Virus record (IMG/VR): IMGVR_UViG_3300045988_117149
Length of the DNA stretch: 64,000 nt
Reading direction: 5' to 3' (one strand)
Origin: a virus
Shown: in pieces, positions 1 to 64,000 of the stretch
Layout of the letters: each line of letters begins with the position of its first letter
Numbering within the stretch: the first letter of the stretch is position 1
Made by a program: the position numbers and the translations under genes
Notes under the pieces: generated by a model
Seen by the model: only the letters and a program-made list of their open reading frames with translations
The model's database searches: none
What the model was told of the DNA's origin: nothing

Positions 1-561
1 ATATACCTTCTCAAGTATACCATGTTCTACATCTGGATGGTCATAATAATTACCAATTTCAATGAATAGGTTTCCGGTTGGGTCAAGCCTGCCCTTGCTC
101 CATTCCTCTAAGTCATTAAAGTATGGTCTTACATATCCTCTAGCAGGTAAGCCAGCATATAAGATTGTATGCAATAATCTCATATCGGCTTGTGTTTGAG
201 AAACGAGGTGTATATCAACTGTGATATCTTTAGTCTCATAGGGAAACTCTGAAGCTTGGTAATTACCGTCTTCTAACTTATCACCAATGATATATTTGTT
301 CACTCCAATATCACCAGCATAATAACCTTGCAGTTCGATTGTTATTCTGGGGAGAGTCTTGGGTCCTTTTACCTGATTGTTTCCTATACCAAACAAGGGT
401 ATAAACTTAGGCATACCCTTGATAGCCTCTGCAAAACGTTTTTCGTTTTCTTGAGACAAGGGCAAGAAGTCTTCTGGATTTAAGGTAAGACCCATTTCTA
501 ACATGGTGCTGAGGAGACATATATAGAATGTTCTCTCAACTACTTCTTCTGAATTTACCAT
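1..561 (-). CDS. hypothetical virion-module protein, N-terminal 187 codons; gene runs off the left edge
   Basis: Own translation. Minus-strand ATG at 561..559 lies 2 nt after the stop of 564..1511, and the frame stays open to position 1 (MVNSEEVVERTFYICLLSTMLEMGLTLNPEDF...). It is absent from the ORF track only because it is truncated. Confidence 0.55.
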   Translation of the reverse strand, partial: MVNSEEVVERTFYICLLSTMLEMGLTLNPEDFLPLSQENEKRFAEAIKGMPKFIPLFGIGNNQVKGPKTLPRITIELQGYYAGDIGVNKYIIGDKLEDGNYQASEFPYETKDITVDIHLVSQTQADMRLLHTILYAGLPARGYVRPYFNDLEEWSKGRLDPTGNLFIEIGNYYDHPDVEHGILEKVY

Positions 562-563
562 AA

Positions 564-1511
564 TTAAGCTTGATCAGGAATAACTCTAAGTCCTTCATCA
601 GCATTTACCCAATTTACTGTACCATCTCCTACTTGTATTTGAGCCTCTACTACTAAGATATATAAAATTCCAAAAAACCTACAGTCATAATGGATAGTAC
701 AGGTTAATTCATCAACACTGGTCGTTGCTGCTGAGGGGTAATTCGTAAACCATAGTTTCCAAGGAATAGGGTCTCCACTTAGATTTGGGATAGTACCATT
801 AACTGTTTCCCCAATCTTGGGTACTCTGAAGGGTCTAATAAACGTAGCTACCTCTTCTCCATTGATAGTGTACACTATGTAACCCCTAAAGGTAGCAGTC
901 TTCACAGCAGGATTATTTGCTACAGAGTGACCTAATCCTGCTACTGGTCTAATTTCATAAGTAACTACTCTAACACTTGGAGATTGAGTTATATTAATAG
1001 CTTTCTCGAATTTTTCACTTTGAATTATCTTGACTACTCCAGTTCTTTCAATTGGATTATAGGTACCCGACTGATACTCCCCATTTCTTGATAGAGTTTT
1101 AATAATAGCCTTTCCTGGTTTATTACCTTCGCCTACCTCTTGGGTTACTTCTAACCAGTCTACGGTAGTTTCGATTTTCCAATCTACAGCTCTATATTCA
1201 TCCTGAGGTACATTGTTGAGGAACTTTTGTTGATAGCTGTATACCTCTATCTCTAAAGTCTCACCCTTTTTAGTACCATCAAAGGTATGGGCAGTTACGT
1301 CTGGAGAAATACTCCAGTATGTATTCCAGGATTCTGCAGGGGTAGTGTTAGCTTTCTGAACCAAGGTTACTTCCCTTTCTACTCCCTGTACTACTACCTT
1401 GAGGATCTGTTCTTTGATATTATCTCGGTCTTCATTTATTGCCTTCGGTTTTACACGAATAGTGGCAGTACCTGTTCCGGATAATGCGGATATTTCAAAA
1501 TCTGCTGCCAT
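564..1511 (-). CDS. virion protein with BACON-like/Ig-like repeat ends (315 aa)
   Basis: Segments GTGTATIRVKP...REVTLVQKA and ERTGVVKIIQSEKFEKAINITQSPS follow the same R-x-x-x-[IVL]-x-[IVL]...[IV]-x-[IV]-x-Q ending as the other BACON-like genes here. TAATG overlap with the upstream gene at 1511. Confidence 0.5.
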   Translation of the reverse strand: MAADFEISALSGTGTATIRVKPKAINEDRDNIKEQILKVVVQGVEREVTLVQKANTTPAESWNTYWSISPDVTAHTFDGTKKGETLEIEVYSYQQKFLNNVPQDEYRAVDWKIETTVDWLEVTQEVGEGNKPGKAIIKTLSRNGEYQSGTYNPIERTGVVKIIQSEKFEKAINITQSPSVRVVTYEIRPVAGLGHSVANNPAVKTATFRGYIVYTINGEEVATFIRPFRVPKIGETVNGTIPNLSGDPIPWKLWFTNYPSAATTSVDELTCTIHYDCRFFGILYILVVEAQIQVGDGTVNWVNADEGLRVIPDQA

Positions 1512-2068
1512 TATTTTACCCTCCTTATTTCTTTTCTGATTTCATTTCGTATTTCCTTTTGTAAGGCTACCTTTCCACCTGCAGCCTTAAATGCAGGACC
1601 CCAGAGAGGACGAGGTGGTAAGTTACCATCTCTGCTACCATACTCGAGCATGATAGCAATCTGATTCAAAGTTTTTCTTGAAGTCTTACCTGTGTAGGTA
1701 ATCTTCCTGATTCCAATTGGTAATCCTACGAAAGTCCTCTTCTTACCTTTTACTATGGTAACGGACTTTGCATATTGACCAGTAAGGTTTAGCATTGTAT
1801 GTTCTCCATACTTCTTAATGGTACCTGGAGAATGTTTTGGCCAAGATACTCCAGAACCCTTTGGAGGTATACCAGTATTTAAACTACGCCTTACTATACG
1901 AAGAAGTTGATTGCCAAACTTCTCGGTACCTTTCGCATAGCCTTTTGTTAAGATACTTGGAGTCTGAGCAATCAACCTTTCTGCACGAGCTTGTTCTCGT
2001 TTATCTACGTATATTTCTAGTGGACCAATTGGAGTCGATATATTAATATTAACCGACTTACTTGGCAT
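1511..2068 (-). CDS. HK97 gp10-like head-tail completion protein
   Basis: C-terminal IAIMLEYGSRDGNLPPRPLWGPAF resembles the lEfGT..p.rPFl.PA signature of the HK97 gp10 family. Preferred ATG is 2068 (MPSKSVNINI), right after the stop of 2070..2591. The track start at 2104 overlaps the upstream gene. Confidence 0.45.
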   Translation of the reverse strand: MPSKSVNINISTPIGPLEIYVDKREQARAERLIAQTPSILTKGYAKGTEKFGNQLLRIVRRSLNTGIPPKGSGVSWPKHSPGTIKKYGEHTMLNLTGQYAKSVTIVKGKKRTFVGLPIGIRKITYTGKTSRKTLNQIAIMLEYGSRDGNLPPRPLWGPAFKAAGGKVALQKEIRNEIRKEIRRVK

Positions 2069-2069
2069 G

Positions 2070-2591
2070 TTACTTGTCTTTAAATAATCCCAGCTCTTCG
2101 GCAATTTTTTCCAGGAGTGCTTCTGACCTATTTAATCGGACATCCACATTACCCATGTAGGCTTTAAATTCTTCGAACTCAGGAGCTGGTTTACTGGGTT
2201 CTTTGTAATTGATAGAGCCTAAAATTTTATCGCATTCTGATACAATTGCCTCATACCTTTCCCGGTTATTAAGAATGTTCACTGCATTCTGTCTCTGATT
2301 AGAAACTTCACTGATAATGTTGTCCAGATTAGTGGTATAATAAATACCATTGTAAATACCTTCCTCTGCCTGAGATGGCAAATAGATTGTGATTTGAGAT
2401 ACTGAATCCTGTATCACAAGTTCAAGGCTATTTACAAATCCATCCTTAACCATGGATGCCATGGGTTTACTTTCACCTACCTTCAGAATCCTTGCTTGGT
2501 CAAAGATAGGATAGAGAGCACGTCGGTCTCTTTCTAAGGAGAAGATTATATCCCCTTTCTGCAACTTTTGAAAAATCATCTTATCGTCCAT
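2070..2591 (-). CDS. hypothetical structural-module protein (173 aa)
   Basis: ORF-track ORF, co-directional, 1-nt gaps to neighbours. No motif recognised. Confidence 0.55.
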   Translation of the reverse strand: MDDKMIFQKLQKGDIIFSLERDRRALYPIFDQARILKVGESKPMASMVKDGFVNSLELVIQDSVSQITIYLPSQAEEGIYNGIYYTTNLDNIISEVSNQRQNAVNILNNRERYEAIVSECDKILGSINYKEPSKPAPEFEEFKAYMGNVDVRLNRSEALLEKIAEELGLFKDK

Positions 2592-2592
2592 G

Positions 2593-2793
2593 TTACTTCT
2601 TATTTATTAAATTTAAACCAAATGAAACTGCACCTGGATTCTTCTGCATGAAGTCTACCAGGTTTAAGAATTGATAGTATCCAAATTGATTTATGAGTAC
2701 CTGAGCTTTGTTTGCTACTTCTTGTGCAATCTCTATATTAGGAGCGGGTAATGCCAATTGTATCTTAAATTCGGTGAGTTGTTCTTGTTCCAT
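2593..2793 (-). CDS. hypothetical protein (66 aa)
   Basis: ORF-track ORF tightly coupled to 2070..2591. First gene after the terminator at 2811..2852. Confidence 0.45.
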   Translation of the reverse strand: MEQEQLTEFKIQLALPAPNIEIAQEVANKAQVLINQFGYYQFLNLVDFMQKNPGAVSFGLNLINKK

Positions 2794-2810
2794 AATTCCT
2801 TAGTTATTGG

Positions 2811-2852
2811 GTTAAAACGAAAAAAGGAGTACACCGGTTAGATGCACTCCTT
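2811..2852 (-). terminator. intrinsic terminator after 2879..3586
   Basis: Stem AAGGAGT (2824..2830) / ACTCCTT (2846..2852). On the minus strand it is followed by TTTTTCGTTTT. Confidence 0.6.
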
Positions 2853-2878
2853 TTCAATCATCTTAGTTTTTGGCAAAT

Positions 2879-3586
2879 TTAAGCCGGTGTAGTAGTGGTG
2901 CCTTTCAATGCAGCAACTACCTGGCTAATGATGTTCTGGTCTCTTTGAGCATCAACTACCCGGTTAAGGCGAGCAATCTCCTGGTCTTTGGCAGTGTTCT
3001 CGATGAGGCACTTGATTTCCTGTTGACCATTCTTCAGATCACAGCAGCAACGTTCCAACTGAAGAGCCAGATCGGATTTCACTTCCTTAATCAAGCCCTT
3101 AGTTTCACAGCAACAGTTTTGCTGTTCGTGTTCCATGTTGCAGAGACGGTCCATTACACGATTGAAGCCTGCGCCCATTTGGTCACGAGAATCTCTGATA
3201 TCAGAGTTCGTTTTGTAACCCAAATCACAAAGACCTCTTTCGGTAGTGAAACGGTTGTTGAGGATTTCTCTTCCAACACCTGCAACGTCTTTTGCTACAC
3301 CGCTGATTTCCTGAGTTACTCCTCTAGCAGCATCAGAGATATCCTTGTAGATACCTGCCTTTGCTTCCTGAACAGTAGATTCTACTTTCTGGATGTCAGC
3401 CTTGGTGTCATTGATTTTGTCCCATACGGAAACTGCAGCAGCACCAAAGCCACCACCTACCAATGCACCACCGACTGCACCCCAACCAGAACCCCAGCCT
3501 GAGTTGTTACGACCATAGTTGCAATCATTGCAACCTCTATCCGCGATTACTACGCCATCGCCAGCACCTTTAACTTCGACTCCCAT
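2879..3586 (-). CDS. glycine-zipper / triple-cysteine protein of unknown function (235 aa)
   Basis: N-terminus has GCNDCNYG, then the hydrophobic Gly-rich stretch GWGSGWGAVGGALVGGGFGAAAV. This is followed by an amphipathic repeat-like region and two CCC motifs (NCCCETK, RCCCDLK). Visibly higher GC than its neighbours, with its own terminator. Confidence 0.6.
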   Translation of the reverse strand: MGVEVKGAGDGVVIADRGCNDCNYGRNNSGWGSGWGAVGGALVGGGFGAAAVSVWDKINDTKADIQKVESTVQEAKAGIYKDISDAARGVTQEISGVAKDVAGVGREILNNRFTTERGLCDLGYKTNSDIRDSRDQMGAGFNRVMDRLCNMEHEQQNCCCETKGLIKEVKSDLALQLERCCCDLKNGQQEIKCLIENTAKDQEIARLNRVVDAQRDQNIISQVVAALKGTTTTPA

Positions 3587-3668
3587 AACGGTTTAGTTTT
3601 AGAAAGTTAATAAATAAGTTTTTGATTTCTCTAATACATTATAAAATACTATACTATGGTGTTGTATT

Positions 3669-5510
3669 TTAAACACTAAAGTAATATTCATAGGTAATCA
3701 CTGCAGCATTCTGAGTTATGTTGACTGTAAGCTCCCAACCGTCATCATCGTTTTCTGCTTGCCTTAATTTAATGGTACCTGACCTTGTTGATTCTACGGT
3801 ATTCTCTGTTAAGGTTAAGGTTAACCCATAGTTTCCATTATCACTTGATAACGTTGTAATTGCTACATTTGTAACCCAACTTGGTTTTGAGGTTACAGTT
3901 AAAGCTAATGGGTATCTTGTACTTATTTCAGAACCGTTTATTACCTTAGTCTTAAAAGAATAAGCTACATCAACTATAAAATTATTACCTCCCAAAGCTG
4001 ATAATCCGGTTCTGGAAGTAGTTCTAGAACCAGTAGGGGAAGTAAATGCCAAGTAATACTTATAAGATACTGAAGCAGCACTCTGAGTAACTGTGATGGT
4101 TTTAGTAGTTGCCCCACTATAGGATGCAGTTACTGTACAACTTCTACTTGAAGTACCCGTGTTCTCTGTAGCAGTAAGTACCGTCTTAGCTGAATTCAAA
4201 CTAAATCCAGTACCACTTGCACTAACCGTAGGTGTAGCACTCTTCGAAGAACCTGCACTTGTTGACCCTGAACTCCAATGGTTGGTAGTAGGTATACTTA
4301 CACTGGCATAAATATTAACACTACCTCCTGAATTAGAGATAGAGTATGAATTTGCCGATAAACTTATTACTGGTGTACCATCGGTAGTACTGGTAATTGA
4401 ATTCGCTGCCTGATATACATCAAGGGTTATAGATTTCGATTTACCATTCAGAGATACTGTACAAGTAAGGGAGCCTACTCTTGTTCTAGCCTTAGATGTA
4501 GTTCCCAAAGAACTTGCACTAACGGCAGTACCATAAGAAATACTAGCACCAGATGTAATCGTACCTCCTCCCGTAGTAGAACCATTCCATCCCCAAGTCT
4601 GTGAATAACTTGGAGCTGTTGTAAATGAACTCCTTGTTCCTCCTGATGCTGGGATATCTGATACTGCTCCACCACTTACTGTGATTTCACTATAGGTTCT
4701 ATAACCTGCAGATTGAGAACAACTAATGGTTAACTTCTTATTGGTTTCTGCTTGAGTTAATACTACACTACCAGACTTTGCCGAAGTAGAAGTATTATTG
4801 GCCATAGTTACCGAAGTACCAGTACCAGTAACTCCTGTATTAGCCCGGGTATAACTTAAAGAAACCTGACTACCATAAGTATGCCCATTTCTGTACTCTT
4901 GTTTGTAAGAAGTTACAGTAAATGTTTTCGTTCCTCCAGTTGCCCCAAATGACATAGATGTTGGATTCACTGAGAAAGTCTGAGTCCAACTTTGAGATGC
5001 TGCTGCCTGAGACCAACCGATAGCAAAAGTTTTACCAGAGCCCTGTTGGAGTATTACTCCATCAGTCTTGGACCTTGCAGTTAAATCTAAGTTCTCTTGA
5101 GCAACCCAACCTCCGGCATCGGACCAAGATATCCAAGAAGGTAATCCAGAAGTAGAGTAATTTACATCCTCTTTAATACCAGTAGCTACACCATCTAAGT
5201 ACTTTTCCCGATTAGAGGTTCCTCCAAAGCCTTTATCTGCATTGGTAGGAGACCCACCTAAAGCAGTAAAGTTTAGAGTAGTATTAGCAAGGGTAAAAGT
5301 ATACTTATAGGTTACCTTATGAATATCTTCGAGTTTAACACCCTCGTTATTTCCATAGGAACTAGCATTGGAGATTTCCAAGCCAACGTAATTTTCCCCC
5401 GTTCCTGTAGGGGTGAGTGCTAACAATTCAGCCTTGGTAGGGCAGTCGTTACCTGTCTTACCAAGGCCTACTTTAGTTTTGACAGCACTCCATGTTGCTA
5501 TCTCTCCCAT
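3669..5510 (-). CDS. S/T-rich fibre or receptor-binding protein with about 4 or more BACON-like repeats (613 aa)
   Basis: Repeat ends are AKSGSVVLTQAETNKKLTISCSQSAG, RVGSLTCTVSLNGKSKSITLDVYQAANS, SRSCTVTASYSGATTKTITVTQSAAS and TRSGTIKLRQAENDDDGWELTVNITQNAA. Lies immediately downstream of the giant fibre gene. Confidence 0.6.
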   Translation of the reverse strand: MGEIATWSAVKTKVGLGKTGNDCPTKAELLALTPTGTGENYVGLEISNASSYGNNEGVKLEDIHKVTYKYTFTLANTTLNFTALGGSPTNADKGFGGTSNREKYLDGVATGIKEDVNYSTSGLPSWISWSDAGGWVAQENLDLTARSKTDGVILQQGSGKTFAIGWSQAAASQSWTQTFSVNPTSMSFGATGGTKTFTVTSYKQEYRNGHTYGSQVSLSYTRANTGVTGTGTSVTMANNTSTSAKSGSVVLTQAETNKKLTISCSQSAGYRTYSEITVSGGAVSDIPASGGTRSSFTTAPSYSQTWGWNGSTTGGGTITSGASISYGTAVSASSLGTTSKARTRVGSLTCTVSLNGKSKSITLDVYQAANSITSTTDGTPVISLSANSYSISNSGGSVNIYASVSIPTTNHWSSGSTSAGSSKSATPTVSASGTGFSLNSAKTVLTATENTGTSSRSCTVTASYSGATTKTITVTQSAASVSYKYYLAFTSPTGSRTTSRTGLSALGGNNFIVDVAYSFKTKVINGSEISTRYPLALTVTSKPSWVTNVAITTLSSDNGNYGLTLTLTENTVESTRSGTIKLRQAENDDDGWELTVNITQNAAVITYEYYFSV

Positions 5511-5511
5511 A

Positions 5512-8500
5512 TTAATCTACATCTTTAAGATTTCTGAGTTCTGAGATTTCAGCCTTCAAAGCCTTAATCTCATCGTAAAGAAGTTTGATACCTTCGATTG
5601 CCAGAGTAGACATCTTATGGTACTTAACTTGTTTTACCAATACGTATTCTTCACCGTCGATAACAACTGTTTCGAATTCCTCAGGATTAGGAACTGAATC
5701 CTTAGTTCTTGGGTCTTCTTCTACGTAGTTATTAAACCCAGCTGCTTCCAAACCTTGTGCAATGGTACCTTCATCTTCCTTACCATCCATGATAAAGGAT
5801 TCTGTAGGTATACTGCAAATTTGTTCCAGAGTATGGGTTAACGGTTTGATGTTAGATTTCAATCTTTCATCGGAAGACTCTTTCCAGAAACCAGAAGGAG
5901 CAGTAGTCTTAGCAAATACTACCTGGTCGGTAGTTGCCAATCCCAACTGGGTTCTAGTTACTGAATGAGGATTATCCTTTCTACCTGCATGGTTACTGAT
6001 AGAAGTCTGAGCAGCAGTACCAGCAGCCTTAGCATCGGCAATGGCAGAAGCTTGAGCGGTAGATACTGGTTTGTTAGCATCCGAGGTATTATCGGCATTA
6101 CCTAAACCTACCTGAGCCTTGGTTACTCCATGAGGATTGCTCTTATTGGCAATATGCTGATTTACCTTGGTTTCCAATGCCGTTAAATCGGTATCAGTAT
6201 TACCTACTGCTTCATCGATGTAAGTTTTCAATTCTGTTCTAAGAGAATTGATAGCATTGGTTCTGTTAGTAATTTCATTTGCCAACCCAGTAACTGTGTT
6301 ATCCAGGTTCTTCTTGTCGGCTGCAGTCATTACACCGGCTACGGTTTGTGTAGCTGCAGGAATATCGAAAGTATGTTGAGTTTCGTTTACCTGGAAACTA
6401 CCATCCTCTTTCCTTTCTGTCCACCAATAACCTATGGTTAATTTAGTAGCAGAAGTAATCAGATTAATTAAATTACCTGAGTTCTCCAAATCTCTACCAA
6501 GGATATGGTCAGGGAAACTGTTAATCTTAGCCGTAATTGCATTATCGGCATTAGTACGATTGGTAGTTTCGGTAGCTATCTGATTAGGTAGGGTAGTGTC
6601 AAGCTTAACCTTATCAGCAGCAGTCATTACACCAGCCTGAGAAGCTGTAGCAGCAGTAATCTGAGAATAATGATCTTGAATATTACCATTACCAAACCAA
6701 CATTTGAAATTCAGTCGTACTGTACTTGCTTGGTAAGTGTTATTATTAAAATGAGATGCACCATTAGCTTTCAGAGAAGCTACCTGGTCTTCCAATTCTT
6801 TACCTCTACCACCATCGAAAGCAGTACCTGTAATTTGTCCAAGGATAAGTACCTGAGCATCTGCCCTTGCAAAGATAGTACCTGTCCAACGGAATTGGTA
6901 AGGAGGTTCACCATTGGTAATATTGATATAAATCTTACCTGCCTCTCCAGTGATAGCATTCTGATGAGCAGCATCCGAATACAATTTGATATTCGTAAGT
7001 TCTCCCGTAGCAGATTTATCATAAGTAGCATATACATCAATGATGTCATCTACGTATGATGGCAATTGGTTAGCCGGTACCGTACCATTAGCATCAAGAG
7101 AAGCAAAGCCATTAGCTTTACCTTTCGTAGCAACAAAGGCATCATGCTTAGCTTCTAGAGCATCAATATTTGCCTGCAATTTATTATCAAGTGCGGTATC
7201 TGCTGCGGTTCTATCGGATATCTCTTTGTCGATTCTTGCACCCAATGCAGTATCAGCATCCGTACGGGCTTTTGCTTCATCGGCTACTGCTTTAGTGAAC
7301 TTAGTATCAAGGGCTGTATCGGCATCTTTACGGTCTTGGATTTCCTTGTTTAGAGCAGCTGTAGAGGAATTAGTCAAAGCCTCGATTGCATCTTTACGGT
7401 CTTGAACCTCTTGAGCAATAGCATCTGGTAATGTCTCATCAAGATTTACCTTATCTGCTGCAGTCATTACACCCGCAAGAGTTTCAGTAGCAGCGGGTAT
7501 ATAAGTAGTCTTAAAATCTCCAGCTTCACTGGTATAAATACCACTCTCTTTTTTAGAAGAGAACTTATGAGTTAAAGTAACATGGCTACTCTGTTGAACT
7601 ACCTCAACTGGTTTATCACCAGATAGGATGATGACCTTATCTGGTATAGAATCGAACAACTTCTTATCAGCTGCTGATTGTACACCAGCCTTTTCGGGAG
7701 TAGATGAAGGCAGAGTAATGGGATTCTGAACTGTAGTACCATCTTCAACATTAGTCTTAGTAGCAGCAATTCCTACAGTAGTTTCATTAGGAGTAACTGC
7801 ACCCAAAGCAAAGTTAGCGGTATTGATTCTGTCCAATTCTACTTTATCTTTCGCAGTCATAGTACCAGCCTTATCTGCTGATACTACCGGTAAATCGAAA
7901 GTATCCGTAGTGTCATCATTCAAGCCATTATCCTTAGTTACTGTAACTGTAACCTTATCAGCATCAGAAGCTGCTGAGATTTCGGTAATAGCATTGGGGT
8001 CTAAGCCATCAAGTTTAACCTTGTCTGCAGCAGACATAACTCCGGCAAGAGTTTGAGTAACTGGCAAAAGGTTCTTAGTTGCCTCTACCTCATCACCATA
8101 CTGATTATTCTCTTGGTCTTTAGTAGAAGTTTTTACCTTGAATGTAAGTTGAGTAGCGTTACGAGTTACAGCACTTACATCTGTAACCATGGTACCAGGC
8201 AAAGCATCAGAAGTACCTTCCTCAGCTACCAATCTTTCCTCATGGTCATTGGTAATTGCAGTGAATTTATTATCCAATGCAGTATCGGCATCGGTTCTGT
8301 CTTGGATTTCTTTATCGATACGAGCATTGATTTTCTTATCTTCTGCAATACGAGCAGCTTCCTCTGCATCGATATTATCCTGGAGAACTTTATCGGCAGC
8401 AATTCTTTCTTCTCTTTCTGTATTGAGGTCAGAAGTATTCTGGTCGATTTTTGCCTCCAATCGGATATCTTCGGATTTACGAGTAGCAATTTCACTTTCC

Positions 8501-11500
8501 AACAAATCCTTGATGGCAGTGTAATTACCATTAACGTTATCTTGAATACCCTGGATTAGTTCCAAGTTACGTTGGATATTTGCCGAATTCTGATTTACCA
8601 AAGCATTGGTAGCATTCAGAGAAGTTAACAACTCTGTACGAGTTTCACTAACGAAAGTTCTCAAATCATTTACCGTTGTGGTAAGAGTAGTACTCAGGTT
8701 AGTGAAAGATTGTTGCAGGTTATCGTCTCCTTGTTCACGCAAGTTCTTTTCAGCAGTAAGCTTATTTTCTAATTCAGTAAGCTTAGCAGTCATAGTTGCA
8801 GCGAAATTTGGGTCATCCCCTAATGCCTTAGCAATCTCTGCTAGAGTATCAAGTACTTCAGGTGCAGAACCAATAATCTTTTGGATAGCTGCCTCTACTT
8901 GTTCTGCATTCTGGAAATCAGAATCATTGAGTAATTCTGATACCTTCGTAATGTAGTTAGCATGTTCTTCGATGCCATCAAGTTTAGCATACAGAAGGTC
9001 GGTAAAATCATTTGCAGAAAGACCCTTGCCATCTACTTTGTCTACCTTCTTATTATCCATTGCCTGGTCTGCAGCAGTACGGTCTGCCTTTTCCTGAGCA
9101 ATAGCATTATTAATAAGGGTATCTTGATTAGCACGTTCTGTGGCCTCCTTATCGATATTGGTTTGCAACAGAGTATCACCTGCCAAACGTTCGTTCTTCT
9201 CAGTAAGGATATCCTGGTTGATAGCAGCCATGTCATCCTTGTGATTCTGAAGATTGGTATCAATCTTTGCCTCAAGAGAAGTTTCCTTGGCAATTGCCCG
9301 GTCTTTCTCTGTATTGATTGCAGTGGTATTATTCTTAACCTGCTCTTTGAGGTCATTCATAGCAGTCGTATTGCCTGCCTCTAGAGTATCAATACGAGCT
9401 CCCAATGCAGTATCAGCCGCAGCTCTGTCCGTTTTTTCTTGGTCAATCTTGGTATTCAATTTACCTACCTCTGATTCCAAAGCTTGTTTGGTATTATCCA
9501 ACTTAGCAGTGAATTCTGTAGACAAGGCTTTATCTGCAGCAGTACGGTCTGCTACTTCTTTATCGAGATTTACCTGAAGAACTTGGTCTGCAGCTGTTCT
9601 CTCAACACGTTCAGTGTTAAGGTCGATATTTACATTATCAATACGAGAACTCAAACCACTGTCAGCATTAGTACGGTCAACGATTTCCTCGTTAATCATA
9701 TCCTTAACCTCCTTGTAGTTATCACCTACTGTCTTGGTTAAGTTAGTGATGGCTTCTGAGTTTCTTTCGATATCGTGCTGATTAGTAGCGATAGCAGTAG
9801 TATTCGCATTAACCTGTTCCGTAAGTTCATTACGAAGAGTGTTAATAGAATCCTGAATGCTCAAAGCCAATTCTGAAACACGTTTGTTTACGTTATTCAA
9901 ACTTACAGTGTAAGCCTCATCAGCAGTCTTTCTGTCGGCAATTTCCTTATCCAAGCTTGCCTGGATTGCGGCATCTGCATCTTTACGGTCTTGGATTTCT
10001 TTGTTCAAGTTATCCTTAACTACATTAAGAGCAGTATCACCAGCAGTGGATTTATTGTCGATATATTCTTTCAGTTTAGTTTCAAGAGCAGTATCTGCAG
10101 CAATTCGGTCTGCCTTTTCTGTAGCTACCTCTGCACTGTTTGCAGCATCACCAGCAATACGGTCTTCCTTCTCTTGGTTAATCTCCTCGGTTAAGGCAGC
10201 TAACTTCTTGGTGATAGTTGTTGCAAAGTTGGGGTCATTACCAAGAGCATCGGCAATTTCCTTCAAGGTATCAAGTACCTCGGGAGCAGAACCTACAATT
10301 TTCTGAATAGCAGCATTAACTTGCTCTTCATTTTGGAAGTCCATATCATTAATCAACTCAGAGAGCTTGGTAATGTAATTGGCTTTCTCTTCAATACCGT
10401 CAAGCTTAGCTTTGAGAATATCCGTAAAGTCATTCTTAGTCAATGAATAACCTTCACGTTTATCTACCTTCTTATTATCAAGAGCAGTATCTGCATCTTT
10501 ACGAGCCTGAGTTTCAGTAGCAATAGCTTCTAACAGTTGAGTCTTATCTGCTTGACCTTGGAGTTTTACATCCTCAATCTTATGATCCAAAACCAAATCC
10601 TGAGCAGCACGAGCAGTAGCTTCGGAATCAATATTATTCTGAAGTACCTGGTCTGCAGAGGTACGAGCTTGAGCCTCTTGGTCAATTTTACCTTGCAAAG
10701 CATTATCTGCATTAGTACGGTCAGCTACCTCTTTAGAAATTTCATTATGAAGAACTTGGTCCTCAGAATGACGGTCTACTGCTTCCTGGTCAATCTTACT
10801 CTGCAATGCTTGAGTATCTGATTGGCGATTAGTGATTTCCTCATTAATCTTAGAATCCAGAATAGTATCTGCATTCGTACGATTAGATACCTCTTCAGCA
10901 ATCTTGGCTTCAAGAGCAGCCTTGTCATTGATGTGAAGAGTTTTGAGTTCATTTACACTTTCCTTGATTTCGTTATCGGCAGCGATACGTTCGTCCTTTT
11001 CTTGTTGGATGAGGCTCTTAAGTTCATCCTTAATCTCATCGCTCTTATCGTTTACCTTATCATTGAGATCCTTAATGTCTTCGGCATTTTTATCTGCCTT
11101 AGCTTCTACCCGAGCAATATCAGCTTTCAAGTCTGCCTTAACAGTATCAATTTTGTTGATTAACTGTTCAGCAGCATATTTCAAGTTATCATCTACCGCA
11201 GCAATAGCAGCACCCAATGCAGCTTCTGCTTCCTTAGCACGACTTACTTCCTCGCTAAGAGAAGTACGAAGCTCGGTAAGTTTATTTGTGATAGTTGTTG
11301 CAAAGTTGGGGTCATTGCCCAAGGCTTCTGCCAACTCCTTAAGAGTATCAAGAGCATCATCAGCACCATCAACCAGGTCACTGATTGCCTTCTTAACATC
11401 CTCTTCAGTTTGGAACTTGAGATCATTTTCAAGCTCTGAAACTTTAGTGATGTAGTTTGCTTTCTCCTCGATTCCATCCAACTTAGCCTTAAGCTCGTCG

Positions 11501-11682
11501 GTAAAATCGTTTTTAGATAAGCCATAACCTTCTTTCTTATCTACCTTATCCTTGATAGAAAGTACGAAGGCCCAGAACTCATTAATAGTTCCGGCAAAGC
11601 CAGCACGAACAAAGTCATCATAGTAACCTTGTAACAACCGCTGGTCAATTTCTTCGCAGGTATAATACTTACTTACATACAT
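5512..11682 (-). CDS. giant fibre protein (2056 aa): coiled-coil rod, repeat modules, C-terminal S74 intramolecular chaperone
   Basis: Long [DE]R..AD..L...ID.E heptad-like arrays. Three ~95-aa repeats (G.[SL][ST].NDFT...KAKLDGIEE.ANYITK...ALG[ND]DPNFA). Six A-G-[VT]-M-[ST]-A-x-D-K-x-x-L-D motifs. C-terminal SDERLKSNIKPL motif. Confidence 0.85.
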   Translation of the reverse strand: MYVSKYYTCEEIDQRLLQGYYDDFVRAGFAGTINEFWAFVLSIKDKVDKKEGYGLSKNDFTDELKAKLDGIEEKANYITKVSELENDLKFQTEEDVKKAISDLVDGADDALDTLKELAEALGNDPNFATTITNKLTELRTSLSEEVSRAKEAEAALGAAIAAVDDNLKYAAEQLINKIDTVKADLKADIARVEAKADKNAEDIKDLNDKVNDKSDEIKDELKSLIQQEKDERIAADNEIKESVNELKTLHINDKAALEAKIAEEVSNRTNADTILDSKINEEITNRQSDTQALQSKIDQEAVDRHSEDQVLHNEISKEVADRTNADNALQGKIDQEAQARTSADQVLQNNIDSEATARAAQDLVLDHKIEDVKLQGQADKTQLLEAIATETQARKDADTALDNKKVDKREGYSLTKNDFTDILKAKLDGIEEKANYITKLSELINDMDFQNEEQVNAAIQKIVGSAPEVLDTLKEIADALGNDPNFATTITKKLAALTEEINQEKEDRIAGDAANSAEVATEKADRIAADTALETKLKEYIDNKSTAGDTALNVVKDNLNKEIQDRKDADAAIQASLDKEIADRKTADEAYTVSLNNVNKRVSELALSIQDSINTLRNELTEQVNANTTAIATNQHDIERNSEAITNLTKTVGDNYKEVKDMINEEIVDRTNADSGLSSRIDNVNIDLNTERVERTAADQVLQVNLDKEVADRTAADKALSTEFTAKLDNTKQALESEVGKLNTKIDQEKTDRAAADTALGARIDTLEAGNTTAMNDLKEQVKNNTTAINTEKDRAIAKETSLEAKIDTNLQNHKDDMAAINQDILTEKNERLAGDTLLQTNIDKEATERANQDTLINNAIAQEKADRTAADQAMDNKKVDKVDGKGLSANDFTDLLYAKLDGIEEHANYITKVSELLNDSDFQNAEQVEAAIQKIIGSAPEVLDTLAEIAKALGDDPNFAATMTAKLTELENKLTAEKNLREQGDDNLQQSFTNLSTTLTTTVNDLRTFVSETRTELLTSLNATNALVNQNSANIQRNLELIQGIQDNVNGNYTAIKDLLESEIATRKSEDIRLEAKIDQNTSDLNTEREERIAADKVLQDNIDAEEAARIAEDKKINARIDKEIQDRTDADTALDNKFTAITNDHEERLVAEEGTSDALPGTMVTDVSAVTRNATQLTFKVKTSTKDQENNQYGDEVEATKNLLPVTQTLAGVMSAADKVKLDGLDPNAITEISAASDADKVTVTVTKDNGLNDDTTDTFDLPVVSADKAGTMTAKDKVELDRINTANFALGAVTPNETTVGIAATKTNVEDGTTVQNPITLPSSTPEKAGVQSAADKKLFDSIPDKVIILSGDKPVEVVQQSSHVTLTHKFSSKKESGIYTSEAGDFKTTYIPAATETLAGVMTAADKVNLDETLPDAIAQEVQDRKDAIEALTNSSTAALNKEIQDRKDADTALDTKFTKAVADEAKARTDADTALGARIDKEISDRTAADTALDNKLQANIDALEAKHDAFVATKGKANGFASLDANGTVPANQLPSYVDDIIDVYATYDKSATGELTNIKLYSDAAHQNAITGEAGKIYINITNGEPPYQFRWTGTIFARADAQVLILGQITGTAFDGGRGKELEDQVASLKANGASHFNNNTYQASTVRLNFKCWFGNGNIQDHYSQITAATASQAGVMTAADKVKLDTTLPNQIATETTNRTNADNAITAKINSFPDHILGRDLENSGNLINLITSATKLTIGYWWTERKEDGSFQVNETQHTFDIPAATQTVAGVMTAADKKNLDNTVTGLANEITNRTNAINSLRTELKTYIDEAVGNTDTDLTALETKVNQHIANKSNPHGVTKAQVGLGNADNTSDANKPVSTAQASAIADAKAAGTAAQTSISNHAGRKDNPHSVTRTQLGLATTDQVVFAKTTAPSGFWKESSDERLKSNIKPLTHTLEQICSIPTESFIMDGKEDEGTIAQGLEAAGFNNYVEEDPRTKDSVPNPEEFETVVIDGEEYVLVKQVKYHKMSTLAIEGIKLLYDEIKALKAEISELRNLKDVD
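5515..5874 (-). other. Peptidase S74-type intramolecular chaperone / autoproteolysis domain of the fibre
   Basis: Last 120 aa begin at S-DERLKSNIKPL...ICSIPTESF, the hallmark of endosialidase/tail-spike C-terminal chaperone domains that cleave at the conserved Ser. Confidence 0.75.
8767..9051 (-). repeat. fibre internal repeat copy 3 (aa ~878-972)
   Basis: KVDGKGLSANDFTDLLYAKLDGIEEHANYITKVSELLNDSDFQNAEQVEAAIQKIIGSAPEVLDTLAEIAKALGDDPNFAATMTAKLTEL. Confidence 0.8.
10189..10473 (-). repeat. fibre internal repeat copy 2 (aa ~404-498)
   Basis: KREGYSLTKNDFTDILKAKLDGIEEKANYITKLSELINDMDFQNEEQVNAAIQKIVGSAPEVLDTLKEIADALGNDPNFATTITKKLAAL. Confidence 0.8.
11263..11544 (-). repeat. fibre internal repeat copy 1 (aa ~47-140)
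   Basis: KKEGYGLSKNDFTDELKAKLDGIEEKANYITKVSELENDLKFQTEEDVKKAISDLVDGADDALDTLKELAEALGNDPNFATTITNKLTEL. Confidence 0.8.
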
Positions 11683-11694
11683 ATTTTTAAAAAT

Positions 11695-12120
11695 TTAAGG
11701 ATTAATTACTGCACGTTGACGACCCAGTAAGAATTCAGAGTCGATATCTCTGAAAGGTTCTTCTTCTGAACCACAGAAAGCATTTTGTGGTACATCTGGA
11801 TTTTCTAGGTCTACATCTCCACCGTCCTCAATATCTCCCCGTATGCAAGCATAATCAGGAAGCCTATTTACCCGGAACTTAATTACCTGGCCAATACCAG
11901 GATGAGGTATTATCTTATCCCAAATATCCCCGAAGTAATCTTGAAAGCAGGTGACAAATTTGTTTCCGGTCATCGATTGAAATGCCGTTACATCATTGCC
12001 ATTACCTTTCATTTCAATATGAACTCCAGAGGTACCGTTAAGGATAACCAAGTTACTATCAAACCAAATTCCATTGTTGGTAGTAATTGGTGTCCACCTC
12101 AGTACTAACATCTTTGCCAT
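11695..12120 (-). CDS. hypothetical structural-module protein (141 aa)
   Basis: ORF-track ORF between the head genes and the fibre. No motif recognised. Confidence 0.55.
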   Translation of the reverse strand: MAKMLVLRWTPITTNNGIWFDSNLVILNGTSGVHIEMKGNGNDVTAFQSMTGNKFVTCFQDYFGDIWDKIIPHPGIGQVIKFRVNRLPDYACIRGDIEDGGDVDLENPDVPQNAFCGSEEEPFRDIDSEFLLGRQRAVINP

Positions 12121-12131
12121 ATACTTTATTT

Positions 12132-12608
12132 TTATTCTACAAATTCTACTTTTGTATCTCGGTCTCTCTTTAGGATAACCATGAAAACCAAAGCCTCATC
12201 CTTAGCTTGAGCCGTTTGAGTATCACCTGATGGCTTATAAACTATACCGTTGATTACAAACCTATCTTGTTCCCAATTAAAATCCCAATAACCTTCCGGT
12301 GTAAGATAACCGATTTGTTCTATATAAGATTTAGAAATTAGTATTGATAAGTTTTCGTCATCCAATTCCCCAGTGATAGTTGCCTTGTTGATAGGCCAGT
12401 TTCTGAAAGCATTGTAGTAACATAATGCTTCGATTTGGATGTTATAATATTTAGGTATACTATCCTCAGCATGGCTGAGAAGTTGGTTAACGTTTTTTGC
12501 CCAAGTGATTGTTTGTCTACCGGCATCCCAATCTAAGAAGTCAGTGATAATTTTCTTGTACCTATCCCAAGAGCGGTTCTTTACCATTCTCCAGGGTTCT
12601 TTTGTCAT
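12132..12608 (-). CDS. hypothetical structural-module protein (158 aa)
   Basis: ORF-track ORF with a 4-nt overlap with the upstream gene. Confidence 0.55.
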   Translation of the reverse strand: MTKEPWRMVKNRSWDRYKKIITDFLDWDAGRQTITWAKNVNQLLSHAEDSIPKYYNIQIEALCYYNAFRNWPINKATITGELDDENLSILISKSYIEQIGYLTPEGYWDFNWEQDRFVINGIVYKPSGDTQTAQAKDEALVFMVILKRDRDTKVEFVE

Positions 12609-13501
12609 AACTCAGTAAGGATTGATTTATTACCACCTTTCACAGGAGTACTTGGATTAGGTCCATCCAATACACCCGGTTGCCTTCGGTTAACTACTCG
12701 AGGAACTACGGTTCGTGATACAGAATCACAGAACGGCAGGTATATTTCTAATCTTGAAGCTAACATACAAAGGTTCTTTCTTAATTCATCTATTAAGCCA
12801 CCTGGTTGCATTGCTTGAGAAAGTGTTTTCCATAATGAGCTTGCAGCTTCTGCCAGAGTGTCATAATATTGAACTTCAGTGGGCCCAGTAGTGATTTGTT
12901 TAATCCTATCACCTCGGGCAAGTTCAGGTTTAGAAGTACCATCACCAGTTTGCTCTTTGGTAGATGTAATTTGACTTAGGTATTCGGAAGTACTTGTCAA
13001 TAGATTAAGTATCTTCACATTAAGAAAGTCCCATGCTGCCAATTCCATTATTAATTGGTTTTCTAGTGCTTCATACCATAATTCATCAGTATATTTATCT
13101 GGTGCTATTGCATGGTTTACTAGCGGTCCAATATAATATTGCCATTTAGTGATGTATATAGATTTCTCTTCCCTGGTCATACCATCGGATATTTCTGAAG
13201 GTATGTAGTAATCGATTAAGTTATATATTGTATCGGCTAATGCCGTATGCCCATAATCACAAACTACCAGAGTCTTATCTACGGTAAGGTCTAAACCGGC
13301 AGAGTTAGTTACGTGTAGGGTAACTGTATAAAAACCGGGAGTTTCATAAGAATAGGAAACATGTCTTCCACCATTGAAAACCTCTCCCTTATCATCGCCA
13401 AAGTCCCAGTCAAAAATAGATTTGGCCGGGACTTTGGATATGACTCTGAATGAAACTTCCAGACCTGACGTAACGTACAAAAAGTCTAGATTGTCTTTCA
13501 T
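12605..13501 (-). CDS. PKD-domain protein (298 aa), head-proximal
   Basis: N-terminal FDWDFGDDKGEVFNGGRHVSYSYETPGFYTVTLHVTNSAG matches the PKD signature (WDFGDG...H.Y...G.Y.V.L.V.N..G). The C-terminal ~200 aa is unrecognised. Confidence 0.65.
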   Translation of the reverse strand: MKDNLDFLYVTSGLEVSFRVISKVPAKSIFDWDFGDDKGEVFNGGRHVSYSYETPGFYTVTLHVTNSAGLDLTVDKTLVVCDYGHTALADTIYNLIDYYIPSEISDGMTREEKSIYITKWQYYIGPLVNHAIAPDKYTDELWYEALENQLIMELAAWDFLNVKILNLLTSTSEYLSQITSTKEQTGDGTSKPELARGDRIKQITTGPTEVQYYDTLAEAASSLWKTLSQAMQPGGLIDELRKNLCMLASRLEIYLPFCDSVSRTVVPRVVNRRQPGVLDGPNPSTPVKGGNKSILTEL

Positions 13502-13530
13502 ATTAGTCTGTCTTATGTAATTTTCATAGA

Positions 13531-13932
13531 CTACCCTTTAGAAGAGGATTCAAAATCTTCCAGCAAAGCCTGCAACAGAGTCTCTACTGTATCGTTCGGT
13601 TCTGCTTCGATTTCGTGGAGTTTTGCAACCAACTTCAGTTCCTCAAGTGAGTAAGCCTTGGCAATTTTTTCCAAAGTCATACCTTTCTTGAACTGAGCAG
13701 TCAATCTCTTGTCCATCTTTTCGATGTCGGCTTCCGAATACTTTTCGATATCGGTTTTGTCGGCAACGATAATCAAATGACCTGCAGCGATAGCCTTTTG
13801 GATTTTCGGTGATCTCCATTGACGGCGGCTGAGTTCTTTGTCTTCTCCTTTACATACGGTAATCCCCGTTGATTGGTCATGAAAACTGTAAGCTCTTGGT
13901 CCCACAGTTACGGTATATTTTTCTTTAGCCAT
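13531..13932 (-). CDS. hypothetical protein (133 aa)
   Basis: ORF-track ORF after the capsid-gene terminator, with a charged helical C-terminus. Confidence 0.5.
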   Translation of the reverse strand: MAKEKYTVTVGPRAYSFHDQSTGITVCKGEDKELSRRQWRSPKIQKAIAAGHLIIVADKTDIEKYSEADIEKMDKRLTAQFKKGMTLEKIAKAYSLEELKLVAKLHEIEAEPNDTVETLLQALLEDFESSSKG

Positions 13933-13961
13933 ATTTTCTAAGATTTAAAAAGTGATAAAGA

Positions 13962-13989
13962 GAGGATAGGCTTTTTAGTTCCTACCCTC
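13962..13989 (-). terminator. hairpin terminator after the capsid gene
   Basis: GAGGATAGG / CCTACCCTC stem (8 of 9 pairs) with a 10-nt loop. On the minus strand it is followed by TTATCACTTTTT. Confidence 0.5.
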
Positions 13990-14023
13990 CCTTGGGAATT
14001 TATATAGATAAAACCGGACTACC

Positions 14024-15142
14024 TTATTCAAGGTTTACCATCAAGTAAGGGTCAACGTTCATGAATTCGGGGAATCCATTTTCGCTGAATCTCTTGTCGG
14101 CAGCCAGCAACAGAGTTGCATCCTGGTACATCTTAGAGAAACCAGTAGTCAAGCTAGCGTAGATAGCCTGAGTTTGGTTAGAAACGATTCTCTCTGATTC
14201 CAGCATCAACTGACGAGCAGTCAGCTTAATCAAAGCGGCAGATGTATCAATCAACAGCAACTGTTGGTCTGGAGTACCCGGATGGATGTAGAAGTCGGCA
14301 TTCTTGGGAACCGGAGACTTCACATTCAGTGTAGCTTCAGTTGTACCAGAGTGGCGGTCTTTGAATTCCGGCAAGTTCAACATTTCGATTGCTTGGTCTT
14401 CACCACCAATCATTGTCTGGAAGTTGCGTCCCATACGAGCAGCACGTACCCAGATATGCAAAAGGTCTTTGTAAGTGATACCGTTGGTTGTTTCGTATAC
14501 ACCGATTACCGGGGCAGACTCAGAGCCATCAGGGTTGTTACCATTGATAGCCACGTCCATAGCCAGAGTATCCAGAGCATAACCCAACTGAACACCAAAG
14601 TCACGAAGATAGATTCCCAAGACATCGAGTGAAACGTAGTTGCGAACTTCGTCAGTAAGTTTGAAACCTTTTCCGATTTTGAAGAGGCTAACTGATTTCT
14701 GTCCGAAGCTAACATCACCCAATGGGATAGTTTCTGCCTCGTTAACCTTTGCAGGTGCAGCATCCGACATGTTAACCATCGGCATGATTGCTTGCAAACC
14801 ATTGATAGGTTGGTCTGATGCAATGATGTTCGGATAGAACGGTGCCTGGCGCATACCCAGAGTGATAGCCGAGCGAATGATTTCCGGAACAATCCAACGG
14901 ACATTCTGCTGAGGCATAGTGAAGATATTCTGCATGGTATCAACTTTCGGATTGATTCCCATCTTTTCAAACAATTCATCTTCGGAAATACCCCATTTAC
15001 CGGTAACCAACTCTCCCAAGGTAATTTCTACAGGCTTCTTTTCCTGTGAACCGGAACGTACAGCTTCCAAGCTTCTTACCATTTCCGGCAGCTCATTCAT
15101 AAAATCCTGAGCCTTCATTTTTGTAATATCAATTTGTCCCAT
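14024..15142 (-). CDS. major capsid protein (HK97-fold type, 372 aa)
   Basis: Size and position (protease-scaffold, decoration-like gene, then this). Raised GC and codon bias typical of a highly expressed late gene. Followed by a terminator. Confidence 0.7.
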   Translation of the reverse strand: MGQIDITKMKAQDFMNELPEMVRSLEAVRSGSQEKKPVEITLGELVTGKWGISEDELFEKMGINPKVDTMQNIFTMPQQNVRWIVPEIIRSAITLGMRQAPFYPNIIASDQPINGLQAIMPMVNMSDAAPAKVNEAETIPLGDVSFGQKSVSLFKIGKGFKLTDEVRNYVSLDVLGIYLRDFGVQLGYALDTLAMDVAINGNNPDGSESAPVIGVYETTNGITYKDLLHIWVRAARMGRNFQTMIGGEDQAIEMLNLPEFKDRHSGTTEATLNVKSPVPKNADFYIHPGTPDQQLLLIDTSAALIKLTARQLMLESERIVSNQTQAIYASLTTGFSKMYQDATLLLAADKRFSENGFPEFMNVDPYLMVNLE

Positions 15143-15156
15143 AATTTCTTTTTGGT

Positions 15157-15630
15157 TTAACGGATGAGTACTTGAATTACATCATTTGCCTCATCTGCGG
15201 GAGTGATGGCAATGAACTGTGATTCATCTGTAGCGGCTTCAGCGATTGTGAAACGGTCATGCAAGAGGTCTGCAGTTGGGTTAATATAACCACAATCTAG
15301 AGCTTCTTTTGCAACCCAATTCAAAATCATATAACCTTGAACTGCTACGGTTACTTCTACTGGGAAGTTACGTTGAGGTTGGTAAGCAGGATTGACATTG
15401 TCAGTTACTGCTATACCCAGATATACCTGGCTACCAGCACCACCCGGGATAAACGGTTCAATCAAACCGTCAGTACCCAAAGCAACTGCCATGCCCTGTA
15501 CAATCTTTGTGTCAGCCTTTACATTGAAGGCTTGATGCAATTTGTGTGATTCACTCTTGTAAATCACCGCTCTCGGAGTTCTTTCTCCAAAGAGAGTCAT
15601 TTGCTGAGGATCGTTTACGATTTTAGTCAT
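15157..15630 (-). CDS. putative head decoration protein (DUF2190-like, 157 aa)
   Basis: Small Gly/Val-rich protein between the protease-scaffold and the MCP, the usual place for DUF2190-type decoration proteins. Confidence 0.35.
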   Translation of the reverse strand: MTKIVNDPQQMTLFGERTPRAVIYKSESHKLHQAFNVKADTKIVQGMAVALGTDGLIEPFIPGGAGSQVYLGIAVTDNVNPAYQPQRNFPVEVTVAVQGYMILNWVAKEALDCGYINPTADLLHDRFTIAEAATDESQFIAITPADEANDVIQVLIR

Positions 15631-15654
15631 AACTCTAAATATTTATATGATAAC

Positions 15655-17175
15655 TTACTTGATTTTCTTCTTGTACAGACTGTCGAGTACGCTGCCGGTT
15701 GAAGAAGGTTCTTGGTTCTGGGTAGTGTCTTCGGTTCCAGTCTTACCCTGAGTGTCATCTTCACTTACAGAAGAAGCACGGTTAACGTCCTTAGAACCGC
15801 ATTTTGCACAAGTGAGAGGGAACTTCTCTTCCAAGCGAGCTTGGTAATCCTTAGTCAAGGAAATAAGAGTAGTGATGCCAGTAGTTTCTGCATTGAGCAT
15901 CGTAACGATTGTCTCATCTGCATTTTCACCCATCAACTTCTTGTAGGTTCCTACGGCATTCTCACGGAGAGAAGCAATGTGATTTTTACCTACTGTTGCC
16001 ATTTCTGTCAAGTTTGCAACCTGAGCATTCAGATTAGTAACCTGTTCCGTAAGAGAATTTTTCTCTGTAGTAAGGTTATCAACAGAAGTTTGCAATTCGT
16101 TTCTGGATGATACCAAATTCTGAATCAAGGATACCGCAGCTTCCTGGGACATCTCTTGACCTTCTCCCAAGGTAAGCATATCCTTACCAAACAGAGATTC
16201 GAGAAATTCTTGTAATTCTTTGTTCATATTTTCTTTATTATTGGTTTTTGATTTCTCATCACCTTCTTGGTTATCATTAAAAGAACCTTGAGTATCGTCC
16301 TTTTCCTGGAAGGATGAAAAGTCTGATTTGTAATCAGTGAAGAAGTATTGCTTGGATTTATCATCCCGGTATTCTTCGTAGGATGACCAAGTCCTTTTGG
16401 CAAATGTAGGATTGATAATTTTACCATCAGAACCAATCTTCTGGGCAAATGAATCAGCACCGTGTGATACCAGAGAAGTTTCCATATACCGAACCACTTC
16501 GGTAACAATTCTTCGTACCATTTCACCCTTTGAATCATAGGTACCGAGTTTTTGATAGAATTCACTCTCTTCCATACTTGGGTGAGATTTATCCCACTTA
16601 AATTGTACGGTAACCGAATTACTATGAATTGAAGGAGGTTCCATAAGGATGCCTCTAGCAATTCTTGGGTTTGCCTTACCATCAATCTTCAGAATACCGT
16701 TGATACCTCCAGGGATAGTGAAGCTACCATCCTTATAAGCCTCTTGCCACATCACTTGAGATACAGCACCGATTGCATTACCAATGTTAGTTTCATGGTC
16801 GCAATTTACTGTTTGCCCAAGTAACATTTTCATAGAAGCCTTGAGTACTCCATTCTGACCGAAGTCTGTCGGATTCCAGTTCTTAGATACAATCGTTTCT
16901 GAGAGTAATCTGAACATCGGTTCGATAAATTCTTCGTCCTTGGGAGTAAGTTCCGATTTATCCAGGTTAGGATAATAGGTATTATAATCTATATCCCCTC
17001 CCCAAAATCCAAATTGAGCAATGGTGTCCGGTGTAGGATTCTTCCATTTGTAATAATTCTCTGAGAAAGTCTGAGCCCCAACTGCTTCTGGGATATACCC
17101 AGCCATGATTGTATGGCCCTGACCTATCGTCATTGAATCAAGATGCTCTTTGTTTTTCTTTGTAAATTTACTCAT
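15655..17175 (-). CDS. prohead protease (HK97 S78/U35-like) fused to a coiled-coil scaffold (506 aa)
   Basis: VNCDHETNIGNAIGAV and ETSLVSHGADSFAQKI resemble the His region and the E-[VI]-S-L-V-x-x-P-A motif of HK97-family proteases. The C-terminal NELQTSVDNLTTEKNSLTEQVTNLNAQVANL is a coiled coil. Confidence 0.55.
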   Translation of the reverse strand: MSKFTKKNKEHLDSMTIGQGHTIMAGYIPEAVGAQTFSENYYKWKNPTPDTIAQFGFWGGDIDYNTYYPNLDKSELTPKDEEFIEPMFRLLSETIVSKNWNPTDFGQNGVLKASMKMLLGQTVNCDHETNIGNAIGAVSQVMWQEAYKDGSFTIPGGINGILKIDGKANPRIARGILMEPPSIHSNSVTVQFKWDKSHPSMEESEFYQKLGTYDSKGEMVRRIVTEVVRYMETSLVSHGADSFAQKIGSDGKIINPTFAKRTWSSYEEYRDDKSKQYFFTDYKSDFSSFQEKDDTQGSFNDNQEGDEKSKTNNKENMNKELQEFLESLFGKDMLTLGEGQEMSQEAAVSLIQNLVSSRNELQTSVDNLTTEKNSLTEQVTNLNAQVANLTEMATVGKNHIASLRENAVGTYKKLMGENADETIVTMLNAETTGITTLISLTKDYQARLEEKFPLTCAKCGSKDVNRASSVSEDDTQGKTGTEDTTQNQEPSSTGSVLDSLYKKKIK

Positions 17176-18659
17176 CTTGGTTTAGTATTTTGGTCCCCTC
17201 GAGAAGGAGCCGGGTTATTCTTATCTCTTGACCTACGAGCAGATTGGTTTTTATCATTCTGCCTTTGTTTCTTCTTGGTACCTTCTTGTGGGTCACCTCC
17301 ACCCTTAGAGAATTGGTCCTCAAGTGAAACTCTTGGTTCATCCTCATCAGGAGAATCGTATCCCATTTCCCAAGCATATTGCTCCTGGCTAATGATACCA
17401 GCTTTGTACAACAAATCAAGGTTCTGTATCTTATACTGACGACCTTGTTGGATTTTGACTTCATCAGAAACTGTAGAAGTTCCCCAATCAATCTTCATCC
17501 CCTTATTATTAAAGCCTGCCAGACGGAGTTCTAGAGAATAAAGTCTTTCCAATACATAAGCAACAAGCATTTGTATATTTTTTAACTGGCTAATCATCTT
17601 AGACAGCATTATGCCCGTTGCACCTTCACCAGTAGTGGCAGATACCCCAATGATAGAACCGTTAACTCCAAGGCCATTAGCAACTGATTGTTGATTCATA
17701 TTCCAAGGCTTCTCTATATTACCCATTTCTTTGGTGGTAGAGTTGAGCTTGAATTCATGGTCATCAATGTAACCAGCTACTACTCCATCTTTCATACTAT
17801 CCCGAATATTACGTTTAAGTAAATTAAGTTCTCGGTTCAATCTAGCTTCATAGGCTTGAATACTTTCATTGGGTCTTTGGTTAGATTTTTGCATCTTAGC
17901 TTCAACAAAACCAACCATACCACAAAGCTCCATGATATGTTTGAAGTTAATCTTCATATCATTTTGACCTTTTAAAGAATCCAATGCAGGCATGAAAGGT
18001 GGAACTCCATAAGGTTCATCGGTATCATTGAACATACCAACATAGAAGTAAGTTTCTGGGTTCAGCTTAATGTAATCTTGTTGCTTCATCCAGAAATTAT
18101 TGTTCTTCTGGTAAGGAGAATACACTCCATTTAGTTCACGTTTAAACTTGATATATTCTGGCTTAAGGAATAATACTGTTGCCAAACCATCAAGCTTATC
18201 ATTTGGAACTCCCTCTACTGATATTGCCCCACTTACAAGAAGTTGAACAATCATTTTGTTAACCAGACCATCTATACCTGCCGTATACCGAGTCCAACCT
18301 TTAGTAGCTTCTTTAAGATGTTCTCTCATCTTAGAGGCTTCGGCATCGGTATTATTAGGGAAAGTTACAGTATGACCGGTGTTAGCTAACTTAAACATAT
18401 CCTGCAATGCAATTCCCATATCAGGATTTACCTTGTATAAATCTCTGATTAAAGGTATTACATCAACACGAAAAGAGGGTTCAACTATTTTAGTTAACCC
18501 TTGTAATGATGTTATTAAGTTATCGCTATCATCGTCAACTGAGACTCTACCAGGTGAGATAGTAGTAGATGGCTTTGCTTCCTTATTCTGGGAAGAATCA
18601 TTCTTGGGAGGGTCCTTTTTACGGCCCCAACCCCAATTAAAATTGAAGTACTTTTTCAT
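17172..18659 (-). CDS. portal protein (495 aa)
   Basis: Immediately downstream of TerL with a 4-nt overlap. Typical size, with a basic/acidic C-terminal tail. Confidence 0.65.
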   Translation of the reverse strand: MKKYFNFNWGWGRKKDPPKNDSSQNKEAKPSTTISPGRVSVDDDSDNLITSLQGLTKIVEPSFRVDVIPLIRDLYKVNPDMGIALQDMFKLANTGHTVTFPNNTDAEASKMREHLKEATKGWTRYTAGIDGLVNKMIVQLLVSGAISVEGVPNDKLDGLATVLFLKPEYIKFKRELNGVYSPYQKNNNFWMKQQDYIKLNPETYFYVGMFNDTDEPYGVPPFMPALDSLKGQNDMKINFKHIMELCGMVGFVEAKMQKSNQRPNESIQAYEARLNRELNLLKRNIRDSMKDGVVAGYIDDHEFKLNSTTKEMGNIEKPWNMNQQSVANGLGVNGSIIGVSATTGEGATGIMLSKMISQLKNIQMLVAYVLERLYSLELRLAGFNNKGMKIDWGTSTVSDEVKIQQGRQYKIQNLDLLYKAGIISQEQYAWEMGYDSPDEDEPRVSLEDQFSKGGGDPQEGTKKKQRQNDKNQSARRSRDKNNPAPSRGDQNTKPR

Positions 18660-20158
18660 CTTGGTTGTACGATTACGTTAGTTTTTCCTTTCCTTATGTG
18701 ATTAGTGATTGCTTTCCCAAAGATGTCATCATCGGAATATACATCACCTTCTAAGTCTACATCCACTGCAGAGTTATTTGCTCTGTGTTTACCCATTGCA
18801 ACAGGTCTACCAATACCATCATATATGAAGGTATAAGCTTCTTGAACGAAGAATGGGTCTTTGATAATTACATTATCATTTCGGATATCCTCTTCTAGGT
18901 TCTCTATTATCACTGAACGATTCTTGGTGGTGGTTAACCAACCTGGAGACTTATCCATCTCTGGTCGGCTTTTGCCCTTTTTCTTGAGCATCTTTTGGTA
19001 GTAATACAAATTCGGATAACCTTCATCCTGGAGTTTAGAAGTTACTGCTAAACCAACGTCATTGGATTCTGGAGCTATCAATGCTTGATTAAATAACATC
19101 CCAGTATCACCAAGTAACTTAGCATAAGTACCCACTGCCATTCTTCCCTTGTATATACATTGTTCTTCTCCTTGCTTATCCATGCAGGTAAATGAAGAGT
19201 AGTCAGTAGCTCTACCTGTTGAAACGTCTGCACCAATGAAATATTCCTTGTCATCCTCTGGTTCACAGAACTGCCTATACTGACCATTGAATCTTCTCTT
19301 TATCACTGGGTAATCACTAAGGCAGTCCTCGATAGCTTTTATGTCAGCTAAGTCGAAGACTGTGTTACCTGATGATAAGAAGTCACCATCAATCTCTTGG
19401 GCAGTTCGTTTAGCTCCCAGGGCAGAAGACATCTGGTTATACCAATTGATATCTCGTTCTGGGTGCATTTGCCAGTATAATCGGATTGGGTTAAATGGGT
19501 TTCCTCCAGCGATAGCATCTACCCAAGTTGAGTGATAGAAGTTACCTACACCGTAAGGAGTTGAATTGACGATAGCAGCACCACCGGTGGATAGAGTTGG
19601 GAATGCGGCTGCCCAAATCTGAGCTGCCCACCGAACTACTGCTGCTTCGTCAATTACCAGGAGTGAAAGTGATTCAGAACGACCGGCTTCTGATGAGGTC
19701 GGAATCGATTCAATGAAAGAACCATTATCGAATTCTATCATTGAAGCAGAACCATATTCTCCAGTTCTACCATTTATGATTGGTGTTTGTAAGTACCATG
19801 GCAAGTTCTTGTACATGAATTTTATTTTCTTCAGTACCTTCTTTGCTGTGGTGTCCTTAATAGAGATGATGTTAATCTTCTTGTTAGGATGATACATAGC
19901 CAACCATAGGCAGTACATTGAAATAAGCTCTGTAATACCAGCCTGACGAAATTTCAGGATGATGTTAAATCTTTCGGCAATGAAATTATACAGAACTGAT
20001 TTCTGGAATGGGTATAGGTCAAATCTTACCTTTCCCAATACTGGGTGTATCACATTACAGAAAAGGCTAAAATAGAAAACATCTACTGAAACCCTTGAGA
20101 GGTTTGCAAGCTCTTCTCGAGTTAAAGTATTTCGAATTTCTGAGATAGTCTTTGCCAT
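18656..20158 (-). CDS. terL: terminase large subunit
   Basis: LYPFQKSVL...KFRQAGITE (Walker A-like R-Q-x-G), LLVIDEAA (Walker B), NSTPYGVGNFY, and a C-terminal nuclease-sized domain. Confidence 0.85.
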   Translation of the reverse strand: MAKTISEIRNTLTREELANLSRVSVDVFYFSLFCNVIHPVLGKVRFDLYPFQKSVLYNFIAERFNIILKFRQAGITELISMYCLWLAMYHPNKKINIISIKDTTAKKVLKKIKFMYKNLPWYLQTPIINGRTGEYGSASMIEFDNGSFIESIPTSSEAGRSESLSLLVIDEAAVVRWAAQIWAAAFPTLSTGGAAIVNSTPYGVGNFYHSTWVDAIAGGNPFNPIRLYWQMHPERDINWYNQMSSALGAKRTAQEIDGDFLSSGNTVFDLADIKAIEDCLSDYPVIKRRFNGQYRQFCEPEDDKEYFIGADVSTGRATDYSSFTCMDKQGEEQCIYKGRMAVGTYAKLLGDTGMLFNQALIAPESNDVGLAVTSKLQDEGYPNLYYYQKMLKKKGKSRPEMDKSPGWLTTTKNRSVIIENLEEDIRNDNVIIKDPFFVQEAYTFIYDGIGRPVAMGKHRANNSAVDVDLEGDVYSDDDIFGKAITNHIRKGKTNVIVQPR

Positions 20159-20160
20159 AT

Positions 20161-20772
20161 CTAAAAGTTATACGTTATTTGAAATTCGATGTCAGTACCT
20201 ATCCCAGATTTTATCTTCGGATAGTAAAATGTATTGACCCCGAGTTTGTAATTAAATCTCTTAGTCTTGATTGAAAGACCAGCTCCCATATCGAAGAGAT
20301 TATTGAAAGGTCTGTATTTGCCATAGACGTATGGACTAAGTGATAGCCTTGCAACTTTCTTTCGAGTTAATTGACCCTCATACCAGTTGTAGTTGTACTT
20401 ATCCAAATCGATATTGAATAGTCTAGTTGAATAAGTTCCTAATTGTTGATTCAGGAAACTTAAGTTCAACTGATTCTTCTTTAAGACAACTTGAACCAGG
20501 GAATCTTGTTTACTGATAACTGGCTGTCTTATGGAATCAGGAAAGAGAGTTGACTGCTTCTTGTTATCGTAAACTAAGATTTTACCTGGTTGAGTTTCTT
20601 CAGAGTACTTCTTCTCTGGTTTGAAGGGTTTGTCTGAGTAGACTGTATCTGGGATTTCATTGACCGCTTGATTCAGAGAATAAACTTCTCGAGTCAGTTT
20701 GTAATTCCTGAAGCAAAGGTAAATAGTAAATCCTAGAAGTACAATGAACAAGGCCCATTTTAATTTCTTCAT
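20161..20772 (-). CDS. signal-anchored protein with beta-rich C-terminus ending in YNF (203 aa)
   Basis: N-terminal KKLKWALFIVLLGFTIYLCF membrane anchor. The C-terminal alternating pattern ends in an aromatic residue, as in outer-membrane beta-barrels. It sits where a small terminase usually lies. Confidence 0.5.
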   Translation of the reverse strand: MKKLKWALFIVLLGFTIYLCFRNYKLTREVYSLNQAVNEIPDTVYSDKPFKPEKKYSEETQPGKILVYDNKKQSTLFPDSIRQPVISKQDSLVQVVLKKNQLNLSFLNQQLGTYSTRLFNIDLDKYNYNWYEGQLTRKKVARLSLSPYVYGKYRPFNNLFDMGAGLSIKTKRFNYKLGVNTFYYPKIKSGIGTDIEFQITYNF

Positions 20773-20819
20773 GGTTCAAAATTTTAGGAAGTTCGCGATT
20801 AATAACATACTATCTAATC

Positions 20820-20840
20820 GGTAATCGCTAAGCGATTACC
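20820..20840. repeat. 21-nt perfect palindrome GGTAATCGCT-A-AGCGATTACC
   Basis: Read directly. A third GCGATTA half-site lies at 20795..20801. Located between the MTase-like gene and the packaging operon. Confidence 0.8.
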
Positions 20841-20880
20841 TTTATCGAACGTAGTGAGATAATATCCCAATATACTACTA

Positions 20881-20990
20881 CTGATATAGATGATATGATA
20901 GCTATATATACGCAGATAAATATATAGATATATATACGTAGTATATTATATATCTATATATTTCAAGGCAGTGTTTGGACTTATATAGAA
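20881..20990. repeat. TA-dinucleotide-rich low-complexity block with TATATATACG direct repeat
   Basis: TATATATACG occurs at 20903..20912 and 20929..20938, within runs of TATA/GATA. Confidence 0.7.
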
Positions 20991-21012
20991 TACTTTCTAT
21001 ATAAAGCTAAAA

Positions 21013-22062
21013 CTAGTGATTCCGTTTAAGGCATTTCTTAAACCAAATCCCCACCTCATAAACCGAACCCTTGGCAATTGTGTACCTTGCCTTGTTTAAC
21101 CAATAATGGTGATTTTTAAAATCCCCTTCATAGGTATCACCTCTGGTAGTTTTGTAGAGGTAAATTTTAAATTTCTCTGGGAATCCCATGATTGCCTTGA
21201 AATCCTCAACTCCCAATGGGTACCCATCTGGTCTAAATTGCCTATCTGCAGGTCTCAAGGTTAATGGAGGTTTATCATCTTCCAATCGATATACTCCCGG
21301 GAGAGTACTCATCTTAGTTGTCTTGATAGGCCACTTCTTTTCCTTGTTGAAGTCTCTAACCCAGAGTCTATGTATCTTTGCTACTGTAAGATTCTTTTTC
21401 TCTGGTAGCTTTCGATAGTCATACATTGCCAGGGTTTTTGCCATAAATGGAATTTGGTTAGTATCAATTTCAGAGCTAAACGTTAGCGGCTTAAGCAACT
21501 CTCTAGTTGTCTTTAGTTCATTAACTTTAAATACTTCATCAAAAGCATTTAAGTATTTCTTACCGGTCTTCTTATGAACTCCAATGATGAGTAATCTCTT
21601 CCTTGACACTTGAGAGTTCCCATAGTCAGAAACTGACCTTTCATGAAAAACTAATTTATAGTCTTTCAGTGTTTCCTCAAAGAAATCCTTGGGTAGCAAG
21701 GATAGTAGTCTTGGTAGATTTTCTATAAGAAATACCTTAGGTTTATACTCTAATATTGCAGCAATTACTAGATTAAGACTACGATTATCCTGGGGATTGC
21801 CCAACTCCTTTACTTTTGATAACCTCATAACTGAGGATGCACCACAGTCTGGGGATGAAATTATGATATCTACTTTCTCATCAAATTCTTGTAAACAGAA
21901 ACCCTTGTAGAATGGTATATCCCCAAAGTTGAGTTTCCATTGTTCTTCGCCCGGTGTATGGAATACTCCTCTAATCTCTATATTCCCTAACAAATTTTTC
22001 TTAAAAGGGAACAGGAGTGCACCCTGTCCAGCGCACACTCCCAATACCTTTAGATTCTTCAT
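21013..22062 (-). CDS. DNA cytosine-5 methyltransferase-like protein (349 aa)
   Basis: Motif I-like LGVCAGQGAL, motif IV-like SSPDCGAS (Cys retained, PDCG instead of PPCQ), motif VI LIENLPRLL, motif VIII-like SQVSRKRLLIIG. Confidence 0.6.
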   Translation of the reverse strand: MKNLKVLGVCAGQGALLFPFKKNLLGNIEIRGVFHTPGEEQWKLNFGDIPFYKGFCLQEFDEKVDIIISSPDCGASSVMRLSKVKELGNPQDNRSLNLVIAAILEYKPKVFLIENLPRLLSLLPKDFFEETLKDYKLVFHERSVSDYGNSQVSRKRLLIIGVHKKTGKKYLNAFDEVFKVNELKTTRELLKPLTFSSEIDTNQIPFMAKTLAMYDYRKLPEKKNLTVAKIHRLWVRDFNKEKKWPIKTTKMSTLPGVYRLEDDKPPLTLRPADRQFRPDGYPLGVEDFKAIMGFPEKFKIYLYKTTRGDTYEGDFKNHHYWLNKARYTIAKGSVYEVGIWFKKCLKRNH

Positions 22063-22499
22063 TTCTTATAACTTCTCAATTTTACGTACTTAAGCCATGC
22101 AAATGGTTTACGATTCTCCAAGTAGTATGGGTCTTTATCATTATTGTGAGCTTCCTCTTCGAAACTTACATCATGATACCTCTCATTCTGTTTGTTCCAA
22201 CCGGCAAAGCACATGATAATAAGATATTCGATTCCATACCAAATGTAAAAGAATCCCAAACCAAGGATAGGAATCCACCAGAAGGATAGACCCAATGAGC
22301 AGAGAATGATTCCTAGAATCAGACCCACAATTGTACACTCAATCTGTTGTACTTGGTGAGTACGTTCGTGATCAATATCCTCTTGCAATAAATCCTCTTC
22401 TTTATCCTTGAAGAAGGAGTTATAGAGGAAGGTAATTGCCTTGTAACTGGGGAAAAGGAATACTTTTGCTACCCAGCTGTTAAAATGACATCTTTTCAT
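22059..22499 (-). CDS. membrane protein with HExxH motif, lysis-cassette partner (146 aa)
   Basis: DIDHERTHQVQQ is followed by 2-3 hydrophobic helices (IVGLILGIILCSLGLSFWWIPILGLGFFYIWYGIEYLIIMCF). 4-nt overlap with the endolysin gene. Confidence 0.45.
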   Translation of the reverse strand: MKRCHFNSWVAKVFLFPSYKAITFLYNSFFKDKEEDLLQEDIDHERTHQVQQIECTIVGLILGIILCSLGLSFWWIPILGLGFFYIWYGIEYLIIMCFAGWNKQNERYHDVSFEEEAHNNDKDPYYLENRKPFAWLKYVKLRSYKK

Positions 22500-23092
22500 A
22501 TCTTATCTTTGAAGTTTTCGTAAGAATTTCTTAGCTTTTGGTCGTAAGCATTTTGTGCATATCCAGGACCATTGTACTTTCTTGCAAAGCCTGCCCAGTC
22601 CTTTTCCTTGAGATTCTTCAAACAACCAGAGGTATTCATGAAGTAGTACATCAATTCTAGTTGTTTTTCGTGAGATTCTGACATCTTATGAACGAATTCA
22701 TAGACATCTTTACAGCTACAAAGATTGTGATTGAAGCCCATGATCTGGAACATTCCCCAACTTGCAGACTTTAAAGCACATTCTTCGTCAATTTCTTTGG
22801 CTAATTCGAGTCTTTTGTACTCATGAACACCTCCGAGATACTTCGATTTATCCCATTTAGGGAAAAATACTGTAGGATACTTCTTGCAAAGATAACCTAA
22901 ATCTCTGTCAGGGAACTTTTTATGAAATTCCTTGTACATGATGTGACCTTCGAAGAGGATTTGAGGTCTACCGTCAGCCAAAAATCCATCTCTACCAGCT
23001 GCTTCTACTACTTGAACAGCTTTGAGTAGAGCTGGTTCTAGACCCAAGCGATTAGCAAGGTCTCTAATCATCTCATTTGTTAATTTATCCAT
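22496..23092 (-). CDS. endolysin, N-acetylmuramidase (pfam11860-type)
   Basis: LLKAVQVVEAAGRDGFLADGRPQILFEGHIMY, SASWGMFQIMGFNH and DWAGFARKYNGPGYAQNAYDQKL match the family signature. Confidence 0.85.
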   Translation of the reverse strand: MDKLTNEMIRDLANRLGLEPALLKAVQVVEAAGRDGFLADGRPQILFEGHIMYKEFHKKFPDRDLGYLCKKYPTVFFPKWDKSKYLGGVHEYKRLELAKEIDEECALKSASWGMFQIMGFNHNLCSCKDVYEFVHKMSESHEKQLELMYYFMNTSGCLKNLKEKDWAGFARKYNGPGYAQNAYDQKLRNSYENFKDKI

Positions 23093-23203
23093 AACTTATC
23101 AGTTTTAATGGTTCAATTTTAGTAACGAAAGTATTGCTTATAACCCATTTTCGGGATGTTAGTTGGTTCTATTATCCTATATAATTCTAAAATATAATGC
23201 AAT

Positions 23204-23728
23204 ATGGAGAAGATTAAGAATGAAAATCGGTGCAAACTATGTAAAGAACCAATCAACCTGGATGATTTTGAATCCTCATTTGAGATACCCCAGTTGATGG
23301 CAAAGAAACACGTTTGCTTTAGTTGTGGTTTTTGGATAAAGAGGAAAGAATATGATGAGAAATTATGGAAAGAGTACTTCAATAGTGGTACTACCAACAG
23401 CTCAAGAATCCCGGTAGTTACTCCTAATTGGGAACATTGGATAGTAAAACCCTTTCAAAATCTACTAATTGAAACGGGTACTTTCTCAAGAGTAAAATTG
23501 GAAGCTACTCGTTATTATATGGCCGTAATAACCGATGCTTACCCCAACAAAGTTTGGTTTATTGATAACAATAACATGTCTCACCAGGGCACTATTCCAG
23601 AGCATCTAAGACATTTATATACTCCAAATGGTATATACCTTTCTCCCATGGAATGGAAACTCTTCCAGGACCGCAAAACAGTTACCTCGGATGAGATAAA
23701 AAATATGATTAATAATGCAATAATATAA
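23204..23728 (+). CDS. zinc-ribbon protein (174 aa)
   Basis: CKLCKEPI...CFSCGFW gives a CxxC...CxxC pair. First gene of a plus-strand cassette. Confidence 0.5.
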   Translation: MEKIKNENRCKLCKEPINLDDFESSFEIPQLMAKKHVCFSCGFWIKRKEYDEKLWKEYFNSGTTNSSRIPVVTPNWEHWIVKPFQNLLIETGTFSRVKLEATRYYMAVITDAYPNKVWFIDNNNMSHQGTIPEHLRHLYTPNGIYLSPMEWKLFQDRKTVTSDEIKNMINNAII

Positions 23729-23739
23729 AATAAATTTCG

Positions 23740-23747
23740 TATATTTG
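23740..23747 (+). promoter_or_regulatory. Bacteroides-type -7 box TATATTTG (plus strand)
   Basis: TTCGTATATTTGCATAAAGA is the same extended box as the minus-strand copies. It lies 27 nt upstream of ATG 23775. Confidence 0.65.
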
Positions 23748-23774
23748 CATAAAGAATTAATTAACTAATTAGAT

Positions 23775-24176
23775 ATGAAAAAAGAAAAGAAAGAAATCAA
23801 AAAGCTCCGTGAAGGTGATGAACTACTCTTCCAACTTGGAGAAAGACAAATCGTAGAGAAGGTGAAAGTAGAATCCATTGATAAGAAAGGTGGGTTTGCA
23901 ATCTTAAGCAATCGAGTAAAAGTTGCTAGAAGTTTGGGTCCTGATGATATCTATGCAAGGTTGGATGGGAAAGATGGAAAGGTATTACCTCTTACCGAGG
24001 AAAACGAGAAATACTTTCAGGCATTCAAGGCATATTTCTCAATTAAGAGAAATTCCGAGATACTGGATAAGGGTCTCAGAAATATGAGTAAGGAAGAACA
24101 AGTAGAAGTACTTATCGAATTCGATAAGAAGTTTACCAAGATTGTTAACAAATACTTCAACAAAGAGGAACAATGA
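23775..24176 (+). CDS. hypothetical protein (133 aa)
   Basis: ORF-track ORF with its own promoter, lysine/glutamate-rich. Confidence 0.55.
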   Translation: MKKEKKEIKKLREGDELLFQLGERQIVEKVKVESIDKKGGFAILSNRVKVARSLGPDDIYARLDGKDGKVLPLTEENEKYFQAFKAYFSIKRNSEILDKGLRNMSKEEQVEVLIEFDKKFTKIVNKYFNKEEQ

Positions 24177-24364
24177 CTACAGTAATATTGACAATTTACC
24201 TGGTATGCTTACCGTTCACAGTATTCTTTGTAAAAGCAACATTAGAATACTTGCCTCAATCACATAAGGTGCATTCACTGGTATTATTCTTATCGGTCTG
24301 GTTTTTGCTACCTTTATTTCCGATTTACCTATTATTGAAATTCATAAAACATAAACTGGTATGA
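24173..24364 (+). CDS. small membrane protein (63 aa)
   Basis: Two hydrophobic helices. ATGA overlap with the upstream gene. Confidence 0.45.
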   Translation: MTTVILTIYLVCLPFTVFFVKATLEYLPQSHKVHSLVLFLSVWFLLPLFPIYLLLKFIKHKLV

Positions 24365-24660
24365 GATACTTTTTTGATAGAGATGGTAATTATGCTGGGT
24401 CATCAATGCAAGGGTGGGAGGTAATACTCCTACTCTGCCTCCCAGTTCTTATTGTATTATTCTTTGTATTCCTTCCCTTAATTATATTGCATAAATATGC
24501 CTCTAGAGAAGAAGATAAGAAATTCGAAGAAGAACATCCGCAAATATTAAAAGTAGATTCTTATATTACCGGCTGGTACCCTTGGCATAGATATTCCCTT
24601 GCATATACCATCTCCCTTGTATGTTGGGTAATTGCAATGCTAATGGCTTTGACTAATTAA
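24361..24660 (+). CDS. small membrane protein (99 aa)
   Basis: Two hydrophobic helices. Its stop overlaps the convergent gene 24653..25411 by 8 nt. Confidence 0.45.
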   Translation: MRYFFDRDGNYAGSSMQGWEVILLLCLPVLIVLFFVFLPLIILHKYASREEDKKFEEEHPQILKVDSYITGWYPWHRYSLAYTISLVCWVIAMLMALTN

Positions 24661-25411
24661 TCTTGATTCTAAGCATAACCCTTTTAACATATCCGTTTAT
24701 CTTATTGCCCAGTATAAGTTCTATAAGTATACCTCCGGAGAAATCTGAAGGAGAAAGGTTTCCTTTTTTAACGGTAATAGAACCATGACTATAGGAACCA
24801 GAGGGAGTCCAATCGGATGGGTCTACTGTATCTATCTTATAATTAATGGCTTGAGAATATTCTCTATCACAACCATAAAATAAACCTTGAGCATCATAGA
24901 GACTCATATTAAAATAGAAATCAGAATAAGGTACCAATTGACTACCTTTTAAGTAGAGCTCGAATATAGCAGTGGGTTCTGTATATGAACCATTATCAGA
25001 CCAAGGGACCTTAGTTACAGGTATAAGTAAATATTCATCTTGAGATGCAGGTAAGGTACCTGAAGTTACATATTGACCATTATAGTTTAAGATATAGGGT
25101 AAGTCTTTATATGTAGTTAGAGAGTTCTTATCATACCTACCCCATATTTCTACATACATTGGGATATCTACTGCCTTCTGAGTGATTGTGATAGTGATAA
25201 CTTTACCAGTAGTGGCTTGGGTAAGAGTGATAGTGGCTGCTCTACTTGAAGAACCTGAGTTTGCAGAAATGTCTACTTCTAAATTGTAAGATACTGCATC
25301 ATTTGATGTCTTCTTAGTAAAAACCCAAGCATTACTTGATGAGATTGGTGGGTCATATGTGATACTTGTAGTAAAGTCAATAATATCTGACTTAGATACT
25401 TTACCATTCAC
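24653..25411 (-). CDS. BACON-like paralog A, body of the gene; 5' end displaced by a C9 tract
   Basis: SGSSSRAATITLTQATTGKVITITITQKA repeat end. The track start is a GTG inside an open frame. The true ATG is probably 25536 (see the repeat feature and findings). Confidence 0.6.
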   Translation of the reverse strand: MNGKVSKSDIIDFTTSITYDPPISSSNAWVFTKKTSNDAVSYNLEVDISANSGSSSRAATITLTQATTGKVITITITQKAVDIPMYVEIWGRYDKNSLTTYKDLPYILNYNGQYVTSGTLPASQDEYLLIPVTKVPWSDNGSYTEPTAIFELYLKGSQLVPYSDFYFNMSLYDAQGLFYGCDREYSQAINYKIDTVDPSDWTPSGSYSHGSITVKKGNLSPSDFSGGILIELILGNKINGYVKRVMLRIKIN

Positions 25412-25512
25412 TACAGTATCTCTATATGAGTGAATGGTAAAGGTCTTTTTGGTTGCATCTGAAGGTACTGTTATTTCCTGAGATGCGGCTCTGGTACTAA
25501 ATACCAGATTTA

Positions 25513-25521
25513 GGGGGGGGG
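25513..25521 (-). repeat. homopolymer C9 (plus-strand G9) in codons 6-8 of the paralog A leader
   Basis: ATG 25536 GAA AAT TTA AAT CCC CCC CCC TAA. One extra C reads through into 24653..25411. Confidence 0.9.
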
Positions 25522-25545
25522 ATTTAAATTTTCCATATCTTTCTT

Positions 25546-26169
25546 TTAATATTGATACATGTCAATTCTGTTACTAGCTATAATGTCCCCATAACTAAAT
25601 CGTATATAAAACCATCCAAAATAAGTTCCGGAACTTCCTCCCTTAGTAGAGATTACCATAGAATCAGTACCTTGAGTTTGGTCTGAAGCTATGGAGAAAC
25701 CACCATTAAAGGGACTTTGTTGAGATATCTCAAAGGTATCAGTAGTTCCCATTCCTTCAGTTTCGATAGTACCATCAGAATAGATATCTGATTTGAAAAC
25801 CTCGAAAATCATTCTGGATATAGTTGAATCTACATGGGTTTCATAAGTTTCTGTGTTGGCATCATAGATATAGTTTCCATTATCCGGATTACCTACACAG
25901 AAATATTTAGTTGAGATTATATATCTCTGAGGAACCTGAGAGTAATTAAGGGTAATCCTCTTACCGGATGCAGGTTGGAGAAGTACTATCTTACCACTTC
26001 GAGTGGAAGAGGTATTATTAGCTGGTACTGTAATGGTTAATTGGGAAGGAACCTCAGAAGTCTTAATAGTACTACCTGAGGGTAAATTCTGAGATTCCAC
26101 TTTCCAATTAGCAGCATATTCTTGAGCTAAGTTACCATTGATGTACTTATAGGTAATAGATTCAACCAT
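25546..26169 (-). CDS. BACON-like paralog B, body of the gene; 5' end displaced by a G7 tract
   Basis: SSTRSGKIVLLQPASGKRITLNYSQVP repeat end. The upstream frame is open back to the tract. The likely true ATG is 26260. Confidence 0.6.
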   Translation of the reverse strand: MVESITYKYINGNLAQEYAANWKVESQNLPSGSTIKTSEVPSQLTITVPANNTSSTRSGKIVLLQPASGKRITLNYSQVPQRYIISTKYFCVGNPDNGNYIYDANTETYETHVDSTISRMIFEVFKSDIYSDGTIETEGMGTTDTFEISQQSPFNGGFSIASDQTQGTDSMVISTKGGSSGTYFGWFYIRFSYGDIIASNRIDMYQY

Positions 26170-26222
26170 TACTACGGTAGTTTCTCCTGCCCCTGCAAAA
26201 CTTAAATCAAGGGTGGTGACCT

Positions 26223-26229
26223 CCCCCCC
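26223..26229 (-). repeat. homopolymer G7 (plus-strand C7) in codons 11-13 of the paralog B leader
   Basis: ATG 26260 ...TTC CGT AGG GGG GGA GGT CAC CAC CCT TGA. One fewer G gives ...RRGEVTTLDLSFAGAGETTVVMVESITYKY in frame. Confidence 0.9.
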
Positions 26230-26271
26230 TACGGAATGATACTACATTTTTCTTTTCCATATCCTTGAAAT

Positions 26272-27243
26272 TTATAAAGTGATTATTTGGTCTGATGAAG
26301 GCAATAGGAAAGTAGACCTTAATTGCCAAGTTTGATTAGTAAATCTATAAGCTGATATACGATCACCTGGGTAAGCCATTTCAGTACTACCATTTTGTAA
26401 ATTTACTCTTACACCCTCAGATTTTTTATACTTATGGACTGAGGTATCATCTAATACAGCGAAATTAAAATAAGCTGTACCAGTACTACCAGTTTGAGGT
26501 GTTTGCCCCTCTTTGAAGAAAGCTCCTGAAAAAGTGTTCAGAGGCCAATTGATTGTAAGGGTGATATCCTGTTCCGCAGCTTTCTGCCATATAGTCACTT
26601 CTCTACGTTGGTCACCACAGGTTACTAAGAGTGTTCCGGACCTTTCTGAAGAACCCGAGTTTGCTGCAGTTGCTTTAACTATAATTTGGTACCAATTAGG
26701 TGCACCTGCCATAATAGACCCATCTTTAACTGTAACCTTAGTTGCCCAAGAAGGAGTTACTCCTACGGATGGTTGTTTGGCCATTACCTCTCCATCACTT
26801 CGAGTCATATAAGATTGAACCATAATCGTAGTAGTATTACCTATATTAGCTCCTATGGTAGCACTTACATTCAATACACCTAAGAAGTAGGTATAAGTGA
26901 AGTTGGGTTCTTGACTTATAGGGAAAGATATAGTTTGACCAGATTCTCTCTGCTTAAATACAAGAGTATGGGTTCTGGCAGAGGAACCTGTATTCTCTTG
27001 CAGGGTGGTAAAAGTTACTTTGCAATCATTGCCCTCAAAAGCATATTTCACGCTTACCCAAGAGGGGATGCTGGATTCCATATCCCAATCTACATTAGTC
27101 TTCTGCCCAGTACTCTTGCCATTAATGTACTTGGTCTTATAGGAGTAGATATAGGTAGTCTTGGTATCCCCAACATTCTGACCTATCTCAAAGACCGATG
27201 CCCTGGGTGCAGCATTGGCTACTCTAAAGTTAAATTCGTTCAT
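26272..27243 (-). CDS. BACON-like paralog C, intact (323 aa, two repeats)
   Basis: TGSSARTHTLVFKQRESGQTISFPISQEP and SGSSERSGTLLVTCGDQRREVTIWQKAAEQ. Normal ATG with no homopolymer. Confidence 0.65.
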   Translation of the reverse strand: MNEFNFRVANAAPRASVFEIGQNVGDTKTTYIYSYKTKYINGKSTGQKTNVDWDMESSIPSWVSVKYAFEGNDCKVTFTTLQENTGSSARTHTLVFKQRESGQTISFPISQEPNFTYTYFLGVLNVSATIGANIGNTTTIMVQSYMTRSDGEVMAKQPSVGVTPSWATKVTVKDGSIMAGAPNWYQIIVKATAANSGSSERSGTLLVTCGDQRREVTIWQKAAEQDITLTINWPLNTFSGAFFKEGQTPQTGSTGTAYFNFAVLDDTSVHKYKKSEGVRVNLQNGSTEMAYPGDRISAYRFTNQTWQLRSTFLLPSSDQIITL

Positions 27244-27343
27244 AATCTAATAAGTTTTATTGGTTTATAATTATTGCTCTCTTGATATTGTAGTCCTCTA
27301 CCCATGGGATGCCATGAGTTCTATATATTTATATAAATGCTAA

Positions 27344-27811
27344 ATGAATATGAGAAGTACAGATTACATAAGTAAGGGAACTGCAGTAGCAAGGCTATAT
27401 AAGGCAAGGGAATACCTATTAATGGATAAAGATTGTAGGAAGGGCTTATGCTTTTACCTAAGGTCAGTAGATATCCTGGATTACCTCGAAGAGATTGGGA
27501 TATGGAATTTAGATACCTTCAGTATAGAAGTTCTATGGGCCTATGAGGATTTTATAAATAGAAGTTGTATAGTGGCTATGGGAAATGTGAAAGTAGTGGA
27601 GAGAAAGTTGAATACCATGTATAGTTGGAAGGATAGCTTTGATGCTAGGAGTTCATCCAAAGAGATATGGGGAATAGCAAGGGATTCTATCCCTGAGATT
27701 TCTCAAAAGAATTTCTATTGGTGGGACCCAAATGATAGAGAGGTAAGGGTGAAGGCAATCGATTTATTAATTAATAAGGTAATGAAGTATGGTGAAGGAA
27801 AAGAAGATTAG
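27344..27811 (+). CDS. hypothetical W/Y-rich protein 1 of plus-strand cassette (155 aa)
   Basis: ORF-track ORF with a C-poor coding strand. Shares GLC..L and [FY]YW[WF].P....[VY]....[IL][DE][LI]L motifs with the next gene. Confidence 0.55.
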   Translation: MNMRSTDYISKGTAVARLYKAREYLLMDKDCRKGLCFYLRSVDILDYLEEIGIWNLDTFSIEVLWAYEDFINRSCIVAMGNVKVVERKLNTMYSWKDSFDARSSSKEIWGIARDSIPEISQKNFYWWDPNDREVRVKAIDLLINKVMKYGEGKED

Positions 27812-28154
27812 GAAAGTGTTCGAAGAAATATACCAAGAGCAGTTAGCTAAACATAGGAGAGGAGGAACAATACAGAATCTTTGTAGGGTAATTAAAACCC
27901 ATTGTGTTTTGAATGGGTATTCAACTTTATGGATAGAGATTCAGCAATGGTTTAAACCTGAAAGATATGGTTTAACGGAGTTATATTATACGATAGATGT
28001 TAATACCCCTACCCCGATTGAGATGATTCCTTATGAGGATAGAGATAGGTATTATTGGTTTCCTGTACATCAGGTATATAATTTGAAGAGATTGGAGATT
28101 CTTGAAATGGAGATAGATAATCAATTAAAGGAGGAAGGTTATGGTGAAGGTTGA
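27789..28154 (+). CDS. hypothetical W/Y-rich protein 2, paralog of protein 1 (121 aa)
   Basis: 23-nt overlap with the upstream gene. QNLCRVIK...RYYWFPVHQVYNLKRLEILE parallels KGLCFYLR...NFYWWDPNDREVRVKAIDLL. Confidence 0.55.
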   Translation: MVKEKKIRKVFEEIYQEQLAKHRRGGTIQNLCRVIKTHCVLNGYSTLWIEIQQWFKPERYGLTELYYTIDVNTPTPIEMIPYEDRDRYYWFPVHQVYNLKRLEILEMEIDNQLKEEGYGEG

Positions 28155-28404
28155 GACTTTGAAGGAAGATGGGTTTGTTAGAATCCTAAGATGTAGGGAA
28201 GGTAATAGGATTTGGTATCAGATGTGGCTTACCGATTTGGAGAAGGGTTGCATTGATAGATATTTCCTTGATATGGAAGTTAAGGCTTGGTGGTTGATTA
28301 ATCTTCAGAGATGGTATGTTTTCTTTTATGAGAAGAATGGTAGGAGAGTTAGGGGAGTATTGGGGAAAGATAGGACTAAGGATTTACTTAGGAGTATTTT
28401 GTAG
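28141..28404 (+). CDS. hypothetical W-rich protein 3 (87 aa)
   Basis: 14-nt overlap with the upstream gene. Last gene before the bidirectional terminator. Confidence 0.5.
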   Translation: MVKVETLKEDGFVRILRCREGNRIWYQMWLTDLEKGCIDRYFLDMEVKAWWLINLQRWYVFFYEKNGRRVRGVLGKDRTKDLLRSIL

Positions 28405-28560
28405 GTATAGGCCCGGGATGGTTAATCTGTTCTGGGCTTCTTTGTGTGAGCATGTGTGGTGTGTGGATGTGGGGTACCCCTTAATACGAGGTGTCAAAAT
28501 CATGGCCTACTAAAACGAGCGTACGGTTACGTTAAATTTAACATTTAAAAATAAAAAGTA

Positions 28561-28586
28561 AGGGACAAACATTTTTATGTGTCCCT
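28561..28586. terminator. bidirectional intrinsic terminator between convergent units
   Basis: AGGGACA (28561..28567) / TGTCCCT (28580..28586). T-run TTGTTTTC follows on the plus strand and ACTTTTTATTTTT on the minus strand. Confidence 0.7.
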
Positions 28587-28593
28587 TTGTTTT

Positions 28594-28890
28594 CTAATTA
28601 TCTACTAAATGATTATTTAAATTTTCTTTAAATTGTTCATTTAAACAATAACATAAGTATAGTAAAAAAGTTTTAAAAGAAAATTTTTTATAAATTGTAT
28701 ATTCAACTTCTTTTAAATAGTTCATGCTTATTTGTTCAATCAATAGAAATTGCTCTGCATTAATTAATTGAAAAGTTTGCACGTCAATAATAGTAGATAT
28801 TATTCTATGATTTGACTTTAAAAGAATATAAACTACATATAAAGCACTAACAAAAACAGCTAATAAGATAACAAACAAGATTAATAACAT
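28594..28890 (-). CDS. small membrane protein in low-GC insert (98 aa)
   Basis: N-terminal MLLILFVILLAVFVSALYVVYILL helix. Extremely AT-rich codons compared with the rest of the window. Confidence 0.45.
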   Translation of the reverse strand: MLLILFVILLAVFVSALYVVYILLKSNHRIISTIIDVQTFQLINAEQFLLIEQISMNYLKEVEYTIYKKFSFKTFLLYLCYCLNEQFKENLNNHLVDN

Positions 28891-28907
28891 AATAATTTTA
28901 TTTTTAT

Positions 28908-28935
28908 GATAGGGAGTAAAATTTTACTCCCTATC
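28908..28935. repeat. 28-nt perfect palindrome GATAGGGAGTAAAA/TTTTACTCCCTATC
   Basis: Read directly, between the two low-GC genes. T-run (TGATTTTTGTTTT) only on the plus-strand side. Confidence 0.8.
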
Positions 28936-28946
28936 TGATTTTTGTT

Positions 28947-29357
28947 TTACTTCATTGATTTTTTCACGATTTCGAGACCTTTTATTAATATCGCTTTCTT
29001 TTCTTCTTTTGTATTCTCACTTGCAATTGAATTAAATGAAAAATCATTTAATGTATAGACTTGTTTATAAAAGTCTATAAAGCCCTCAATTAGTTTTTTA
29101 TCTGCATTGTTTGCAATCGTTGAAAGAAAATTGAAAGTTACGTTTCTGAACTTTTTACGTAACGATTTGATTTGCTTTTCGTTTGCACCCTCAAAAAGTT
29201 CTTTTTTGTAAATTTCTGTTTTTGTCCCTAAAGAAGTTTTGAAAAGACCAGCATTTTTTTCTTTAACGCTTTTCAATACGTCTAAAGCAATTAAACTATT
29301 TGCTTTTGCGTTTGCACTTGCTTTTTCTACATTTACATTATTAATTTGCTTTTTCAT
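28947..29357 (-). CDS. hypothetical lysine-rich helical protein in low-GC insert (136 aa)
   Basis: ORF-track ORF downstream of two tandem promoter copies. Confidence 0.55.
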   Translation of the reverse strand: MKKQINNVNVEKASANAKANSLIALDVLKSVKEKNAGLFKTSLGTKTEIYKKELFEGANEKQIKSLRKKFRNVTFNFLSTIANNADKKLIEGFIDFYKQVYTLNDFSFNSIASENTKEEKKAILIKGLEIVKKSMK

Positions 29358-29469
29358 AATAAAATGCTTGAAAGTTTTATTATTAATTATTTTTATTACC
29401 TTTTCAAATAGACCCTCAAGACTTTTTAAACTATTCTAATAAGGTAGTATTTATTTCATTTCTGTATTG

Positions 29470-29477
29470 CAAATATA
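29470..29477 (-). promoter_or_regulatory. -7 box TATATTTG with -33 TTTG (minus strand), copy 1
   Basis: Minus strand reads TTTGTAGATTAAAAAATAGTTCTTATATTTGCAAT, i.e. TTTG-N19-TAnnTTTG. Confidence 0.65.
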
Positions 29478-29575
29478 AGAACTATTTTTTAATCTACAAA
29501 ATTTTTAGAGAATTATTTTCTTAAAAAGTTTTAATTAAAAATTTATTCAAATATCTTTTTGTTTTTCTCACATTG

Positions 29576-29583
29576 CAAAGATA
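29576..29583 (-). promoter_or_regulatory. -7 box TATCTTTG with -33 TTTG (minus strand), copy 2
   Basis: A ~55-nt segment about 75 percent identical to copy 1, 107 nt upstream (ATTGCAAAGATACGGACTTTATTTTAATCTACAAAC). Confidence 0.55.
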
Positions 29584-29846
29584 CGGACTTTATTTTAATC
29601 TACAAACATTTTCAAGAAAATTTTTTGAGAAAATGAATATTTTTATTTTCAAAATTATTTTCGTGAAAAATTCATAAAATAGAAAATATTGTGCACCCTA
29701 AAAGGACTTAATATTTGCACTTAATTTTGGAGGTTCACAAGGGAAATCTTCACACGCCTTGTAGTGGGCATATATGATATGTATATAGGTAATCCTATAT
29801 AGCTTATGCCTGTCCTCTTGAGAGTGTATTATATACCTGTATATTG

Positions 29847-30039
29847 AAGGCCATTAATGGACTAAGGTGATAAAGAATTAAGGCCAATTAGCTATATCCA
29901 TATTATTGCCATCTATAAACCTATTAGGTCCTAATTCAATAAGGCCATATAGGGACTATGGTAAGCCTATAGAGATTAGGATAGCCTATAAGGGCTTACT
30001 AAGTTAGCGTAAGTAAAAACCCAGTACTTAGGTAAGCCT
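29847..30039. repeat. cluster of short repeated words (AAGGCCA x3, GGTAAGCCT x2, CCATTAATGG)
   Basis: AAGGCCA at 29847, 29880 and 29941. GGTAAGCCT at 29960 and 30031. Palindrome CCATTAATGG at 29851..29860. Confidence 0.75.
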
Positions 30040-30054
30040 GGGTCAAAGTTAGGA

Positions 30055-30441
30055 TTAGAGAGTATAGGGATGGGTAACGATATATGTATTATTGATATAG
30101 GTTACTGTAGGGGCAAGAGGTGAAGCCTCATAATCGAGAGGGAATGCTTTGTGTAATTCGTAGGAGCAAAGCTGTTCTTGTCTAGTATTCAGTTCGTTAT
30201 CTGAATAGAATATTAGTGTATGTAAGCCATCGCCTTCTTCTTCGTTCTCTGTTGAGGTAATTGAGATTAGGTGAAAGCCTTGTTTGAGAAATTCTGAGTC
30301 TTTGTCAAGAGAACCGAGATAGCAATTGAGGTATTCGGTATAGCCCTGTACTGAAGGATTAGAAGCATTAGAGATTACTAAGGCATTATTAGTAAGTTCT
30401 GATTCAGTGTTGAGAACGAGGTACTTAATATTATTTTTCAT
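30055..30441 (-). CDS. hypothetical acidic protein (128 aa) embedded between repeat arrays
   Basis: ORF-track ORF with its own -7 box at 30484. Confidence 0.5.
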   Translation of the reverse strand: MKNNIKYLVLNTESELTNNALVISNASNPSVQGYTEYLNCYLGSLDKDSEFLKQGFHLISITSTENEEEGDGLHTLIFYSDNELNTRQEQLCSYELHKAFPLDYEASPLAPTVTYINNTYIVTHPYTL

Positions 30442-30483
30442 AATGTTTAAAAATTAAATTGTTAGTATTTCTTTTTCTTTCTA

Positions 30484-30491
30484 CAAAGATA
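30484..30491 (-). promoter_or_regulatory. -7 box TATCTTTG (minus strand)
   Basis: About 45 nt upstream of ATG 30441. Confidence 0.5.
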
Positions 30492-30563
30492 CAAATAATA
30501 AATAATATATGCAATATGCCCCATTTGCCTTCGTAGGTTATTGATGGCCTTATAAATCCCCTG

Positions 30564-31116
30564 GGCCATTAATGGAGATTGCCTTAATCCTAATTTGCCC
30601 AGTACCTACTAATATATAATACTATATAAACTAACCTGAGGCAAAAGGCAATCAAGGCAATCGAAATCACCAAATTGTCCTAGAGTTCTGCAAATAATGC
30701 TAATATAAATACTAAGCCAATTACTTACATAGTTACTAGGAATATTGCCTAAATATTACCTATAAAAGCCCTAATTCCTATTTACCATTTAGCCTTAAAA
30801 CCCTAATCCTATTTGCCTAATCACAAATCCTAACTCCAATACTTATTATATAATACCTAATATAATAACTTGGTGAAGGCAATCAAGGTAAATTGTGATG
30901 GCCATTAATCGACGATGTACTAAAGCTATACTACCCACATACATAGAAGCTACATAACATACCTGTATTATATAATCCCCTACCTTCGAATTACCTTGAA
31001 TGCAATCTATAATATAATACATATAAAGGGTACTCAAGGCAATCGGATTTAGACGGATTTAGAGGCCATTAATGGTCGGATTTTGTGTACCTTTTAGGCC
31101 TTTTTGTGATTGCCTT
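30564..31116. repeat. iteron/palindrome array: AAGGCAATC x5 direct + x2 inverted, GGCCATTAATGG x3, CGGATTT x3
   Basis: AAGGCAATC at 30645, 30654 (tandem), 30876 and 31036. Degenerate AAGGTAA at 30885. Inverted GATTGCCTT at 30577 and 31108. GGCCATTAATGG at 30564 and 31064, GGCCATTAATCG at 30900. CGGATTT at 31044, 31054 and 31077. Confidence 0.85.
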
Positions 31117-31527
31117 TAAAGTGTGTAGTAGAGCTATATGGTATAGTGGCTATATAGTGAGTTGAGTGGCTTTGTATAGTAGTAGGTAGGTACCTAGATC
31201 TCATTCTCAATTTTTCCCACCCCCGGCGAGGTACCCCAAGGGAAGGAAGGTAAGTATGTATTATGATTAGTATATGTTATATTGATGGTATATAGGATAG
31301 GTGTATTAGTTATATGTGTACCTTAGTTAGCGCTATTAAGATTTTGATTATTTGTTTTGTTTGGTGGGTAGTATGTGGATGGGTAGTATTATAGGATTAC
31401 CTTGAATAGGTATTCGATTAGGATATTGTATAGTAATAGGTATATTAGGTACTTGGTTATTATGTAGGCTTTGGGATATTTTATTTGGTTTTCTTTGTGT
31501 TGGGAGTAGGTCTTCTCTACGTCTAGG

Positions 31528-31560
31528 ATCCTTAGTAGGAAGTAGAGCCCTACTAAGGAT
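31528..31560. terminator. 12-bp perfect hairpin at the end of the early gene array
   Basis: ATCCTTAGTAGG (31528..31539) / CCTACTAAGGAT (31549..31560) with a 9-nt loop, 26 nt after the stop of 31586..31846. No clear U-tract. Confidence 0.45.
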
Positions 31561-31585
31561 TTGGATAATATGTATAGGATTTGTA

Positions 31586-31846
31586 TCATAATTCTGGTAT
31601 TCCTTGTTTCTGTATTACGGTTCCTCCTCGATTAAAGGATATCTCTTGGCATTCTAAGTGTATTGTCTCGAAGTATTCCTGGATGCCCTGAAGACTGAAG
31701 AAGGTTAATTTCTCGTTACCGTATATGTTATTTACCTGGTCTATGATTTCTTGTTTGGCTTTGGTAGGGTCCTCATTGAGGGAATGTATTATATCCTGTA
31801 CTTCGTTATCTTCGATAATTACTAAGGTAGTGATTGTTATTTTCAT
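31586..31846 (-). CDS. hypothetical protein (86 aa)
   Basis: ORF-track ORF. Last gene of the minus-strand early array. Confidence 0.5.
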   Translation of the reverse strand: MKITITTLVIIEDNEVQDIIHSLNEDPTKAKQEIIDQVNNIYGNEKLTFFSLQGIQEYFETIHLECQEISFNRGGTVIQKQGIPEL

Positions 31847-31849
31847 GTT

Positions 31850-32128
31850 CTAGTCGATATATAGGTTATACTTAATGTTTTCTAGTGTGAAGGATATGAA
31901 GGGTTTTTCCTCTGTTTCTTCCTTGGGATAGGCATTGAGGATTAGGTCATCCGTATTTAGGATTAGGTTTACTTCCTGTCCTCCATTAGTTGTGATGATG
32001 GTGATATCTTCCTCAAGGTCTCTGTCTTTCTCATCGCCCAGTGAATTAAGGAGGATAGCCGACCATGGATAATCTTGGACCTGTGATATAAGGATGATAA
32101 GCAGTTGGTTAAAAGCTCTTGTTGTCAT
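31850..32128 (-). CDS. hypothetical acidic protein (92 aa)
   Basis: ORF-track ORF downstream of the promoter at 32191. Confidence 0.5.
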   Translation of the reverse strand: MTTRAFNQLLIILISQVQDYPWSAILLNSLGDEKDRDLEEDITIITTNGGQEVNLILNTDDLILNAYPKEETEEKPFISFTLENIKYNLYID

Positions 32129-32190
32129 AATGTTAATGTGTTAGTGACCCGTTCGAGGTCGGTTAATATTATATTTTTATTTCTCTATTG

Positions 32191-32198
32191 CAAATATA
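32191..32198 (-). promoter_or_regulatory. -7 box TATATTTG (minus strand)
   Basis: Minus strand reads TTCGTATATTTGCAATAGAG. Confidence 0.6.
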
Positions 32199-32243
32199 CG
32201 AAATAAATATAATACGTGCAAATTAATATAATAATATATGGGG

Positions 32244-32477
32244 TTAACTGGGTACCCTAATGAAGTCCAGTATTTCGATATCATAATAGGGCATTCCCAT
32301 TAGTTCTCGGATTACCTGTTTGGTAAAATATACATGTAGGTGATTAGGATTTAATGTTTGCCTTGGATATCTGAGATATGGGTTTAATTCTTCAGTACGA
32401 TATGTAACAAGGAAAGGCTCGCAAAAGCCTTCTCCTTGAATATTAAATGATACCAGGAATGTGTCTTTAGTTATCAT
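32244..32477 (-). CDS. hypothetical protein (77 aa)
   Basis: ORF-track ORF. Confidence 0.5.
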   Translation of the reverse strand: MITKDTFLVSFNIQGEGFCEPFLVTYRTEELNPYLRYPRQTLNPNHLHVYFTKQVIRELMGMPYYDIEILDFIRVPS

Positions 32478-32617
32478 ATCAGTATGGGTATTAGTTGTGT
32501 ATTTTCGATTGTTAAAACCGTATCTTTTGTTAAAGGTCGGGAACCGATACCGAATATAGTGATAGCGGTTCCCTGAGGTAGTCTAATCATTAATAGGAAG
32601 ATGATGTAGTCTTTCAT
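32474..32617 (-). CDS. possible small ORF (47 aa), below the track cutoff
   Basis: Own translation: MKDYIIFLLMIRLPQGTAITIFGIGSRPLTKDTVLTIENTQLIPILI. ATGA overlap with the 32477 start fills an otherwise empty 140-nt gap. Confidence 0.3.
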   Translation of the reverse strand: MKDYIIFLLMIRLPQGTAITIFGIGSRPLTKDTVLTIENTQLIPILI

Positions 32618-32620
32618 TTG

Positions 32621-32911
32621 TTACCCGAAATAGAATTTGCATAAGTCTTCTATGAAAGTCTCTTCTTCGTCCATGATTGTATCGGATTGTATGTATTCAA
32701 ATTTGAATTGAGAATAGAATGGTCCGAATATCAGTATCATTATGTTATCTTGCAGGTCGCATAATGATTGTTCCTCCTCTTCAGAGAGAGTAGATTGGTC
32801 CTTGTTAATGATATCAGAATAATTCTTAAGCAGAGCCTTGAGATTCTGAATACCTTCTGGGTTATTGGTTTCTATATCCAGCAATGTGGATTTCATTTCT
32901 TCTGTAATCAT
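32621..32911 (-). CDS. hypothetical very acidic protein (96 aa)
   Basis: ORF-track ORF with EEEEQS and DEEETFIED runs. Confidence 0.5.
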   Translation of the reverse strand: MITEEMKSTLLDIETNNPEGIQNLKALLKNYSDIINKDQSTLSEEEEQSLCDLQDNIMILIFGPFYSQFKFEYIQSDTIMDEEETFIEDLCKFYFG

Positions 32912-33297
32912 GATTGTATAGTTTTATAGGGTTTAGCAATTACTGATATGAACCCTTGTGGATATTGGGTATATAACAGTTGGAATGATACACCTTCTAC
33001 GTTTGGTAAAAATACCCGTATGATATTTGCGAGCAATGGGTAGATTTTCCATTGGTTCTCGTCCAGGAATTGTTGCCATTCAGCATGTTCATCCTCGTCA
33101 TAGTTACCTGTTAGTTGGATATGGTATCCCTCTGGTGGAGGTGTAGGAAGAAATAAGTTGGTTACAACTTCGATTTCGTTGGTTTCCTTTTTGTATTGAG
33201 AGATAGGATACCAGATACCTTCGGTTTTCCATTTGTCTAATTGGAACAGGGTCATTCCCTGTTCCAGTGCGTTAAGCAGTTTGTATAAGTTTACCAT
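32908..33297 (-). CDS. hypothetical protein (129 aa)
   Basis: ORF-track ORF with a 4-nt overlap downstream. Confidence 0.5.
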   Translation of the reverse strand: MVNLYKLLNALEQGMTLFQLDKWKTEGIWYPISQYKKETNEIEVVTNLFLPTPPPEGYHIQLTGNYDEDEHAEWQQFLDENQWKIYPLLANIIRVFLPNVEGVSFQLLYTQYPQGFISVIAKPYKTIQS

Positions 33298-33303
33298 AGT
33301 TGA

Positions 33304-33810
33304 TTAGAGTTTATTGATTGTTTCTGAAATGTAAAGCCCAGAGAATAATTCCGTTTCTCTGTGATCTGATTCGTATTTTTCGAGTGATTCAAGAGTATCG
33401 GAATATTGAGATATCATGTCTTCGTCATTTTCCTCGTTAGCAATGAAGTTTCTTAAATGGGTTTTGAGACCTTCGATTGTATAATCTTGGTGTTCAAGAG
33501 TTAATTGAGGAATAGCATAAATGATAGCCTCTACCTGTGAAGGAGAATAATCGTAGTATTGGTCATCGGCACCCTCTTCTAAGTCCATTGATTTGATATT
33601 TGATTTGATATCATTGAAGAGAATATCTTCGTTGGGATAGATGCAAAGAGTAGCAGATGCACCTTGGTAATCGTCGGTTTCCTCGATGTCAATTTCAAAG
33701 ATTTCGATACCGTCTGAAACTGAAAGACCTTCTGTGTAATCGAAAGTATGAAACTTGTTAGCATCGATTATCGATTTGAGTTCGGGGAGGGTTTTAATAA
33801 TTTTTTCCAT
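33304..33810 (-). CDS. hypothetical acidic protein (168 aa)
   Basis: The track start 33849 is a GTG abutting the -7 box. The ATG at 33810 (MEKIIKTL) is 42 nt from the box and is preferred. Confidence 0.5.
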   Translation of the reverse strand: MEKIIKTLPELKSIIDANKFHTFDYTEGLSVSDGIEIFEIDIEETDDYQGASATLCIYPNEDILFNDIKSNIKSMDLEEGADDQYYDYSPSQVEAIIYAIPQLTLEHQDYTIEGLKTHLRNFIANEENDEDMISQYSDTLESLEKYESDHRETELFSGLYISETINKL

Positions 33811-33851
33811 TTTGTCTATATTAAAAATTGTTTGAGAAATATTTCTCACTG

Positions 33852-33859
33852 CAAATATA
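33852..33859 (-). promoter_or_regulatory. -7 box TATATTTG (minus strand)
   Basis: Minus strand reads TTGTATATTTGCAGTGAG. Confidence 0.6.
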
Positions 33860-33910
33860 CAAAATTATTTTATAACTTGTATCACTATATAATATTATTT
33901 TTAAAAATAG

Positions 33911-33947
33911 AGAGGTACTCAGTTTTGGTTATGTACTGAGCACCTCT
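33911..33947 (-). terminator. intrinsic terminator after 33966..34532
   Basis: AGAGGTACTCAG / CTGAGCACCTCT (11 of 12 pairs) with a 13-nt loop. On the minus strand it is followed by CTATTTTTAAAAA. Confidence 0.65.
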
Positions 33948-33965
33948 GAGGATATATAGAACTGG

Positions 33966-34532
33966 TTAGGGAATTATTGGTAGGCCATTATCTTCATTGA
34001 AATATCTTAATTTCCTTCGAGTTATTCGGCCTTCCTTTTCCTTTAATCCGTCTACCCACTTGGGATAGGATTTTATGGTAGTTTCGGTTTTATTACCATG
34101 ATTATCTTTAATGATTACAAAAGAATCTTCTATGGTGATCTTATAAGTACTTCGATAGGTAGTAATGGTTTCTGGTATGCAGATGATTCCCTCTGATTTA
34201 CGCATGCCTGCGTTTGTAGCCTTAGGATAATCTGTATATTTAATAATACCGTTCTCAGTAGTAGCATAATGTAACCTTCTTCGGGTTATTCTTTTACCGT
34301 ATGAAAGTTTCAGCTTGCTATACCAGGTTTGGTATTCCTCTAGAGAATTAAGCATAATAATTTGACTTGTTCCTTTAGCAGGAGTCTTAGATTTACTTAT
34401 GGCTTGCTGAATAAGGATTTTATCAGGTTGCATAGTTAGCGAATATACAACCCGTTTGTAATTAAAGCTGAATACTGAACCAGAGGAGCATTCTATTTCC
34501 TCTGGTACGATAATAGGTTTTTGTTCATTCAT
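33966..34532 (-). CDS. hypothetical protein with internal duplication (188 aa)
   Basis: YQTWYSKLKLSYGKRITRRRLHYATTENGII versus YPKWVDGLKEKEGRITRRKLRYFNEDNGLPI. Confidence 0.55.
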   Translation of the reverse strand: MNEQKPIIVPEEIECSSGSVFSFNYKRVVYSLTMQPDKILIQQAISKSKTPAKGTSQIIMLNSLEEYQTWYSKLKLSYGKRITRRRLHYATTENGIIKYTDYPKATNAGMRKSEGIICIPETITTYRSTYKITIEDSFVIIKDNHGNKTETTIKSYPKWVDGLKEKEGRITRRKLRYFNEDNGLPIIP

Positions 34533-34705
34533 AATGTATACTCCTTTCTGATATCATCAAATTGTAGTAATGTCTTAAGTATCTTAGTTTTAGACCAAGT
34601 AGGTTCAAAGCCTATGCAAGGTATATATTCGTTATGAGGTACGAATAAAGTCATCCGACCTTGTTTTTGTAGGTCGGATTTTAGTTTCTTGTAATTAGTA
34701 GCCAT
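34529..34705 (-). CDS. possible small ORF (58 aa), below the track cutoff
   Basis: Own translation: MATNYKKLKSDLQKQGRMTLFVPHNEYIPCIGFEPTWSKTKILKTLLQFDDIRKEYTL. The ATG is 2 nt after the upstream stop, with an ATGA overlap downstream. Confidence 0.4.
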   Translation of the reverse strand: MATNYKKLKSDLQKQGRMTLFVPHNEYIPCIGFEPTWSKTKILKTLLQFDDIRKEYTL

Positions 34706-34707
34706 AG

Positions 34708-35091
34708 TTATGATATTCTGAAGTTAAGTTGATAAATCCAATTATTGGAATCCATCTTAGTGAACGAGATGAATATACCATCGTTATCCGTGAACTTTTG
34801 CATGAATTTCAGAGCAGCATCAGCAGCTTGATTCTTTTTCTCGGTAGTATCAAGAGTTACCATACTCTCTAAGATGAAAGTGTAATAGGTAGTCTCATAT
34901 TGACTGAAACAATTGATGTCTATCACCTGGAGATTGTGTAGTTCTGATAACTGGTATAGTTCAGTCATTAATAGGTTGTAGAGATTCTTTTTCTCATCTC
35001 GATCTAAATCAAAGTCGGATTTGTTCTTTATGAACTTAGTTACTACTTGAGCAAGTTGTTCATCCTGATTGTAAGTTACTGGGCTTCTCAT
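34708..35091 (-). CDS. hypothetical protein (127 aa)
   Basis: The track N-terminus MHIKFKIDKN starts at a TTG inside the promoter box. The real ATG is 35091 (MRSPVTYNQ). Confidence 0.55.
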   Translation of the reverse strand: MRSPVTYNQDEQLAQVVTKFIKNKSDFDLDRDEKKNLYNLLMTELYQLSELHNLQVIDINCFSQYETTYYTFILESMVTLDTTEKKNQAADAALKFMQKFTDNDGIFISFTKMDSNNWIYQLNFRIS

Positions 35092-35118
35092 ATTTTTGTC
35101 TATTTTAAATTTGATATG

Positions 35119-35126
35119 CAAATATA
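35119..35126 (-). promoter_or_regulatory. -7 box TATATTTG (minus strand), duplicated promoter-leader copy 1
   Basis: 38-nt block 35089..35126 is 37/38 identical to 37420..37457. Confidence 0.65.
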
Positions 35127-35200
35127 ATCATTTTTATTTATATTACAAAATAATACTCTTTTATTTTAAAATGAGCTGAGGATGTGTATACACACTAAAG

Positions 35201-35223
35201 AAGGCAGTGGATTAGACTGCCTT
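35201..35223 (-). terminator. hairpin after 35230..35715
   Basis: AAGGCAGT / ACTGCCTT 8-bp perfect stem with a 7-nt loop. Weak U-tract (CTTTAG). Confidence 0.45.
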
Positions 35224-35229
35224 TCGAAT

Positions 35230-35715
35230 TTAGACCTTATTGATTACAGTGTATAAGGCTGACCTAATTATTGATTCTCTGGTAGAGTTATCAAGCTTTT
35301 TCTCTACTTCATTTCTGAAGCATTCTTTTACGATATGACTCAATTCCTCTTTCAGTCTGGAAGCTATTTCATCTGTAAACTTTTGTACCTTGAATGCTTT
35401 AGTTAATTCCTCTTTAGCACCCTCTAAAGGCTTATTTTCTACTAATTGAATGGTCTCATTAAGATATACTTCAAAGGTTTCATAACCTATCCATTCTATA
35501 TCATTTAACCAATTTTCAAATTCCTCGTATACCAAGAAGGTATCTGGTTCATGCCCAGTGCAGGCATCAAATATGGGCATGATATTTCTGAGGAGCTCAG
35601 TGCCCACTAACTGTGTTGGACTTACTTCGGTATGTATCTTATATAAACCGTGTTCATTCTTTAGACCCACTATCAAGTGAGTCACTAATGGGTTTTTCCT
35701 CTTGTTTATTAACAT
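35230..35715 (-). CDS. hypothetical protein (161 aa)
   Basis: ORF-track ORF. Confidence 0.5.
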   Translation of the reverse strand: MLINKRKNPLVTHLIVGLKNEHGLYKIHTEVSPTQLVGTELLRNIMPIFDACTGHEPDTFLVYEEFENWLNDIEWIGYETFEVYLNETIQLVENKPLEGAKEELTKAFKVQKFTDEIASRLKEELSHIVKECFRNEVEKKLDNSTRESIIRSALYTVINKV

Positions 35716-36031
35716 AACTAAGTTTTTGTATTATGAGTTGAACGTAGGTATTTTTCTCTTTGTATATGAACATTACCGATAAAAGTATATCATGTTTCGG
35801 TAATATCATCTGTATGAAATTGCCTGGAGCAATTACCGTAGCAACTACTGGAGAATCCTTTTGTGAGAAATTCTCCAGTATCATTTCTGTTCTTCTAATA
35901 TGTTCAGGCTTTGTTGGGTCCAAAGTTAGGATGGGAGCAGTTAAACATTCTTTGATACCATTGGTTAAGGCATTGTATAACCATTCATCATTCTTTAAAT
36001 CCTCAGCCTGGAGAGTCTTCATTATAATCAT
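35654..36031 (-). CDS. hypothetical protein (125 aa)
   Basis: ORF-track ORF with a 62-nt overlap downstream, so the start of the downstream gene may lie later. Confidence 0.45.
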   Translation of the reverse strand: MIIMKTLQAEDLKNDEWLYNALTNGIKECLTAPILTLDPTKPEHIRRTEMILENFSQKDSPVVATVIAPGNFIQMILPKHDILLSVMFIYKEKNTYVQLIIQKLSYVNKQEEKPISDSLDSGSKE

Positions 36032-36375
36032 ATCCGGAACCTATTTAGTATGGTATTATTGTTATCAATCTCGAATAACCATAATTCATGGTCCCGATAG
36101 GAGTTTGTTATCTTACTAAATTTGGATATCTGAAAGATAACATGAGTTGTTGTTCTTGAAAGCATACTTGCATGGCAAGTAACATTGTCCGAAGATAGTT
36201 TGTTCTTGAAAGCTTTTAGCAAGTCTTCATCACTTTTATTAGCATTGTCTTCTAAAGTTTTGATAAACTCTATTTCGACATTTTCTGTCATACTTACCTT
36301 TCGGAAAGCGAATTTCTCTTTATTTTCCATGTTCTTCATTGTTTTTACCGATAGTCTCTTCTGTAATTTCTTCAA
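36028..36375 (-). CDS. hypothetical protein (115 aa)
   Basis: ORF-track ORF. Confidence 0.45.
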   Translation of the reverse strand: MKKLQKRLSVKTMKNMENKEKFAFRKVSMTENVEIEFIKTLEDNANKSDEDLLKAFKNKLSSDNVTCHASMLSRTTTHVIFQISKFSKITNSYRDHELWLFEIDNNNTILNRFRI

Positions 36376-36949
36376 GAGTCCTTTCGATGATGTTTTTAAC
36401 TATGGTTTGATTCTCTACTTTAGCATAACTATAGATTAGGTCCAGCTGACTGCTTATGTAAGCATCTACCATTGATAAGTCCTTGAATAGTTCCCATTCT
36501 TTTAGGAAATTGAGCCTAATCATATTAGTAAACATATTCTCATCATAAGGAATTTCAATGTAAGCACCTACCCTATTGAAGATATGTATTAAATGTTCTT
36601 CGATATACTTGGGTAATTCAAAGCAAGATGGTATTTTAGAATAAGTAATCCTACTCGGTATTAAATACTCGAAGGTAAAACGTTTAGAGAATGTTATTCC
36701 TGGGAAACGTTTACCAAATATCAAGGGTATCTTATACTGTAATAACTGAGGAGTAGTATCATATATTACATAATGTTTAAGATATTCATTGTACATATCA
36801 AAGTATAACCGTTCGTCAAATTTACCAGACTCTATCATGCAGAGTTCAAGAATCCGGTAAATAGATTTCACTGGCCCTTTGAATACCAGGTTACCCTTAT
36901 CAAGGTAGATAAGGTTTTTAGAGCATTTCTTTCGTTTAAATAGGTTCAT
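36320..36949 (-). CDS. hypothetical protein (209 aa)
   Basis: ORF-track ORF. Confidence 0.5.
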   Translation of the reverse strand: MNLFKRKKCSKNLIYLDKGNLVFKGPVKSIYRILELCMIESGKFDERLYFDMYNEYLKHYVIYDTTPQLLQYKIPLIFGKRFPGITFSKRFTFEYLIPSRITYSKIPSCFELPKYIEEHLIHIFNRVGAYIEIPYDENMFTNMIRLNFLKEWELFKDLSMVDAYISSQLDLIYSYAKVENQTIVKNIIERTLEEITEETIGKNNEEHGK

Positions 36950-36953
36950 GTGC

Positions 36954-37166
36954 TTAGAATGTAAAATTTATGTATATTTCTCTGTTTCCCTTGAGGAATT
37001 TCTCATGATTAGTATCTTCGTACTTATAGCAAGAATAAGTCTTAGAGGCTTTGTCATATTCGCCCCTTACCCATACCGGAGCAGTTTCTGTTGGTCTGAG
37101 TTTAAAATAAGTCCCTTGATTAACCTTGTTAACTTGGGTTTTCTTGTATTCTAAATTGATATCCAT
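36954..37166 (-). CDS. hypothetical protein (70 aa)
   Basis: ORF-track ORF, 1-nt gap to the upstream gene. Confidence 0.5.
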   Translation of the reverse strand: MDINLEYKKTQVNKVNQGTYFKLRPTETAPVWVRGEYDKASKTYSCYKYEDTNHEKFLKGNREIYINFTF

Positions 37167-37167
37167 A

Positions 37168-37422
37168 TCAGTATACGATTAAACCTGGGAACCCAAGTTG
37201 ATTTGTTTCTAAGTTTATGGGTGTTTTGTATACCTTAACACTGCCATAGTAATTCCTAAGGTCATCATAGGAATGATGTTCATAGATGTCTGAATAAAGA
37301 TCATCCTCTCCCTCCTGATATAGGTCGATTAAACGTTTCTCGGCTTGTTCATCGGATGTTTCCATTACTTGGAATAGGAAGTCTCCGGTAATAAGCGTGT
37401 AGATGTAACAATCTGTTTTCAT
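37168..37422 (-). CDS. hypothetical acidic protein (84 aa)
   Basis: The track N-terminus MHINFKIDKN starts at a TTG in the promoter box. The real ATG is 37422 (MKTDCYIYT). Confidence 0.55.
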   Translation of the reverse strand: MKTDCYIYTLITGDFLFQVMETSDEQAEKRLIDLYQEGEDDLYSDIYEHHSYDDLRNYYGSVKVYKTPINLETNQLGFPGLIVY

Positions 37423-37449
37423 ATTTTTGTCTATTTTAAAATTGATATG

Positions 37450-37457
37450 CAAATATA
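37450..37457 (-). promoter_or_regulatory. -7 box TATATTTG (minus strand), duplicated promoter-leader copy 2
   Basis: See 35119..35126. Confidence 0.65.
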
Positions 37458-37496
37458 TAAATTTTCAATATAATATGCAATGAACCTATTTAACTA

Positions 37497-38408
37497 CTAG
37501 AGCCTCTTACTACGTAAGAATTGAGATGCAAAGGAGCCCATATCTTCCTCCTCTGGTACTTCCTCATATTGATACAATTCTGGGTCCTCCCCATCTGGGT
37601 CAATACGCATTTCTATTTCTCTACGTATCTCATGATGTTCATCAGGGAATAACTCCATAGCTCCCTTATAATCATCGGTAATCTGGGCTAACTCTGCCTT
37701 GTTAAGGTTAAGACCTTCCTTACTGGTATCTACTCCCTCTTGCTTAGTAGCAACTACCTCAGGTAATGAAGCTATATCATATCTTTCCTCTAATAGTTTA
37801 GCCTCTTCAGTCTTATCCAGTATCTTTTGAGATTCTAATACTATTTGACGTGCCTCGTCGATTGAAATAGTGTTCTGAGGTTGATTTACATTGTTCTGAT
37901 TGAACTGAGCAAATATATTGGTAGTACTTCCTCCAGTAATATTACGTACGATAGATTGAAGAGATGTAGAGGATTCCAACTTTAACTTTAAAGCCTTACC
38001 CAGCTCCGCAGATATAAATGGCATATACTTACCTCCCTGGGATTCTCTCAATACGTTTACCTGATGGGCTATCTCCATACGGTCTTCTAGTACCCAAGCA
38101 AGTTGTTCTCCCATTAATGCTTGCAGTAAATCTTCTGATTTTTCTTTGTCCCAGATTCTTGAGCTTAATAGCCTATCTCTCATAAAGATACGTATGTAAT
38201 TGATATCTATACCCATACGGTATGAGAAGGTATTAATATCATACGTAATACCACATAATACACCATTACCCATTAACCATTGATTGATAAGGTAGTTGTG
38301 TATATTTACCAGAAGTGTATCATTTGGGTTCTTCTGATATTCTAAAGCCATTGCCGTAACTCCCATAGGTCTTGGGAACCTTACGATTTTATTTCTTTTT
38401 TCTAACAT
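37497..38408 (-). CDS. hypothetical protein with acidic C-terminus (303 aa)
   Basis: ORF-track ORF. No motif recognised. Confidence 0.55.
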   Translation of the reverse strand: MLEKRNKIVRFPRPMGVTAMALEYQKNPNDTLLVNIHNYLINQWLMGNGVLCGITYDINTFSYRMGIDINYIRIFMRDRLLSSRIWDKEKSEDLLQALMGEQLAWVLEDRMEIAHQVNVLRESQGGKYMPFISAELGKALKLKLESSTSLQSIVRNITGGSTTNIFAQFNQNNVNQPQNTISIDEARQIVLESQKILDKTEEAKLLEERYDIASLPEVVATKQEGVDTSKEGLNLNKAELAQITDDYKGAMELFPDEHHEIRREIEMRIDPDGEDPELYQYEEVPEEEDMGSFASQFLRSKRL

Positions 38409-38667
38409 ACAAATGAGATTTTCTTATGTCCGAACTTTCATCATATCCCACATACTCTAAATCGTACCTTACATACAGATTCAAAGATAGGTTGTAGAAA
38501 TACCCTAAATACCTATCCCTTATTACCGATAAATTAAAAGCTTCACCAGAGATTAGGTCCCTGGTGAATACTAAATTACCTTTCCCAGTAATAGGGATTT
38601 CAAGGCAAAGTTTATAATCTCCTACCTTGAATTTATTCCCATGAAGGTCTGTGATTTCCCTTGCCAT
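38389..38667 (-). CDS. hypothetical protein (92 aa)
   Basis: ORF-track ORF. Confidence 0.45.
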   Translation of the reverse strand: MAREITDLHGNKFKVGDYKLCLEIPITGKGNLVFTRDLISGEAFNLSVIRDRYLGYFYNLSLNLYVRYDLEYVGYDESSDIRKSHLYVRKKK

Positions 38668-39070
38668 AATTTACCTTTTTACGGTTCGTAGGTTTTTTGT
38701 CTTGTTTACTACGGTTATATTCTGCCCTTGCCCTAAAATTGGGCAATTCCTCAATCATCTTTTGAATATCGGGGAATAATTGGGTCCTTAGAGGAACTAC
38801 CTGGGTAGCGAAAAAGGCATTCCATAACTTCTGGGTAAAGGGTTCTCCTAACTTTAACTTGGAGATTGCCCAGAATTTGGTTTCGAAATTCTTAACTATT
38901 TCCTTAAACCGATAGTAGTATAGTTTATGGGTCTTAGGATTAATGCCAATGGTAGTAGTTTGGCAATAATCTAGAAATTCGTTACCTAATTCGGATATAA
39001 ACTCTTTCCTTTTAAAATCATAGTTCTCTTGGTCGAGCTTAAATAATTTAACGTAATCGATTGCTTCCAT
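38633..39070 (-). CDS. hypothetical protein (145 aa)
   Basis: ORF-track ORF. Confidence 0.5.
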   Translation of the reverse strand: MEAIDYVKLFKLDQENYDFKRKEFISELGNEFLDYCQTTTIGINPKTHKLYYYRFKEIVKNFETKFWAISKLKLGEPFTQKLWNAFFATQVVPLRTQLFPDIQKMIEELPNFRARAEYNRSKQDKKPTNRKKVNYGKGNHRPSWE

Positions 39071-39071
39071 G

Positions 39072-39422
39072 TTATTGTTTAATTATGAGTTTAGGGTATC
39101 CATCCGTAACCTGGAATAGATATCCCCTTATATCATCTTCATAGTATGAAGACCAAATTGTTTTCTCTAATCGAAAATTATCTAAGATTGCCCCTTTCGG
39201 AATACCAGTAACATATATCTGATGTTTGGGCATTATTGGGGTTATCCCGAATTTACCCTCTTTGTAATTACCATATGTACCATAATCCGGCATATTGCCT
39301 GTGAACCCAGTGGGTTGTAATACATCACTTACCAAGGTAGTTGGTTGTAACTCCCTTTTATTACAGAAGAACCGTAATTTCGATTTGCCTATATATAGGT
39401 CTTTAACTATTGCCCCAAACAT
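39072..39422 (-). CDS. hypothetical protein (116 aa)
   Basis: ORF-track ORF. Confidence 0.5.
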   Translation of the reverse strand: MFGAIVKDLYIGKSKLRFFCNKRELQPTTLVSDVLQPTGFTGNMPDYGTYGNYKEGKFGITPIMPKHQIYVTGIPKGAILDNFRLEKTIWSSYYEDDIRGYLFQVTDGYPKLIIKQ

Positions 39423-39706
39423 TTGTATATGATTATATGGGTTATACCTTCTTTCTTGAAATAGAATTGGTTCTGTGAACGTTCTTCTAGTTTCTTCAAT
39501 TCTCTTCGAGATTCAGTACAGATTCTGTCAGATTTTCTTAGAATATCCGAGATGCTATCCCAGATGGGTGCCATTTCCTTTACAGGCCCAGCATAGACAA
39601 TTTTATGTTTAGCCTCAATTTGGGGATACTTTGATTTATACTGGTATTTACCTTTGAGGTAAAGTACATTATACTTTTCTGTTCCGTTTCTTCTTTCGTT
39701 TTCCAT
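39407..39706 (-). CDS. hypothetical protein (99 aa)
   Basis: ORF-track ORF. Confidence 0.45.
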   Translation of the reverse strand: MENERRNGTEKYNVLYLKGKYQYKSKYPQIEAKHKIVYAGPVKEMAPIWDSISDILRKSDRICTESRRELKKLEERSQNQFYFKKEGITHIIIYKCLGQ

Positions 39707-39971
39707 TCTTAGTATTATTATCTATGTAATCTGAAATATCATCAAGCTGCCCTAAAAGCAATGCTTGAATAAAGATGTGTATAGGCCTGAAAAAGAAATT
39801 CCTTACGTTATGTGGATTGATATACCAATCGTAAACTATAAAGAACTTCTTTATCTTAGAATGCTTAAGTGAATGCTGAACAAGCCAAGATTTACAACAT
39901 CGTTTATGTAATTCGACAAGTTCTTTATCTTGTTTAAGCATCTCCTTATCAGAGAAGATAGTGTAATCCAT
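39669..39971 (-). CDS. hypothetical protein (100 aa)
   Basis: ORF-track ORF. Confidence 0.45.
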   Translation of the reverse strand: MDYTIFSDKEMLKQDKELVELHKRCCKSWLVQHSLKHSKIKKFFIVYDWYINPHNVRNFFFRPIHIFIQALLLGQLDDISDYIDNNTKNGKRKKKRNRKV

Positions 39972-40030
39972 TATGATTCTTTATAAAAGTTCCCAGACTG
40001 ATTAGCCCGGGAACTTAGGTTAATAAAGGG

Positions 40031-40510
40031 TTATGCAACTTGTTCGGGTTTGAGAACCTTTTTACGAAAGTCCTCATATGCCTTAGCAGCAGCCTTGAAC
40101 TCTTTGGAGTTTTGGTCTTTGATACGAGCCATGGCAAGTTCCAATCGATGAAGTTCGTTTCGAGTTTGTTGTCTCCATTTCTTCCGAGCAAGAGTGTCAA
40201 CTACATCCTCGGGATATACGTATTTTACTTCCCGATTTGAGATTACCTGTTCGATGATGGAAGGTTTTTGTTGTTCCTTAACTTCCTTGACAACCTGTGC
40301 CTTCTTGGAAGTTTTACCTTTAGGAGAGAGTTCTACCAATTTAGCATTAGCAAAGTTTGTGGCAGCTTCTTGAGCATCTTGTACCAATTCCTTTTTAGTC
40401 TTTTTGGCCTTTGCCTTAGAAGTTGTAGTCTTGGAATTTTTGATTCCTTCAAGTTGTTCAGCAACCTTGTTGCTAATAAGGTTAGTAACCTTGGTTTCAT
40501 TCTTTTTCAT
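40031..40510 (-). CDS. lysine-rich protein (159 aa)
   Basis: KTTTSKAKAKKTKKELV... Raised GC, with its own promoter at 40552. Confidence 0.55.
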   Translation of the reverse strand: MKKNETKVTNLISNKVAEQLEGIKNSKTTTSKAKAKKTKKELVQDAQEAATNFANAKLVELSPKGKTSKKAQVVKEVKEQQKPSIIEQVISNREVKYVYPEDVVDTLARKKWRQQTRNELHRLELAMARIKDQNSKEFKAAAKAYEDFRKKVLKPEQVA

Positions 40511-40551
40511 AACGTCTATATTTAAAAAGTGATTAATTAATTATCTTTATG

Positions 40552-40559
40552 CAAATATA
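40552..40559 (-). promoter_or_regulatory. -7 box TATATTTG with -33 TTTG (minus strand)
   Basis: Minus strand reads TTTTTGTAATTAAAATATAGTTCGTATATTTGCATAAAGATAATT. The 25-nt core 40539..40563 is identical to 41737..41761. Confidence 0.7.
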
Positions 40560-40614
40560 CGAACTATATTTTAATTACAAAAATAAATCGAATAAATTTT
40601 TATATTTGCTAAGG

Positions 40615-41100
40615 TTAATCGGCTAGGAAGTCGAAGATTTCTGGAGGATAGTTGATTTCGTCTTCCGGGTCATCTATGTATCCTTCATAATCATCATTGT
40701 ACCTGTCGTAGATGTTTTCTTCTGAGGTATTAGATACCAGGGTGCATTTATCCAAGTTATTGATAACGTAGTTATAAGCTTCTTGGGTATTCATTACCTT
40801 ATCAGATATAAATTCATAGGTTTTATAGGAGTAGCCAGAACTTCTTCTAGAAATTTCATATTGGTTATATCCAGATTTCTCAATCTTATATAACTTCTTT
40901 TCTGGAGTTGATTCTATTTCTACCCTATATTTATACCATTGTTTCTTTTCCTCCTTGGGTTTATCTTTAGGCTTAGGCCTAACAAACTCAGAAGGAGCAA
41001 TGCTCACTTCCCGGTCGAGATTTGATGGTCTAGACCCAAAAAGTAGCATTACTCCCAGTACAAGGGATATCCCTCCTATTATTTTAGTTCCTGAGTTCAT
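40615..41100 (-). CDS. membrane-anchored protein with acidic C-terminus (161 aa)
   Basis: N-terminal KIIGGISLVLGVMLLFG helix. Confidence 0.5.
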   Translation of the reverse strand: MNSGTKIIGGISLVLGVMLLFGSRPSNLDREVSIAPSEFVRPKPKDKPKEEKKQWYKYRVEIESTPEKKLYKIEKSGYNQYEISRRSSGYSYKTYEFISDKVMNTQEAYNYVINNLDKCTLVSNTSEENIYDRYNDDYEGYIDDPEDEINYPPEIFDFLAD

Positions 41101-41350
41101 ATCCAGTAGTTTTAAACTTATTCTTTATATGTTCTCCCAGGTATTTACCCTTAGATTCTGCAAGGTGTAAACCATTGCATATCTTATAAGGTACTTCATC
41201 ATACCGATATACTCTGTTATTTTTAAAAGCTACCCAAAGTTGTTTTTTCTTTGAGTCATAACCATAGCCCTCAATGTTAGAGGATTCGCAGGGAATCATT
41301 TCAACTCCCGTATTCATTTCAACTGATTCTAAGTATTCGTTCTTTTCCAT
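41084..41350 (-). CDS. KTSC-domain protein (88 aa)
   Basis: IEGYGYDSKKKQLWVAFKNNRVYRYDEVPYKICNGLHLAESKGKYLGEHIKNKF fits the KTSC pattern (igYd...L.v.F.ng..Y.Y..Vp......l..a.SkG.y....Ik). Confidence 0.6.
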   Translation of the reverse strand: MEKNEYLESVEMNTGVEMIPCESSNIEGYGYDSKKKQLWVAFKNNRVYRYDEVPYKICNGLHLAESKGKYLGEHIKNKFKTTGYELRN

Positions 41351-41357
41351 GTCTATA

Positions 41358-41729
41358 TTAAAGTTTTAAGAGTGTTAGTTCAGGGTGAAACTTAAGGTTT
41401 GATTTCTGGAAGATTGCCCAGGTTCCCAATACGCCTTGAGAATTGGTATGTACCCATTCATCCTCCATTCTGAATAAGATATGTGAGCATACCAACATTT
41501 GATATTCAGAGATAGTCTGAATTAATTGGGGTGTTTGCTCAATGTCTACATATAATTGGATGTGGTCATCCAGTGCCATGGTAATCTCATCGTTATCAAT
41601 CTGAAGTAGTTTCTTGATTAAGTCATCGGCAATGTTATTGCCCTTAGAAACATCCTCCTTAAAAGAATTTAGTGATTCGATTTGAATACCAGCGATTAGC
41701 TTGATAATGTCTTTTGTTTCTTTGTCCAT
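41358..41729 (-). CDS. hypothetical protein (123 aa)
   Basis: ORF-track ORF, 21 nt downstream of the promoter box at 41750. Confidence 0.5.
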   Translation of the reverse strand: MDKETKDIIKLIAGIQIESLNSFKEDVSKGNNIADDLIKKLLQIDNDEITMALDDHIQLYVDIEQTPQLIQTISEYQMLVCSHILFRMEDEWVHTNSQGVLGTWAIFQKSNLKFHPELTLLKL

Positions 41730-41749
41730 AATTAAAAATTATCTTTATG

Positions 41750-41757
41750 CAAATATA
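41750..41757 (-). promoter_or_regulatory. -7 box TATATTTG (minus strand)
   Basis: Minus strand reads TTCGTATATTTGCATAAAGATAATT. Confidence 0.65.
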
Positions 41758-41807
41758 CGAAATTTATTTTATATAATATACTCTTTTATTAAATAGGGAG
41801 GTAGATG

Positions 41808-42653
41808 TTAGCGGTTGATTACCTCTTCCATCTTCTCCTTGATTGAATCTGGGAAGATTACATCCCTATACCATCTCATAAAGAATTTCGAAGGCTTTTT
41901 CTCTGGGTTGAGAAGTAATTGCCTTTGCTCTGTAGAGAACTTAATTCGTTCTTCCTCTAACATATACTTAGGCAATTTAGTAAACTCTGCTTGAGAAAAA
42001 GAGATAGTACTCTTACCAACTTTAGTTCTCATTGGTTTACGCCTTTCCTTATATAGGTACGGAATAATCTTTTTCGACGGTCCGTTAAGGATGCTAAAGC
42101 CGAAGATAACCATTGGGTCGAACTTATCTGCTTTTGGGTCTTTTGCACGTTTGATACATCTTGCCATCCAGGAGAATGAATTTGGATATTGCTTATTCTC
42201 CGTCGGTTCTCCCACATCTTTTGCATCAAATTCAAATCCTGGAAAGTGAAACAGAAAGTCCTCAGTAAGGATAAATACAAATCCAAGTTTTCTTAGGTAT
42301 TTGATTATCTCTTGCTGAGTTTTTCCCTCCTCTACCATTTTCTCTACGTCTGCAAGGATATCCTCCCTTGGTGATTCCAATTCTTTGTTATTAGAAGACC
42401 CAGCAGGTCTCCCTCTTCCTGCACTGGGATTCTTTATGGGAAGGATTCCTACCAATCTCTCTAAGTAAGATTTGAAGTTATCCACATCTTGTTGATTAGT
42501 AAGAGTTACTTCTACTCTTATTGGACCCTTATGCTGTACCTTTGGTCCCGAGTTCATCTCGGTATAAGCATCTACTAACCTATCAGATAGGGGAGTGCCA
42601 TTCTCGGATAAGGTAGTGATTCTTAATTTTGGTTTATATACTTCTTGTTCCAT
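41808..42653 (-). CDS. hypothetical protein with AT-hook-like GRGRPAG (281 aa)
   Basis: The track start 42689 is a TTG inside the terminator hairpin. ATG 42653 (MEQEVYKPK) is preferred. Confidence 0.5.
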   Translation of the reverse strand: MEQEVYKPKLRITTLSENGTPLSDRLVDAYTEMNSGPKVQHKGPIRVEVTLTNQQDVDNFKSYLERLVGILPIKNPSAGRGRPAGSSNNKELESPREDILADVEKMVEEGKTQQEIIKYLRKLGFVFILTEDFLFHFPGFEFDAKDVGEPTENKQYPNSFSWMARCIKRAKDPKADKFDPMVIFGFSILNGPSKKIIPYLYKERRKPMRTKVGKSTISFSQAEFTKLPKYMLEEERIKFSTEQRQLLLNPEKKPSKFFMRWYRDVIFPDSIKEKMEEVINR

Positions 42654-42675
42654 ACACTGTTTCTTAGATAAAATA

Positions 42676-42710
42676 AAAGGCCTGAACAAATTTTATATTG
42701 CCAGGCCTTT
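42676..42710 (-). terminator. intrinsic terminator after 42754..43308
   Basis: AAAGGCCTG / CAGGCCTTT 9-bp perfect stem. On the minus strand it is followed by TTATTTTATC. Confidence 0.7.
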
Positions 42711-42753
42711 CATCACATTAACGAATACTTAAATAACATTATGAGAGTTGGAG

Positions 42754-43308
42754 TTAATCTTCCTCTTTAGCGGCCTTCTTCTTTTTCTTGTCTTTCTTTT
42801 TATCGGCCTTCTTTTCCTTTTTATCGGAAGCAGGTTTTTCTTTTACCTTTTCCTTTTTTGCCTTCTTGGCTTCCTTCTCCTCCTTGGGAGCATTACCTGA
42901 AGCAAGCTTTCTTTGCTCCATACGGTATTTTTTCTTTTCGGCAGAAGTCATTTCCCGGCCATCGATAAGAGGGTAATCGTATTTGGTAGCAGTTCTACCA
43001 GCAGATTTCTTTTCCTTCTTCTCTTCTTTTTTTCCGGACTTCTCTTTTTCCTTCTTCTCTTTGAGTTTTACCAACTTCTTGTTGTTGTCGGCATCCTTTT
43101 CCGGATAGGCAGCAGCAACCTTATCTCTTTCCTTGTTCAACTTGTTAACAAGTTCGGTAATCTTCTTACCATGTTTCTTGTCCTTGGTCCAATCTTTAGT
43201 TGGGTCCAACTTGTTCTCTTTGAGATAAGCATCCAAAGCTTTCTTTGCCTTTGTGAGTTCTGGAGTCTTGGATTCCGGTTTACTCTTCTTGTCTTCTTTC
43301 TTAGCCAT
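42754..43308 (-). CDS. extremely lysine-rich protein (184 aa)
   Basis: Runs such as KEKKEKEKSGKKEEKKEKKS and KKEKKADKKKDKKKKKAAKEED. Flanked by a terminator. Confidence 0.6.
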   Translation of the reverse strand: MAKKEDKKSKPESKTPELTKAKKALDAYLKENKLDPTKDWTKDKKHGKKITELVNKLNKERDKVAAAYPEKDADNNKKLVKLKEKKEKEKSGKKEEKKEKKSAGRTATKYDYPLIDGREMTSAEKKKYRMEQRKLASGNAPKEEKEAKKAKKEKVKEKPASDKKEKKADKKKDKKKKKAAKEED

Positions 43309-43361
43309 TTTCTTAAAATTTTATGGTGAATAATGAATATCCGATTTACATAATACCATAG

Positions 43362-43742
43362 TTATACTTCCCTTATTTGGGTTGGGATTTCCTTAATTTC
43401 TAGGATATTTATTTCTACTCCCTCCATGATAGCCCTTACTTGCATGATGTCTACTATCTCTTGCTGAGTGAGATTAGTAAAAGTTTGTTCAAAAGTTTTT
43501 GTATTTATGGGAGTAGCTACTTGATATGTAACGGTTAGTATGGTACCTTTTAGTTTATTAGTTAACCTGTCCATTAAACCCTTGAGTTTTCTTTTCAGAT
43601 AATCTAATCTTAACTTATGCCTTTGCCAATCACCTTTCTTACCTTTGTTCAGGGCTATGCTCATTTGGTAGTGAGTGAACTGAATATCATTTCTTACTAC
43701 CTTGATACTTGATAGGAGGGTTCTTATGTTTACTTCTTCCAT
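43362..43742 (-). CDS. hypothetical protein (126 aa)
   Basis: ORF-track ORF. Confidence 0.5.
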   Translation of the reverse strand: MEEVNIRTLLSSIKVVRNDIQFTHYQMSIALNKGKKGDWQRHKLRLDYLKRKLKGLMDRLTNKLKGTILTVTYQVATPINTKTFEQTFTNLTQQEIVDIMQVRAIMEGVEINILEIKEIPTQIREV

Positions 43743-43951
43743 TTTGGTCTTGGTATTACTTGGTTATTTACTTCCTGGGTTTCTTCTGATAGCATTAATC
43801 TTGCCTCATTTATTATATCAATAGCAAGTTCCCTTTCATCTGGTCCCAGGTTTAATTGTTTATCTTCTAGTGCATCAGTATAAGTATTTATTAGATTATC
43901 TAATGCAAGTATTCTAATATTCTTTCGAATAGCTAATCTTTCTTGGTCCAT
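43730..43951 (-). CDS. hypothetical protein (73 aa)
   Basis: ORF-track ORF. Confidence 0.45.
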   Translation of the reverse strand: MDQERLAIRKNIRILALDNLINTYTDALEDKQLNLGPDERELAIDIINEARLMLSEETQEVNNQVIPRPKWKK

Positions 43952-44100
43952 ACTGGTATAAAAATTAAAAGCCCACTACCTTCGCAGGCAATGAGCTTTT
44001 GGCTGAACAACGTCCTAAGTGTGAGTGAGGGGTTGTTACTACGTATAACATTAACTTTCTAAACCTAAACCATTGGTTTGGCGGTAATTAGAGAAAATAA

Positions 44101-44481
44101 TCAGTCCTCAGATTCTTCTTCTGATTCCTCGCCTTTGTTCTTCTTGTTCTTGGGAGAACAGATAACTCCGTGGTTCTTCTTTGACTTAACTGTCAGATTA
44201 CCAGGAACGAAGGAAACTGAAGTAGAGATTGGTTTACCATCGGTTACCAGAACGGAAGTAACCACTACTCCCTGATAACCTTCCTTGTTCTTTACGGCAT
44301 AACCGTAGTTACGAACTTCGGATTTTTCGTTGATGGCAATAACGTCAATCTGTTTACTGTTCGGACGTTGCTCTGCCGGTCTGTTTTTCAGTGCCTCTTG
44401 ACGAGCTTTACGTTTAGCTTCTTTCTCAGCATCTTTTTCTGCACCCTTTTTCTTGGTGTCTTCTTTTTTCTTTGTTGCCAT
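44101..44481 (-). CDS. protein with basic N-terminus and acidic tail (126 aa)
   Basis: MATKKKEDTKKKGAEKDAEKEAKRKARQ... ending in GEESEEESED. Raised GC. Confidence 0.55.
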   Translation of the reverse strand: MATKKKEDTKKKGAEKDAEKEAKRKARQEALKNRPAEQRPNSKQIDVIAINEKSEVRNYGYAVKNKEGYQGVVVTSVLVTDGKPISTSVSFVPGNLTVKSKKNHGVICSPKNKKNKGEESEEESED

Positions 44482-44544
44482 GATTTCTATGGTTTTTAAT
44501 GATTAAAAATTTTGAGTATAACTTCTACGTTTGGTAATAGTTAA

Positions 44545-44568
44545 AAGGGATGGAATTACCCATCCCTT
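44545..44568 (-). terminator. hairpin terminator after the acidic-protein gene
   Basis: AAGGGATGG / CCATCCCTT 9-bp stem with a 6-nt loop. On the minus strand it is followed by TTTAACTATT. Confidence 0.55.
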
Positions 44569-44592
44569 AAATCTTGAATACTGTTACCAAGT

Positions 44593-45105
44593 TTACTTTT
44601 TTCCTTTTTTGCCTTTTCCTTTGGCTTCCTTCTTTGCCGGCAATTTGAGACCGAGTTCCTTGGCAATTGCCTTGCGGAGTTTCTCGATATCGTCTTCGTC
44701 AAAGTCGTCTGGGTCAGTTTCAAGGTCCTTGTCATCGCAGACATCTTCCAGTTCTTCGAAGTCCATTTCGGCAAGAGCTTCGGCAGTCAGTTCCTCTTCC
44801 TCCTCGTCTTCGTCATCGTCATCAGAGTCCTCATCGTCGTCTTCCTCTTCCTCGTCGTCATCGGAATCATCTTCATCTTCGTCCTCATCATCCGAATCGT
44901 CATCATCGTCATCTGATTCTTCCTCCTCTTCTTCGTCATCGTCTTCTTCCTCTGAACCGAAGAGATCTTCAGCTTCCTCCTTGGTGAGTTTGATAGGAGC
45001 AGGGATAATTACTACTGAACCATCTTCGTAAGTGATGATTATTGCACCATTGATTTCTTTTCTGGAAACTTCTTTCAGTTCCACTTCTTTTTTCTTCTTA
45101 GCCAT
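44593..45105 (-). CDS. poly-acidic protein with lysine-rich termini (170 aa)
   Basis: About 55 consecutive D/E/S residues (EEEDDDEEEEEESDDDDDDSDDEDEDEDDSDDDEEEEDDDEDSDDDDEDEEEEE). N-terminal MAKKKKE, C-terminal KKEAKGKGKKGKK. Confidence 0.65.
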   Translation of the reverse strand: MAKKKKEVELKEVSRKEINGAIIITYEDGSVVIIPAPIKLTKEEAEDLFGSEEEDDDEEEEEESDDDDDDSDDEDEDEDDSDDDEEEEDDDEDSDDDDEDEEEEELTAEALAEMDFEELEDVCDDKDLETDPDDFDEDDIEKLRKAIAKELGLKLPAKKEAKGKGKKGKK

Positions 45106-45143
45106 TTTCGTAATGTTTAAGTTGGTTAATTAATAAATTTATA

Positions 45144-45383
45144 TCACTCTGTTATAAGTTTCTTGGTTAGCTTAAGAAAACCCTCTAATTGAGCATGTGC
45201 ATCATTATATTGTTTAATGCTATCAAGAGTTGTCTTTAATTCTTCTTGAGACTCAATAGTTACCGTTTCGGTATTAACTACTTGGTCAACCTGATTATAG
45301 GTAAGTATCTTAAAAGTCTTACCCATAAAAGGGTTTAGTGGTTTATGTGTAACCAGGTTTGTTTTTGATAATTTATCATTCAT
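45144..45383 (-). CDS. hypothetical protein (79 aa)
   Basis: ORF-track ORF. Confidence 0.45.
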   Translation of the reverse strand: MNDKLSKTNLVTHKPLNPFMGKTFKILTYNQVDQVVNTETVTIESQEELKTTLDSIKQYNDAHAQLEGFLKLTKKLITE

Positions 45384-46008
45384 TGCTGTATTGAATTTTA
45401 GTTATTCCAGGAATACCAACCTTTCCGAATACTTCGGTATAAAATTTGTATTTCCCTTTTTGCATTGTTTTATAGTTATCGGCTAATCTAACTGGGTATA
45501 CCCAATATTGATTTTCTATCATCCGATTGGTCATTATGTAAGCATAAGCCTTTCGGATTTTTATATTCTCTAAAGGAACAAAGCATTGAAATAATAGAGA
45601 CTTCTTGATATGCCTTTCTTTGGGCAAATATCCCATAAACCTAATAGATGCCTCATCGAATATTTCAATCATATCCCTTTGTGCTTTGATAAATAGTACT
45701 TTCTGTATTGGGATATTCATTTTCTTTCTCAGATATAAAGCCAATGAACCTACCAATGGTGGGTACTGTAAGAATAATAGGTTGAATTTAACCTTCTCCT
45801 CTTGACTCAGCCTCTCGTAAATCCTGTAAGATAGAAGAATAGATTTGTAATCTCTTCTGCTTCGTATAGGCGGGAGATATGCCTTGCCGTTGTCCATAGA
45901 GTTTGATTGAGTATCTTTCATCGAATGCCTTTTTTCCTTTTGACTTAAAGACCCGGTGCATTTGAACCATGAATCTTCTTCGTCGGTGTTTATCAATCTT
46001 ATATTCAT
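45376..46008 (-). CDS. hypothetical basic protein (up to 210 aa; start uncertain)
   Basis: ORF-track ORF. Its first 73 codons overlap 45788..46351 in another frame, so either a later Met or a frameshift is involved. Confidence 0.4.
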   Translation of the reverse strand: MNIRLINTDEEDSWFKCTGSLSQKEKRHSMKDTQSNSMDNGKAYLPPIRSRRDYKSILLSYRIYERLSQEEKVKFNLLFLQYPPLVGSLALYLRKKMNIPIQKVLFIKAQRDMIEIFDEASIRFMGYLPKERHIKKSLLFQCFVPLENIKIRKAYAYIMTNRMIENQYWVYPVRLADNYKTMQKGKYKFYTEVFGKVGIPGITKIQYSNE

Positions 46009-46351
46009 CTGGTATTATGAATTTCTTTGCCCTAACGAATTTACCCTTAAACCAGAATTTAGTAGCTCCCCTTTTTAAGAGTTTACCATTCATGTCGGAT
46101 AATTCTCTAATACCTTGTTGCAAGAGTTTCCTTCCAGATATAATATGAATATATTGTAGGACATCTACCCCATATAAGTAAACCAGGGTAACCTTTACAT
46201 GGTGTCTAGTAAAGTATGGTATACCAGTTAGATGTTTCCGATATAATTTCTTCTCGGTGATAATCTTATTGGTTGTATCTGGTCGCCATGTCCATATATA
46301 ATATCTATCTGGAAGAATAGGCCCAATATTACTTTCCTTTAGCTTTACCAT
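45788..46351 (-). CDS. hypothetical basic protein (187 aa)
   Basis: ORF-track ORF. See the overlap note on 45376..46008. Confidence 0.45.
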   Translation of the reverse strand: MVKLKESNIGPILPDRYYIWTWRPDTTNKIITEKKLYRKHLTGIPYFTRHHVKVTLVYLYGVDVLQYIHIISGRKLLQQGIRELSDMNGKLLKRGATKFWFKGKFVRAKKFIIPDEYKIDKHRRRRFMVQMHRVFKSKGKKAFDERYSIKLYGQRQGISPAYTKQKRLQIYSSILQDLREAESRGEG

Positions 46352-46907
46352 TGATATTCCTCTTTGCCATCCTATACCAAAGATTAATAGATTTCTCGTT
46401 TGCTTCAGGGAACTTCTTTTTCATCCTTCGAATAATTCTATCGATATCAAACCCCTTTGCAGTTAATTCCCATACATAGGATTTCTTAGTACCCTTGATG
46501 AGATTAAATTCATCCCTTTCTCTGGGTGGCTTTTTCTCTCTTGGCTTCTTTATCCCGGGAACCCGTTTAGTTCTTCTTTGCCCGTTTTCCCCTTCCTCTC
46601 CGAGAAACCCAAGCCTTAATCGTGAATTCCTTAATGGGTCATCCTTCGAATAACCAATCGTTTCCAATTGTTTATCCATCCAATCATCGTACTTATCAAT
46701 TAAGGATTTATCTGGTCTCTCTTCTGAACTTTGAATGTAATGTAATAAATCAAATACTCCAGCAGAGCAGGCATCTGGAAAAGGCATACCCAGTATAATG
46801 GCTTTCCTTTTCAAATCCTTGTAAGTCATGTTTCTCCCGGATGCTCCGAGAAAATTGGATTTCTCTTTGGATGGAGCTTTCAGGTCTTTTCTTTTCTTTT
46901 TTGCCAT
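46329..46907 (-). CDS. hypothetical basic protein (192 aa)
   Basis: ORF-track ORF with its own promoter at 46944. Confidence 0.5.
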   Translation of the reverse strand: MAKKKRKDLKAPSKEKSNFLGASGRNMTYKDLKRKAIILGMPFPDACSAGVFDLLHYIQSSEERPDKSLIDKYDDWMDKQLETIGYSKDDPLRNSRLRLGFLGEEGENGQRRTKRVPGIKKPREKKPPRERDEFNLIKGTKKSYVWELTAKGFDIDRIIRRMKKKFPEANEKSINLWYRMAKRNINGKAKGK

Positions 46908-46943
46908 ATCTATAATATTTTTAAGTATTCATTAAATTGTATG

Positions 46944-46951
46944 CAAATATA
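46944..46951 (-). promoter_or_regulatory. -7 box TATATTTG (minus strand)
   Basis: Minus strand reads TTTTATATTTGCATACAAT, 37 nt upstream of ATG 46907. Confidence 0.6.
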
Positions 46952-46984
46952 AAAATAATATTTTAAATAAAAATACATTCTTAC

Positions 46985-47962
46985 TTATTTCTTATAAAAA
47001 TCCGAGGTTTTTGCCCGGTCCACAGCAGTGGATTTGGGTTTCTTCGGTTTTTTATGTGTGTGGATATTATAGGCCATATCCAATTTCTTGATATTGAATT
47101 CTATGTTATTCACAGAATTATAGTTCAATGCTTTTTCCACACAGCATCTGTACTCAGGCCAGAATTTTTGTCCCAGTTTTACAGACTCGGTTTTAATCAT
47201 AAACTTAGATACCATGAAACCAAAAGTATCGGCATCATCCCGAGTTTCGAACACATACATATAGAATCTACTAAATTCATCGATTACCTCTTGCAATGGT
47301 CTTACTGGCAATAATAAGTAACCATCTGTGTATAGTTCTTCGGATATTAAGGCTACCCAGTATTTCTTTTTGCCGGGTTTTACCTTATACCTAAATCTCT
47401 CTCTGAGTTTAGTGTGCATCCAATCTGGTACCCTATTAAGTAGGTATTTGATGTATATCTTATCCTTCTTATTCGAACGTCTTTTAAACGCAGAAGGCTG
47501 TTGTAGCATCCTTGGTAGTATTCTAAAATTATTCCATCTATCAAATTCAAGAATTAATCTTAGAGTATCTTTATCCCATTCATCTTCTGACTCTTTCAAC
47601 CGTTTCATATTTCTCTCGATGTTCTTGGTATTTACCTTCGGGAGTAATTGGGCAGAGTCTCCGGTATATAGGCTTGCTTCTTTCCTTTTTAACCGTTTCT
47701 CTAAACATCCTTCCATGTAATCTTGAAAGTTTCTTTCACAAGGACAGTCTGGTCGAAAGATAGAAGTGTGTTTCTCAAAAAAATCCGAGAACAGCCTAAA
47801 GAATTTCTCTGACCTTTCTCGGATTTCAAGATACTTGTAATGAGACAACTTTAAAATTTCACCAGCTTCCCATGAAGACTTACTTTCTGATAGTTGAAGG
47901 AATAAAGATTGTTGTTCTTTGTCTATTAAACAACTCCATGCTTTCTTTTGAGCTTCATTCAT
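46985..47962 (-). CDS. putative transcription regulator with N-terminal sigma-region-4-like HTH (325 aa)
   Basis: LIDKEQQSLFLQLSESKSSWEAGEILKLSHYKYLEIRERS resembles the L..e..v..l....g.s..EIa..l.is pattern of region 4/LuxR HTH domains. Adjacent to the NusG-like gene. Confidence 0.3.
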   Translation of the reverse strand: MNEAQKKAWSCLIDKEQQSLFLQLSESKSSWEAGEILKLSHYKYLEIRERSEKFFRLFSDFFEKHTSIFRPDCPCERNFQDYMEGCLEKRLKRKEASLYTGDSAQLLPKVNTKNIERNMKRLKESEDEWDKDTLRLILEFDRWNNFRILPRMLQQPSAFKRRSNKKDKIYIKYLLNRVPDWMHTKLRERFRYKVKPGKKKYWVALISEELYTDGYLLLPVRPLQEVIDEFSRFYMYVFETRDDADTFGFMVSKFMIKTESVKLGQKFWPEYRCCVEKALNYNSVNNIEFNIKKLDMAYNIHTHKKPKKPKSTAVDRAKTSDFYKK

Positions 47963-47966
47963 AACA

Positions 47967-48680
47967 CTATCGTCTAAAATTAATTAAATTATCTATCGCT
48001 TCACTGGTAATCTGATTTGGGTCAAAATCTCCCTGATTAGCATAAAGCTTATCTGGATCATGGTTATAGTAAACACTGTAGATTACATTATCGAATGGCA
48101 ACCATACCTCCATTCTTCCCATCTCTGGGTATATAAGTACTTTTACCCTCTTACATAAATGATCAACTTCTAATACAGTAGCATCTATCCCCTCATAAGG
48201 ATACCCACGTAGTACTAAGTAATCCCCAGGGTTTACTTTGACTAAATCTTCAACTGAAAACCTTTTGTTCTCTTTAGAGAGTCTTCTAAATCTCCTTACT
48301 TCCTTTCTGCTTGCAGTAGCCACCAATGAAAAATCATCAAAGTCTTCGCCATTATCGATTCTAACTTTCTTTTTCCTTTGGTGCATTGTCTCTGTATTCC
48401 TCAACCAAGTTCTGATACCAGATATATTCCTTCGTAATTTGTTGAGAAAGGGTCTAGAGAATGCAAGTTCAGTTGGCATCTTCATAAAACCATAGTTGAA
48501 TAATACTGGTACTTCTTCAAATATCATCTTACCTTTTATGGTTTTCTTCAATACACTTACTGTAGGGATAATCGCCTTAAGTTGGTCATACCCCTTTTCC
48601 TTGAGTTCTTGATTAATCCTATCGGAGTACTTTCTTTCGATATAAAAGATGCAATACGAATATGGGGTACGTTTCTTCAT
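47967..48680 (-). CDS. nusG: NusG/UpxY-like transcription antitermination factor (237 aa)
   Basis: NGN-like N-terminus (YSYCIFYIERKYSDRINQELKEKGYDQLKAIIPTV...VPVLFNYGFMKMP) and a KOW-like motif (VNPGDYLVLRGYPYEGIDATVLEVD). Confidence 0.55.
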   Translation of the reverse strand: MKKRTPYSYCIFYIERKYSDRINQELKEKGYDQLKAIIPTVSVLKKTIKGKMIFEEVPVLFNYGFMKMPTELAFSRPFLNKLRRNISGIRTWLRNTETMHQRKKKVRIDNGEDFDDFSLVATASRKEVRRFRRLSKENKRFSVEDLVKVNPGDYLVLRGYPYEGIDATVLEVDHLCKRVKVLIYPEMGRMEVWLPFDNVIYSVYYNHDPDKLYANQGDFDPNQITSEAIDNLINFRR

Positions 48681-48683
48681 GGC

Positions 48684-49205
48684 TTAGGAGTTTTTAAGAA
48701 TTAATTTTGCTTGCTTATGAATTAACTTATATGGAGTTCTTAATACTTCACTAGCCATAAATACCATAAGAGTATTTCCAGGTACTTGTATATACATTAC
48801 CCTATCAACGTATTGGGCAATTAAATCTCCCAACTTGATACCTACAACAAAAAAGAATTCCTCTGCAGGCATAGAGTTATATCTCATACAAAGAATAGGC
48901 ACCTTATTACCTCTCTTTGCATCTTTAGAAGCTTGTTCCCAGAATTTGAGTATATCACAACCTTTGTTACCAAGCAGTATATGTTCAAACTTAATCTCTT
49001 TATAATTTTTACACTCAACAGATATCTTACATCTATGAGCATGTCTTTCATCGGTACAGGTAAGGTCTGAAGTAGAATCCTTATTCGAATGCCAAGCTCC
49101 TGAGCCTGCCCGATTTCTTTCAAACTTAAACCCGGTCCACTTTGTAAAAAACCCAGCTATTTTCCTTTCAAATCTTGAACCCTTATTTTTGCTGTTTATT
49201 GACAT
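48684..49205 (-). CDS. PD-(D/E)xK nuclease, Holliday-junction-resolvase-like (173 aa)
   Basis: KGSRFERKIAGFF... D-x(n)-E-C-K (SDLTCTD...SVECKNYKE) pattern. Lies in the recombination module. Confidence 0.45.
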   Translation of the reverse strand: MSINSKNKGSRFERKIAGFFTKWTGFKFERNRAGSGAWHSNKDSTSDLTCTDERHAHRCKISVECKNYKEIKFEHILLGNKGCDILKFWEQASKDAKRGNKVPILCMRYNSMPAEEFFFVVGIKLGDLIAQYVDRVMYIQVPGNTLMVFMASEVLRTPYKLIHKQAKLILKNS

Positions 49206-49743
49206 AACAAAATTTATCTTTATACTTAATAAGACCCTTACCTTTCAAGATTCTACGAACTGAAGAAATATGAATCGGTAATATGTTAGCTATCTCTCTT
49301 ACACTTAAACCTTGATTATAAAGATTATGTACATCGTTATAATAAATAATCTTATTTGGGGTTGGTAAACAACCATCAAACCAAGCCTGTAAAGTATTAT
49401 CTAACTCAGTACCCCATTTAAGATTTTTAACTCTGCAATCCCTTTTGTTATTATTAAGGTGCATTACTACTGGTAGACCATCTGGGTTAGGAAGGTAAAT
49501 AGTAGCTACTAAACGATGTAATAACCAAGATTTTAAATCTATCTTACACTTTAAATAACTGTCGGGTTTACCATCTGAATATACAGAAATCCTTACCCAT
49601 TTGAAATCTCCAAGATATCTGTAAACTCTACCATTTTTAGAAACATAATAATTATGACCTGGTACATTGGGTTTCCATTTAGGCCTAATTATTATGTTTC
49701 TACCATGTTTTATAGCAGAGTATAAATTACTAAAGGTTTTCAT
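49183..49743 (-). mobile_element. free-standing HNH homing endonuclease (NUMOD4 + HNH_3 + C-terminal HTH), 186 aa
   Basis: YYVSKNGRVYRY (NUMOD4-like), LHRLVATIYLPNP...VMHLNNNKRDCRVKNLKWGT (HNH_3), LSVREIANILPIHISSVRRIL (HTH). Confidence 0.65.
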
Positions 49744-49772
49744 CTTCCTGTCTTGTTAAAGTTTATATACCA

Positions 49773-51485
49773 TTATAGTAATTGGTACCTACTAAGGCCG
49801 TTGGTTTTTTCCACTTGCAGGATTTTCGTATTACCAAGAGGAAGTGAGTCTAAATGAGTAATTAAGAATAGGGTTTTATCTTTGAATATATGTCTTATCA
49901 GGGAAGTTACAACCTCAACGTTATCTGAACTCAAAGATTCAAATACCTCATCTAAGAAAGCAAGATTTATACCTTTAGATGCAGTAAGAGCTTCATTCAT
50001 TGCAAAAGCCATTGCCACATTAACTAATTGTTTTTCTCCACCGCTAAGTTCATCATAATCAATGATTTGCCCATCTCTTTCAATAAGAGTAACAAATTCT
50101 TTTCTAGCAGTTCCTAAATCGATATTAAACTCTATCCTAAAACCTAATACCTCTGCATACTTATCCAAGCATTTGTTTAAGAACTCAAGTGATGAATCAA
50201 ATAAATATGCCTTGATTCCGTTATTTCCCAATGGGTCATTGATTAACCAATTGTAATTCTCTAACTCTGCTTCTTTGTTATGAAAGTCTTCATCAACCTT
50301 CCGTAAATTTTTCCTAATCTCTCTAAGCTTTTGTTTATACTTGGGAGACATGACTTTAAGTTTCTCTGCTTTGAGTTTAGATAAATCCTCATCAACAGTA
50401 GCAATGTCAGAAGCAATATCATCACATTCAGATTTTAGTTTCCTATACTTATCATTAACACTACTTAATTCCTCTAACCTCTCTAAAGCCTCTTGATACT
50501 CTTTATCATATTTGTCAAGGTCAGAGAATGCCTTATATATTGATTTAGCATCTCGCAATGCACGTTTGTAGTGGCCAGCTTCTAACTGTATTACTAACTC
50601 TTTAATTACCTTCTTAAGAGGTACATTAGATAAACTCTTAGCATCTTTTATCTTACCTCTTAAGTCCAAGATTACCTTATTCTGTTTCTTAATCTTTATC
50701 TGAATAGAAGCATCTACTTCATCCTTAATCTGTTTCTGTTTCTGTATAAGTAACGAAGTTAGCTTTTCTCTATCTTGCTTTAGTTCTCTCCGTTCTTCTT
50801 TTATACGTTTCTTAAAAGACTTTTCCCTGTCACGTAAATCAAAGTAAGCCTCTTTGTTAACCTCTAATTCCCTTTTAAGAATTTGAGATTGGTGTTCTAC
50901 CTCGTTTATCTGGGCAATTACATTATTCTTATCCTGCAATGCAATGCCTTTGGCAAGGTTTAAGAATTCTAAGTCAAATACTTCTTCGAATATCTTTTTC
51001 TTATCCGAATTAGATTCTTGTATAAGTCGTTTGATACCTTGTCCGAACATGATTGAATTCATGAACAGTGTATATGATAACCCTATTTCTCTATTTATTA
51101 CGTCCTGGATTTTACCTTTCCCTTTTACATCGATAGTATCACCATCCTTGATAATGATAAGCCTATCTTTCCCTTTAGACCCATCATCAAGTAAACCGTC
51201 ATACTTCTGACAACGTATTACTTTATATGTATGAGAATCTTTTTGAAAGTATACCTGGACTTTGGTACCTTGGTATTCTTTGGGTCTTATCTGTTTCCAG
51301 GTGTTTACCTCAGATACACCCTTTAGGTTTTTCCCATATATTGCCCATACCAATGCAGATAAGATAGTTGACTTACCTTTCCCATTTGGTGCCTTGATTA
51401 GCATGATACAAGTGGGGTTTAATTGTAAGTGTAGGGATTCTATTGAACAAAAACCCTCTACATCCATATTTAGGAATGTTAACAT
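49773..51485 (-). CDS. sbcC: SbcC/Rad50-like (T4 gp46-like) recombination ATPase
   Basis: Walker A APNGKGKSTIL, a long central coiled coil, signature LSGGEKQLV, and Walker B LAFLDEVF. Confidence 0.85.
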   Translation of the reverse strand: MLTFLNMDVEGFCSIESLHLQLNPTCIMLIKAPNGKGKSTILSALVWAIYGKNLKGVSEVNTWKQIRPKEYQGTKVQVYFQKDSHTYKVIRCQKYDGLLDDGSKGKDRLIIIKDGDTIDVKGKGKIQDVINREIGLSYTLFMNSIMFGQGIKRLIQESNSDKKKIFEEVFDLEFLNLAKGIALQDKNNVIAQINEVEHQSQILKRELEVNKEAYFDLRDREKSFKKRIKEERRELKQDREKLTSLLIQKQKQIKDEVDASIQIKIKKQNKVILDLRGKIKDAKSLSNVPLKKVIKELVIQLEAGHYKRALRDAKSIYKAFSDLDKYDKEYQEALERLEELSSVNDKYRKLKSECDDIASDIATVDEDLSKLKAEKLKVMSPKYKQKLREIRKNLRKVDEDFHNKEAELENYNWLINDPLGNNGIKAYLFDSSLEFLNKCLDKYAEVLGFRIEFNIDLGTARKEFVTLIERDGQIIDYDELSGGEKQLVNVAMAFAMNEALTASKGINLAFLDEVFESLSSDNVEVVTSLIRHIFKDKTLFLITHLDSLPLGNTKILQVEKTNGLSRYQLL

Positions 51486-52441
51486 GATTCAGCCTTTTTA
51501 AGTGTTTCGATTAATAGATTAGTTTTTACCTCATCTTTAATGCCTTTCTCTTTTAGGTATCTCTTTGCTAGAGTTTTCTTAGAAAGTTGCTTAGTAATCT
51601 TATGTTTGTTATTAACTGGAGTACTAGCTTTTTGAGGAATTATGGTATAATAATTGCCATCATCCTTGATATCTTCTTCGGATTCTACATCCTTGAATTT
51701 TGGGAAACCTTTCAGAGGTACAAACTCCATGGATAGGTCTTCATATATTTTCCAATACCCAAGTTTGCAATTCTTATCTGTTCTTCTCTGTTGGTTAGGA
51801 GCCCCAATCATATAAACCTTTTTCCCAAGCCTTTGAGGTTTATGTATATGTCCACATAATACCAAGTCAAACCTATTCAGGGTATTCAGATTTAGGTTCT
51901 CTACAGAATCTATTTCCCTACCATCGGTATCCTTTGCTCCCGGGTAATCCGTATGAAGAAGAAGTATATGCTTTTTACTCTTATCTAATTTGAGTTCTGA
52001 AAGATACTTACTTATTCCGATATTATTATCAATATATGGAACCCCATGCACTTCTATTTCTTTGTGATATCCGGATAGTATACGAGTAGTGTAGTCTATT
52101 ATCTCTATACCATATCTTTCTACTGTATACAACCAACTGTAGGGTGGATTACCCACTCTACTTACCTTCTTAATATCATGGTTGCCCGATATAGCATATA
52201 TCCAAAGACCTCCCAATTTATTGAGCTCATTATAAACTATCTCTGAAAGGTCTTGGTCCATAGTCTCTGCCTTATGAAATAGGTCTCCACAGAATAGAGC
52301 AGGACAATTGTACTCTTTACATACTTTCTGTATAATCGACAAAACCCTGAACGAATTCAGGGTCCTGTGGTTATTGTCATTGAACTTAGCCCAGAGATTT
52401 ATGTGTAAATCTGAGAAAGCTACTGCAATTACATCTTTCAT
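51479..52441 (-). CDS. sbcD: SbcD/Mre11-like (T4 gp47-like) nuclease
   Basis: Phosphoesterase motifs AFSDLH, GDLFH, GNHD, LLLHTD and CGHIH. ATG 52441 forms an ATGA overlap with the upstream stop, whereas the track start 52516 overlaps 79 nt. Confidence 0.8.
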   Translation of the reverse strand: MKDVIAVAFSDLHINLWAKFNDNNHRTLNSFRVLSIIQKVCKEYNCPALFCGDLFHKAETMDQDLSEIVYNELNKLGGLWIYAISGNHDIKKVSRVGNPPYSWLYTVERYGIEIIDYTTRILSGYHKEIEVHGVPYIDNNIGISKYLSELKLDKSKKHILLLHTDYPGAKDTDGREIDSVENLNLNTLNRFDLVLCGHIHKPQRLGKKVYMIGAPNQQRRTDKNCKLGYWKIYEDLSMEFVPLKGFPKFKDVESEEDIKDDGNYYTIIPQKASTPVNNKHKITKQLSKKTLAKRYLKEKGIKDEVKTNLLIETLKKAESC

Positions 52442-53019
52442 AATAAATGTCCTTTTATCTGACTGAGTCTGGTATTCAAATCCAATTGAGGTATAACCAA
52501 AGTTGGTATTTCCCAATCTGCAAGAAGTTCTCCCATCATTCCTGATATATGTACTTGATAATACCGATTAGTGATTCTTTTATGATTATCTTCCATATTC
52601 CAATCCTTATAAGTTGACATGCTTAATGGAAGGTATATTGCTAAGTCACATTGACTTCTCATAAGAGTTCCACATTTACAGAAAAAATCTTCTAATTCGC
52701 ATTCAGGGAGATGTCTATCTTGTTTATACCAAAAGTAAGCAGCTAAATCTGCATAACTACGGTCTGTAACAAATGTTTCCTTATCCCTGAACAATCTATT
52801 TCTCAAAGTTAACAGTTGATAATCTGATTGTTGTAAACTCTTCGAACCAAGAGATAATAACTCTGAGTGAGTTATATCTTTAGTAGCGGGGAGTAAATCA
52901 CTCATACTACCAGAGATAAAAGGAATCCCACAAATCTCTTCTACTGCTTTTGCCAATGTAGTTTTCCCTATACCTGAGGGACCTACAAACATTATTCGTT
53001 TTGGTTTAATCCATTCCAT
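52438..53019 (-). CDS. P-loop kinase, candidate dNMP kinase (193 aa)
   Basis: FVGPSGIGKTTLAKA Walker A, the size of small nucleotide kinases, and replication-module context. Confidence 0.45.
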   Translation of the reverse strand: MEWIKPKRIMFVGPSGIGKTTLAKAVEEICGIPFISGSMSDLLPATKDITHSELLSLGSKSLQQSDYQLLTLRNRLFRDKETFVTDRSYADLAAYFWYKQDRHLPECELEDFFCKCGTLMRSQCDLAIYLPLSMSTYKDWNMEDNHKRITNRYYQVHISGMMGELLADWEIPTLVIPQLDLNTRLSQIKGHLL

Positions 53020-53887
53020 CTTGTAATTCTTTAAAGGGTTTTATAAATTCATTTGTCAAGAATGATGCTAAAGAGTATTCGATACAAATAGCTTTGAACT
53101 TTTCGTATTTGAACTTCTTCTTTATTTTGATAGGTAACTTGTCAAGAGGATTATGACCCACAAAGTAGAATAGGTCAATCAATTGCCTATTTCTTTCCCA
53201 TATCTCTAAGTACTTTTCTCGATTACCCTCATCCTCTAAGAACTTATGTATAGTTCCCTCATCAAGTATCTTCCTTGCTTTTACTGGCCCAATACCTGGG
53301 AACCCTGGAATATCATCGGATGTATCCCCAACCATGGCAAGGTATGATACAGTTTCATGTGAATGATAACCAAATAGTTTTTTGCAATTCTCCATCCGAA
53401 TCATCTCGTCCTTCCTTGGGTTGTATATCCGAAGGTTATTACTTAGCAACTGGTTAAAATCCTTGTCTGATGATATAAGTATCATCTTATCGGATTGGAA
53501 TTTTTTAATTGCAAGGTATGCTAAGAAATCATCTCCTTCATATACTGTAGATTTTCTTTTATCGAATATATAATTAATTCTTAGCATACCCAATAACTTC
53601 ATGATAATTACCTTTTGACTTTGCAATGATTCGTAGTCTACAGATATATTCTTTCTGTGTCCCTTATAATTGGGTAACAGCTCCATTCTCAAAGGTGAAT
53701 GCCCATTATCGAATGATATATAAACATCATCTGGTTCAAACCTTGTAAGGTACATATGTAATGATTTAAAAAATCCGAATATTGCCCCACTGGGTTTACC
53801 ATCAGTACTCTTAAGTTTTTCGAACTTATGAAAGGATTGATGGAGAATATTCTCCCCATCAATCAATAATATTGTTTTCTTACTCAT
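53006..53887 (-). CDS. 5'-3' exonuclease / flap endonuclease (T4 RNase H / Pol I N-terminal family)
   Basis: ILLIDGENILHQSFH, PNYKGHR, EGDDFLA, ISSDKDFNQL, GDTSDDIPGFPGIGPVKARKIL. ATG 53887 (MSKKTILLIDG) is preferred. Confidence 0.8.
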   Translation of the reverse strand: MSKKTILLIDGENILHQSFHKFEKLKSTDGKPSGAIFGFFKSLHMYLTRFEPDDVYISFDNGHSPLRMELLPNYKGHRKNISVDYESLQSQKVIIMKLLGMLRINYIFDKRKSTVYEGDDFLAYLAIKKFQSDKMILISSDKDFNQLLSNNLRIYNPRKDEMIRMENCKKLFGYHSHETVSYLAMVGDTSDDIPGFPGIGPVKARKILDEGTIHKFLEDEGNREKYLEIWERNRQLIDLFYFVGHNPLDKLPIKIKKKFKYEKFKAICIEYSLASFLTNEFIKPFKELQDGMD

Positions 53888-55028
53888 CGTCTTCCTCCTC
53901 GTCTTCTGATTCATTAAATGATTCATATTCTACTCCATCTACTGGATAATAATTAGTAGTCAGAGCTTCTAACTTCTTTCTAGTAGTACCGATGGTATTA
54001 ATATCAGCTTTACGAAGTAACTTACGACGAAGGTCATCATCTTCCTCAAGAAGCTTTTGGAATTTCTCTTCTCCTCTTGCAAGGGTTTTACCTTTAAACT
54101 TATAAACCCCACCTGAGGATTTTTCGATAATGTCGTTCTCTACTAAGACGTCTTCGAGTCCGAAGCATCTATCAAAGCCGACTTCATGGAATTTAGGATT
54201 GAAGTATACCGGGCATTTAGAGATCGTTGGTCTTGGAGGAGCCACTTTATTCTTAATAAGTCGAATAGTAACGAGTTTGCCTGCTTTTCGTTCTTTACCT
54301 TTTTGCTTAACAGTAATGCTTCTACCAGAATAGAACGCAGCCCGGATTGAAGCATAAAACTTGAGTGCTGCTCCTCCAGTAGTGGTTGTATTATCTTTTC
54401 CAAATCCGACATTGAGTGCTGTTCTTAATTGGTTAATGTATATTTGACAAATTCCGAGTTTGTAGAAAAGTTCACTCCTGATACGGAAGTATTTATAAAG
54501 AGCCTTTGCTCTACCTCCCATCTCTGCTTTACCCTCTGCCATTTTAGCATCTATGTTATCTGCACAGTCCATAGCAGCAATAGAATCGATTACTAAGAGT
54601 ATCGGTTCATTATTAGTTAACTGAGAACGAAGGTATATTGCTAAGTCTGCTACTGCATCCGATACGTACTCTATACGGGTATCATTAATGCAAGTTACCT
54701 TAGTTGGGTCTACACCATTAATCTCTGCCCAGGAATTCATCCAAGATTGTTCGGCATCTACCCATATTACGTGTCCACCAAGTTGAATTGTAGAATATGC
54801 AAAGTTGTATGCAATAAGAGACTTACCTGAAGATTCTTCTCCAGCAATTTCAATGGATTTTCCCCAGGGTATGCCCCCTCCGAATAAATAGTTGAGAGCA
54901 AAGAATGTTGAAGGTAACCATAAACCTGTTTCCTTAGTTTCTGATGCTACCTTAATCATCCCACCATATTTTTTCAATATCTCATTTTTGGTTGGTACTT
55001 TTAAACCTACTTTTGTTTTCTTTGCCAT
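53880..55028 (-). CDS. recA: RecA/UvsX-like recombinase
   Basis: Walker A GEESSGKS, Walker B LLVIDSIAAM, and RecA-like loop regions. Confidence 0.8.
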   Translation of the reverse strand: MAKKTKVGLKVPTKNEILKKYGGMIKVASETKETGLWLPSTFFALNYLFGGGIPWGKSIEIAGEESSGKSLIAYNFAYSTIQLGGHVIWVDAEQSWMNSWAEINGVDPTKVTCINDTRIEYVSDAVADLAIYLRSQLTNNEPILLVIDSIAAMDCADNIDAKMAEGKAEMGGRAKALYKYFRIRSELFYKLGICQIYINQLRTALNVGFGKDNTTTTGGAALKFYASIRAAFYSGRSITVKQKGKERKAGKLVTIRLIKNKVAPPRPTISKCPVYFNPKFHEVGFDRCFGLEDVLVENDIIEKSSGGVYKFKGKTLARGEEKFQKLLEEDDDLRRKLLRKADINTIGTTRKKLEALTTNYYPVDGVEYESFNESEDEEEDDE

Positions 55029-55029
55029 C

Positions 55030-55443
55030 TTAAATACCTCCTTTGTTTTTCAAAATACGAATTGCATCACGTAGTACTTCTTTTTCTTCGTCGTCGTAAT
55101 TCATAAGAGAACTTTTATCGAAAACGAATTCCATAAGATTATAACCCAAAAATGGTACTTCAGTCTTCTTTCCATTTGGGAGCTCTACCTTATTATACAT
55201 CCATGATAATACCATATCGGCCATTATTGGGTCTATCAATTTTAACACCAATACGGGATTTTCATAAGCCATGGTATTATTTGTTAACCTTGCTTGCCTA
55301 TAACCTTCCTGTACTCTCTCATGATATTCTCTTGCTTTAGCATAATCAAAATCTTTTCCTAAACCAAGTTCTTCACAAAATTTCCCTATTACATAGGACT
55401 TATCTTCATCGGATAATTTTTCCCATTGTTCTTTATCTACCAT
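55030..55443 (-). CDS. hypothetical protein (137 aa)
   Basis: ORF-track ORF, 1-nt gap to recA. Confidence 0.5.
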   Translation of the reverse strand: MVDKEQWEKLSDEDKSYVIGKFCEELGLGKDFDYAKAREYHERVQEGYRQARLTNNTMAYENPVLVLKLIDPIMADMVLSWMYNKVELPNGKKTEVPFLGYNLMEFVFDKSSLMNYDDEEKEVLRDAIRILKNKGGI

Positions 55444-55465
55444 AATGTATTCTGTTTAAACTAAA

Positions 55466-55501
55466 GAAGGTGATAACAGAACGAATCTAATTACCACCTT
55501 C
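55466..55501 (-). terminator. intrinsic terminator after the SSB-like gene
   Basis: GAAGGTGATAA / TTACCACCTTC (10 of 11 pairs). On the minus strand it is followed by TTTAGTTTAAA. Confidence 0.6.
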
Positions 55502-55525
55502 GAATGAAACCATATTTACTAACCC

Positions 55526-56338
55526 TTAAATATCCGACTTATATTTTTTCTTCTTTTTCTTGGGTTCATCATCTTCCATGTAATGGTCTTTGTGAATACC
55601 CTTTTTCTTTTTCTTCTTTTTAGGTTCGTCATCTTCAGAGTCATGGTCCTCGTTGAGATACTGTGCAAGTAGTTTCTCAAGTTCATCATAATCTTTTATC
55701 TGAGAACGAACGATGTTTTCCAAGTCTACGTTACCTTGGTATTTCTTATCCAACTTAGTTGGTTTGCAAGCACGGGCAGAATAGGTAGTGTCTAACTTAC
55801 CTGAACCAGAACGGATGATTTTAATATCGTATCCAGTTCTTGGGTCTGTCATATCACCAGCCTCATCCTCATCAAGGTAAAGGTCAATTATATCCTGATA
55901 TACTGAGCGAGGTACTAAAACTCCCTTATCTTTCCCGTCGTAATCGAATTTAGTACCCTTTTCATCAGCATATACTGGTCCACCAATAACGTACCTTCTT
56001 CTTGGTACAAGGTTCTTTGCAAGTTCCTTGTCATCCTCATCTTTGGAATTTTTCAGTTCTTGATACTTTTCCATAAATGGGCAAGGCTCATCGAAAGTAG
56101 CAGGAGATATAACTCCACCCAAATTACCTCCCAGATAGAATTGGATAATCTCTATACCCAATTCTTGGTCATCACCTGGGGATTTAATTCTCATGCGTAA
56201 TGTACCTTCTTTGGGATATACCAATCCATTACCGTTTCCCTTAGACTCTAGCTGTTTTTTTCTAGCTAGCATCTTTTCCTTAGTAGAAAGTCCTTCTGAA
56301 GATACTTTCTTTTTCTTTTTGTCCTTGTCTTTTATCAT
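55526..56338 (-). CDS. putative ssDNA-binding protein (gp32-like architecture, 270 aa)
   Basis: Basic N-terminus, an OB-sized core with a CP...motif, and an acidic/basic tail. Sits beside the recombinase and chaperonin genes. Similarity to T4 gp32 was judged only from memory. Confidence 0.4.
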   Translation of the reverse strand: MIKDKDKKKKKVSSEGLSTKEKMLARKKQLESKGNGNGLVYPKEGTLRMRIKSPGDDQELGIEIIQFYLGGNLGGVISPATFDEPCPFMEKYQELKNSKDEDDKELAKNLVPRRRYVIGGPVYADEKGTKFDYDGKDKGVLVPRSVYQDIIDLYLDEDEAGDMTDPRTGYDIKIIRSGSGKLDTTYSARACKPTKLDKKYQGNVDLENIVRSQIKDYDELEKLLAQYLNEDHDSEDDEPKKKKKKKGIHKDHYMEDDEPKKKKKKYKSDI

Positions 56339-56342
56339 AATA

Positions 56343-56735
56343 TTAATTTTGATTGTTCGGTTCTGAGTATACTATCTCATTCATAGACAGTACCGTAAGA
56401 TTGTTCTTCTCCAAAAGTTGTTGCAATGCAGGAGATAATTCATCGGTTGGGAATTCAAGTTCCTTGCCTGCATACAAACCATAGGTAACGATATTACCAA
56501 TCTTTACCAAATCCCGGTAGGTTTTGTATTCCTCTGTGATTTCCCCACTCTTTACTACCACGCCCTTACGAGGTACTCCCTCTTTTACTTGTTCCGGAAT
56601 GATAAGCCCAGATTTAGTTTGGTTTACTTCTTTCGGTGATAGGATAAGTACCCGATTTTCGGTTGGGCATCCCGGTAATTCTTGATTGAATTTCTCAGCT
56701 ACAAGAGTTGAGATAAATGACATTGAATAATTCAT
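56343..56735 (-). CDS. groES: GroES-like co-chaperonin (130 aa)
   Basis: ENRVLILSPKEVNQTKSGLIIPEQVKEGVPRKGVVVKSG...VKIGNIVTYGLYAGKELEF parallels E. coli GroES (DRVIVKR.E.ETKSAGGIVL...G.V.AVG...VKVGD.V.F..Y.G). Confidence 0.6.
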   Translation of the reverse strand: MNYSMSFISTLVAEKFNQELPGCPTENRVLILSPKEVNQTKSGLIIPEQVKEGVPRKGVVVKSGEITEEYKTYRDLVKIGNIVTYGLYAGKELEFPTDELSPALQQLLEKNNLTVLSMNEIVYSEPNNQN

Positions 56736-56783
56736 ATTCTAATACTGTTTTTAAAAGTTAGTAATTGTTTATAGTTCAATAGG

Positions 56784-57200
56784 TTATCCCTTTCTAAGGT
56801 TTGCATTAATAGTTCTTAGTATATTTTCGCGTGATTCATAAGCTCTACATATACTGATGAACTTATTTGCTTTCTCTACTGCTTTAAGATATCTTTCGCA
56901 TATAGAGGCATACTTCTTATTAAGATTTGCCTTATGAGATACGTAATCGTTATTCCATCTCTCATTAGCATCCTTATAATATATCCAAGCTTGGGAATAG
57001 GCTTCTTCCTTTTCCCTTGCTAGTAAGTCCCTTTCCCTTATATACTTATCTCTCAGTGAGCATAAGATATAATAACTAGAGGGAGAATCTCGTAGCTGAG
57101 AATTGATAATATTCTCATTGATAGATAATTCCTTTTGTATATCTATCTCGATTGATTTACCCTCAAATTTCACCTTCAGTTTCTTCAGTTCTATCTTCAT
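56784..57200 (-). CDS. hypothetical protein (138 aa)
   Basis: ORF-track ORF. Confidence 0.5.
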   Translation of the reverse strand: MKIELKKLKVKFEGKSIEIDIQKELSINENIINSQLRDSPSSYYILCSLRDKYIRERDLLAREKEEAYSQAWIYYKDANERWNNDYVSHKANLNKKYASICERYLKAVEKANKFISICRAYESRENILRTINANLRKG

Positions 57201-57693
57201 GGACTTTCAGTAGGTTTTTAAAATCTTCTTTACTGTATTTGCCTTCTTGAATTGCCTTTGATACTTGAGCGAATGCTGCAAAGTAGGCCCTATCTAAACC
57301 GGGTAAGTGTAGGAGAGATTCATATTTACCTATTATATCAACTAAAGCTTTAAACCTTAAGTCGCATAGTTCATCTGAACCACCCCTATCTACCAATACA
57401 AGAAACGTAACCCAGTATATATGAACAGCATCTTCGTAAGCTAACTTGGCTTCATCATCGTTACCCATTACGTTAAATGCCAAGTCCTCTAATATTTTTA
57501 GATTGCCTTGCAATTGACCTATTTGTTCTTTTACTCGATTGAATAACATTTTATCCCTACCTGCTAACTTTAAGTTAGCTTTTGCCAGATAATCGAATAG
57601 CCCATCTATTGAATATACCAAGCATGCCGATATCATATATGTTAGGGATGATAATCTGTTGGCATCTAGCCTTGCTTTTTCCGCATTCGTCAT
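57163..57693 (-). CDS. hypothetical protein (176 aa)
   Basis: ORF-track ORF. Confidence 0.5.
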   Translation of the reverse strand: MTNAEKARLDANRLSSLTYMISACLVYSIDGLFDYLAKANLKLAGRDKMLFNRVKEQIGQLQGNLKILEDLAFNVMGNDDEAKLAYEDAVHIYWVTFLVLVDRGGSDELCDLRFKALVDIIGKYESLLHLPGLDRAYFAAFAQVSKAIQEGKYSKEDFKNLLKVHEDRTEETEGEI

Positions 57694-57714
57694 AGTCTCA
57701 TAATTTTATATTAT

Positions 57715-57936
57715 TTATGTAGACATAGTATCCTCTTTCCTCAAGTTGGTAGTTGTTTTTGCTGAATCTGAATGCTTTAAGCTAATTTTACAATTTGGGC
57801 AATGTACTACTCTAAAGATACTATTGTCAGCAACATTATATACTCGTTCTGTTTCACTAGTATCATATTCAAATTCGCAATCACAGCAAGGACATTTAGC
57901 TCGCCATACCGTGGGCCCGTTCAAAATCTTTTTCAT
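57715..57936 (-). CDS. zinc-ribbon protein (73 aa)
   Basis: CPCCDC...HCPNC. Confidence 0.5.
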   Translation of the reverse strand: MKKILNGPTVWRAKCPCCDCEFEYDTSETERVYNVADNSIFRVVHCPNCKISLKHSDSAKTTTNLRKEDTMST

Positions 57937-60187
57937 ACTTCTTTATTTGTTTGTTAAACCTTTCCTTGAATTGCTTGGTGTGAATATGCTTATACTTCTT
58001 ATGTTCTTCCATATATTCCTCAACTGAGAAATCTGGTTGAAGCATCTTGTTATAATCATACCCAGGAATAAAGGGTAATTCCTCTGCCATTGACCTACCA
58101 ATAGTAAAGTCCATATCCATATCTACATCATCTACTTGGAAACCAAAGTATTTCTTTGTACTTGGATTACGTAGAATATTCCAGATAGTATATACTGTCC
58201 AGGTGTTTATATCTTGTGGCTTAGAATACATATAAACCGCATCATGAACTGTACAAGCTTCTTTCATCATGGGCAATTTGCCTTGTCTCATTAACCAGTA
58301 TACAAGAATTGCTCCAAAGTTTGTCATATTTGCTGCAGCACCCTGACATGGGAAATTCAAACCTAATCGGATAGCATAAGCAACTTCTTGTTTATCGTTA
58401 GAATATATCTGAGGTAATCTTCTCTTAGTTCCGAATAATTGGGTGTAATAACCATTCTTACGTAAGAACTTCTCTTGCTTCTCTTTGAACTTAAGTATCT
58501 TTGGGTGTTTCTTAAAGAATTCATCCATTTCCTTACGAGCTTCTTCTTTCGAAACTATAATACCAGCTTTTGGGTCAGATAATTTAACTGCTAGAAGAGC
58601 ATCACCAATACCATAGATAAGTCCAAAAGCAATTTGTTTAGCTTGCTTTCTCCTTACCTTCCATAACTTATGGTCTGGGTGTGATTCATCCTCATATATT
58701 TTAGAAGCTTCCTCAATGGGTACTCCATACTTTGCTGCTGCTATACCAAGGTGAGGATCTACTCCCTTGGCAAATGCTTCAAGATAAGTTTCATCACCAG
58801 ATAAGTGAGCCATCATTCTTAACTCTGCTTGGGAGTAGTCGAATGCCATGTATAAATATCCGGGAGGAGCAACTAATTGTTTTTTGATATTGGGGTCTAC
58901 AGATGTCTTTGGTATCTGCTGCATGTTTGGGTCTGCAGAACTAAACCTATTAGAGTCAGTACCATGTATATTATATCTACCATGTAATCGAGAGTCATCT
59001 TGTACTTTCTCCCACCATCCATAAATATAAGTCTTATACATTTTCTCTAACCCTCTAAGTTCCAATAACTTGTCAAGGAATATTGCTTTTGGTGATTCTG
59101 GGTTTTCTACCTTAAGCCTTAGATTAGTTAAAGTTTCCTCATCTGTACTTGGTTTACCAGATTCATTATCCTTGATTACCTCAAAATTAAACCCATGCTT
59201 TGAATACATAAGTGCAGGCAAATCAACTGGACTACCAAGGTTAATTGGTCTTATCAAATCCTGTTCCTTTTTAGTTGTGAATATACCTGCCTTGATATTA
59301 GATATCTTCTGTTCCCTTGATGCAATCTTTCGTTTGTCTTTTGGGTCATTATAATCTAACTCTTCAAGTTCTGCTTGGATAGCTTCTATATATTTATCAA
59401 TCTTAGCCTGGTTAAATCTCTTTTCGAATTTCTTAACTCTTGGCAAGTCGTATATTGCTTGTCTAGCAGCATCAATCTTTGGCTTATATTCTTCCAGAAG
59501 CTTTTTATTGAACTCGGTATCTACATATAATCCCTCTTTCTCTACAGAAGTAAGTACTCGAGAATTACACATAAATAAATTACGAAATACTGAATACATT
59601 CCCAAGTCAATTAACTTCTTCTCAAAGAATAGCATTAATCTCAAAGTATAATCTGTATCTTGACACCCATAATGGCAAAGTGGGTCTAATTCTTTTTTAT
59701 CCCAGGGTATCTTATCAAAAGCATCCTGCTTTTCATAATTACCATATTCTGGCAAATACCTTCTTACCATTGATTTTAGGTCATGTGGTTTTTCTTCATT
59801 GAGTACGTATTTTGCAAGCATACCATCTAAGCAAGTACCCCTATAGAATATTTTATACTTCTGATTTATCTGGTCATCAAATTTCCAGTTCCAGGCAACC
59901 TTAACTACATCGTAATTTTCGATTACCTCTTCCCCAAATTTCCTTAGCATCTTTTTCCAATTCCATCCTGGAGCAGTATATTCTTTAGTCTGAAAATGGT
60001 CTAAAGGTATAGAAGCACCAAATCCTGGCATCCAAGATACTGATAAGATTGTTGGTTTAAAAGATTTGTTGTATATGGGTTCTGCATTGGTTTCATAGTC
60101 ACAACAAGCATAACCCGTTGCTATACAACAAGCAATAAGTCGTTTGAGTTCTTTCTTGTTTCTTATTATCTTATATCTTGTCTCCAT
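57896..60187 (-). CDS. polA: family A DNA polymerase with 3'-5' exonuclease domain
   Basis: Exo I CCDYETNA, motif A DYSQAELRMMAHLSGDE, motif B RRKQAKQIAFGLIYG, motif C TVHDAVYM. ATG 60187 (METRYKII) is preferred over the hydrophobic track extension to 60232. Confidence 0.9.
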   Translation of the reverse strand: METRYKIIRNKKELKRLIACCIATGYACCDYETNAEPIYNKSFKPTILSVSWMPGFGASIPLDHFQTKEYTAPGWNWKKMLRKFGEEVIENYDVVKVAWNWKFDDQINQKYKIFYRGTCLDGMLAKYVLNEEKPHDLKSMVRRYLPEYGNYEKQDAFDKIPWDKKELDPLCHYGCQDTDYTLRLMLFFEKKLIDLGMYSVFRNLFMCNSRVLTSVEKEGLYVDTEFNKKLLEEYKPKIDAARQAIYDLPRVKKFEKRFNQAKIDKYIEAIQAELEELDYNDPKDKRKIASREQKISNIKAGIFTTKKEQDLIRPINLGSPVDLPALMYSKHGFNFEVIKDNESGKPSTDEETLTNLRLKVENPESPKAIFLDKLLELRGLEKMYKTYIYGWWEKVQDDSRLHGRYNIHGTDSNRFSSADPNMQQIPKTSVDPNIKKQLVAPPGYLYMAFDYSQAELRMMAHLSGDETYLEAFAKGVDPHLGIAAAKYGVPIEEASKIYEDESHPDHKLWKVRRKQAKQIAFGLIYGIGDALLAVKLSDPKAGIIVSKEEARKEMDEFFKKHPKILKFKEKQEKFLRKNGYYTQLFGTKRRLPQIYSNDKQEVAYAIRLGLNFPCQGAAANMTNFGAILVYWLMRQGKLPMMKEACTVHDAVYMYSKPQDINTWTVYTIWNILRNPSTKKYFGFQVDDVDMDMDFTIGRSMAEELPFIPGYDYNKMLQPDFSVEEYMEEHKKYKHIHTKQFKERFNKQIKKYEKDFERAHGMAS

Positions 60188-60241
60188 AATTATAAATAGA
60201 AAGAGGGACATACCTACCAGTAGCAGATACATCCCTCTTAA

Positions 60242-61012
60242 TTAGTATTTATCTTGTAAATCTTCCAGATTAGAGCTCAAAGCTAACCAATCCTTCTTAT
60301 AAGCATGGAGAGAATCGATAGTATGATACAGATAACCTGGTTTAACCCCAACCTCTTGAGCAACATATTCCATAAGTCTCCATGCAAGATATACGTCATT
60401 ACCAAAGTGAGTAACAAAATCTGAACTCCTTTGGTGATAACAAATATGTAATACCTTTTCTCCCTTACCATTCTCTCGGATAAGGAAATCATAATACATG
60501 GAACATGGGATACGTTTACTACCATCGAGATATCTTAAGTCTGAACCAAAGAATATTGGGAGTACTGCTTTCCGAGTATCACTATCCCTTTTAAGCAATT
60601 CGATAACCGTTTGTAGATGATATTCAGAATTGAACGGTAGTTTACCACCAACTGGGAATTCTTTCCAAATTCTCTCTGGGTAGGTATAATCAAACTTACC
60701 ATCTACCAAGAACTGTTCCCATAAATCCTTTCTCAATTTCCAAGCTTTTCCTGGGTTATAATCGTACCAACCAATTCTTTCCTTAAATTCGGCATCTGCC
60801 CATTCTTTTGACTTTGAGAATATAAACAACCATACTGGGTCTCCCAAAGATGTCAAGCAATATTGTTGGCAAATTACTTCCTTGGTTATAAAGTCATCAT
60901 TACCCTCGATGACTTTATTCTGATAGGTCTTTGGTTTTACAGTTTGACCATAACTGTTGAGCTCTCTGCCCAATTCGGACATTAGCTCGAATGAATTACT
61001 GAATATTCTCAT
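60242..61012 (-). CDS. ThyA-fold pyrimidine-nucleotide C5 transferase, dCMP-hydroxymethylase-like (256 aa)
   Basis: LLKRDSDTRKAVLPIF, catalytic RIPCSMYYDF, HQRSSDFVTHFGNDVY and DSLHAY align with ThyA (DPDSRRIIVSAW, APCHAFFQF, YQRSCDVFLGLPFNIASY, GDTHLY). The residue aligned with ThyA N177 is Asp, as in T4 gp42 (MRSNDVVFGFRNDYAW). Confidence 0.65.
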   Translation of the reverse strand: MRIFSNSFELMSELGRELNSYGQTVKPKTYQNKVIEGNDDFITKEVICQQYCLTSLGDPVWLFIFSKSKEWADAEFKERIGWYDYNPGKAWKLRKDLWEQFLVDGKFDYTYPERIWKEFPVGGKLPFNSEYHLQTVIELLKRDSDTRKAVLPIFFGSDLRYLDGSKRIPCSMYYDFLIRENGKGEKVLHICYHQRSSDFVTHFGNDVYLAWRLMEYVAQEVGVKPGYLYHTIDSLHAYKKDWLALSSNLEDLQDKY

Positions 61013-61922
61013 TGTTCTTCTGTTTTAAGAGTTTCTTCTTATATGCTTTTCTCTGAGAGTAAGAGATTACATTCTCTGGGTACTCAATATCTTCATACTC
61101 GAGAAGTAATTCTTTTGCTTTCATTGATTTATATGTTTCCTCATATAAGTCTGGTCTGAGTACTTTGAAACTTCTAAAGAATACCTTGAAAGATGAGAAG
61201 TCTTTCTCTTGGCCATTCTTAAATTTCTTCCATATCTCTTTTACCCTTTTATTCCAGGCATTCTCTTCTGCCCCCTTGAGTACTTTCTTCAAGGGTTTAT
61301 GAGTATGATACATCAAGAGGGTCTCTACATTCCCGTACATCTGTGTCGCAAATAGGTTGATTTGTACTGACTGGTCTGGCCCATACACATATTCTGCCAT
61401 CCGTTGAATCAATAGGAAGTCGAATATCAACCGCTTGGTAATTTCCGAAGCACGGATTACCATTGTAATAACTGGTATGTCTTCCCCAAACCTTTTCGAA
61501 AATGTTGCAGCTATCAAACATTGTTTTCCATTATCATGATGATTATTAAACATATAGGTTATATTGTAATTCTGATTGTACTTATTTCTCAGTACTCTCA
61601 GTTTACTACGCAACAAGTCAAGCTTATTAAAATCTATGTAGTTATTCAATAAGCTAGTCCACTTAGTTTCTTTGTAATTGAAACACCTACCATAATCAAA
61701 TTCGGGGTCTACCCAAGCCTTTCGTATTTTAATAAATACGTTATATACTACGGCTACCCCAGAATTTGCTATTGCCCCTTTCTCAAAGAGAGCTGGGTCT
61801 AATCGAAGGAACCCTTCATTTAGTTTTTCCCATGCTTCTTGAGATGTGGCGAATTCTAACGAATGGAGGGACTCCTCCGCATTAAGCTGAAGCCCATCTA
61901 ATTTCTTATTCCATCCACTCAT
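60996..61922 (-). CDS. second, divergent ThyA-fold paralog (308 aa)
   Basis: GKQCLIAATF...VITMVIRASEITKRLIFDFLLIQRMAEYV...ATQMYGN is collinear with RIPCSMYYDF...LHICYHQRSSDFVTHFGNDVYLAWRLMEYV...DSLHAYKK of the neighbouring gene. Confidence 0.4.
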   Translation of the reverse strand: MSGWNKKLDGLQLNAEESLHSLEFATSQEAWEKLNEGFLRLDPALFEKGAIANSGVAVVYNVFIKIRKAWVDPEFDYGRCFNYKETKWTSLLNNYIDFNKLDLLRSKLRVLRNKYNQNYNITYMFNNHHDNGKQCLIAATFSKRFGEDIPVITMVIRASEITKRLIFDFLLIQRMAEYVYGPDQSVQINLFATQMYGNVETLLMYHTHKPLKKVLKGAEENAWNKRVKEIWKKFKNGQEKDFSSFKVFFRSFKVLRPDLYEETYKSMKAKELLLEYEDIEYPENVISYSQRKAYKKKLLKQKNNENIQ

Positions 61923-61923
61923 A

Positions 61924-62754
61924 TCAATAATTGGTATTCTGTCTCCAGAGATTTAACCTTTGTTTCTTATAGAATAACCTAAATAGGTTTTCATCTGTAA
62001 ACCCATTCAATGCAAGGAATCCCATATACAAGTAGAATGATTTTACCAAAGCCTCCTGATAATCTAATTCCTTAGTCATCACCTGAGTTTGTTTCCAAGG
62101 CCTTGACTTTAATAGGTTTCTTGCCTTGTTCAATTCGTATATAACATCGAACAAGTGTAATTTCTCATCCTCATGTAGTACTTCGTTCAGATTATGGAAT
62201 CCCGGTGTATATTGTATCACTGATTCATAATTCGGAGTATGAGATGGGTGAATTACACAGTACCCAATCCTTTGCCCAGGATATTCGCTCTCTCCTGAAA
62301 TTAATATCTCCTTAACCCCAATAGCCATTACATCAAACAAGCTCTTTGCATTCTTATAGCTAAGAATATCTTCAGGAAGAATATTTGAATAAGCTAGAAG
62401 AGTAATATAGAAACCAATTGCATCAGCCTGTTCCTCATTTGCATTAGCTAAATGATTTAGTACTTCTTGATACTCCTCTTCGGTGAGATTATCAATATTC
62501 CAACCATATTTCTTAGTGAGTGTTACAGCAGCATCGGTTGATTCAAAACCTTCGGTGAGTTCTTCAATAACTCTACCAATAAAGTCCTTCAAAATAACTT
62601 GGCTTTTTGAGTTATTGATATCCAAAGGGTATACAGGTAATTTCTCTATATTCCTATACCCTTCGAATTGCTCAATGCCAAGTTTATAGATTTCCTGGAG
62701 TATGTTTTCTTGTGATACTTCAGGAACTGCTCCTTTTATATTTCGTATATCCAT
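61924..62754 (-). CDS. hypothetical; possible all-alpha NTP pyrophosphohydrolase (MazG/dimeric dUTPase-like, 276 aa)
   Basis: FIGRVIEELTEGFES and NEEQADAIGFYITLLAY resemble the paired EExxE / EExxD helices of MazG-like enzymes. Weak, by eye only. Confidence 0.25.
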   Translation of the reverse strand: MDIRNIKGAVPEVSQENILQEIYKLGIEQFEGYRNIEKLPVYPLDINNSKSQVILKDFIGRVIEELTEGFESTDAAVTLTKKYGWNIDNLTEEEYQEVLNHLANANEEQADAIGFYITLLAYSNILPEDILSYKNAKSLFDVMAIGVKEILISGESEYPGQRIGYCVIHPSHTPNYESVIQYTPGFHNLNEVLHEDEKLHLFDVIYELNKARNLLKSRPWKQTQVMTKELDYQEALVKSFYLYMGFLALNGFTDENLFRLFYKKQRLNLWRQNTNY

Positions 62755-62756
62755 AG

Positions 62757-63296
62757 TTATCTATCTCCTGTTGAACCAAAACCATTTGCTCCTCTACTTC
62801 CCCACATTTGAGATTCAGAATAATACTCCTCTTGTTGAATCTCCTCAGGCTCGGTAAGATATACAGGAACATGTATAAACTGTACAACCTTTTTCCCAGC
62901 TTCCAACCTAACAAGATAATTAGAGGTATTTACTATCCCAATATGTACTTCACCTACATAGGGAGAATCTACAATCTCGGCAGTAAAAATAAGACCTTGA
63001 TTTGTAGAAATACCCGATTTGTTTGAAGCCATAAGCATAGATTCCCTTGGTTCAATTAATACCTTGATACCTGATGGGATTAGTACTCGGCAATGGGGTG
63101 GTATTTCTATTACCTGAATATGATTTGTGTTTAAATCACAAGCATACCGAATTTGCTGTTCGGTATTTACCGAAGTACCCATCAATTCTATGGGTGTAAG
63201 GTTAGTTGGGATGTAAAAATCTAAACCGGCATCTCCGGCATTGCCTCTTGAAGGTGAGGGAACCTCTCTTACTTTTGTAAATCTTAATTTGTTCAT
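62757..63296 (-). CDS. dut: trimeric dUTPase
   Basis: GNAGDAGLDFY (motif 1-2), IVDSPYVGEVHIGIVN (motif 3), SRGANGFGSTG (motif 5). Confidence 0.85.
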   Translation of the reverse strand: MNKLRFTKVREVPSPSRGNAGDAGLDFYIPTNLTPIELMGTSVNTEQQIRYACDLNTNHIQVIEIPPHCRVLIPSGIKVLIEPRESMLMASNKSGISTNQGLIFTAEIVDSPYVGEVHIGIVNTSNYLVRLEAGKKVVQFIHVPVYLTEPEEIQQEEYYSESQMWGSRGANGFGSTGDR

Positions 63297-63481
63297 ACGT
63301 TAATTCCTATTTTAGTTAGTAATTGTCCAAAGGTTAATCCTCTTTGAGGAATGATTCCGAGTGAATGGCAGATTCGGTTAACATCCTTTTCACCCTCCAT
63401 ACAAATCTCAGAGAGTACATCATTCTGTTTTACGAAATAGTTTGGGTTGTTAAGATATATCTTAAGCATTGCCCATATCAT
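63293..63481 (-). CDS. hypothetical small protein (62 aa from ATG 63481; track ORF extends to 63550)
   Basis: ATG 63481 lies 1 nt after the upstream stop, with an ATGA overlap with dut downstream. The longer track ORF overlaps the upstream gene by 68 nt. Confidence 0.4.
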   Translation of the reverse strand: MIWAMLKIYLNNPNYFVKQNDVLSEICMEGEKDVNRICHSLGIIPQRGLTFGQLLTKIGINV

Positions 63482-63482
63482 A

Positions 63483-63872
63483 TCAAGCTTTTTCATTGCA
63501 CTCTCTATAAAGTTCTCTAATACGTTTCTTAGGTACTTCGAATTTCTCAACCGTTTTTGAAATAATCTCTTTTCTGTCTTTCCCTTTTCGAATCAAGCCT
63601 CGGATGTATTTCTTGATACCAACCGTGTCTTCTAATACATCCAAATCTTTGTATTGATTTCTCTGTTCTAACTCTTTCCTTGTAACGTTCAGATTCTGGG
63701 ACATCTTGAACGCACATAGCTCTGAATCCCCACATAGTTTACATTCTTTAGTTGATAAATCATACCCAATACCAAAGCATGGGTCTCCATTAGTACCAAG
63801 CTGAGATACATCCAAAGGAGTAAGTATATCCTGCTTAGATAGGTCTGGTAGTTGTTTCTTTTTCTTAGCCAT
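63483..63872 (-). CDS. hypothetical Cys-containing basic protein (129 aa)
   Basis: ORF-track ORF. C..G....C.LC......C pattern (CFGIGYDLSTKECKLCGDSELC). Confidence 0.5.
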   Translation of the reverse strand: MAKKKKQLPDLSKQDILTPLDVSQLGTNGDPCFGIGYDLSTKECKLCGDSELCAFKMSQNLNVTRKELEQRNQYKDLDVLEDTVGIKKYIRGLIRKGKDRKEIISKTVEKFEVPKKRIRELYRECNEKA

Positions 63873-63875
63873 TAG

Positions 63876-64000
63876 TCATCTATTTTTTTTTCGTTGATGT
63901 ATACACTATCGAACTGTTTACCATCTATCTGTAGATAAGAAAAGCCGATATTATTAATAAATAGTTCCCTGAGTTCCTCTAATTGTTGGTATGTACCATC
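63876..64000 (-). CDS. C-terminal end of a gene entering from the right edge
   Basis: Own translation of the minus strand: ...QQLEELRELFINNIGFSYLQIDGKQFDSVYINEKKNR, stop TGA at 63878..63876. Confidence 0.45.

What the first reader, a model, noticed from the sequence alone, without database searches (positions are those of the whole stretch)
25409..25536. A C9 tract separates a BACON-like gene from its start codon: candidate slipped-strand ON/OFF switch
Seen in the sequence: the minus-strand ATG at 25536 reads MENLNPPP and then hits TAA. The nine-C run (plus-strand G9, 25513..25521) forms codons 6-8. One extra C (or two fewer) joins this leader in frame to ORF 24653..25411. The product would be MENLNPPPLNLVFSTRAASQEITVPSDATKKTFTIHSYRDTVVNGKVSK... 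(about 294 aa). The ORF-track start is only a GTG inside that open frame. The restored N-terminus is collinear with the intact paralog 26272..27243 (...TKTTYIYSYKTKYINGK...), so the leader looks like real coding sequence. By eye I found no other G/C run of 7 or more in this AT-rich window apart from the sister tract at 26223. Inference: this is a hypermutable contingency tract that switches a virion-surface or glycan-binding protein on and off. Hypermutable poly-G tracts in receptor-binding genes are known from Campylobacter phages, but I am not aware of them in Bacteroidota phages. Alternatives are a homopolymer sequencing error, or transcriptional or ribosomal slippage.
Basis: partly seen in the sequence, partly recalled or inferred. 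Interest (0 to 1): 0.8.

Follow-up and report, generated by a model that had tools for sequence, protein, structure and literature searches.

The report
Two ON/OFF homopolymer switches, gut phage
A very common human-gut phage carries two neighbouring genes for BACON (Ig-like) surface-binding-type proteins, each interrupted near its start by a run of C or G whose length differs even between otherwise identical genomes, so the phage can switch each gene on or off by replication slippage, a trick so far documented mainly in Campylobacter phages.

Summary
It is half of a pair.

- **Gene A (24653..25536, minus):** its ATG is followed by a C9 tract and then TAA. C10 or C7 gives a 294-aa BACON-like protein.
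- **Gene B (25546..26260), directly upstream:** it has a G7 tract. G6 or G9 gives 237-238 aa.
- **Outliers:** no other G run exceeds 4 and no other C run exceeds 5 in the 64 kb.
- **Conservation:** in about 50 independent human-gut assemblies of this ~86-kb phage, nearly every copy of each gene carries its tract at the same position. A few genomes have lost gene B, and one orthologue has no tract.
- **Length variation:** the lengths vary (C7-C11, G7-G11, plus interrupted forms), and all four ON/OFF combinations occur.
- **Rate:** two assemblies with 0 SNPs across the 2.9-kb module differ at both tracts. Five A6/T6 runs never vary, and a T9 run is T9 in 8 of 9 genomes.
- **Leader:** the tract-free orthologue keeps the leader. 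The internal GTG start would remove four beta-strands.

Verdict: these are genuine slipped-strand contingency tracts, a new member of a known kind (Fletchervirus polyG; T-even contingency loci). Virion-surface or glycan-binding function is inferred only. Within-population switching needs raw reads.

The parts
25513..25521 (-). Tract A. This is C9 on the coding (minus) strand, codons 6-8 of gene A. The allele here is OFF; C10 or C7 would be ON.
   Evidence: In relatives the length is C7, C8, C9, C10 or C11, plus interrupted forms C3TC6, C5TC3, C3TC5, CTC9 and C3TC8.
25510..25536 (-). Leader ORF of gene A as it stands: ATG, MENLNPPP, then TAA.
   Evidence: The leader is retained and in frame in ON alleles and in the tract-free orthologue L056.
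24653..25536 (-). Gene A, full extent. With C10 it encodes a 294-aa BACON-like protein made of two tandem beta-sandwich domains. The listed ORF 24653..25411 (GTG start) is only its out-of-frame remainder.
   Evidence: Pfam BACON PF13004 scores 25.6 bits against a cutoff of 25. The model of the 98%-identical P0001 has pLDDT 70, with strands at residues 10-12, 19-24, 29-36 and 40-43 lying upstream of the GTG at residue 43. Full-length 294-aa calls are common in public data.
25490..25508 (-). Hairpin TCTGGTAT/TTA/GTACCAGA, 4 nt downstream of tract A. Its role is unknown. It may stimulate polymerase or ribosome slippage.
   Evidence: Energy is -9.2 kcal/mol with z -3.7 in a 35-nt context, but z is only -1.1 in an 81-nt context. 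It is kept in three lineage variants, with one compensatory pair.
26223..26229 (-). Tract B. This is G7 on the coding (minus) strand, within codons 11-13 of gene B. The allele here is OFF; G6 or G9 would be ON.
   Evidence: In relatives the length is G7-G11, plus interrupted forms G5AG3, G6AG5, G4AG6, G6AG3, G5AG2 and G6AG4.
26207..26260 (-). Leader ORF of gene B as it stands: ATG, MEKKNVVSFRRGGGHHP, then TGA.
25546..26260 (-). Gene B, full extent. It encodes a 237/238-aa BACON-like paralogue when in frame. The listed ORF 25546..26169 starts at an internal ATG.
   Evidence: Pfam BACON scores 20.6 bits, below the cutoff. ON alleles of 238 aa occur in L005, L006, L046 and L048. The C-terminal module is swapped after about residue 78 in other lineages.
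26211..26225 (-). Quasi-palindrome GGGAGGTCACCACCC that overlaps the 3' end of tract B.
   Evidence: Its exact reverse complement sits in front of a C tract in the hybrid leaders of L035 and L050, which lack gene B.
26272..27243 (-). Gene C. This is the intact 323-aa BACON paralogue without a tract, and the first gene of the three-gene minus-strand module.
   Evidence: Pfam BACON 6.7e-11, 42.5 bits. Its N-terminus is collinear with the restored A and B.

Best explanation
**What it is.** Genes A and B are two adjacent paralogues for BACON/Ig-like proteins in a highly prevalent, ~86-kb human-gut phage. The phage looks Flandersviridae-like and probably infects Bacteroidota. Each gene carries a G/C homopolymer a few codons after its ATG.

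**How it works (inferred).** During replication, the nascent and template strands misalign in the run and add or lose a base. The phage encodes its own family-A DNA polymerase. Each change moves the long ORF in or out of frame with the ATG.
- Gene A is ON at C7 or C10 and OFF at C8, C9 or C11.
- Gene B is ON at G6 or G9 and OFF at G7, G8, G10 or G11.
- The two switches act independently, so a phage population holds four genotypes.
- In this window both genes are OFF.

**What is shown.**
- The anatomy of both tracts.
- The frame logic.
- Conservation of the tracts across diverged lineages.
- Tract-length change far faster than base substitution.
- Downstream ORFs that stay intact in most OFF alleles (secondary lesions in L008, L017 and L037).
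- A leader that is real coding sequence.

**What is inferred.**
- Switching is reversible and frequent within a single population.
- The products are virion-exposed adhesins or receptor-binding accessories. If so, switching would diversify binding to mucus or epithelial glycans, or to the host cell surface.
For: - **Outlier tracts at the 5' ends of two tandem paralogues.**
- **Conserved position.** The tract sits at the same position in nearly every copy of each gene. The relatives were found through peptides downstream of the tract or through a neighbouring gene, so the sample is not biased toward tract-bearing genomes. These were 11 IMG/VR contigs, 19 metagenome contigs and 10 contigs found via the adjacent 99-aa gene. 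L050 and L052 lack gene B.
- **Allele spectrum.**
  - Tract B: G7 x14, G8 x4, G9 x8, G10 x15, G11 x2, plus 6 interrupted forms.
  - Tract A: C7 x1, C8 x6, C9 x13, C10 x11, C11 x1, plus 8 interrupted forms.
- **Joint states.** In 27 genomes not ascertained by state: ON/ON 2, B-ON/A-OFF 6, B-OFF/A-ON 8, OFF/OFF 11.
- **Rate.**
  - L041 and L044 have 0 SNPs in 2,901 nt but carry G8 vs G10 and C10 vs C9.
  - Of the 30 closest pairs (10 SNPs or fewer), 27 differ at one or both tracts.
- **Controls.**
  - Of 20 other homopolymer runs in the conserved 3.8 kb, none varies by indel, and five A6/T6 runs are invariant in 11 genomes.
  - Only three singleton 1-nt indels occur elsewhere.
  - The T9 run at 63883 is T9 in 8 of 9 genomes.
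- **Assembly independence.** The alleles come from SPAdes, MEGAHIT, Logan and other assemblies, including ~120x contigs.
- **The leader is coding.**
  - ON alleles read through it.
  - The tract-free orthologue L056 keeps it.
  - The modelled fold needs it.
- **ORF integrity.** Most OFF alleles are one or two bases from a full-length ORF, including a lineage only ~65% identical in protein.
- **Precedent.** Fletchervirus polyG tracts of 7-11 G in receptor-binding genes, and T-even contingency loci (PMC12633550).
Against: - No raw reads or experiments were available, so mixed tract lengths within one population and reversibility are not shown.
- The ON fractions (B about 30%, A about 37%) are close to the one-third expected if tract length drifts at random. 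Bulk data therefore show no selection for ON.
- A few genomes have secondary lesions in gene A or have lost gene B:
  - L037: +1 insertion in gene A.
  - L008: internal deletion in gene A.
  - L017: stop codon in gene A.
  - L035, L050, L052: gene B lost.

  The genes are therefore dispensable.
- There is no evidence that the proteins are in the virion. Genes A and B match no PHROG family.
- Illumina indel error is higher at G/C homopolymers than at the A/T controls, so a minority of the +/-1 differences could be consensus errors.
Confidence: 0.8

Rival explanations
1. **Sequencing or assembly artefact.** The true tract has one in-frame length everywhere, and the observed lengths are homopolymer errors.
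For: - G/C homopolymers of 9-11 nt are error-prone.
- Some supporting contigs have low coverage (L015, about 1x).
- No reads could be inspected.
Against: - Lengths span 5 classes and differ by up to 3-4 nt (G7 vs G10/G11) between near-identical genomes.
- The same alleles recur in many independent assemblies made with different assemblers, including ~120x contigs.
- A6/T6 and T9 controls are stable.
- Point-interrupted alleles (C5TC3, G5AG3 and others) are shared by several contigs.
- One lineage compensates a C9 tract with an extra A in the leader (L014).
Confidence: 0.04
2. **Programmed recoding.** The genes are decoded through the tract by -1 ribosomal frameshifting or transcriptional slippage, so 'OFF' alleles are in fact expressed and the tract is a recoding signal, not a genetic switch.
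For: - In the C9 allele the ribosome sits on CCC with TAA in the A site. A -1 slip re-pairs on CCC and enters the long ORF.
- A hairpin of about 8 bp lies 4 nt downstream and is kept in three lineage variants with one compensatory pair.
- C9 and the 9-nt interrupted alleles are the commonest class for gene A.
Against: - A recoding site should keep one fixed frame relation. Here all three frames occur at both tracts, and directly in-frame alleles make up 30-37%.
- C8 and G7/G10 alleles would need a +1 shift with no good re-pairing.
- The hairpin is not significant in wider context (z -1.1), and only 4 sequence variants are available.
- Tract B has no comparable downstream element.
Confidence: 0.07
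3. **Decaying accessory genes.** The tracts are merely mutational hot spots in dispensable genes that are drifting toward loss. There is no adaptive switching.
For: - ON fractions are about one third, the neutral expectation.
- Secondary lesions and loss of gene B occur in some genomes.
- No function has been demonstrated.
Against: - Both tracts are conserved in position across lineages whose proteins have diverged to 53-69% identity. Meanwhile the genome otherwise avoids G runs longer than 4 and C runs longer than 5.
- Most OFF alleles keep full-length ORFs, including in the ~65%-identical lineage.
- The family shows active module shuffling typical of genes under diversifying selection.
Confidence: 0.09

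Closest known systems
Hypermutable polyG tracts in Campylobacter Fletchervirus phages (Sorensen et al. 2021, Cell Rep 35:109214; as summarised in PMC12633550)
   Same: - G/C homopolymers of 7-11 nt lie inside phage genes.
- Length changes frameshift the gene and create subpopulations with different surface-recognition proteins.
- Several tracts per genome give combinatorial diversity.
   Different: - The phage group is unrelated (a Flandersviridae-like human-gut phage, probably of Bacteroidota), in an AT-rich genome with its own PolA.
- The targets are small BACON/Ig-like two-domain proteins with no detectable sequence relation to any annotated phage protein (no PHROG hit).
- Receptor-binding function is not shown here.
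- The evidence here is comparative metagenomics, not experiment.
Phage contingency loci in T2/T4 and other phages (Gomez, Barrick and Waters, bioRxiv 2025, PMC12633550)
   Same: The concept is the same: simple-sequence repeats in phage ORFs undergo reversible slippage frameshifts and act as bet-hedging.
   Different: - Those are mostly A/T runs of 6 or more, scattered through many genes, with low per-read mutation frequencies (~1e-4 to 1e-3).
- Here there are two long G/C tracts that are unique in the genome.
- They are placed at the 5' ends of two paralogues.
- Their different alleles are fixed as the assembly consensus in different samples.
Bacterial translational phase variation by homopolymer tracts at the 5' end of surface-protein or glycosyltransferase genes (Campylobacter, Neisseria, Haemophilus contingency loci; established knowledge, reviewed in PMC11868660)
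   Same: - A tract lies a few codons after the ATG.
- ON/OFF is set by frame.
- Alleles can be interrupted ('locked').
- Several loci switch independently.
   Different: - The tracts are carried by a virus.
- The polymerase is phage-encoded.
- The role of host mismatch repair is unknown.
BACON/Ig-like adhesins of crAss-like and Flandersviridae-related gut phages (Apjok et al. 2026, PMC13370021; Benler et al. 2021, PMC8008677)
   Same: - The same domain type (BACON PF13004).
- The same kind of phage: ~86 kb, human gut, very prevalent.
- Modular, shuffled architectures.
   Different: - Those papers do not mention homopolymers, frameshifts in these genes, or phase variation.
- No sequence match to A, B or C was found in their supplements.
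- It is not known whether A, B or C are among the tested adhesins.

Membership tests
Homopolymer contingency locus (slipped-strand phase variation) | A mononucleotide run of about 7 or more within, or just after, the start of a coding region | tested here: met
   C9 at codons 6-8 of gene A and G7 at codons 11-13 of gene B.
Homopolymer contingency locus (slipped-strand phase variation) | Changing the run length by +/-1 or 2 toggles between a full-length ORF and early termination | tested here: met
   In-silico frame tests on the window and about 50 relatives.
Homopolymer contingency locus (slipped-strand phase variation) | Tract length is polymorphic among close relatives far beyond the background mutation rate | tested here: met
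   A pair with 0 SNPs in 2,901 nt differs at both tracts, and 27 of the 30 closest pairs differ. Control runs are stable.
Homopolymer contingency locus (slipped-strand phase variation) | The downstream ORF is kept intact in OFF alleles, so the gene is not a pseudogene | tested here: met
   Most OFF alleles restore 209-239 aa (B) or 287-296 aa (A) with a single indel of one or two bases. There are three exceptions with secondary lesions.
Homopolymer contingency locus (slipped-strand phase variation) | High-frequency, reversible switching within a clonal population, with a phenotypic consequence | not testable with these tools
   This needs raw reads, plaque-purified lineages and phenotype assays.
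Fletchervirus-type phage polyG phase variation of receptor-binding proteins | The tract-bearing genes encode receptor-binding or tail-fibre proteins of the virion | tested here: inconclusive
   The proteins have a BACON/Ig-like tandem beta-sandwich fold, and B has a conserved N-terminus with a swapped C-terminal module, as receptor-binding proteins do. There is no PHROG hit and no virion evidence.
BACON domain (Pfam PF13004) | Score at or above the Pfam gathering threshold (25 bits) | tested here: met
   C scores 42.5 bits and A scores 25.6 bits. B scores 20.6 bits, below the cutoff on its own, but it is a clear paralogue by alignment.
Programmed -1 ribosomal frameshift site | A conserved slippery sequence with one fixed frame relation between the upstream and downstream ORFs | tested here: not met
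   All three frame relations occur at both tracts, and in-frame alleles are common.
Programmed -1 ribosomal frameshift site | A stimulatory RNA structure 5-9 nt downstream, supported by covariation | tested here: inconclusive
   A hairpin lies 4 nt after tract A (-9.2 kcal/mol). There is one compensatory pair among only 4 variants, and it is not significant in an 81-nt context.
Candidate family Flandersviridae (Benler et al. 2021) | A genome of about 86-87 kb from the human gut, with a structural block containing BACON genes and a replication module with PolA | tested here: met
   Relatives are 85-88 kb human-gut contigs. BACON genes and PolA are present.
Candidate family Flandersviridae (Benler et al. 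2021) | Placement inside the Flandersviridae clade on TerL/PolA phylogeny, with CRISPR-spacer links to Bacteroides or Parabacteroides | not tested
   No reference Flandersviridae sequence was available in the searchable collections. The nearest TerL in INPHARED belongs to unclassified gut phages at 74-88%.

The most novel reading that the evidence does not exclude
One of the most prevalent human-gut phage lineages may use two independent G/C-tract switches to phase-vary its own BACON/Ig-like surface adhesins. Every burst would then contain up to four virion types that differ in binding to mucus or epithelial glycans, or to phase-variable Bacteroidota capsules. This would be a phage-side mirror of the host's capsule phase variation.

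The C9 allele may also be a graded 'low' state, read by -1 frameshifting at CCC-TAA with help from the downstream hairpin. In that case tract length would set three expression levels instead of two.
Probability: 0.3. Interest if true: 0.8.

Novelty: new member of a known kind. Interest (0 to 1): 0.6.

Why it matters
- **New setting for a known mechanism.** Phase variation is a central theme for gut Bacteroidota, where capsule switching explains long-term coexistence with phages. Genetic switching on the phage side has so far been documented by experiment only for Campylobacter phages and, recently, T-even phages.
- **Prevalence.** This lineage is very common: the neighbouring 99-aa protein is indexed in 4,658 blocks of public assemblies.
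- **Target.** The switched genes belong to the BACON/Ig-like class that has just been shown to mediate epithelial and mucus adherence of related gut phages.
- **Possible consequence.** If the proteins are on the virion, the tracts would give a heritable, reversible way to vary adherence or host range within a single population.
- **Practical point for annotation.** Gene callers report truncated 252-aa and 207-aa proteins for OFF alleles. This splits one gene family into several apparent ones in protein catalogues.

Tried and rejected
- **Known phage genomes.** Megablast and blastn of the locus against INPHARED phages found nothing.
- **Exact look-up of gene C.** The protein is not on record.
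- **GTDB genome scan for a prophage or host.** No relative was found. Host assignment therefore rests on the BACON domain, the gut source and the resemblance to Flandersviridae.
- **Fold search.** The PDB and BFVD searches gave only generic tandem Ig-like/BACON matches, with no catalytic or named structural-protein homologue.
- **Literature supplements.**
  - The supplements of the adhesin paper contain no peptide from A, B or C.
  - The Flandersviridae supplement, truncated as stored, does not list the contigs found here.
- **Promoter and terminator scan.** The sigma-70/terminator scan of the module was at or below shuffle expectation and is not suited to Bacteroidota.
- **RNA structure around tract B.** Not significant.
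- **Rejected readings.**
  - A single assembly error.
  - A fixed programmed-frameshift site.
  - The internal GTG or ATG as the native start.
Full report
**1. The observation**

Read on the minus strand, the ATG at 25536 is followed by GAA AAT TTA AAT, nine C (plus-strand G9, 25513..25521) and TAA. This gives MENLNPPP and a stop. One more C, or two fewer, puts the ATG in frame with ORF 24653..25411 and yields a 294-aa (293-aa) protein. The GTG reported by the ORF list is an internal codon of that frame.

The gene immediately upstream has the same design. ATG 26260 is followed by ten codons, then G7 (plus-strand C7, 26223..26229), and a stop after 17 codons. One G fewer, or two more, joins it to ORF 25546..26169 and gives 237/238 aa.

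In the whole 64-kb window (36.8% G+C) the longest other G run is 4 and the longest other C run is 5. Run-length counts fall steeply (G3 341, G4 35, G5 0; C4 76, C5 4, C6 0). The two tracts are therefore extreme outliers, and both sit within the first 45 nt of two adjacent paralogues.

**2. Context**

The window is a tailed phage. Identified genes are:
- terminase, portal, protease and major head protein;
- a 2,056-aa tail-fibre-like protein;
- endolysin and a DNA methyltransferase;
- its own family-A DNA polymerase, a UvsX-like recombinase and SbcCD.

Genes C (26272..27243, intact, no tract), B and A form a three-gene minus-strand unit. Opposite-strand small genes bracket it on both sides.

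Pfam BACON (PF13004) matches C at 42.5 bits, A at 25.6 bits and B at 20.6 bits, against a cutoff of 25. A and B match no PHROG family.

A structure was modelled for P0001 (294 aa, 98% identical to restored A) using a 27-sequence alignment. It has two tandem beta-sandwich domains (mean pLDDT 70). Strands at residues 10-12, 19-24, 29-36 and 40-43 all lie upstream of the GTG at residue 43. Foldseek finds tandem Ig-like proteins in the PDB. In BFVD it finds a crAssphage ORF fragment and BACON 'binding domain' proteins of uncultured gut myoviruses.

**3. Relatives**

No INPHARED phage matches at the DNA level. The terminase is 74-88% identical to unclassified gut or faecal phages and about 35% identical to Flavobacterium phages.

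Relatives are abundant in human-gut assemblies, as contigs of 85-88 kb.
- The exact 207-aa B ORF is indexed in 417 blocks of the public collection.
- The neighbouring 99-aa protein is indexed in 4,658 blocks.

Size, habitat, BACON genes and PolA fit the candidate family Flandersviridae, described as infecting Bacteroides and Parabacteroides (PMC8008677). Clade membership was not tested. No relative was found in GTDB genomes, so there is no sign of a prophage form.

**4. The tracts in relatives**

The searches did not depend on the tract. They used peptides downstream of tract B or the neighbouring gene. They returned about 50 distinct contigs, and nearly every copy of each gene has its tract at the same position (L050 and L052 lack gene B). 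This holds even where the B protein is only 53-69% identical.

The lengths vary:

| Tract | Pure lengths (count) | Interrupted forms |
|---|---|---|
| B | G7 x14, G8 x4, G9 x8, G10 x15, G11 x2 | 6 (G5AG3, G6AG5, G4AG6, G6AG3, G5AG2, G6AG4) |
| A | C7 x1, C8 x6, C9 x13, C10 x11, C11 x1 | 8 (C3TC6, C5TC3 x3, C3TC5, CTC9, C3TC8, one other) |

One genome restores the frame of a C9 allele with an extra A in the leader (L014).

Among 27 genomes not selected by state, all four combinations occur:

| State | Genomes |
|---|---|
| ON/ON | 2 |
| B-ON / A-OFF | 6 |
| B-OFF / A-ON | 8 |
| OFF/OFF | 11 |

This is compatible with independent switching.

In the big protein collection, both full-length (294 aa) and truncated (252 aa) gene calls for A are common.

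**5. Rate and controls**

- Across the 2.9-kb C-B-A module, L041 and L044 have no substitution at all. Yet they carry G8 vs G10 and C10 vs C9.
- L041 and L045 differ by 2 SNPs and carry G8 vs G10 and C10 vs C8.
- Of the 30 closest pairs (10 SNPs or fewer), 27 differ at one or both tracts.
- In the conserved 3.8 kb, 20 other homopolymer runs were compared in 11 near-identical genomes. None varies by indel, and five A6/T6 runs are invariant.
- Elsewhere there are only three singleton 1-nt indels.
- The only other long run in the window, T9 at 63883..63891, is T9 in 8 of 9 genomes and T8 in one.
- The alleles come from several assemblers and include ~120x contigs.

This pattern is what a hypermutable tract gives. 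A general homopolymer sequencing error would not produce it.

**6. The leader is coding**

- ON alleles read through the leader.
- The restored N-termini of A and B are collinear with the tract-free paralogue C.
- One orthologue with no tract at all (L056; leader ATGGAAAAAGAACTGATACCCATTAAC..., MEKELIPINFNLSIRA...) is a full 293-aa gene starting at the upstream ATG.
- The fold model needs the leader-encoded strands.

**7. Mechanism**

Best supported is slipped-strand mispairing in the G/C runs during replication, giving heritable ON/OFF frameshifts in two genes independently. The anatomy, conservation, hypervariability and ORF integrity are shown. Reversibility within a population and the phenotype are inferred.

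The protein family is strongly mosaic:
- B leader fused to the A body;
- C N-terminus fused to the A C-terminal domain;
- B with a conserved N-terminal 78 residues and swapped C-terminal modules.

This pattern is usual for phage proteins that contact variable ligands. A recent study showed that BACON/Ig-like proteins from crAss-like and Flandersviridae-related phages confer epithelial and mucus adherence. It does not mention tracts or phase variation (PMC13370021). Whether A and B bind mucus glycans or the bacterial surface, and whether they are on the virion, is unknown.

**8. Rivals**

- **Pure artefact.** This is very unlikely, for the reasons in section 5.
- **Fixed programmed frameshift.** This is contradicted, because all three frame relations and many in-frame alleles occur. 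Leaky decoding of the C9 allele is still conceivable:
  - CCC-TAA is followed 4 nt later by a hairpin of about 8 bp (25490..25508, -9.2 kcal/mol);
  - the hairpin persists in three lineage variants with one compensatory pair;
  - this evidence is thin.
- **Neutral decay of dispensable genes.** This is the most serious caveat.
  - For: ON fractions (about 30% and 37%) are near the one third expected by chance. A few genomes carry secondary lesions or have lost B.
  - Against: the tracts are conserved across deep lineages in a genome that otherwise avoids G/C runs. Most OFF alleles keep intact ORFs. The family shows active modular evolution.

**9. Novelty**

The kind is known:
- Fletchervirus polyG tracts of 7-11 G in receptor-binding genes (Sorensen 2021);
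- polyG tracts noted in BPP-1 and PB1-like phages;
- contingency loci in T-even phages (PMC12633550).

Full-text searches found no report of such tracts in gut or Bacteroidota phages, or in BACON genes. I therefore rate this a new member of a known kind. The comparative evidence is unusually clear, and the host system is highly relevant.

Noticed in passing
window 25490..25508 (minus strand): Hairpin TCTGGTAT/TTA/GTACCAGA sits 4 nt after the C tract. It is kept in three lineage variants, with one compensatory T-A to C-G change. Together with CCC-TAA in the C9 allele, the geometry resembles a -1 frameshift stimulator.
   Followed up: partly
window 26211..26225; L035 and L050: Quasi-palindrome GGGAGGTCACC(A/T)CCC abuts the G tract. 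Two relatives that lack gene B carry its exact reverse complement (GGGAGGTGACCT) followed by a C tract, fused to the body of gene A. This suggests recombination or template switching at the palindrome and the tracts.
   Followed up: partly
proteins P0032, P0034, P0035, P0081-P0093; loci L008-L014, L019-L033: The BACON paralogue family is strongly mosaic. Some proteins join the B leader to the A body. Others join the C-type N-terminus to the A-type C-terminal domain. Gene B keeps its first ~78 residues but swaps the rest between lineages.
   Followed up: partly
L056 (logan:ERR13965686_44790) 789..1670: This is a tract-free orthologue of gene A. It has a different in-frame leader (MEKELIPINFNLSIRA...) and sits directly behind the upstream region that precedes gene C in the window.
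   Followed up: yes
window 27326..27335, 27502..28278 and about 28570..28730: Among near-identical relatives, L039 lacks 10 bp upstream of gene C and L040 lacks about 770 bp of the divergent small-gene block. In most relatives the segment around 28.6-28.7 kb is replaced by unrelated sequence, so this looks like a variable accessory islet.
   Followed up: no
window 25342 (L037); L008; L017: Gene A occasionally carries secondary lesions in relatives. L037 has a +1 insertion, L008 has an internal deletion leaving 97 aa, and L017 has a stop codon. This shows that gene A is dispensable.
   Followed up: partly
window 63883..63891: This T9 run is the only long A/T homopolymer in the window. It is T9 in 8 of 9 genomes and T8 in one relative (L059). 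Its genic context was not examined.
   Followed up: partly
window 49773..52516, 53880..55028, 57896..60232: The phage encodes SbcCD-like nuclease subunits, a UvsX-like recombinase and its own family-A DNA polymerase. These are the enzymes that would replicate the tracts and process their slippage intermediates.
   Followed up: no

What the first reader, a model, noticed from the sequence alone, without database searches (positions are those of the whole stretch)
26167..26260. A second homopolymer (G7) does the same to the adjacent paralog
Seen in the sequence: the minus-strand ATG at 26260 reads MEKKNVVSFRRGGGHHP and then stops. The G7 run (plus-strand C7, 26223..26229) forms codons 11-13. Removing one G (or adding two) gives MEKKNVVSFRRGEVTTLDLSFAGAGETTVVMVESITYKY..., in frame with ORF 25546..26169 (about 237 aa). 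LDLSFAGAGETT is the typical first strand of BACON/Ig-type domains. Both tracts sit at equivalent 5' positions of tandem paralogs, and both are OFF in this sequence. That is hard to attribute to chance. Independent switching would give four expression states for the pair.
Basis: partly seen in the sequence, partly recalled or inferred. Interest (0 to 1): 0.8.

Follow-up and report, generated by a model that had tools for sequence, protein, structure and literature searches.

The report
Homopolymer on/off switches in gut-phage adhesin-like genes
Two neighbouring genes for sticky-domain (BACON/Ig-like) proteins in a very common human-gut phage each start with a run of G or C whose length differs between related phages and sets the gene on or off; this would be only the second phage group known to use this bacterial-style switch.

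Summary
Minus-strand ATG 26260 is followed by a G7 run (plus 26223-26229) and a stop after 17 codons. G6 or G9 joins it to ORF 25546-26169, giving 237 or 238 aa. The neighbouring gene has a C9 run (25513-25521) that needs C10 or C7.

These are the window's only G/C runs longer than 5 nt. Across 800 kb of related loci, all 108 G/C runs of 7 or more lie in these two leaders.

About 40 related contigs, from human-gut Flandersviridae phages of about 86 kb, carry G5-G10 (G6 and G12 are implied by protein calls) and C7-C11. All four ON/OFF combinations occur.

OFF alleles keep intact bodies under purifying selection (omega 0.10-0.37), so they are not pseudogenes. Independent assemblies with identical flanks give the same tract length, and a T9 control is stable, so sequencing error is unlikely.

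Best reading: slipped-strand phase variation of dispensable, mosaic BACON/Ig-like genes, probably virion adhesins by analogy. I could not test read-level switching or expression.

A conserved hairpin follows the C tract only, so leaky -1 frameshifting of the neighbouring gene stays open.

The closest precedent is the polyG tracts of Campylobacter Fletchervirus phages. I class this as a new member of a known kind.

The parts
26272..27243 (-). Gene A: an intact 323-aa protein with two BACON-type domains. It is the first gene of the three-gene cluster and has no tract.
   Evidence: ORF. Pfam BACON 42.5 bits, above the 25-bit cut-off, with two matched stretches. Orthologs at 59-98% identity in 22 relatives.
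26230..26260 (-). Leader 1: the ATG plus 10 codons (MEKKNVVSFR, and the first base of codon 11). It is conserved at the nucleotide level and is found joined to several unrelated gene bodies.
   Evidence: Identity is 90-100% across the leader even where the body behind it falls to about 50% (037111).
26223..26229 (-). G7 tract (C7 on the plus strand), the switch of gene B. It is OFF here; G6, G9 or G12 would be ON.
   Evidence: Relatives carry G7-G10 plus shorter runs in interrupted or fusion alleles. G6 and G12 are implied by P0001 and P0002.
26202..26209 (-). Two overlapping out-of-frame stops, TGA 26209-26207 and TAA 26204-26202. They end both OFF frames 5-6 codons after the tract.
   Evidence: Read directly; translations. 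The motif TTGATTTA[AG] is kept in most body types.
25546..26222 (-). Body of gene B, in the +1 frame relative to ATG 26260. It encodes a BACON-like beta sandwich followed by a second beta-sandwich domain.
   Evidence: Repaired ORF of 237 aa. dN/dS 0.10 against OFF allele 023812 at dS 0.39. All-beta AlphaFold model, pLDDT 71.7. The exact 207-aa OFF call is seen on 214 contigs.
25522..25536 (-). Leader 2: the ATG plus 4 codons (MENLN) of gene C.
25513..25521 (-). C9 tract on the coding strand (G9 on the plus strand), the switch of gene C. It is OFF here; C10 or C7 would be ON. The 0-frame TAA follows immediately.
   Evidence: Relatives carry C7-C11 and interrupted alleles.
25490..25508 (-). Conserved hairpin with a 6-bp core (8 bp in the window), starting 4 nt after the C tract. 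It could stimulate -1 frameshifting or modulate slippage. Gene B has no counterpart.
   Evidence: Fold z-score -3.56, with 0 of 200 shuffles folding as well. The core is 100% paired in 5 variants, with 2 compensatory pairs and 1 wobble change, and none of the slid registers match.
24653..25512 (-). Body of gene C, in the -1 frame relative to ATG 25536. It encodes a BACON domain plus C-terminal beta-sandwich domains.
   Evidence: Repaired ORF of 294 aa. Pfam BACON 25.6 bits. omega 0.27-0.37 against three OFF alleles at dS about 0.9. AlphaFold pTM 0.62. The exact 252-aa OFF call is seen on 656 contigs.

Best explanation
The G7 run in gene B and the C9 run in neighbouring gene C are hypermutable homopolymer switches (contingency loci) in a Flandersviridae-type human-gut phage. 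The proposed mechanism is slipped-strand mispairing during phage DNA replication, which adds or removes a base. Only lengths of 3n (gene B, in the window's context) or 3n+1 (gene C) connect the short conserved leader to the gene body. The other two frames reach a stop within 0-6 codons after the tract.

Each gene therefore flips heritably and reversibly between ON and OFF, independently of the other. A phage population would be a mixture of up to four states.

The products are non-essential, highly mosaic proteins made of a BACON/Ig-like domain plus a variable beta-sandwich domain. By analogy they are most likely virion-exposed glycan, mucus or cell-surface adhesins. The switch would then be bet-hedging over adhesion or host-surface binding.

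Shown here: tract polymorphism, frame logic, intact and selected gene bodies, conservation of the leader-tract module, and dispensability. Inferred: the replication-slippage mechanism, the switching rate, virion location and the adhesin role.
For: 1. These are the only long G/C runs in the window, and the expected counts are far below 1. All 108 G/C runs of 7 or more in 800 kb of related loci sit in these leaders.

2. Length varies among about 40 related contigs, and ON and OFF alleles occur in both genes in all four combinations.

3. The variation is not noise. Independent assemblies with identical 673-931-nt flanks have identical tracts, while genomes 0.4-0.8% diverged differ: 9 vs 10, 8 vs 9, and 7 vs the interrupted 5+3. 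Sixteen A/T runs of 6-7 nt never change the length of a pure run. The T9 control is T9 in 10 of 11 relatives.

4. The genes are not pseudogenes. OFF-versus-OFF comparisons give omega 0.10 for B at dS 0.39, and 0.27-0.37 for C at dS about 0.9, with no internal stops. In 078616 an extra A upstream restores the frame of a C9 allele.

5. Interrupted alleles are point substitutions inside the run, as expected for locked states: G5AG3 is ON, while C5TC3 and C3TC5 are OFF.

6. The leader, tract and first 60-100 nt are the best-conserved part of each gene and are joined to unrelated bodies. The arrangement persists in 044114, where gene A is only 59% identical.

7. On function: the proteins carry BACON domains, model as tandem Ig-like sandwiches, and match phage BACON proteins including the crAssphage one. 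BACON and PKD domains also occur in this phage's tail and capsid modules. The relative OCLK01000006.1 is listed as Flandersviridae. BACON/Ig-like proteins of Flandersviridae-related myoviruses were shown experimentally to confer epithelial and mucus adherence (PMC13370021).

8. Precedent: Fletchervirus phages use hypermutable polyG tracts in receptor-binding protein genes (Sorensen et al. 2021, as cited in PMC11959909).
Against: No read-level data were available, so heterogeneity within one population and the switching rate are not shown. Assemblies with identical flanks share tract length, so consensus states are stable over short timescales.

OFF predominates. About 75% of DNA-level B alleles are OFF. 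The window's exact OFF products are seen on 214 contigs (B) and 656 contigs (C). The +1 frame (G7, G10) is over-represented for B, at about 21 of 37 alleles. Those figures could instead point to leaky expression from nominally OFF alleles, to selection for OFF, or to one widespread clone.

Virion location and the adhesin role rest on analogy. The proteins tested in PMC13370021 could not be matched to A, B or C. The fold searches returned only generic Ig-like hits.
Confidence: 0.72

Rival explanations
1. Recoding rather than, or on top of, a DNA switch. The runs are slippery sites where RNA polymerase or the ribosome shifts frame, so nominally OFF alleles still make some full-length protein. 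The tract would then set the expression level rather than acting as an on/off switch. For gene C with C9 this would be a -1 ribosomal shift on C CCC CCC, with a 0-frame TAA and a 3' hairpin. For gene B with G7 or G10 it would need a +1 or -2 shift, or loss of one G in the transcript.
For: For gene C, the productive frame of C9 is the -1 frame, TAA follows the run directly, and a conserved hairpin starts 4 nt downstream, with z -3.56 and two compensatory pairs. The 9-nt, -1-requiring state is the commonest C allele, and the +1-requiring frame is rare (C8 and C11 only). OFF alleles dominate in nature yet stay under purifying selection. For gene B, the +1 frame (G7/G10) is over-represented.
Against: Alleles occur in all three frames for both genes, and genuine in-frame alleles are common, so there is no fixed frame relationship as in dnaX or tail-chaperone frameshifts. 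Nothing folds unusually downstream of the G tract of gene B (z +0.19). The 4-nt spacer is shorter than the usual 5-9 nt (own knowledge). Interrupted OFF alleles (C5TC3, C3TC5) destroy the slippery heptamer yet persist. Only 5 distinct hairpin variants exist, so the covariation evidence is thin. No Rfam family matches.
Confidence: 0.13
2. A non-adaptive mutational hotspot. The runs merely encode Gly or Pro loops in dispensable genes, and frameshifts there are tolerated losses of accessory genes on the way to decay, not a maintained switch.
For: The genes are dispensable. 023734 has lost both, and 29027_8, 075452 and 078616 carry truncated bodies. The ON fraction of B alleles, about 25%, is close to the one-third expected from random frames.
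Against: The genome otherwise avoids G/C runs of 6 or more entirely, yet these two are kept pure in most alleles across lineages with dS about 0.9 and on different bodies. OFF-versus-OFF comparisons still show omega 0.10-0.37 and intact ORFs of more than 200 codons, which requires frequent return to ON or some expression. Both OFF frames stop at once, and a compensating indel restored the frame in 078616.
Confidence: 0.1
3. A sequencing or assembly artefact: homopolymer length miscalls in metagenome assemblies, with the genes really always in frame.
For: Homopolymers are error-prone. All the data are metagenome assemblies. Two contigs end at or in a tract: L088 in the G run, and 35655_130 nine nt after C9.
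Against: Different assemblies of identical sequence reproduce the same length, for example G10 in 127654, 39321_35 and OGUK01000305. The T9 control and all A/T runs of 6-7 nt are stable. Interrupted alleles and a compensating upstream indel cannot be homopolymer miscalls. The relatives with SPAdes-style contig names (NODE_.., cov_..) are consistent with short-read assemblies. The same OFF calls recur on hundreds of contigs.
Confidence: 0.03

Closest known systems
Hypermutable polyG tracts of Campylobacter Fletchervirus phages (Sorensen et al. 2021, Cell Rep 35:109214; known here only through citing papers PMC11959909, PMC12823448 and PMC10877375)
   Same: A lytic-type tailed phage carries homopolymer runs inside its own genes for surface or binding proteins. 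Changes in run length create phenotypically different phage subpopulations. The logic is the same as in its host's contingency loci.
   Different: The phage family (Flandersviridae-type, about 86 kb), the likely host phylum (Bacteroidota) and the proteins are all different, and A, B and C hit no functionally annotated PHROG family. Here there are two adjacent switches of opposite base (G and C on the coding strand), placed within the first 13 codons on a conserved leader that is shuffled onto different bodies. The targets are BACON/Ig-like accessory proteins, not a demonstrated receptor-binding protein. Nothing here has been verified experimentally.
Bacterial simple-sequence contingency loci (polyG/polyC phase variation in Campylobacter jejuni, Haemophilus, Neisseria; e.g. 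PMC4965091, PMC8437040, PMC11868660)
   Same: A run of 7-11 G or C near the 5' end of a surface-related gene. Frameshifting produces ON and OFF states. Length is polymorphic between close relatives. The gene bodies stay intact.
   Different: The switches are encoded by a virus, not a cell. Replication uses the phage's own family-A polymerase (57896-60232), so slippage rates and repair may differ. Bacteroidota themselves are better known for invertible promoters than for homopolymer switches (own knowledge).
Modular Ig-like/BACON adhesins of prevalent gut phages (Apjok et al. 2026, PMC13370021)
   Same: The same phage group (myoviruses related to Flandersviridae), the same domain types (BACON, PKD, unspecified Ig-like), the same modular and mosaic architecture, and small sequence changes that alter binding.
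   Different: That paper does not mention homopolymers, phase variation or switching (0 occurrences). Its tested proteins could not be matched to A, B or C. A regulatory layer would be an addition to that work.
Other phage diversification devices: DGRs (Bordetella phage BPP-1) and invertible tail-fibre segments (Mu G segment, P1 cin); both are cited in PMC12823448 and BPP-1 also in PMC8008677
   Same: A programmed, high-frequency, heritable change in a phage surface or binding protein within a population.
   Different: Those systems change the protein's sequence or swap alternative C-termini, using a reverse transcriptase or a recombinase. Here the switch is simple ON/OFF by slippage and needs no dedicated enzyme.
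Programmed -1 ribosomal frameshift sites (dnaX, IS elements, phage tail-chaperone G/GT; review PMC5009743)
   Same: This applies to gene C only: a slippery run (C CCC CCC), a 0-frame stop, and a nearby conserved 3' hairpin.
   Different: The frame relation is not fixed across relatives, the spacer is 4 nt, and there is no structure at gene B.

Membership tests
Homopolymer (SSR) phase-variable contingency locus | A mononucleotide run of about 7 or more inside, or just upstream of, the coding region, longer than composition predicts. | tested here: met
   G7 at codons 11-13 of B and C9 at codons 6-8 of C. These are the only G/C runs longer than 5 in 64 kb. Expected counts are 0.0001-0.2.
Homopolymer (SSR) phase-variable contingency locus | Run length is polymorphic among closely related genomes while the flanks are conserved. 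| tested here: met
   Runs of G5-G10 and C7-C11 in about 40 contigs. Genomes 0.4-0.8% diverged differ in length. The A/T controls are stable.
Homopolymer (SSR) phase-variable contingency locus | Length changes toggle between a full-length ORF and early termination. | tested here: met
   G6 and G9 give 237 and 238 aa, against 17-19 aa otherwise. C7 and C10 give 293 and 294 aa, against 7-13 aa otherwise. Natural ON and OFF alleles of both genes exist.
Homopolymer (SSR) phase-variable contingency locus | The gene is functional: intact and under purifying selection even in OFF alleles. | tested here: met
   omega 0.10 for B and 0.27-0.37 for C between OFF alleles, with no internal stops.
Homopolymer (SSR) phase-variable contingency locus | High-frequency reversible switching within a clonal population (read-level or colony/plaque-level heterogeneity). 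| not testable with these tools
   No reads or isolates were available. The only hints are two contigs that break at the tracts.
Homopolymer (SSR) phase-variable contingency locus | Protein expression follows tract length. | not testable with these tools
   This needs reporter fusions or proteomics.
Fletchervirus-type phage polyG system | Tracts encoded in the phage genome itself, in genes for surface or receptor-binding proteins. | tested here: inconclusive
   The tracts are phage-encoded (terminase, portal, major capsid protein and tail fibre are in the window). The proteins have binding-type BACON/Ig folds, but virion location and receptor binding are not shown.
Fletchervirus-type phage polyG system | Homology to the Fletchervirus phase-variable genes. 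| tested here: not met
   A, B and C have no PHROG hit with an annotated function. B has none at all, and A hits only phrog_4757, of unknown function. There is no nucleotide match to GenBank phages. The resemblance is analogy, not homology.
BACON domain (Pfam PF13004) | A score at or above the Pfam gathering threshold of 25 bits. | tested here: inconclusive
   A scores 42.5 bits (met) and C 25.6 bits (just met). B scores 20.6 bits, below the cut-off. However, B aligns to A's BACON region at 31% identity, E 1e-7, and models as a beta sandwich.
Programmed -1 ribosomal frameshift site | A slippery heptamer of the form X XXY YYZ. | tested here: met
   C CCC CCC in gene C. For gene B the needed shift is +1 or -2, so this feature does not apply to it.
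Programmed -1 ribosomal frameshift site | A stimulatory RNA structure 5-9 nt downstream, conserved among relatives. | tested here: inconclusive
   Gene C has a hairpin 4 nt downstream, z -3.56, with 2 compensatory pairs among only 5 variants. Gene B has none (z +0.19).
Programmed -1 ribosomal frameshift site | A fixed frame relationship between the upstream and downstream ORFs across relatives. | tested here: not met
   Alleles are found in all three frames, including many directly in-frame ones.
Flandersviridae (candidate family, Benler et al. 2021) | A close relative is listed in the family. Genome of about 85 kb with a family-A DNA polymerase, from the human gut. | tested here: met
   OCLK01000006.1 (86,168 bp, locus L093) carries leader 1 and is listed as Flandersviridae in the paper's supplement. 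It matches IMG/VR contig 037111 with 0 differences in 931 nt, and gene A of 037111 is 96% identical to the window's. Relatives are 84-88 kb. PolA lies at 57896-60232.

The most novel reading that the evidence does not exclude
A portable switch cassette, made of a conserved leader plus a G or C run, recombines onto different BACON/Ig-like adhesin bodies in one of the most prevalent human-gut phage families. It would give phase-variable, bet-hedged display of mucus or epithelium adhesins on virions. For gene C, a conserved hairpin would add a second, RNA-level layer that makes the common C9 allele leaky through -1 frameshifting. The predominance of OFF alleles in stool-derived assemblies would then reflect retention of ON, adherent virions at the mucosa.
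Probability: 0.25. Interest if true: 0.85.

Novelty: new member of a known kind. Interest (0 to 1): 0.66.

Why it matters
Phase variation by simple repeats is a classic bacterial strategy. In phages, the library I searched holds essentially one documented case, the Campylobacter Fletchervirus phages, which a 2025 review calls exceptional (PMC11959909).

Here the same logic appears in Flandersviridae-type phages, which Benler et al. [quoted passage not shown] It sits on genes of the class recently shown to mediate phage adherence to epithelium and mucus (PMC13370021).

If confirmed, these phages would not display a fixed set of adhesins. They would exist as mixed populations that switch adhesins on and off. 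That would bear on models of phage persistence at mucosal surfaces, on reading 'frameshifted' or 'truncated' genes in virome catalogues (hundreds of contigs carry the OFF calls), and on choosing or engineering phages for therapy.

It can be tested directly with existing public metagenome reads.

Tried and rejected
- **GenBank phages:** a megablast of the locus found nothing, so there is no annotated close relative.
- **Pseudogene reading:** rejected on dN/dS and intact ORFs.
- **Sequencing-error reading:** rejected on reproducibility between assemblies, stable A/T controls and interrupted alleles.
- **Programmed frameshift for gene B:** there is no downstream structure (z +0.19) and alleles occur in all three frames, so I kept it only as a minor rival.
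- **Internal-start rescue of B:** the 207-aa form starts at Met31, but that Met is not conserved (P0013 has VRVES there) and the form would lack the first beta strands. Rejected.
- **Fold searches for a specific function:** only generic Ig, Fab, titin and cadherin hits in the PDB and phage BACON proteins in the viral library, so no specific function emerged.
- **PHROGs:** no annotated family for A, B or C.
- **Rfam:** no family in the window. There are also no tRNAs.
- **Matching to tested adhesins:** no peptide match in the held supplements of PMC13370021.
- **ON/OFF census from cluster sizes:** abandoned, because clusters mix ON and OFF lengths. I used per-sequence contig counts instead.
- **Original Fletchervirus paper:** not held in the library, so its details come from citing papers only.
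Full report
**1. Observation**

On the minus strand, ATG 26260 opens a 17-codon ORF, MEKKNVVSFRRGGGHHP, which ends at TGA 26209-26207. A G7 run lies at 26223-26229 (C7 on the plus strand) and spans codons 11-13. Changing it to G6 or G9 gives a 237- or 238-aa ORF continuous with ORF 25546-26169. G5 and G8 give 18-19 aa, ending at TAA 26204-26202.

The next gene downstream starts at ATG 25536 and has C9 on the coding strand at 25513-25521, followed at once by TAA. C10 gives 294 aa and C7 gives 293 aa, joined to ORF 24653-25411.

The window has no G or C run of 6, four runs of 5, and then only these two. From the window's own run-extension frequencies the expected counts are 0.0001 for a plus-strand G run of 9 or more, and 0.008-0.2 for a C run of 7 or more.

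**2. Context**

The window is part of a tailed phage:
- Large terminase, 18656-20158.
- Portal, 17172-18659.
- Head protease, 15655-17175.
- Major capsid protein, 14024-15142.
- A 2056-aa tail fibre with an S74 chaperone domain, 5512-11682.
- Endolysin, 22496-23092.
- Family-A DNA polymerase, 57896-60232.

There is no match among GenBank phages. IMG/VR and metagenome collections hold many relatives, mostly 84-88-kb contigs from human gut assemblies.

One relative, OCLK01000006.1 (locus L093), is listed as Flandersviridae in the supplement of Benler et al. 2021. It is identical over 931 nt to IMG/VR contig 037111, whose gene A is 96% identical to the window's. The window is therefore a Flandersviridae-type phage. 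That family is described as one of the most common in the human gut and is thought to infect Bacteroides, Parabacteroides and Prevotella (PMC8008677).

**3. The genes**

Three minus-strand genes lie head to tail with gaps of 9-11 nt: A (26272-27243, intact), B and C.
- Pfam finds BACON in A (42.5 bits, two stretches) and in C (25.6 bits). B scores below threshold at 20.6 bits.
- Similarity between the three is confined to that N-terminal domain, at 29-40% identity. The C-terminal halves are unrelated.
- AlphaFold models of ON alleles (P0003 for B, P0121 for C) are all-beta tandem sandwiches, with pLDDT about 71.
- PDB matches are generic Ig-like folds. Viral-library matches are phage BACON proteins, including one from crAssphage.
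- In the B model, the leader encodes the first strand (residues 3-9) and the G run encodes the Gly loop after it. In C, the run encodes prolines in a low-confidence N-terminus.
- BACON-like segments also occur in the 613-aa protein next to the tail fibre and in a 315-aa protein. A PKD-domain protein lies at 12605-13501, about 520 nt downstream of the major capsid gene.

**4. Tract variation in relatives**

Leader 1, tract and state:

| Tract | State | Where seen |
|---|---|---|
| G7 | OFF | window, 065267, 078616, L079, L080, L082, L086, L097, L098 |
| G8 | OFF | 023812, 120779, 27914_1640, L094, L095 |
| G9 | ON | 075450, 050055, L081, L089 |
| G9 | OFF | 037111 (a different body) |
| G10 | OFF | 14772_5, 127654, L083, L084, L096 |
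| G10 | ON | 044114 (its own context) |
| Interrupted by G-to-A | ON | G5AG3 in 042040; G7AG in 075452 |
| Interrupted by G-to-A | OFF | G7AGG, G6AGGG, G5AGG |

Called proteins also imply G6 (P0001, RRGEV) and G12 (P0002, RRGGGEV).

Leader 2 shows C7 (ON), C8 (OFF), C9 (OFF), C10 (ON) and C11 (OFF). Its interrupted forms are C3TC6 (ON), C5TC3 (OFF) and C3TC5 (OFF). In 078616 a C9 allele is brought into frame by an extra A upstream.

All four ON/OFF combinations occur. About a quarter of B alleles and about 40% of C alleles are ON at the DNA level.

In the protein collection, the window's exact OFF products are seen on 214 contigs (B, 207 aa, DAM26650.1) and 656 contigs (C, 252 aa, UWG76041.1). 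ON forms of 237/238 and 294 aa are seen on far fewer contigs. So OFF predominates in assemblies from the public collections, at least some of them from human gut.

**5. Not an artefact**

- Sixteen A/T runs of 6-7 nt in the flanks never change the length of a pure run across up to 16 relatives.
- The only long A/T run, T9 at 63883, is T9 in 10 of 11 relatives.
- Different assemblies with zero differences in 673-931 nt of flank always share the tract length, for example G10 in 127654, 39321_35 and OGUK01000305. Pairs with 4-7 differences already differ in length.
- Interrupted alleles and the compensating upstream indel cannot be homopolymer miscalls.

**6. Not pseudogenes**

- Between two OFF alleles of B (the window and 023812): dS 0.39, dN 0.04, omega 0.10.
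- Between the window's OFF allele of C and three other OFF alleles: dS about 0.9, omega 0.27-0.37.
- The ORFs, of more than 200 codons, have no internal stops.
- Pooled pN/pS for the always-intact gene A is 0.44.

**7. The switch is a conserved module on a plastic locus**

- All 108 G/C runs of 7 or more in 800 kb (redundant) of fetched loci lie in these leaders.
- The leader, tract and first 60-100 nt are 90-100% identical even where the body is unrelated, as in 037111, or much diverged, as in 044114.
- The locus is highly mosaic. Leader 1 is fused to the C body in 120779, 037528 and 054081. Residues 1-54 of A are fused onto leader 1 at a shared GGATATGGAA (P0001, P0002). The B BACON domain is joined to C-type C-termini (P0165, P0080). 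A is joined to a C-type C-terminus (P0207).
- 30123_33 has G7-AT-C9 in tandem in a single leader.
- Both genes are deleted in 023734, and 29027_8 and 075452 carry partial deletions.
- B and C are therefore dispensable accessory genes that exchange modules.
- Both OFF frames stop 0-6 codons after either tract.

**8. Mechanism**

The best-supported reading is slipped-strand phase variation at the DNA level. Each gene would toggle independently, giving up to four population states. This rests on the comparative data above. Replication slippage itself, and its rate, are inferred.

A second layer cannot be excluded for gene C. Its C9 allele needs the -1 frame, has a 0-frame TAA at the run, and is followed after 4 nt by a hairpin at 25490-25508. 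That hairpin is unusually stable (z -3.56, with 0 of 200 shuffles folding as well). Its 6-bp core is paired in all five sequence variants, with two compensatory changes and one wobble change.

Against a dedicated frameshift site, alleles exist in all three frames, and interrupted OFF alleles lack a slippery heptamer. Gene B, the subject of this finding, has no such structure (z +0.19). Its commonest states, G7 and G10, would need a +1 or -2 shift.

**9. Function**

Function is inferred by analogy. Apjok et al. 2026 (PMC13370021) found the following:
- Proteins with BACON, PKD or other Ig-like domains from crAss-like phages and from myoviruses related to Flandersviridae (over 90% nucleotide similarity) confer epithelial and mucus adherence, and gut retention, when displayed on phage K1F.
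- These proteins are modular.
- Small sequence changes alter what they bind.

That paper does not mention homopolymers or phase variation, and I could not match its tested proteins to A, B or C.

If B and C are such adhesins, the switch would hedge between adherent and free virions, or between binding specificities. A speculative corollary is that stool-derived assemblies would be enriched for OFF alleles.

**10. Comparison and novelty**

The closest precedent is the polyG tracts in receptor-binding protein genes of Campylobacter Fletchervirus phages. I know these only through citing papers. [quoted passage not shown]

My library searches found no report of homopolymer switches in gut, Bacteroides or crAss-type phages, and none in Flandersviridae.

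There is no homology to the Fletchervirus genes. The resemblance is one of mechanism. I therefore class this as a new member of a known kind. Four features distinguish it: two adjacent switches of opposite base, a conserved leader cassette shared by shuffled bodies, BACON/Ig-like targets, and a very prevalent human-gut phage family.

**11. Verdict**

What is missing is read-level and experimental proof of switching and of function. Interest 0.66.

Noticed in passing
window 25490-25508 (minus strand); second helix about 25455-25486: A conserved hairpin starts 4 nt after the C9 tract of gene C. Its fold z-score is -3.56. The 6-bp core is paired in all 5 sequence variants, with two compensatory changes. 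The next 44 nt are almost invariant, even in lineages where the rest of the gene has dS about 0.9. It could be a -1 frameshift stimulator or a slippage modulator. Gene B has no equivalent.
   Followed up: partly
L071 (contig 075450) 5001-6031; L074 (contig 042040) 5001-5969: Gene A is disrupted in exactly the two relatives where B and C are both ON. In 075450 a 62-nt tandem duplication shifts the frame. In 042040 a +2/-2 indel pair encloses a stop. With n = 2 this could be coincidence or an assembly artefact.
   Followed up: partly
P0001, P0002, P0165, P0080, P0207; L061, L076, L060, L068: The locus is extremely mosaic. Residues 1-54 of A are fused to B's leader at a shared GGATATGGAA. B's leader is fused to the C body. 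The B BACON domain is joined to C-type C-termini. A is joined to a C-type C-terminus. Both genes are deleted in 023734, leaving the leader start fused to the last codons of C.
   Followed up: partly
L070 (contig 30123_33) 5078-5130: One leader carries G7-AT-C9 in tandem, so two hypermutable runs sit in the same gene start, followed by yet another body type.
   Followed up: no
window 26272-27243 (gene A) and 24653-25512 (gene C), against close relatives: Among very close relatives, nonsynonymous differences far outnumber synonymous ones. Gene A: 17 N to 1 S against L063, and 12 N to 0 S against L060. Gene C: 9 N to 1 S against L060. This hints at diversifying selection on the binding proteins, although omega is below 1 at greater divergence.
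   Followed up: partly
whole window: G/C homopolymers are strongly avoided across the window: no G run longer than 4 (35 G4 runs), only four C5 runs, and none of 6. That makes the two long tracts stand out and suggests selection against slippery G/C runs elsewhere.
   Followed up: yes
L075 (contig 078616) 6634-6660: A C9 allele, nominally OFF, is put back in frame by an extra A in the upstream A run (ATGGAAAAACTT), giving MEKLKSPPLNL... This is a second-site compensation.
   Followed up: yes
L088 (ULJH01057150.1, ends at 2328); L008 (contig 35655_130): Two contigs end inside the G run or 9 nt after the C9 run. Such breaks would fit read-level heterogeneity or low coverage at the tracts.
   Followed up: no
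window 12605-13501; 3669-5510; 564-1511: Further Ig-like proteins lie in the structural modules. A PKD-domain protein lies about 520 nt downstream of the major capsid gene and may be a Hoc-like decoration protein. BACON-like repeats occur in the 613-aa protein beside the tail fibre and in a 315-aa protein. This is the same BACON-plus-PKD set reported for adherent Flandersviridae-related phages.
   Followed up: partly
window 63883-63891: A T9 run (A9 on the minus strand) lies just upstream of minus-strand ATG 63872. It is T8 in one of 11 relatives (L027). I used it only as a control.
   Followed up: partly
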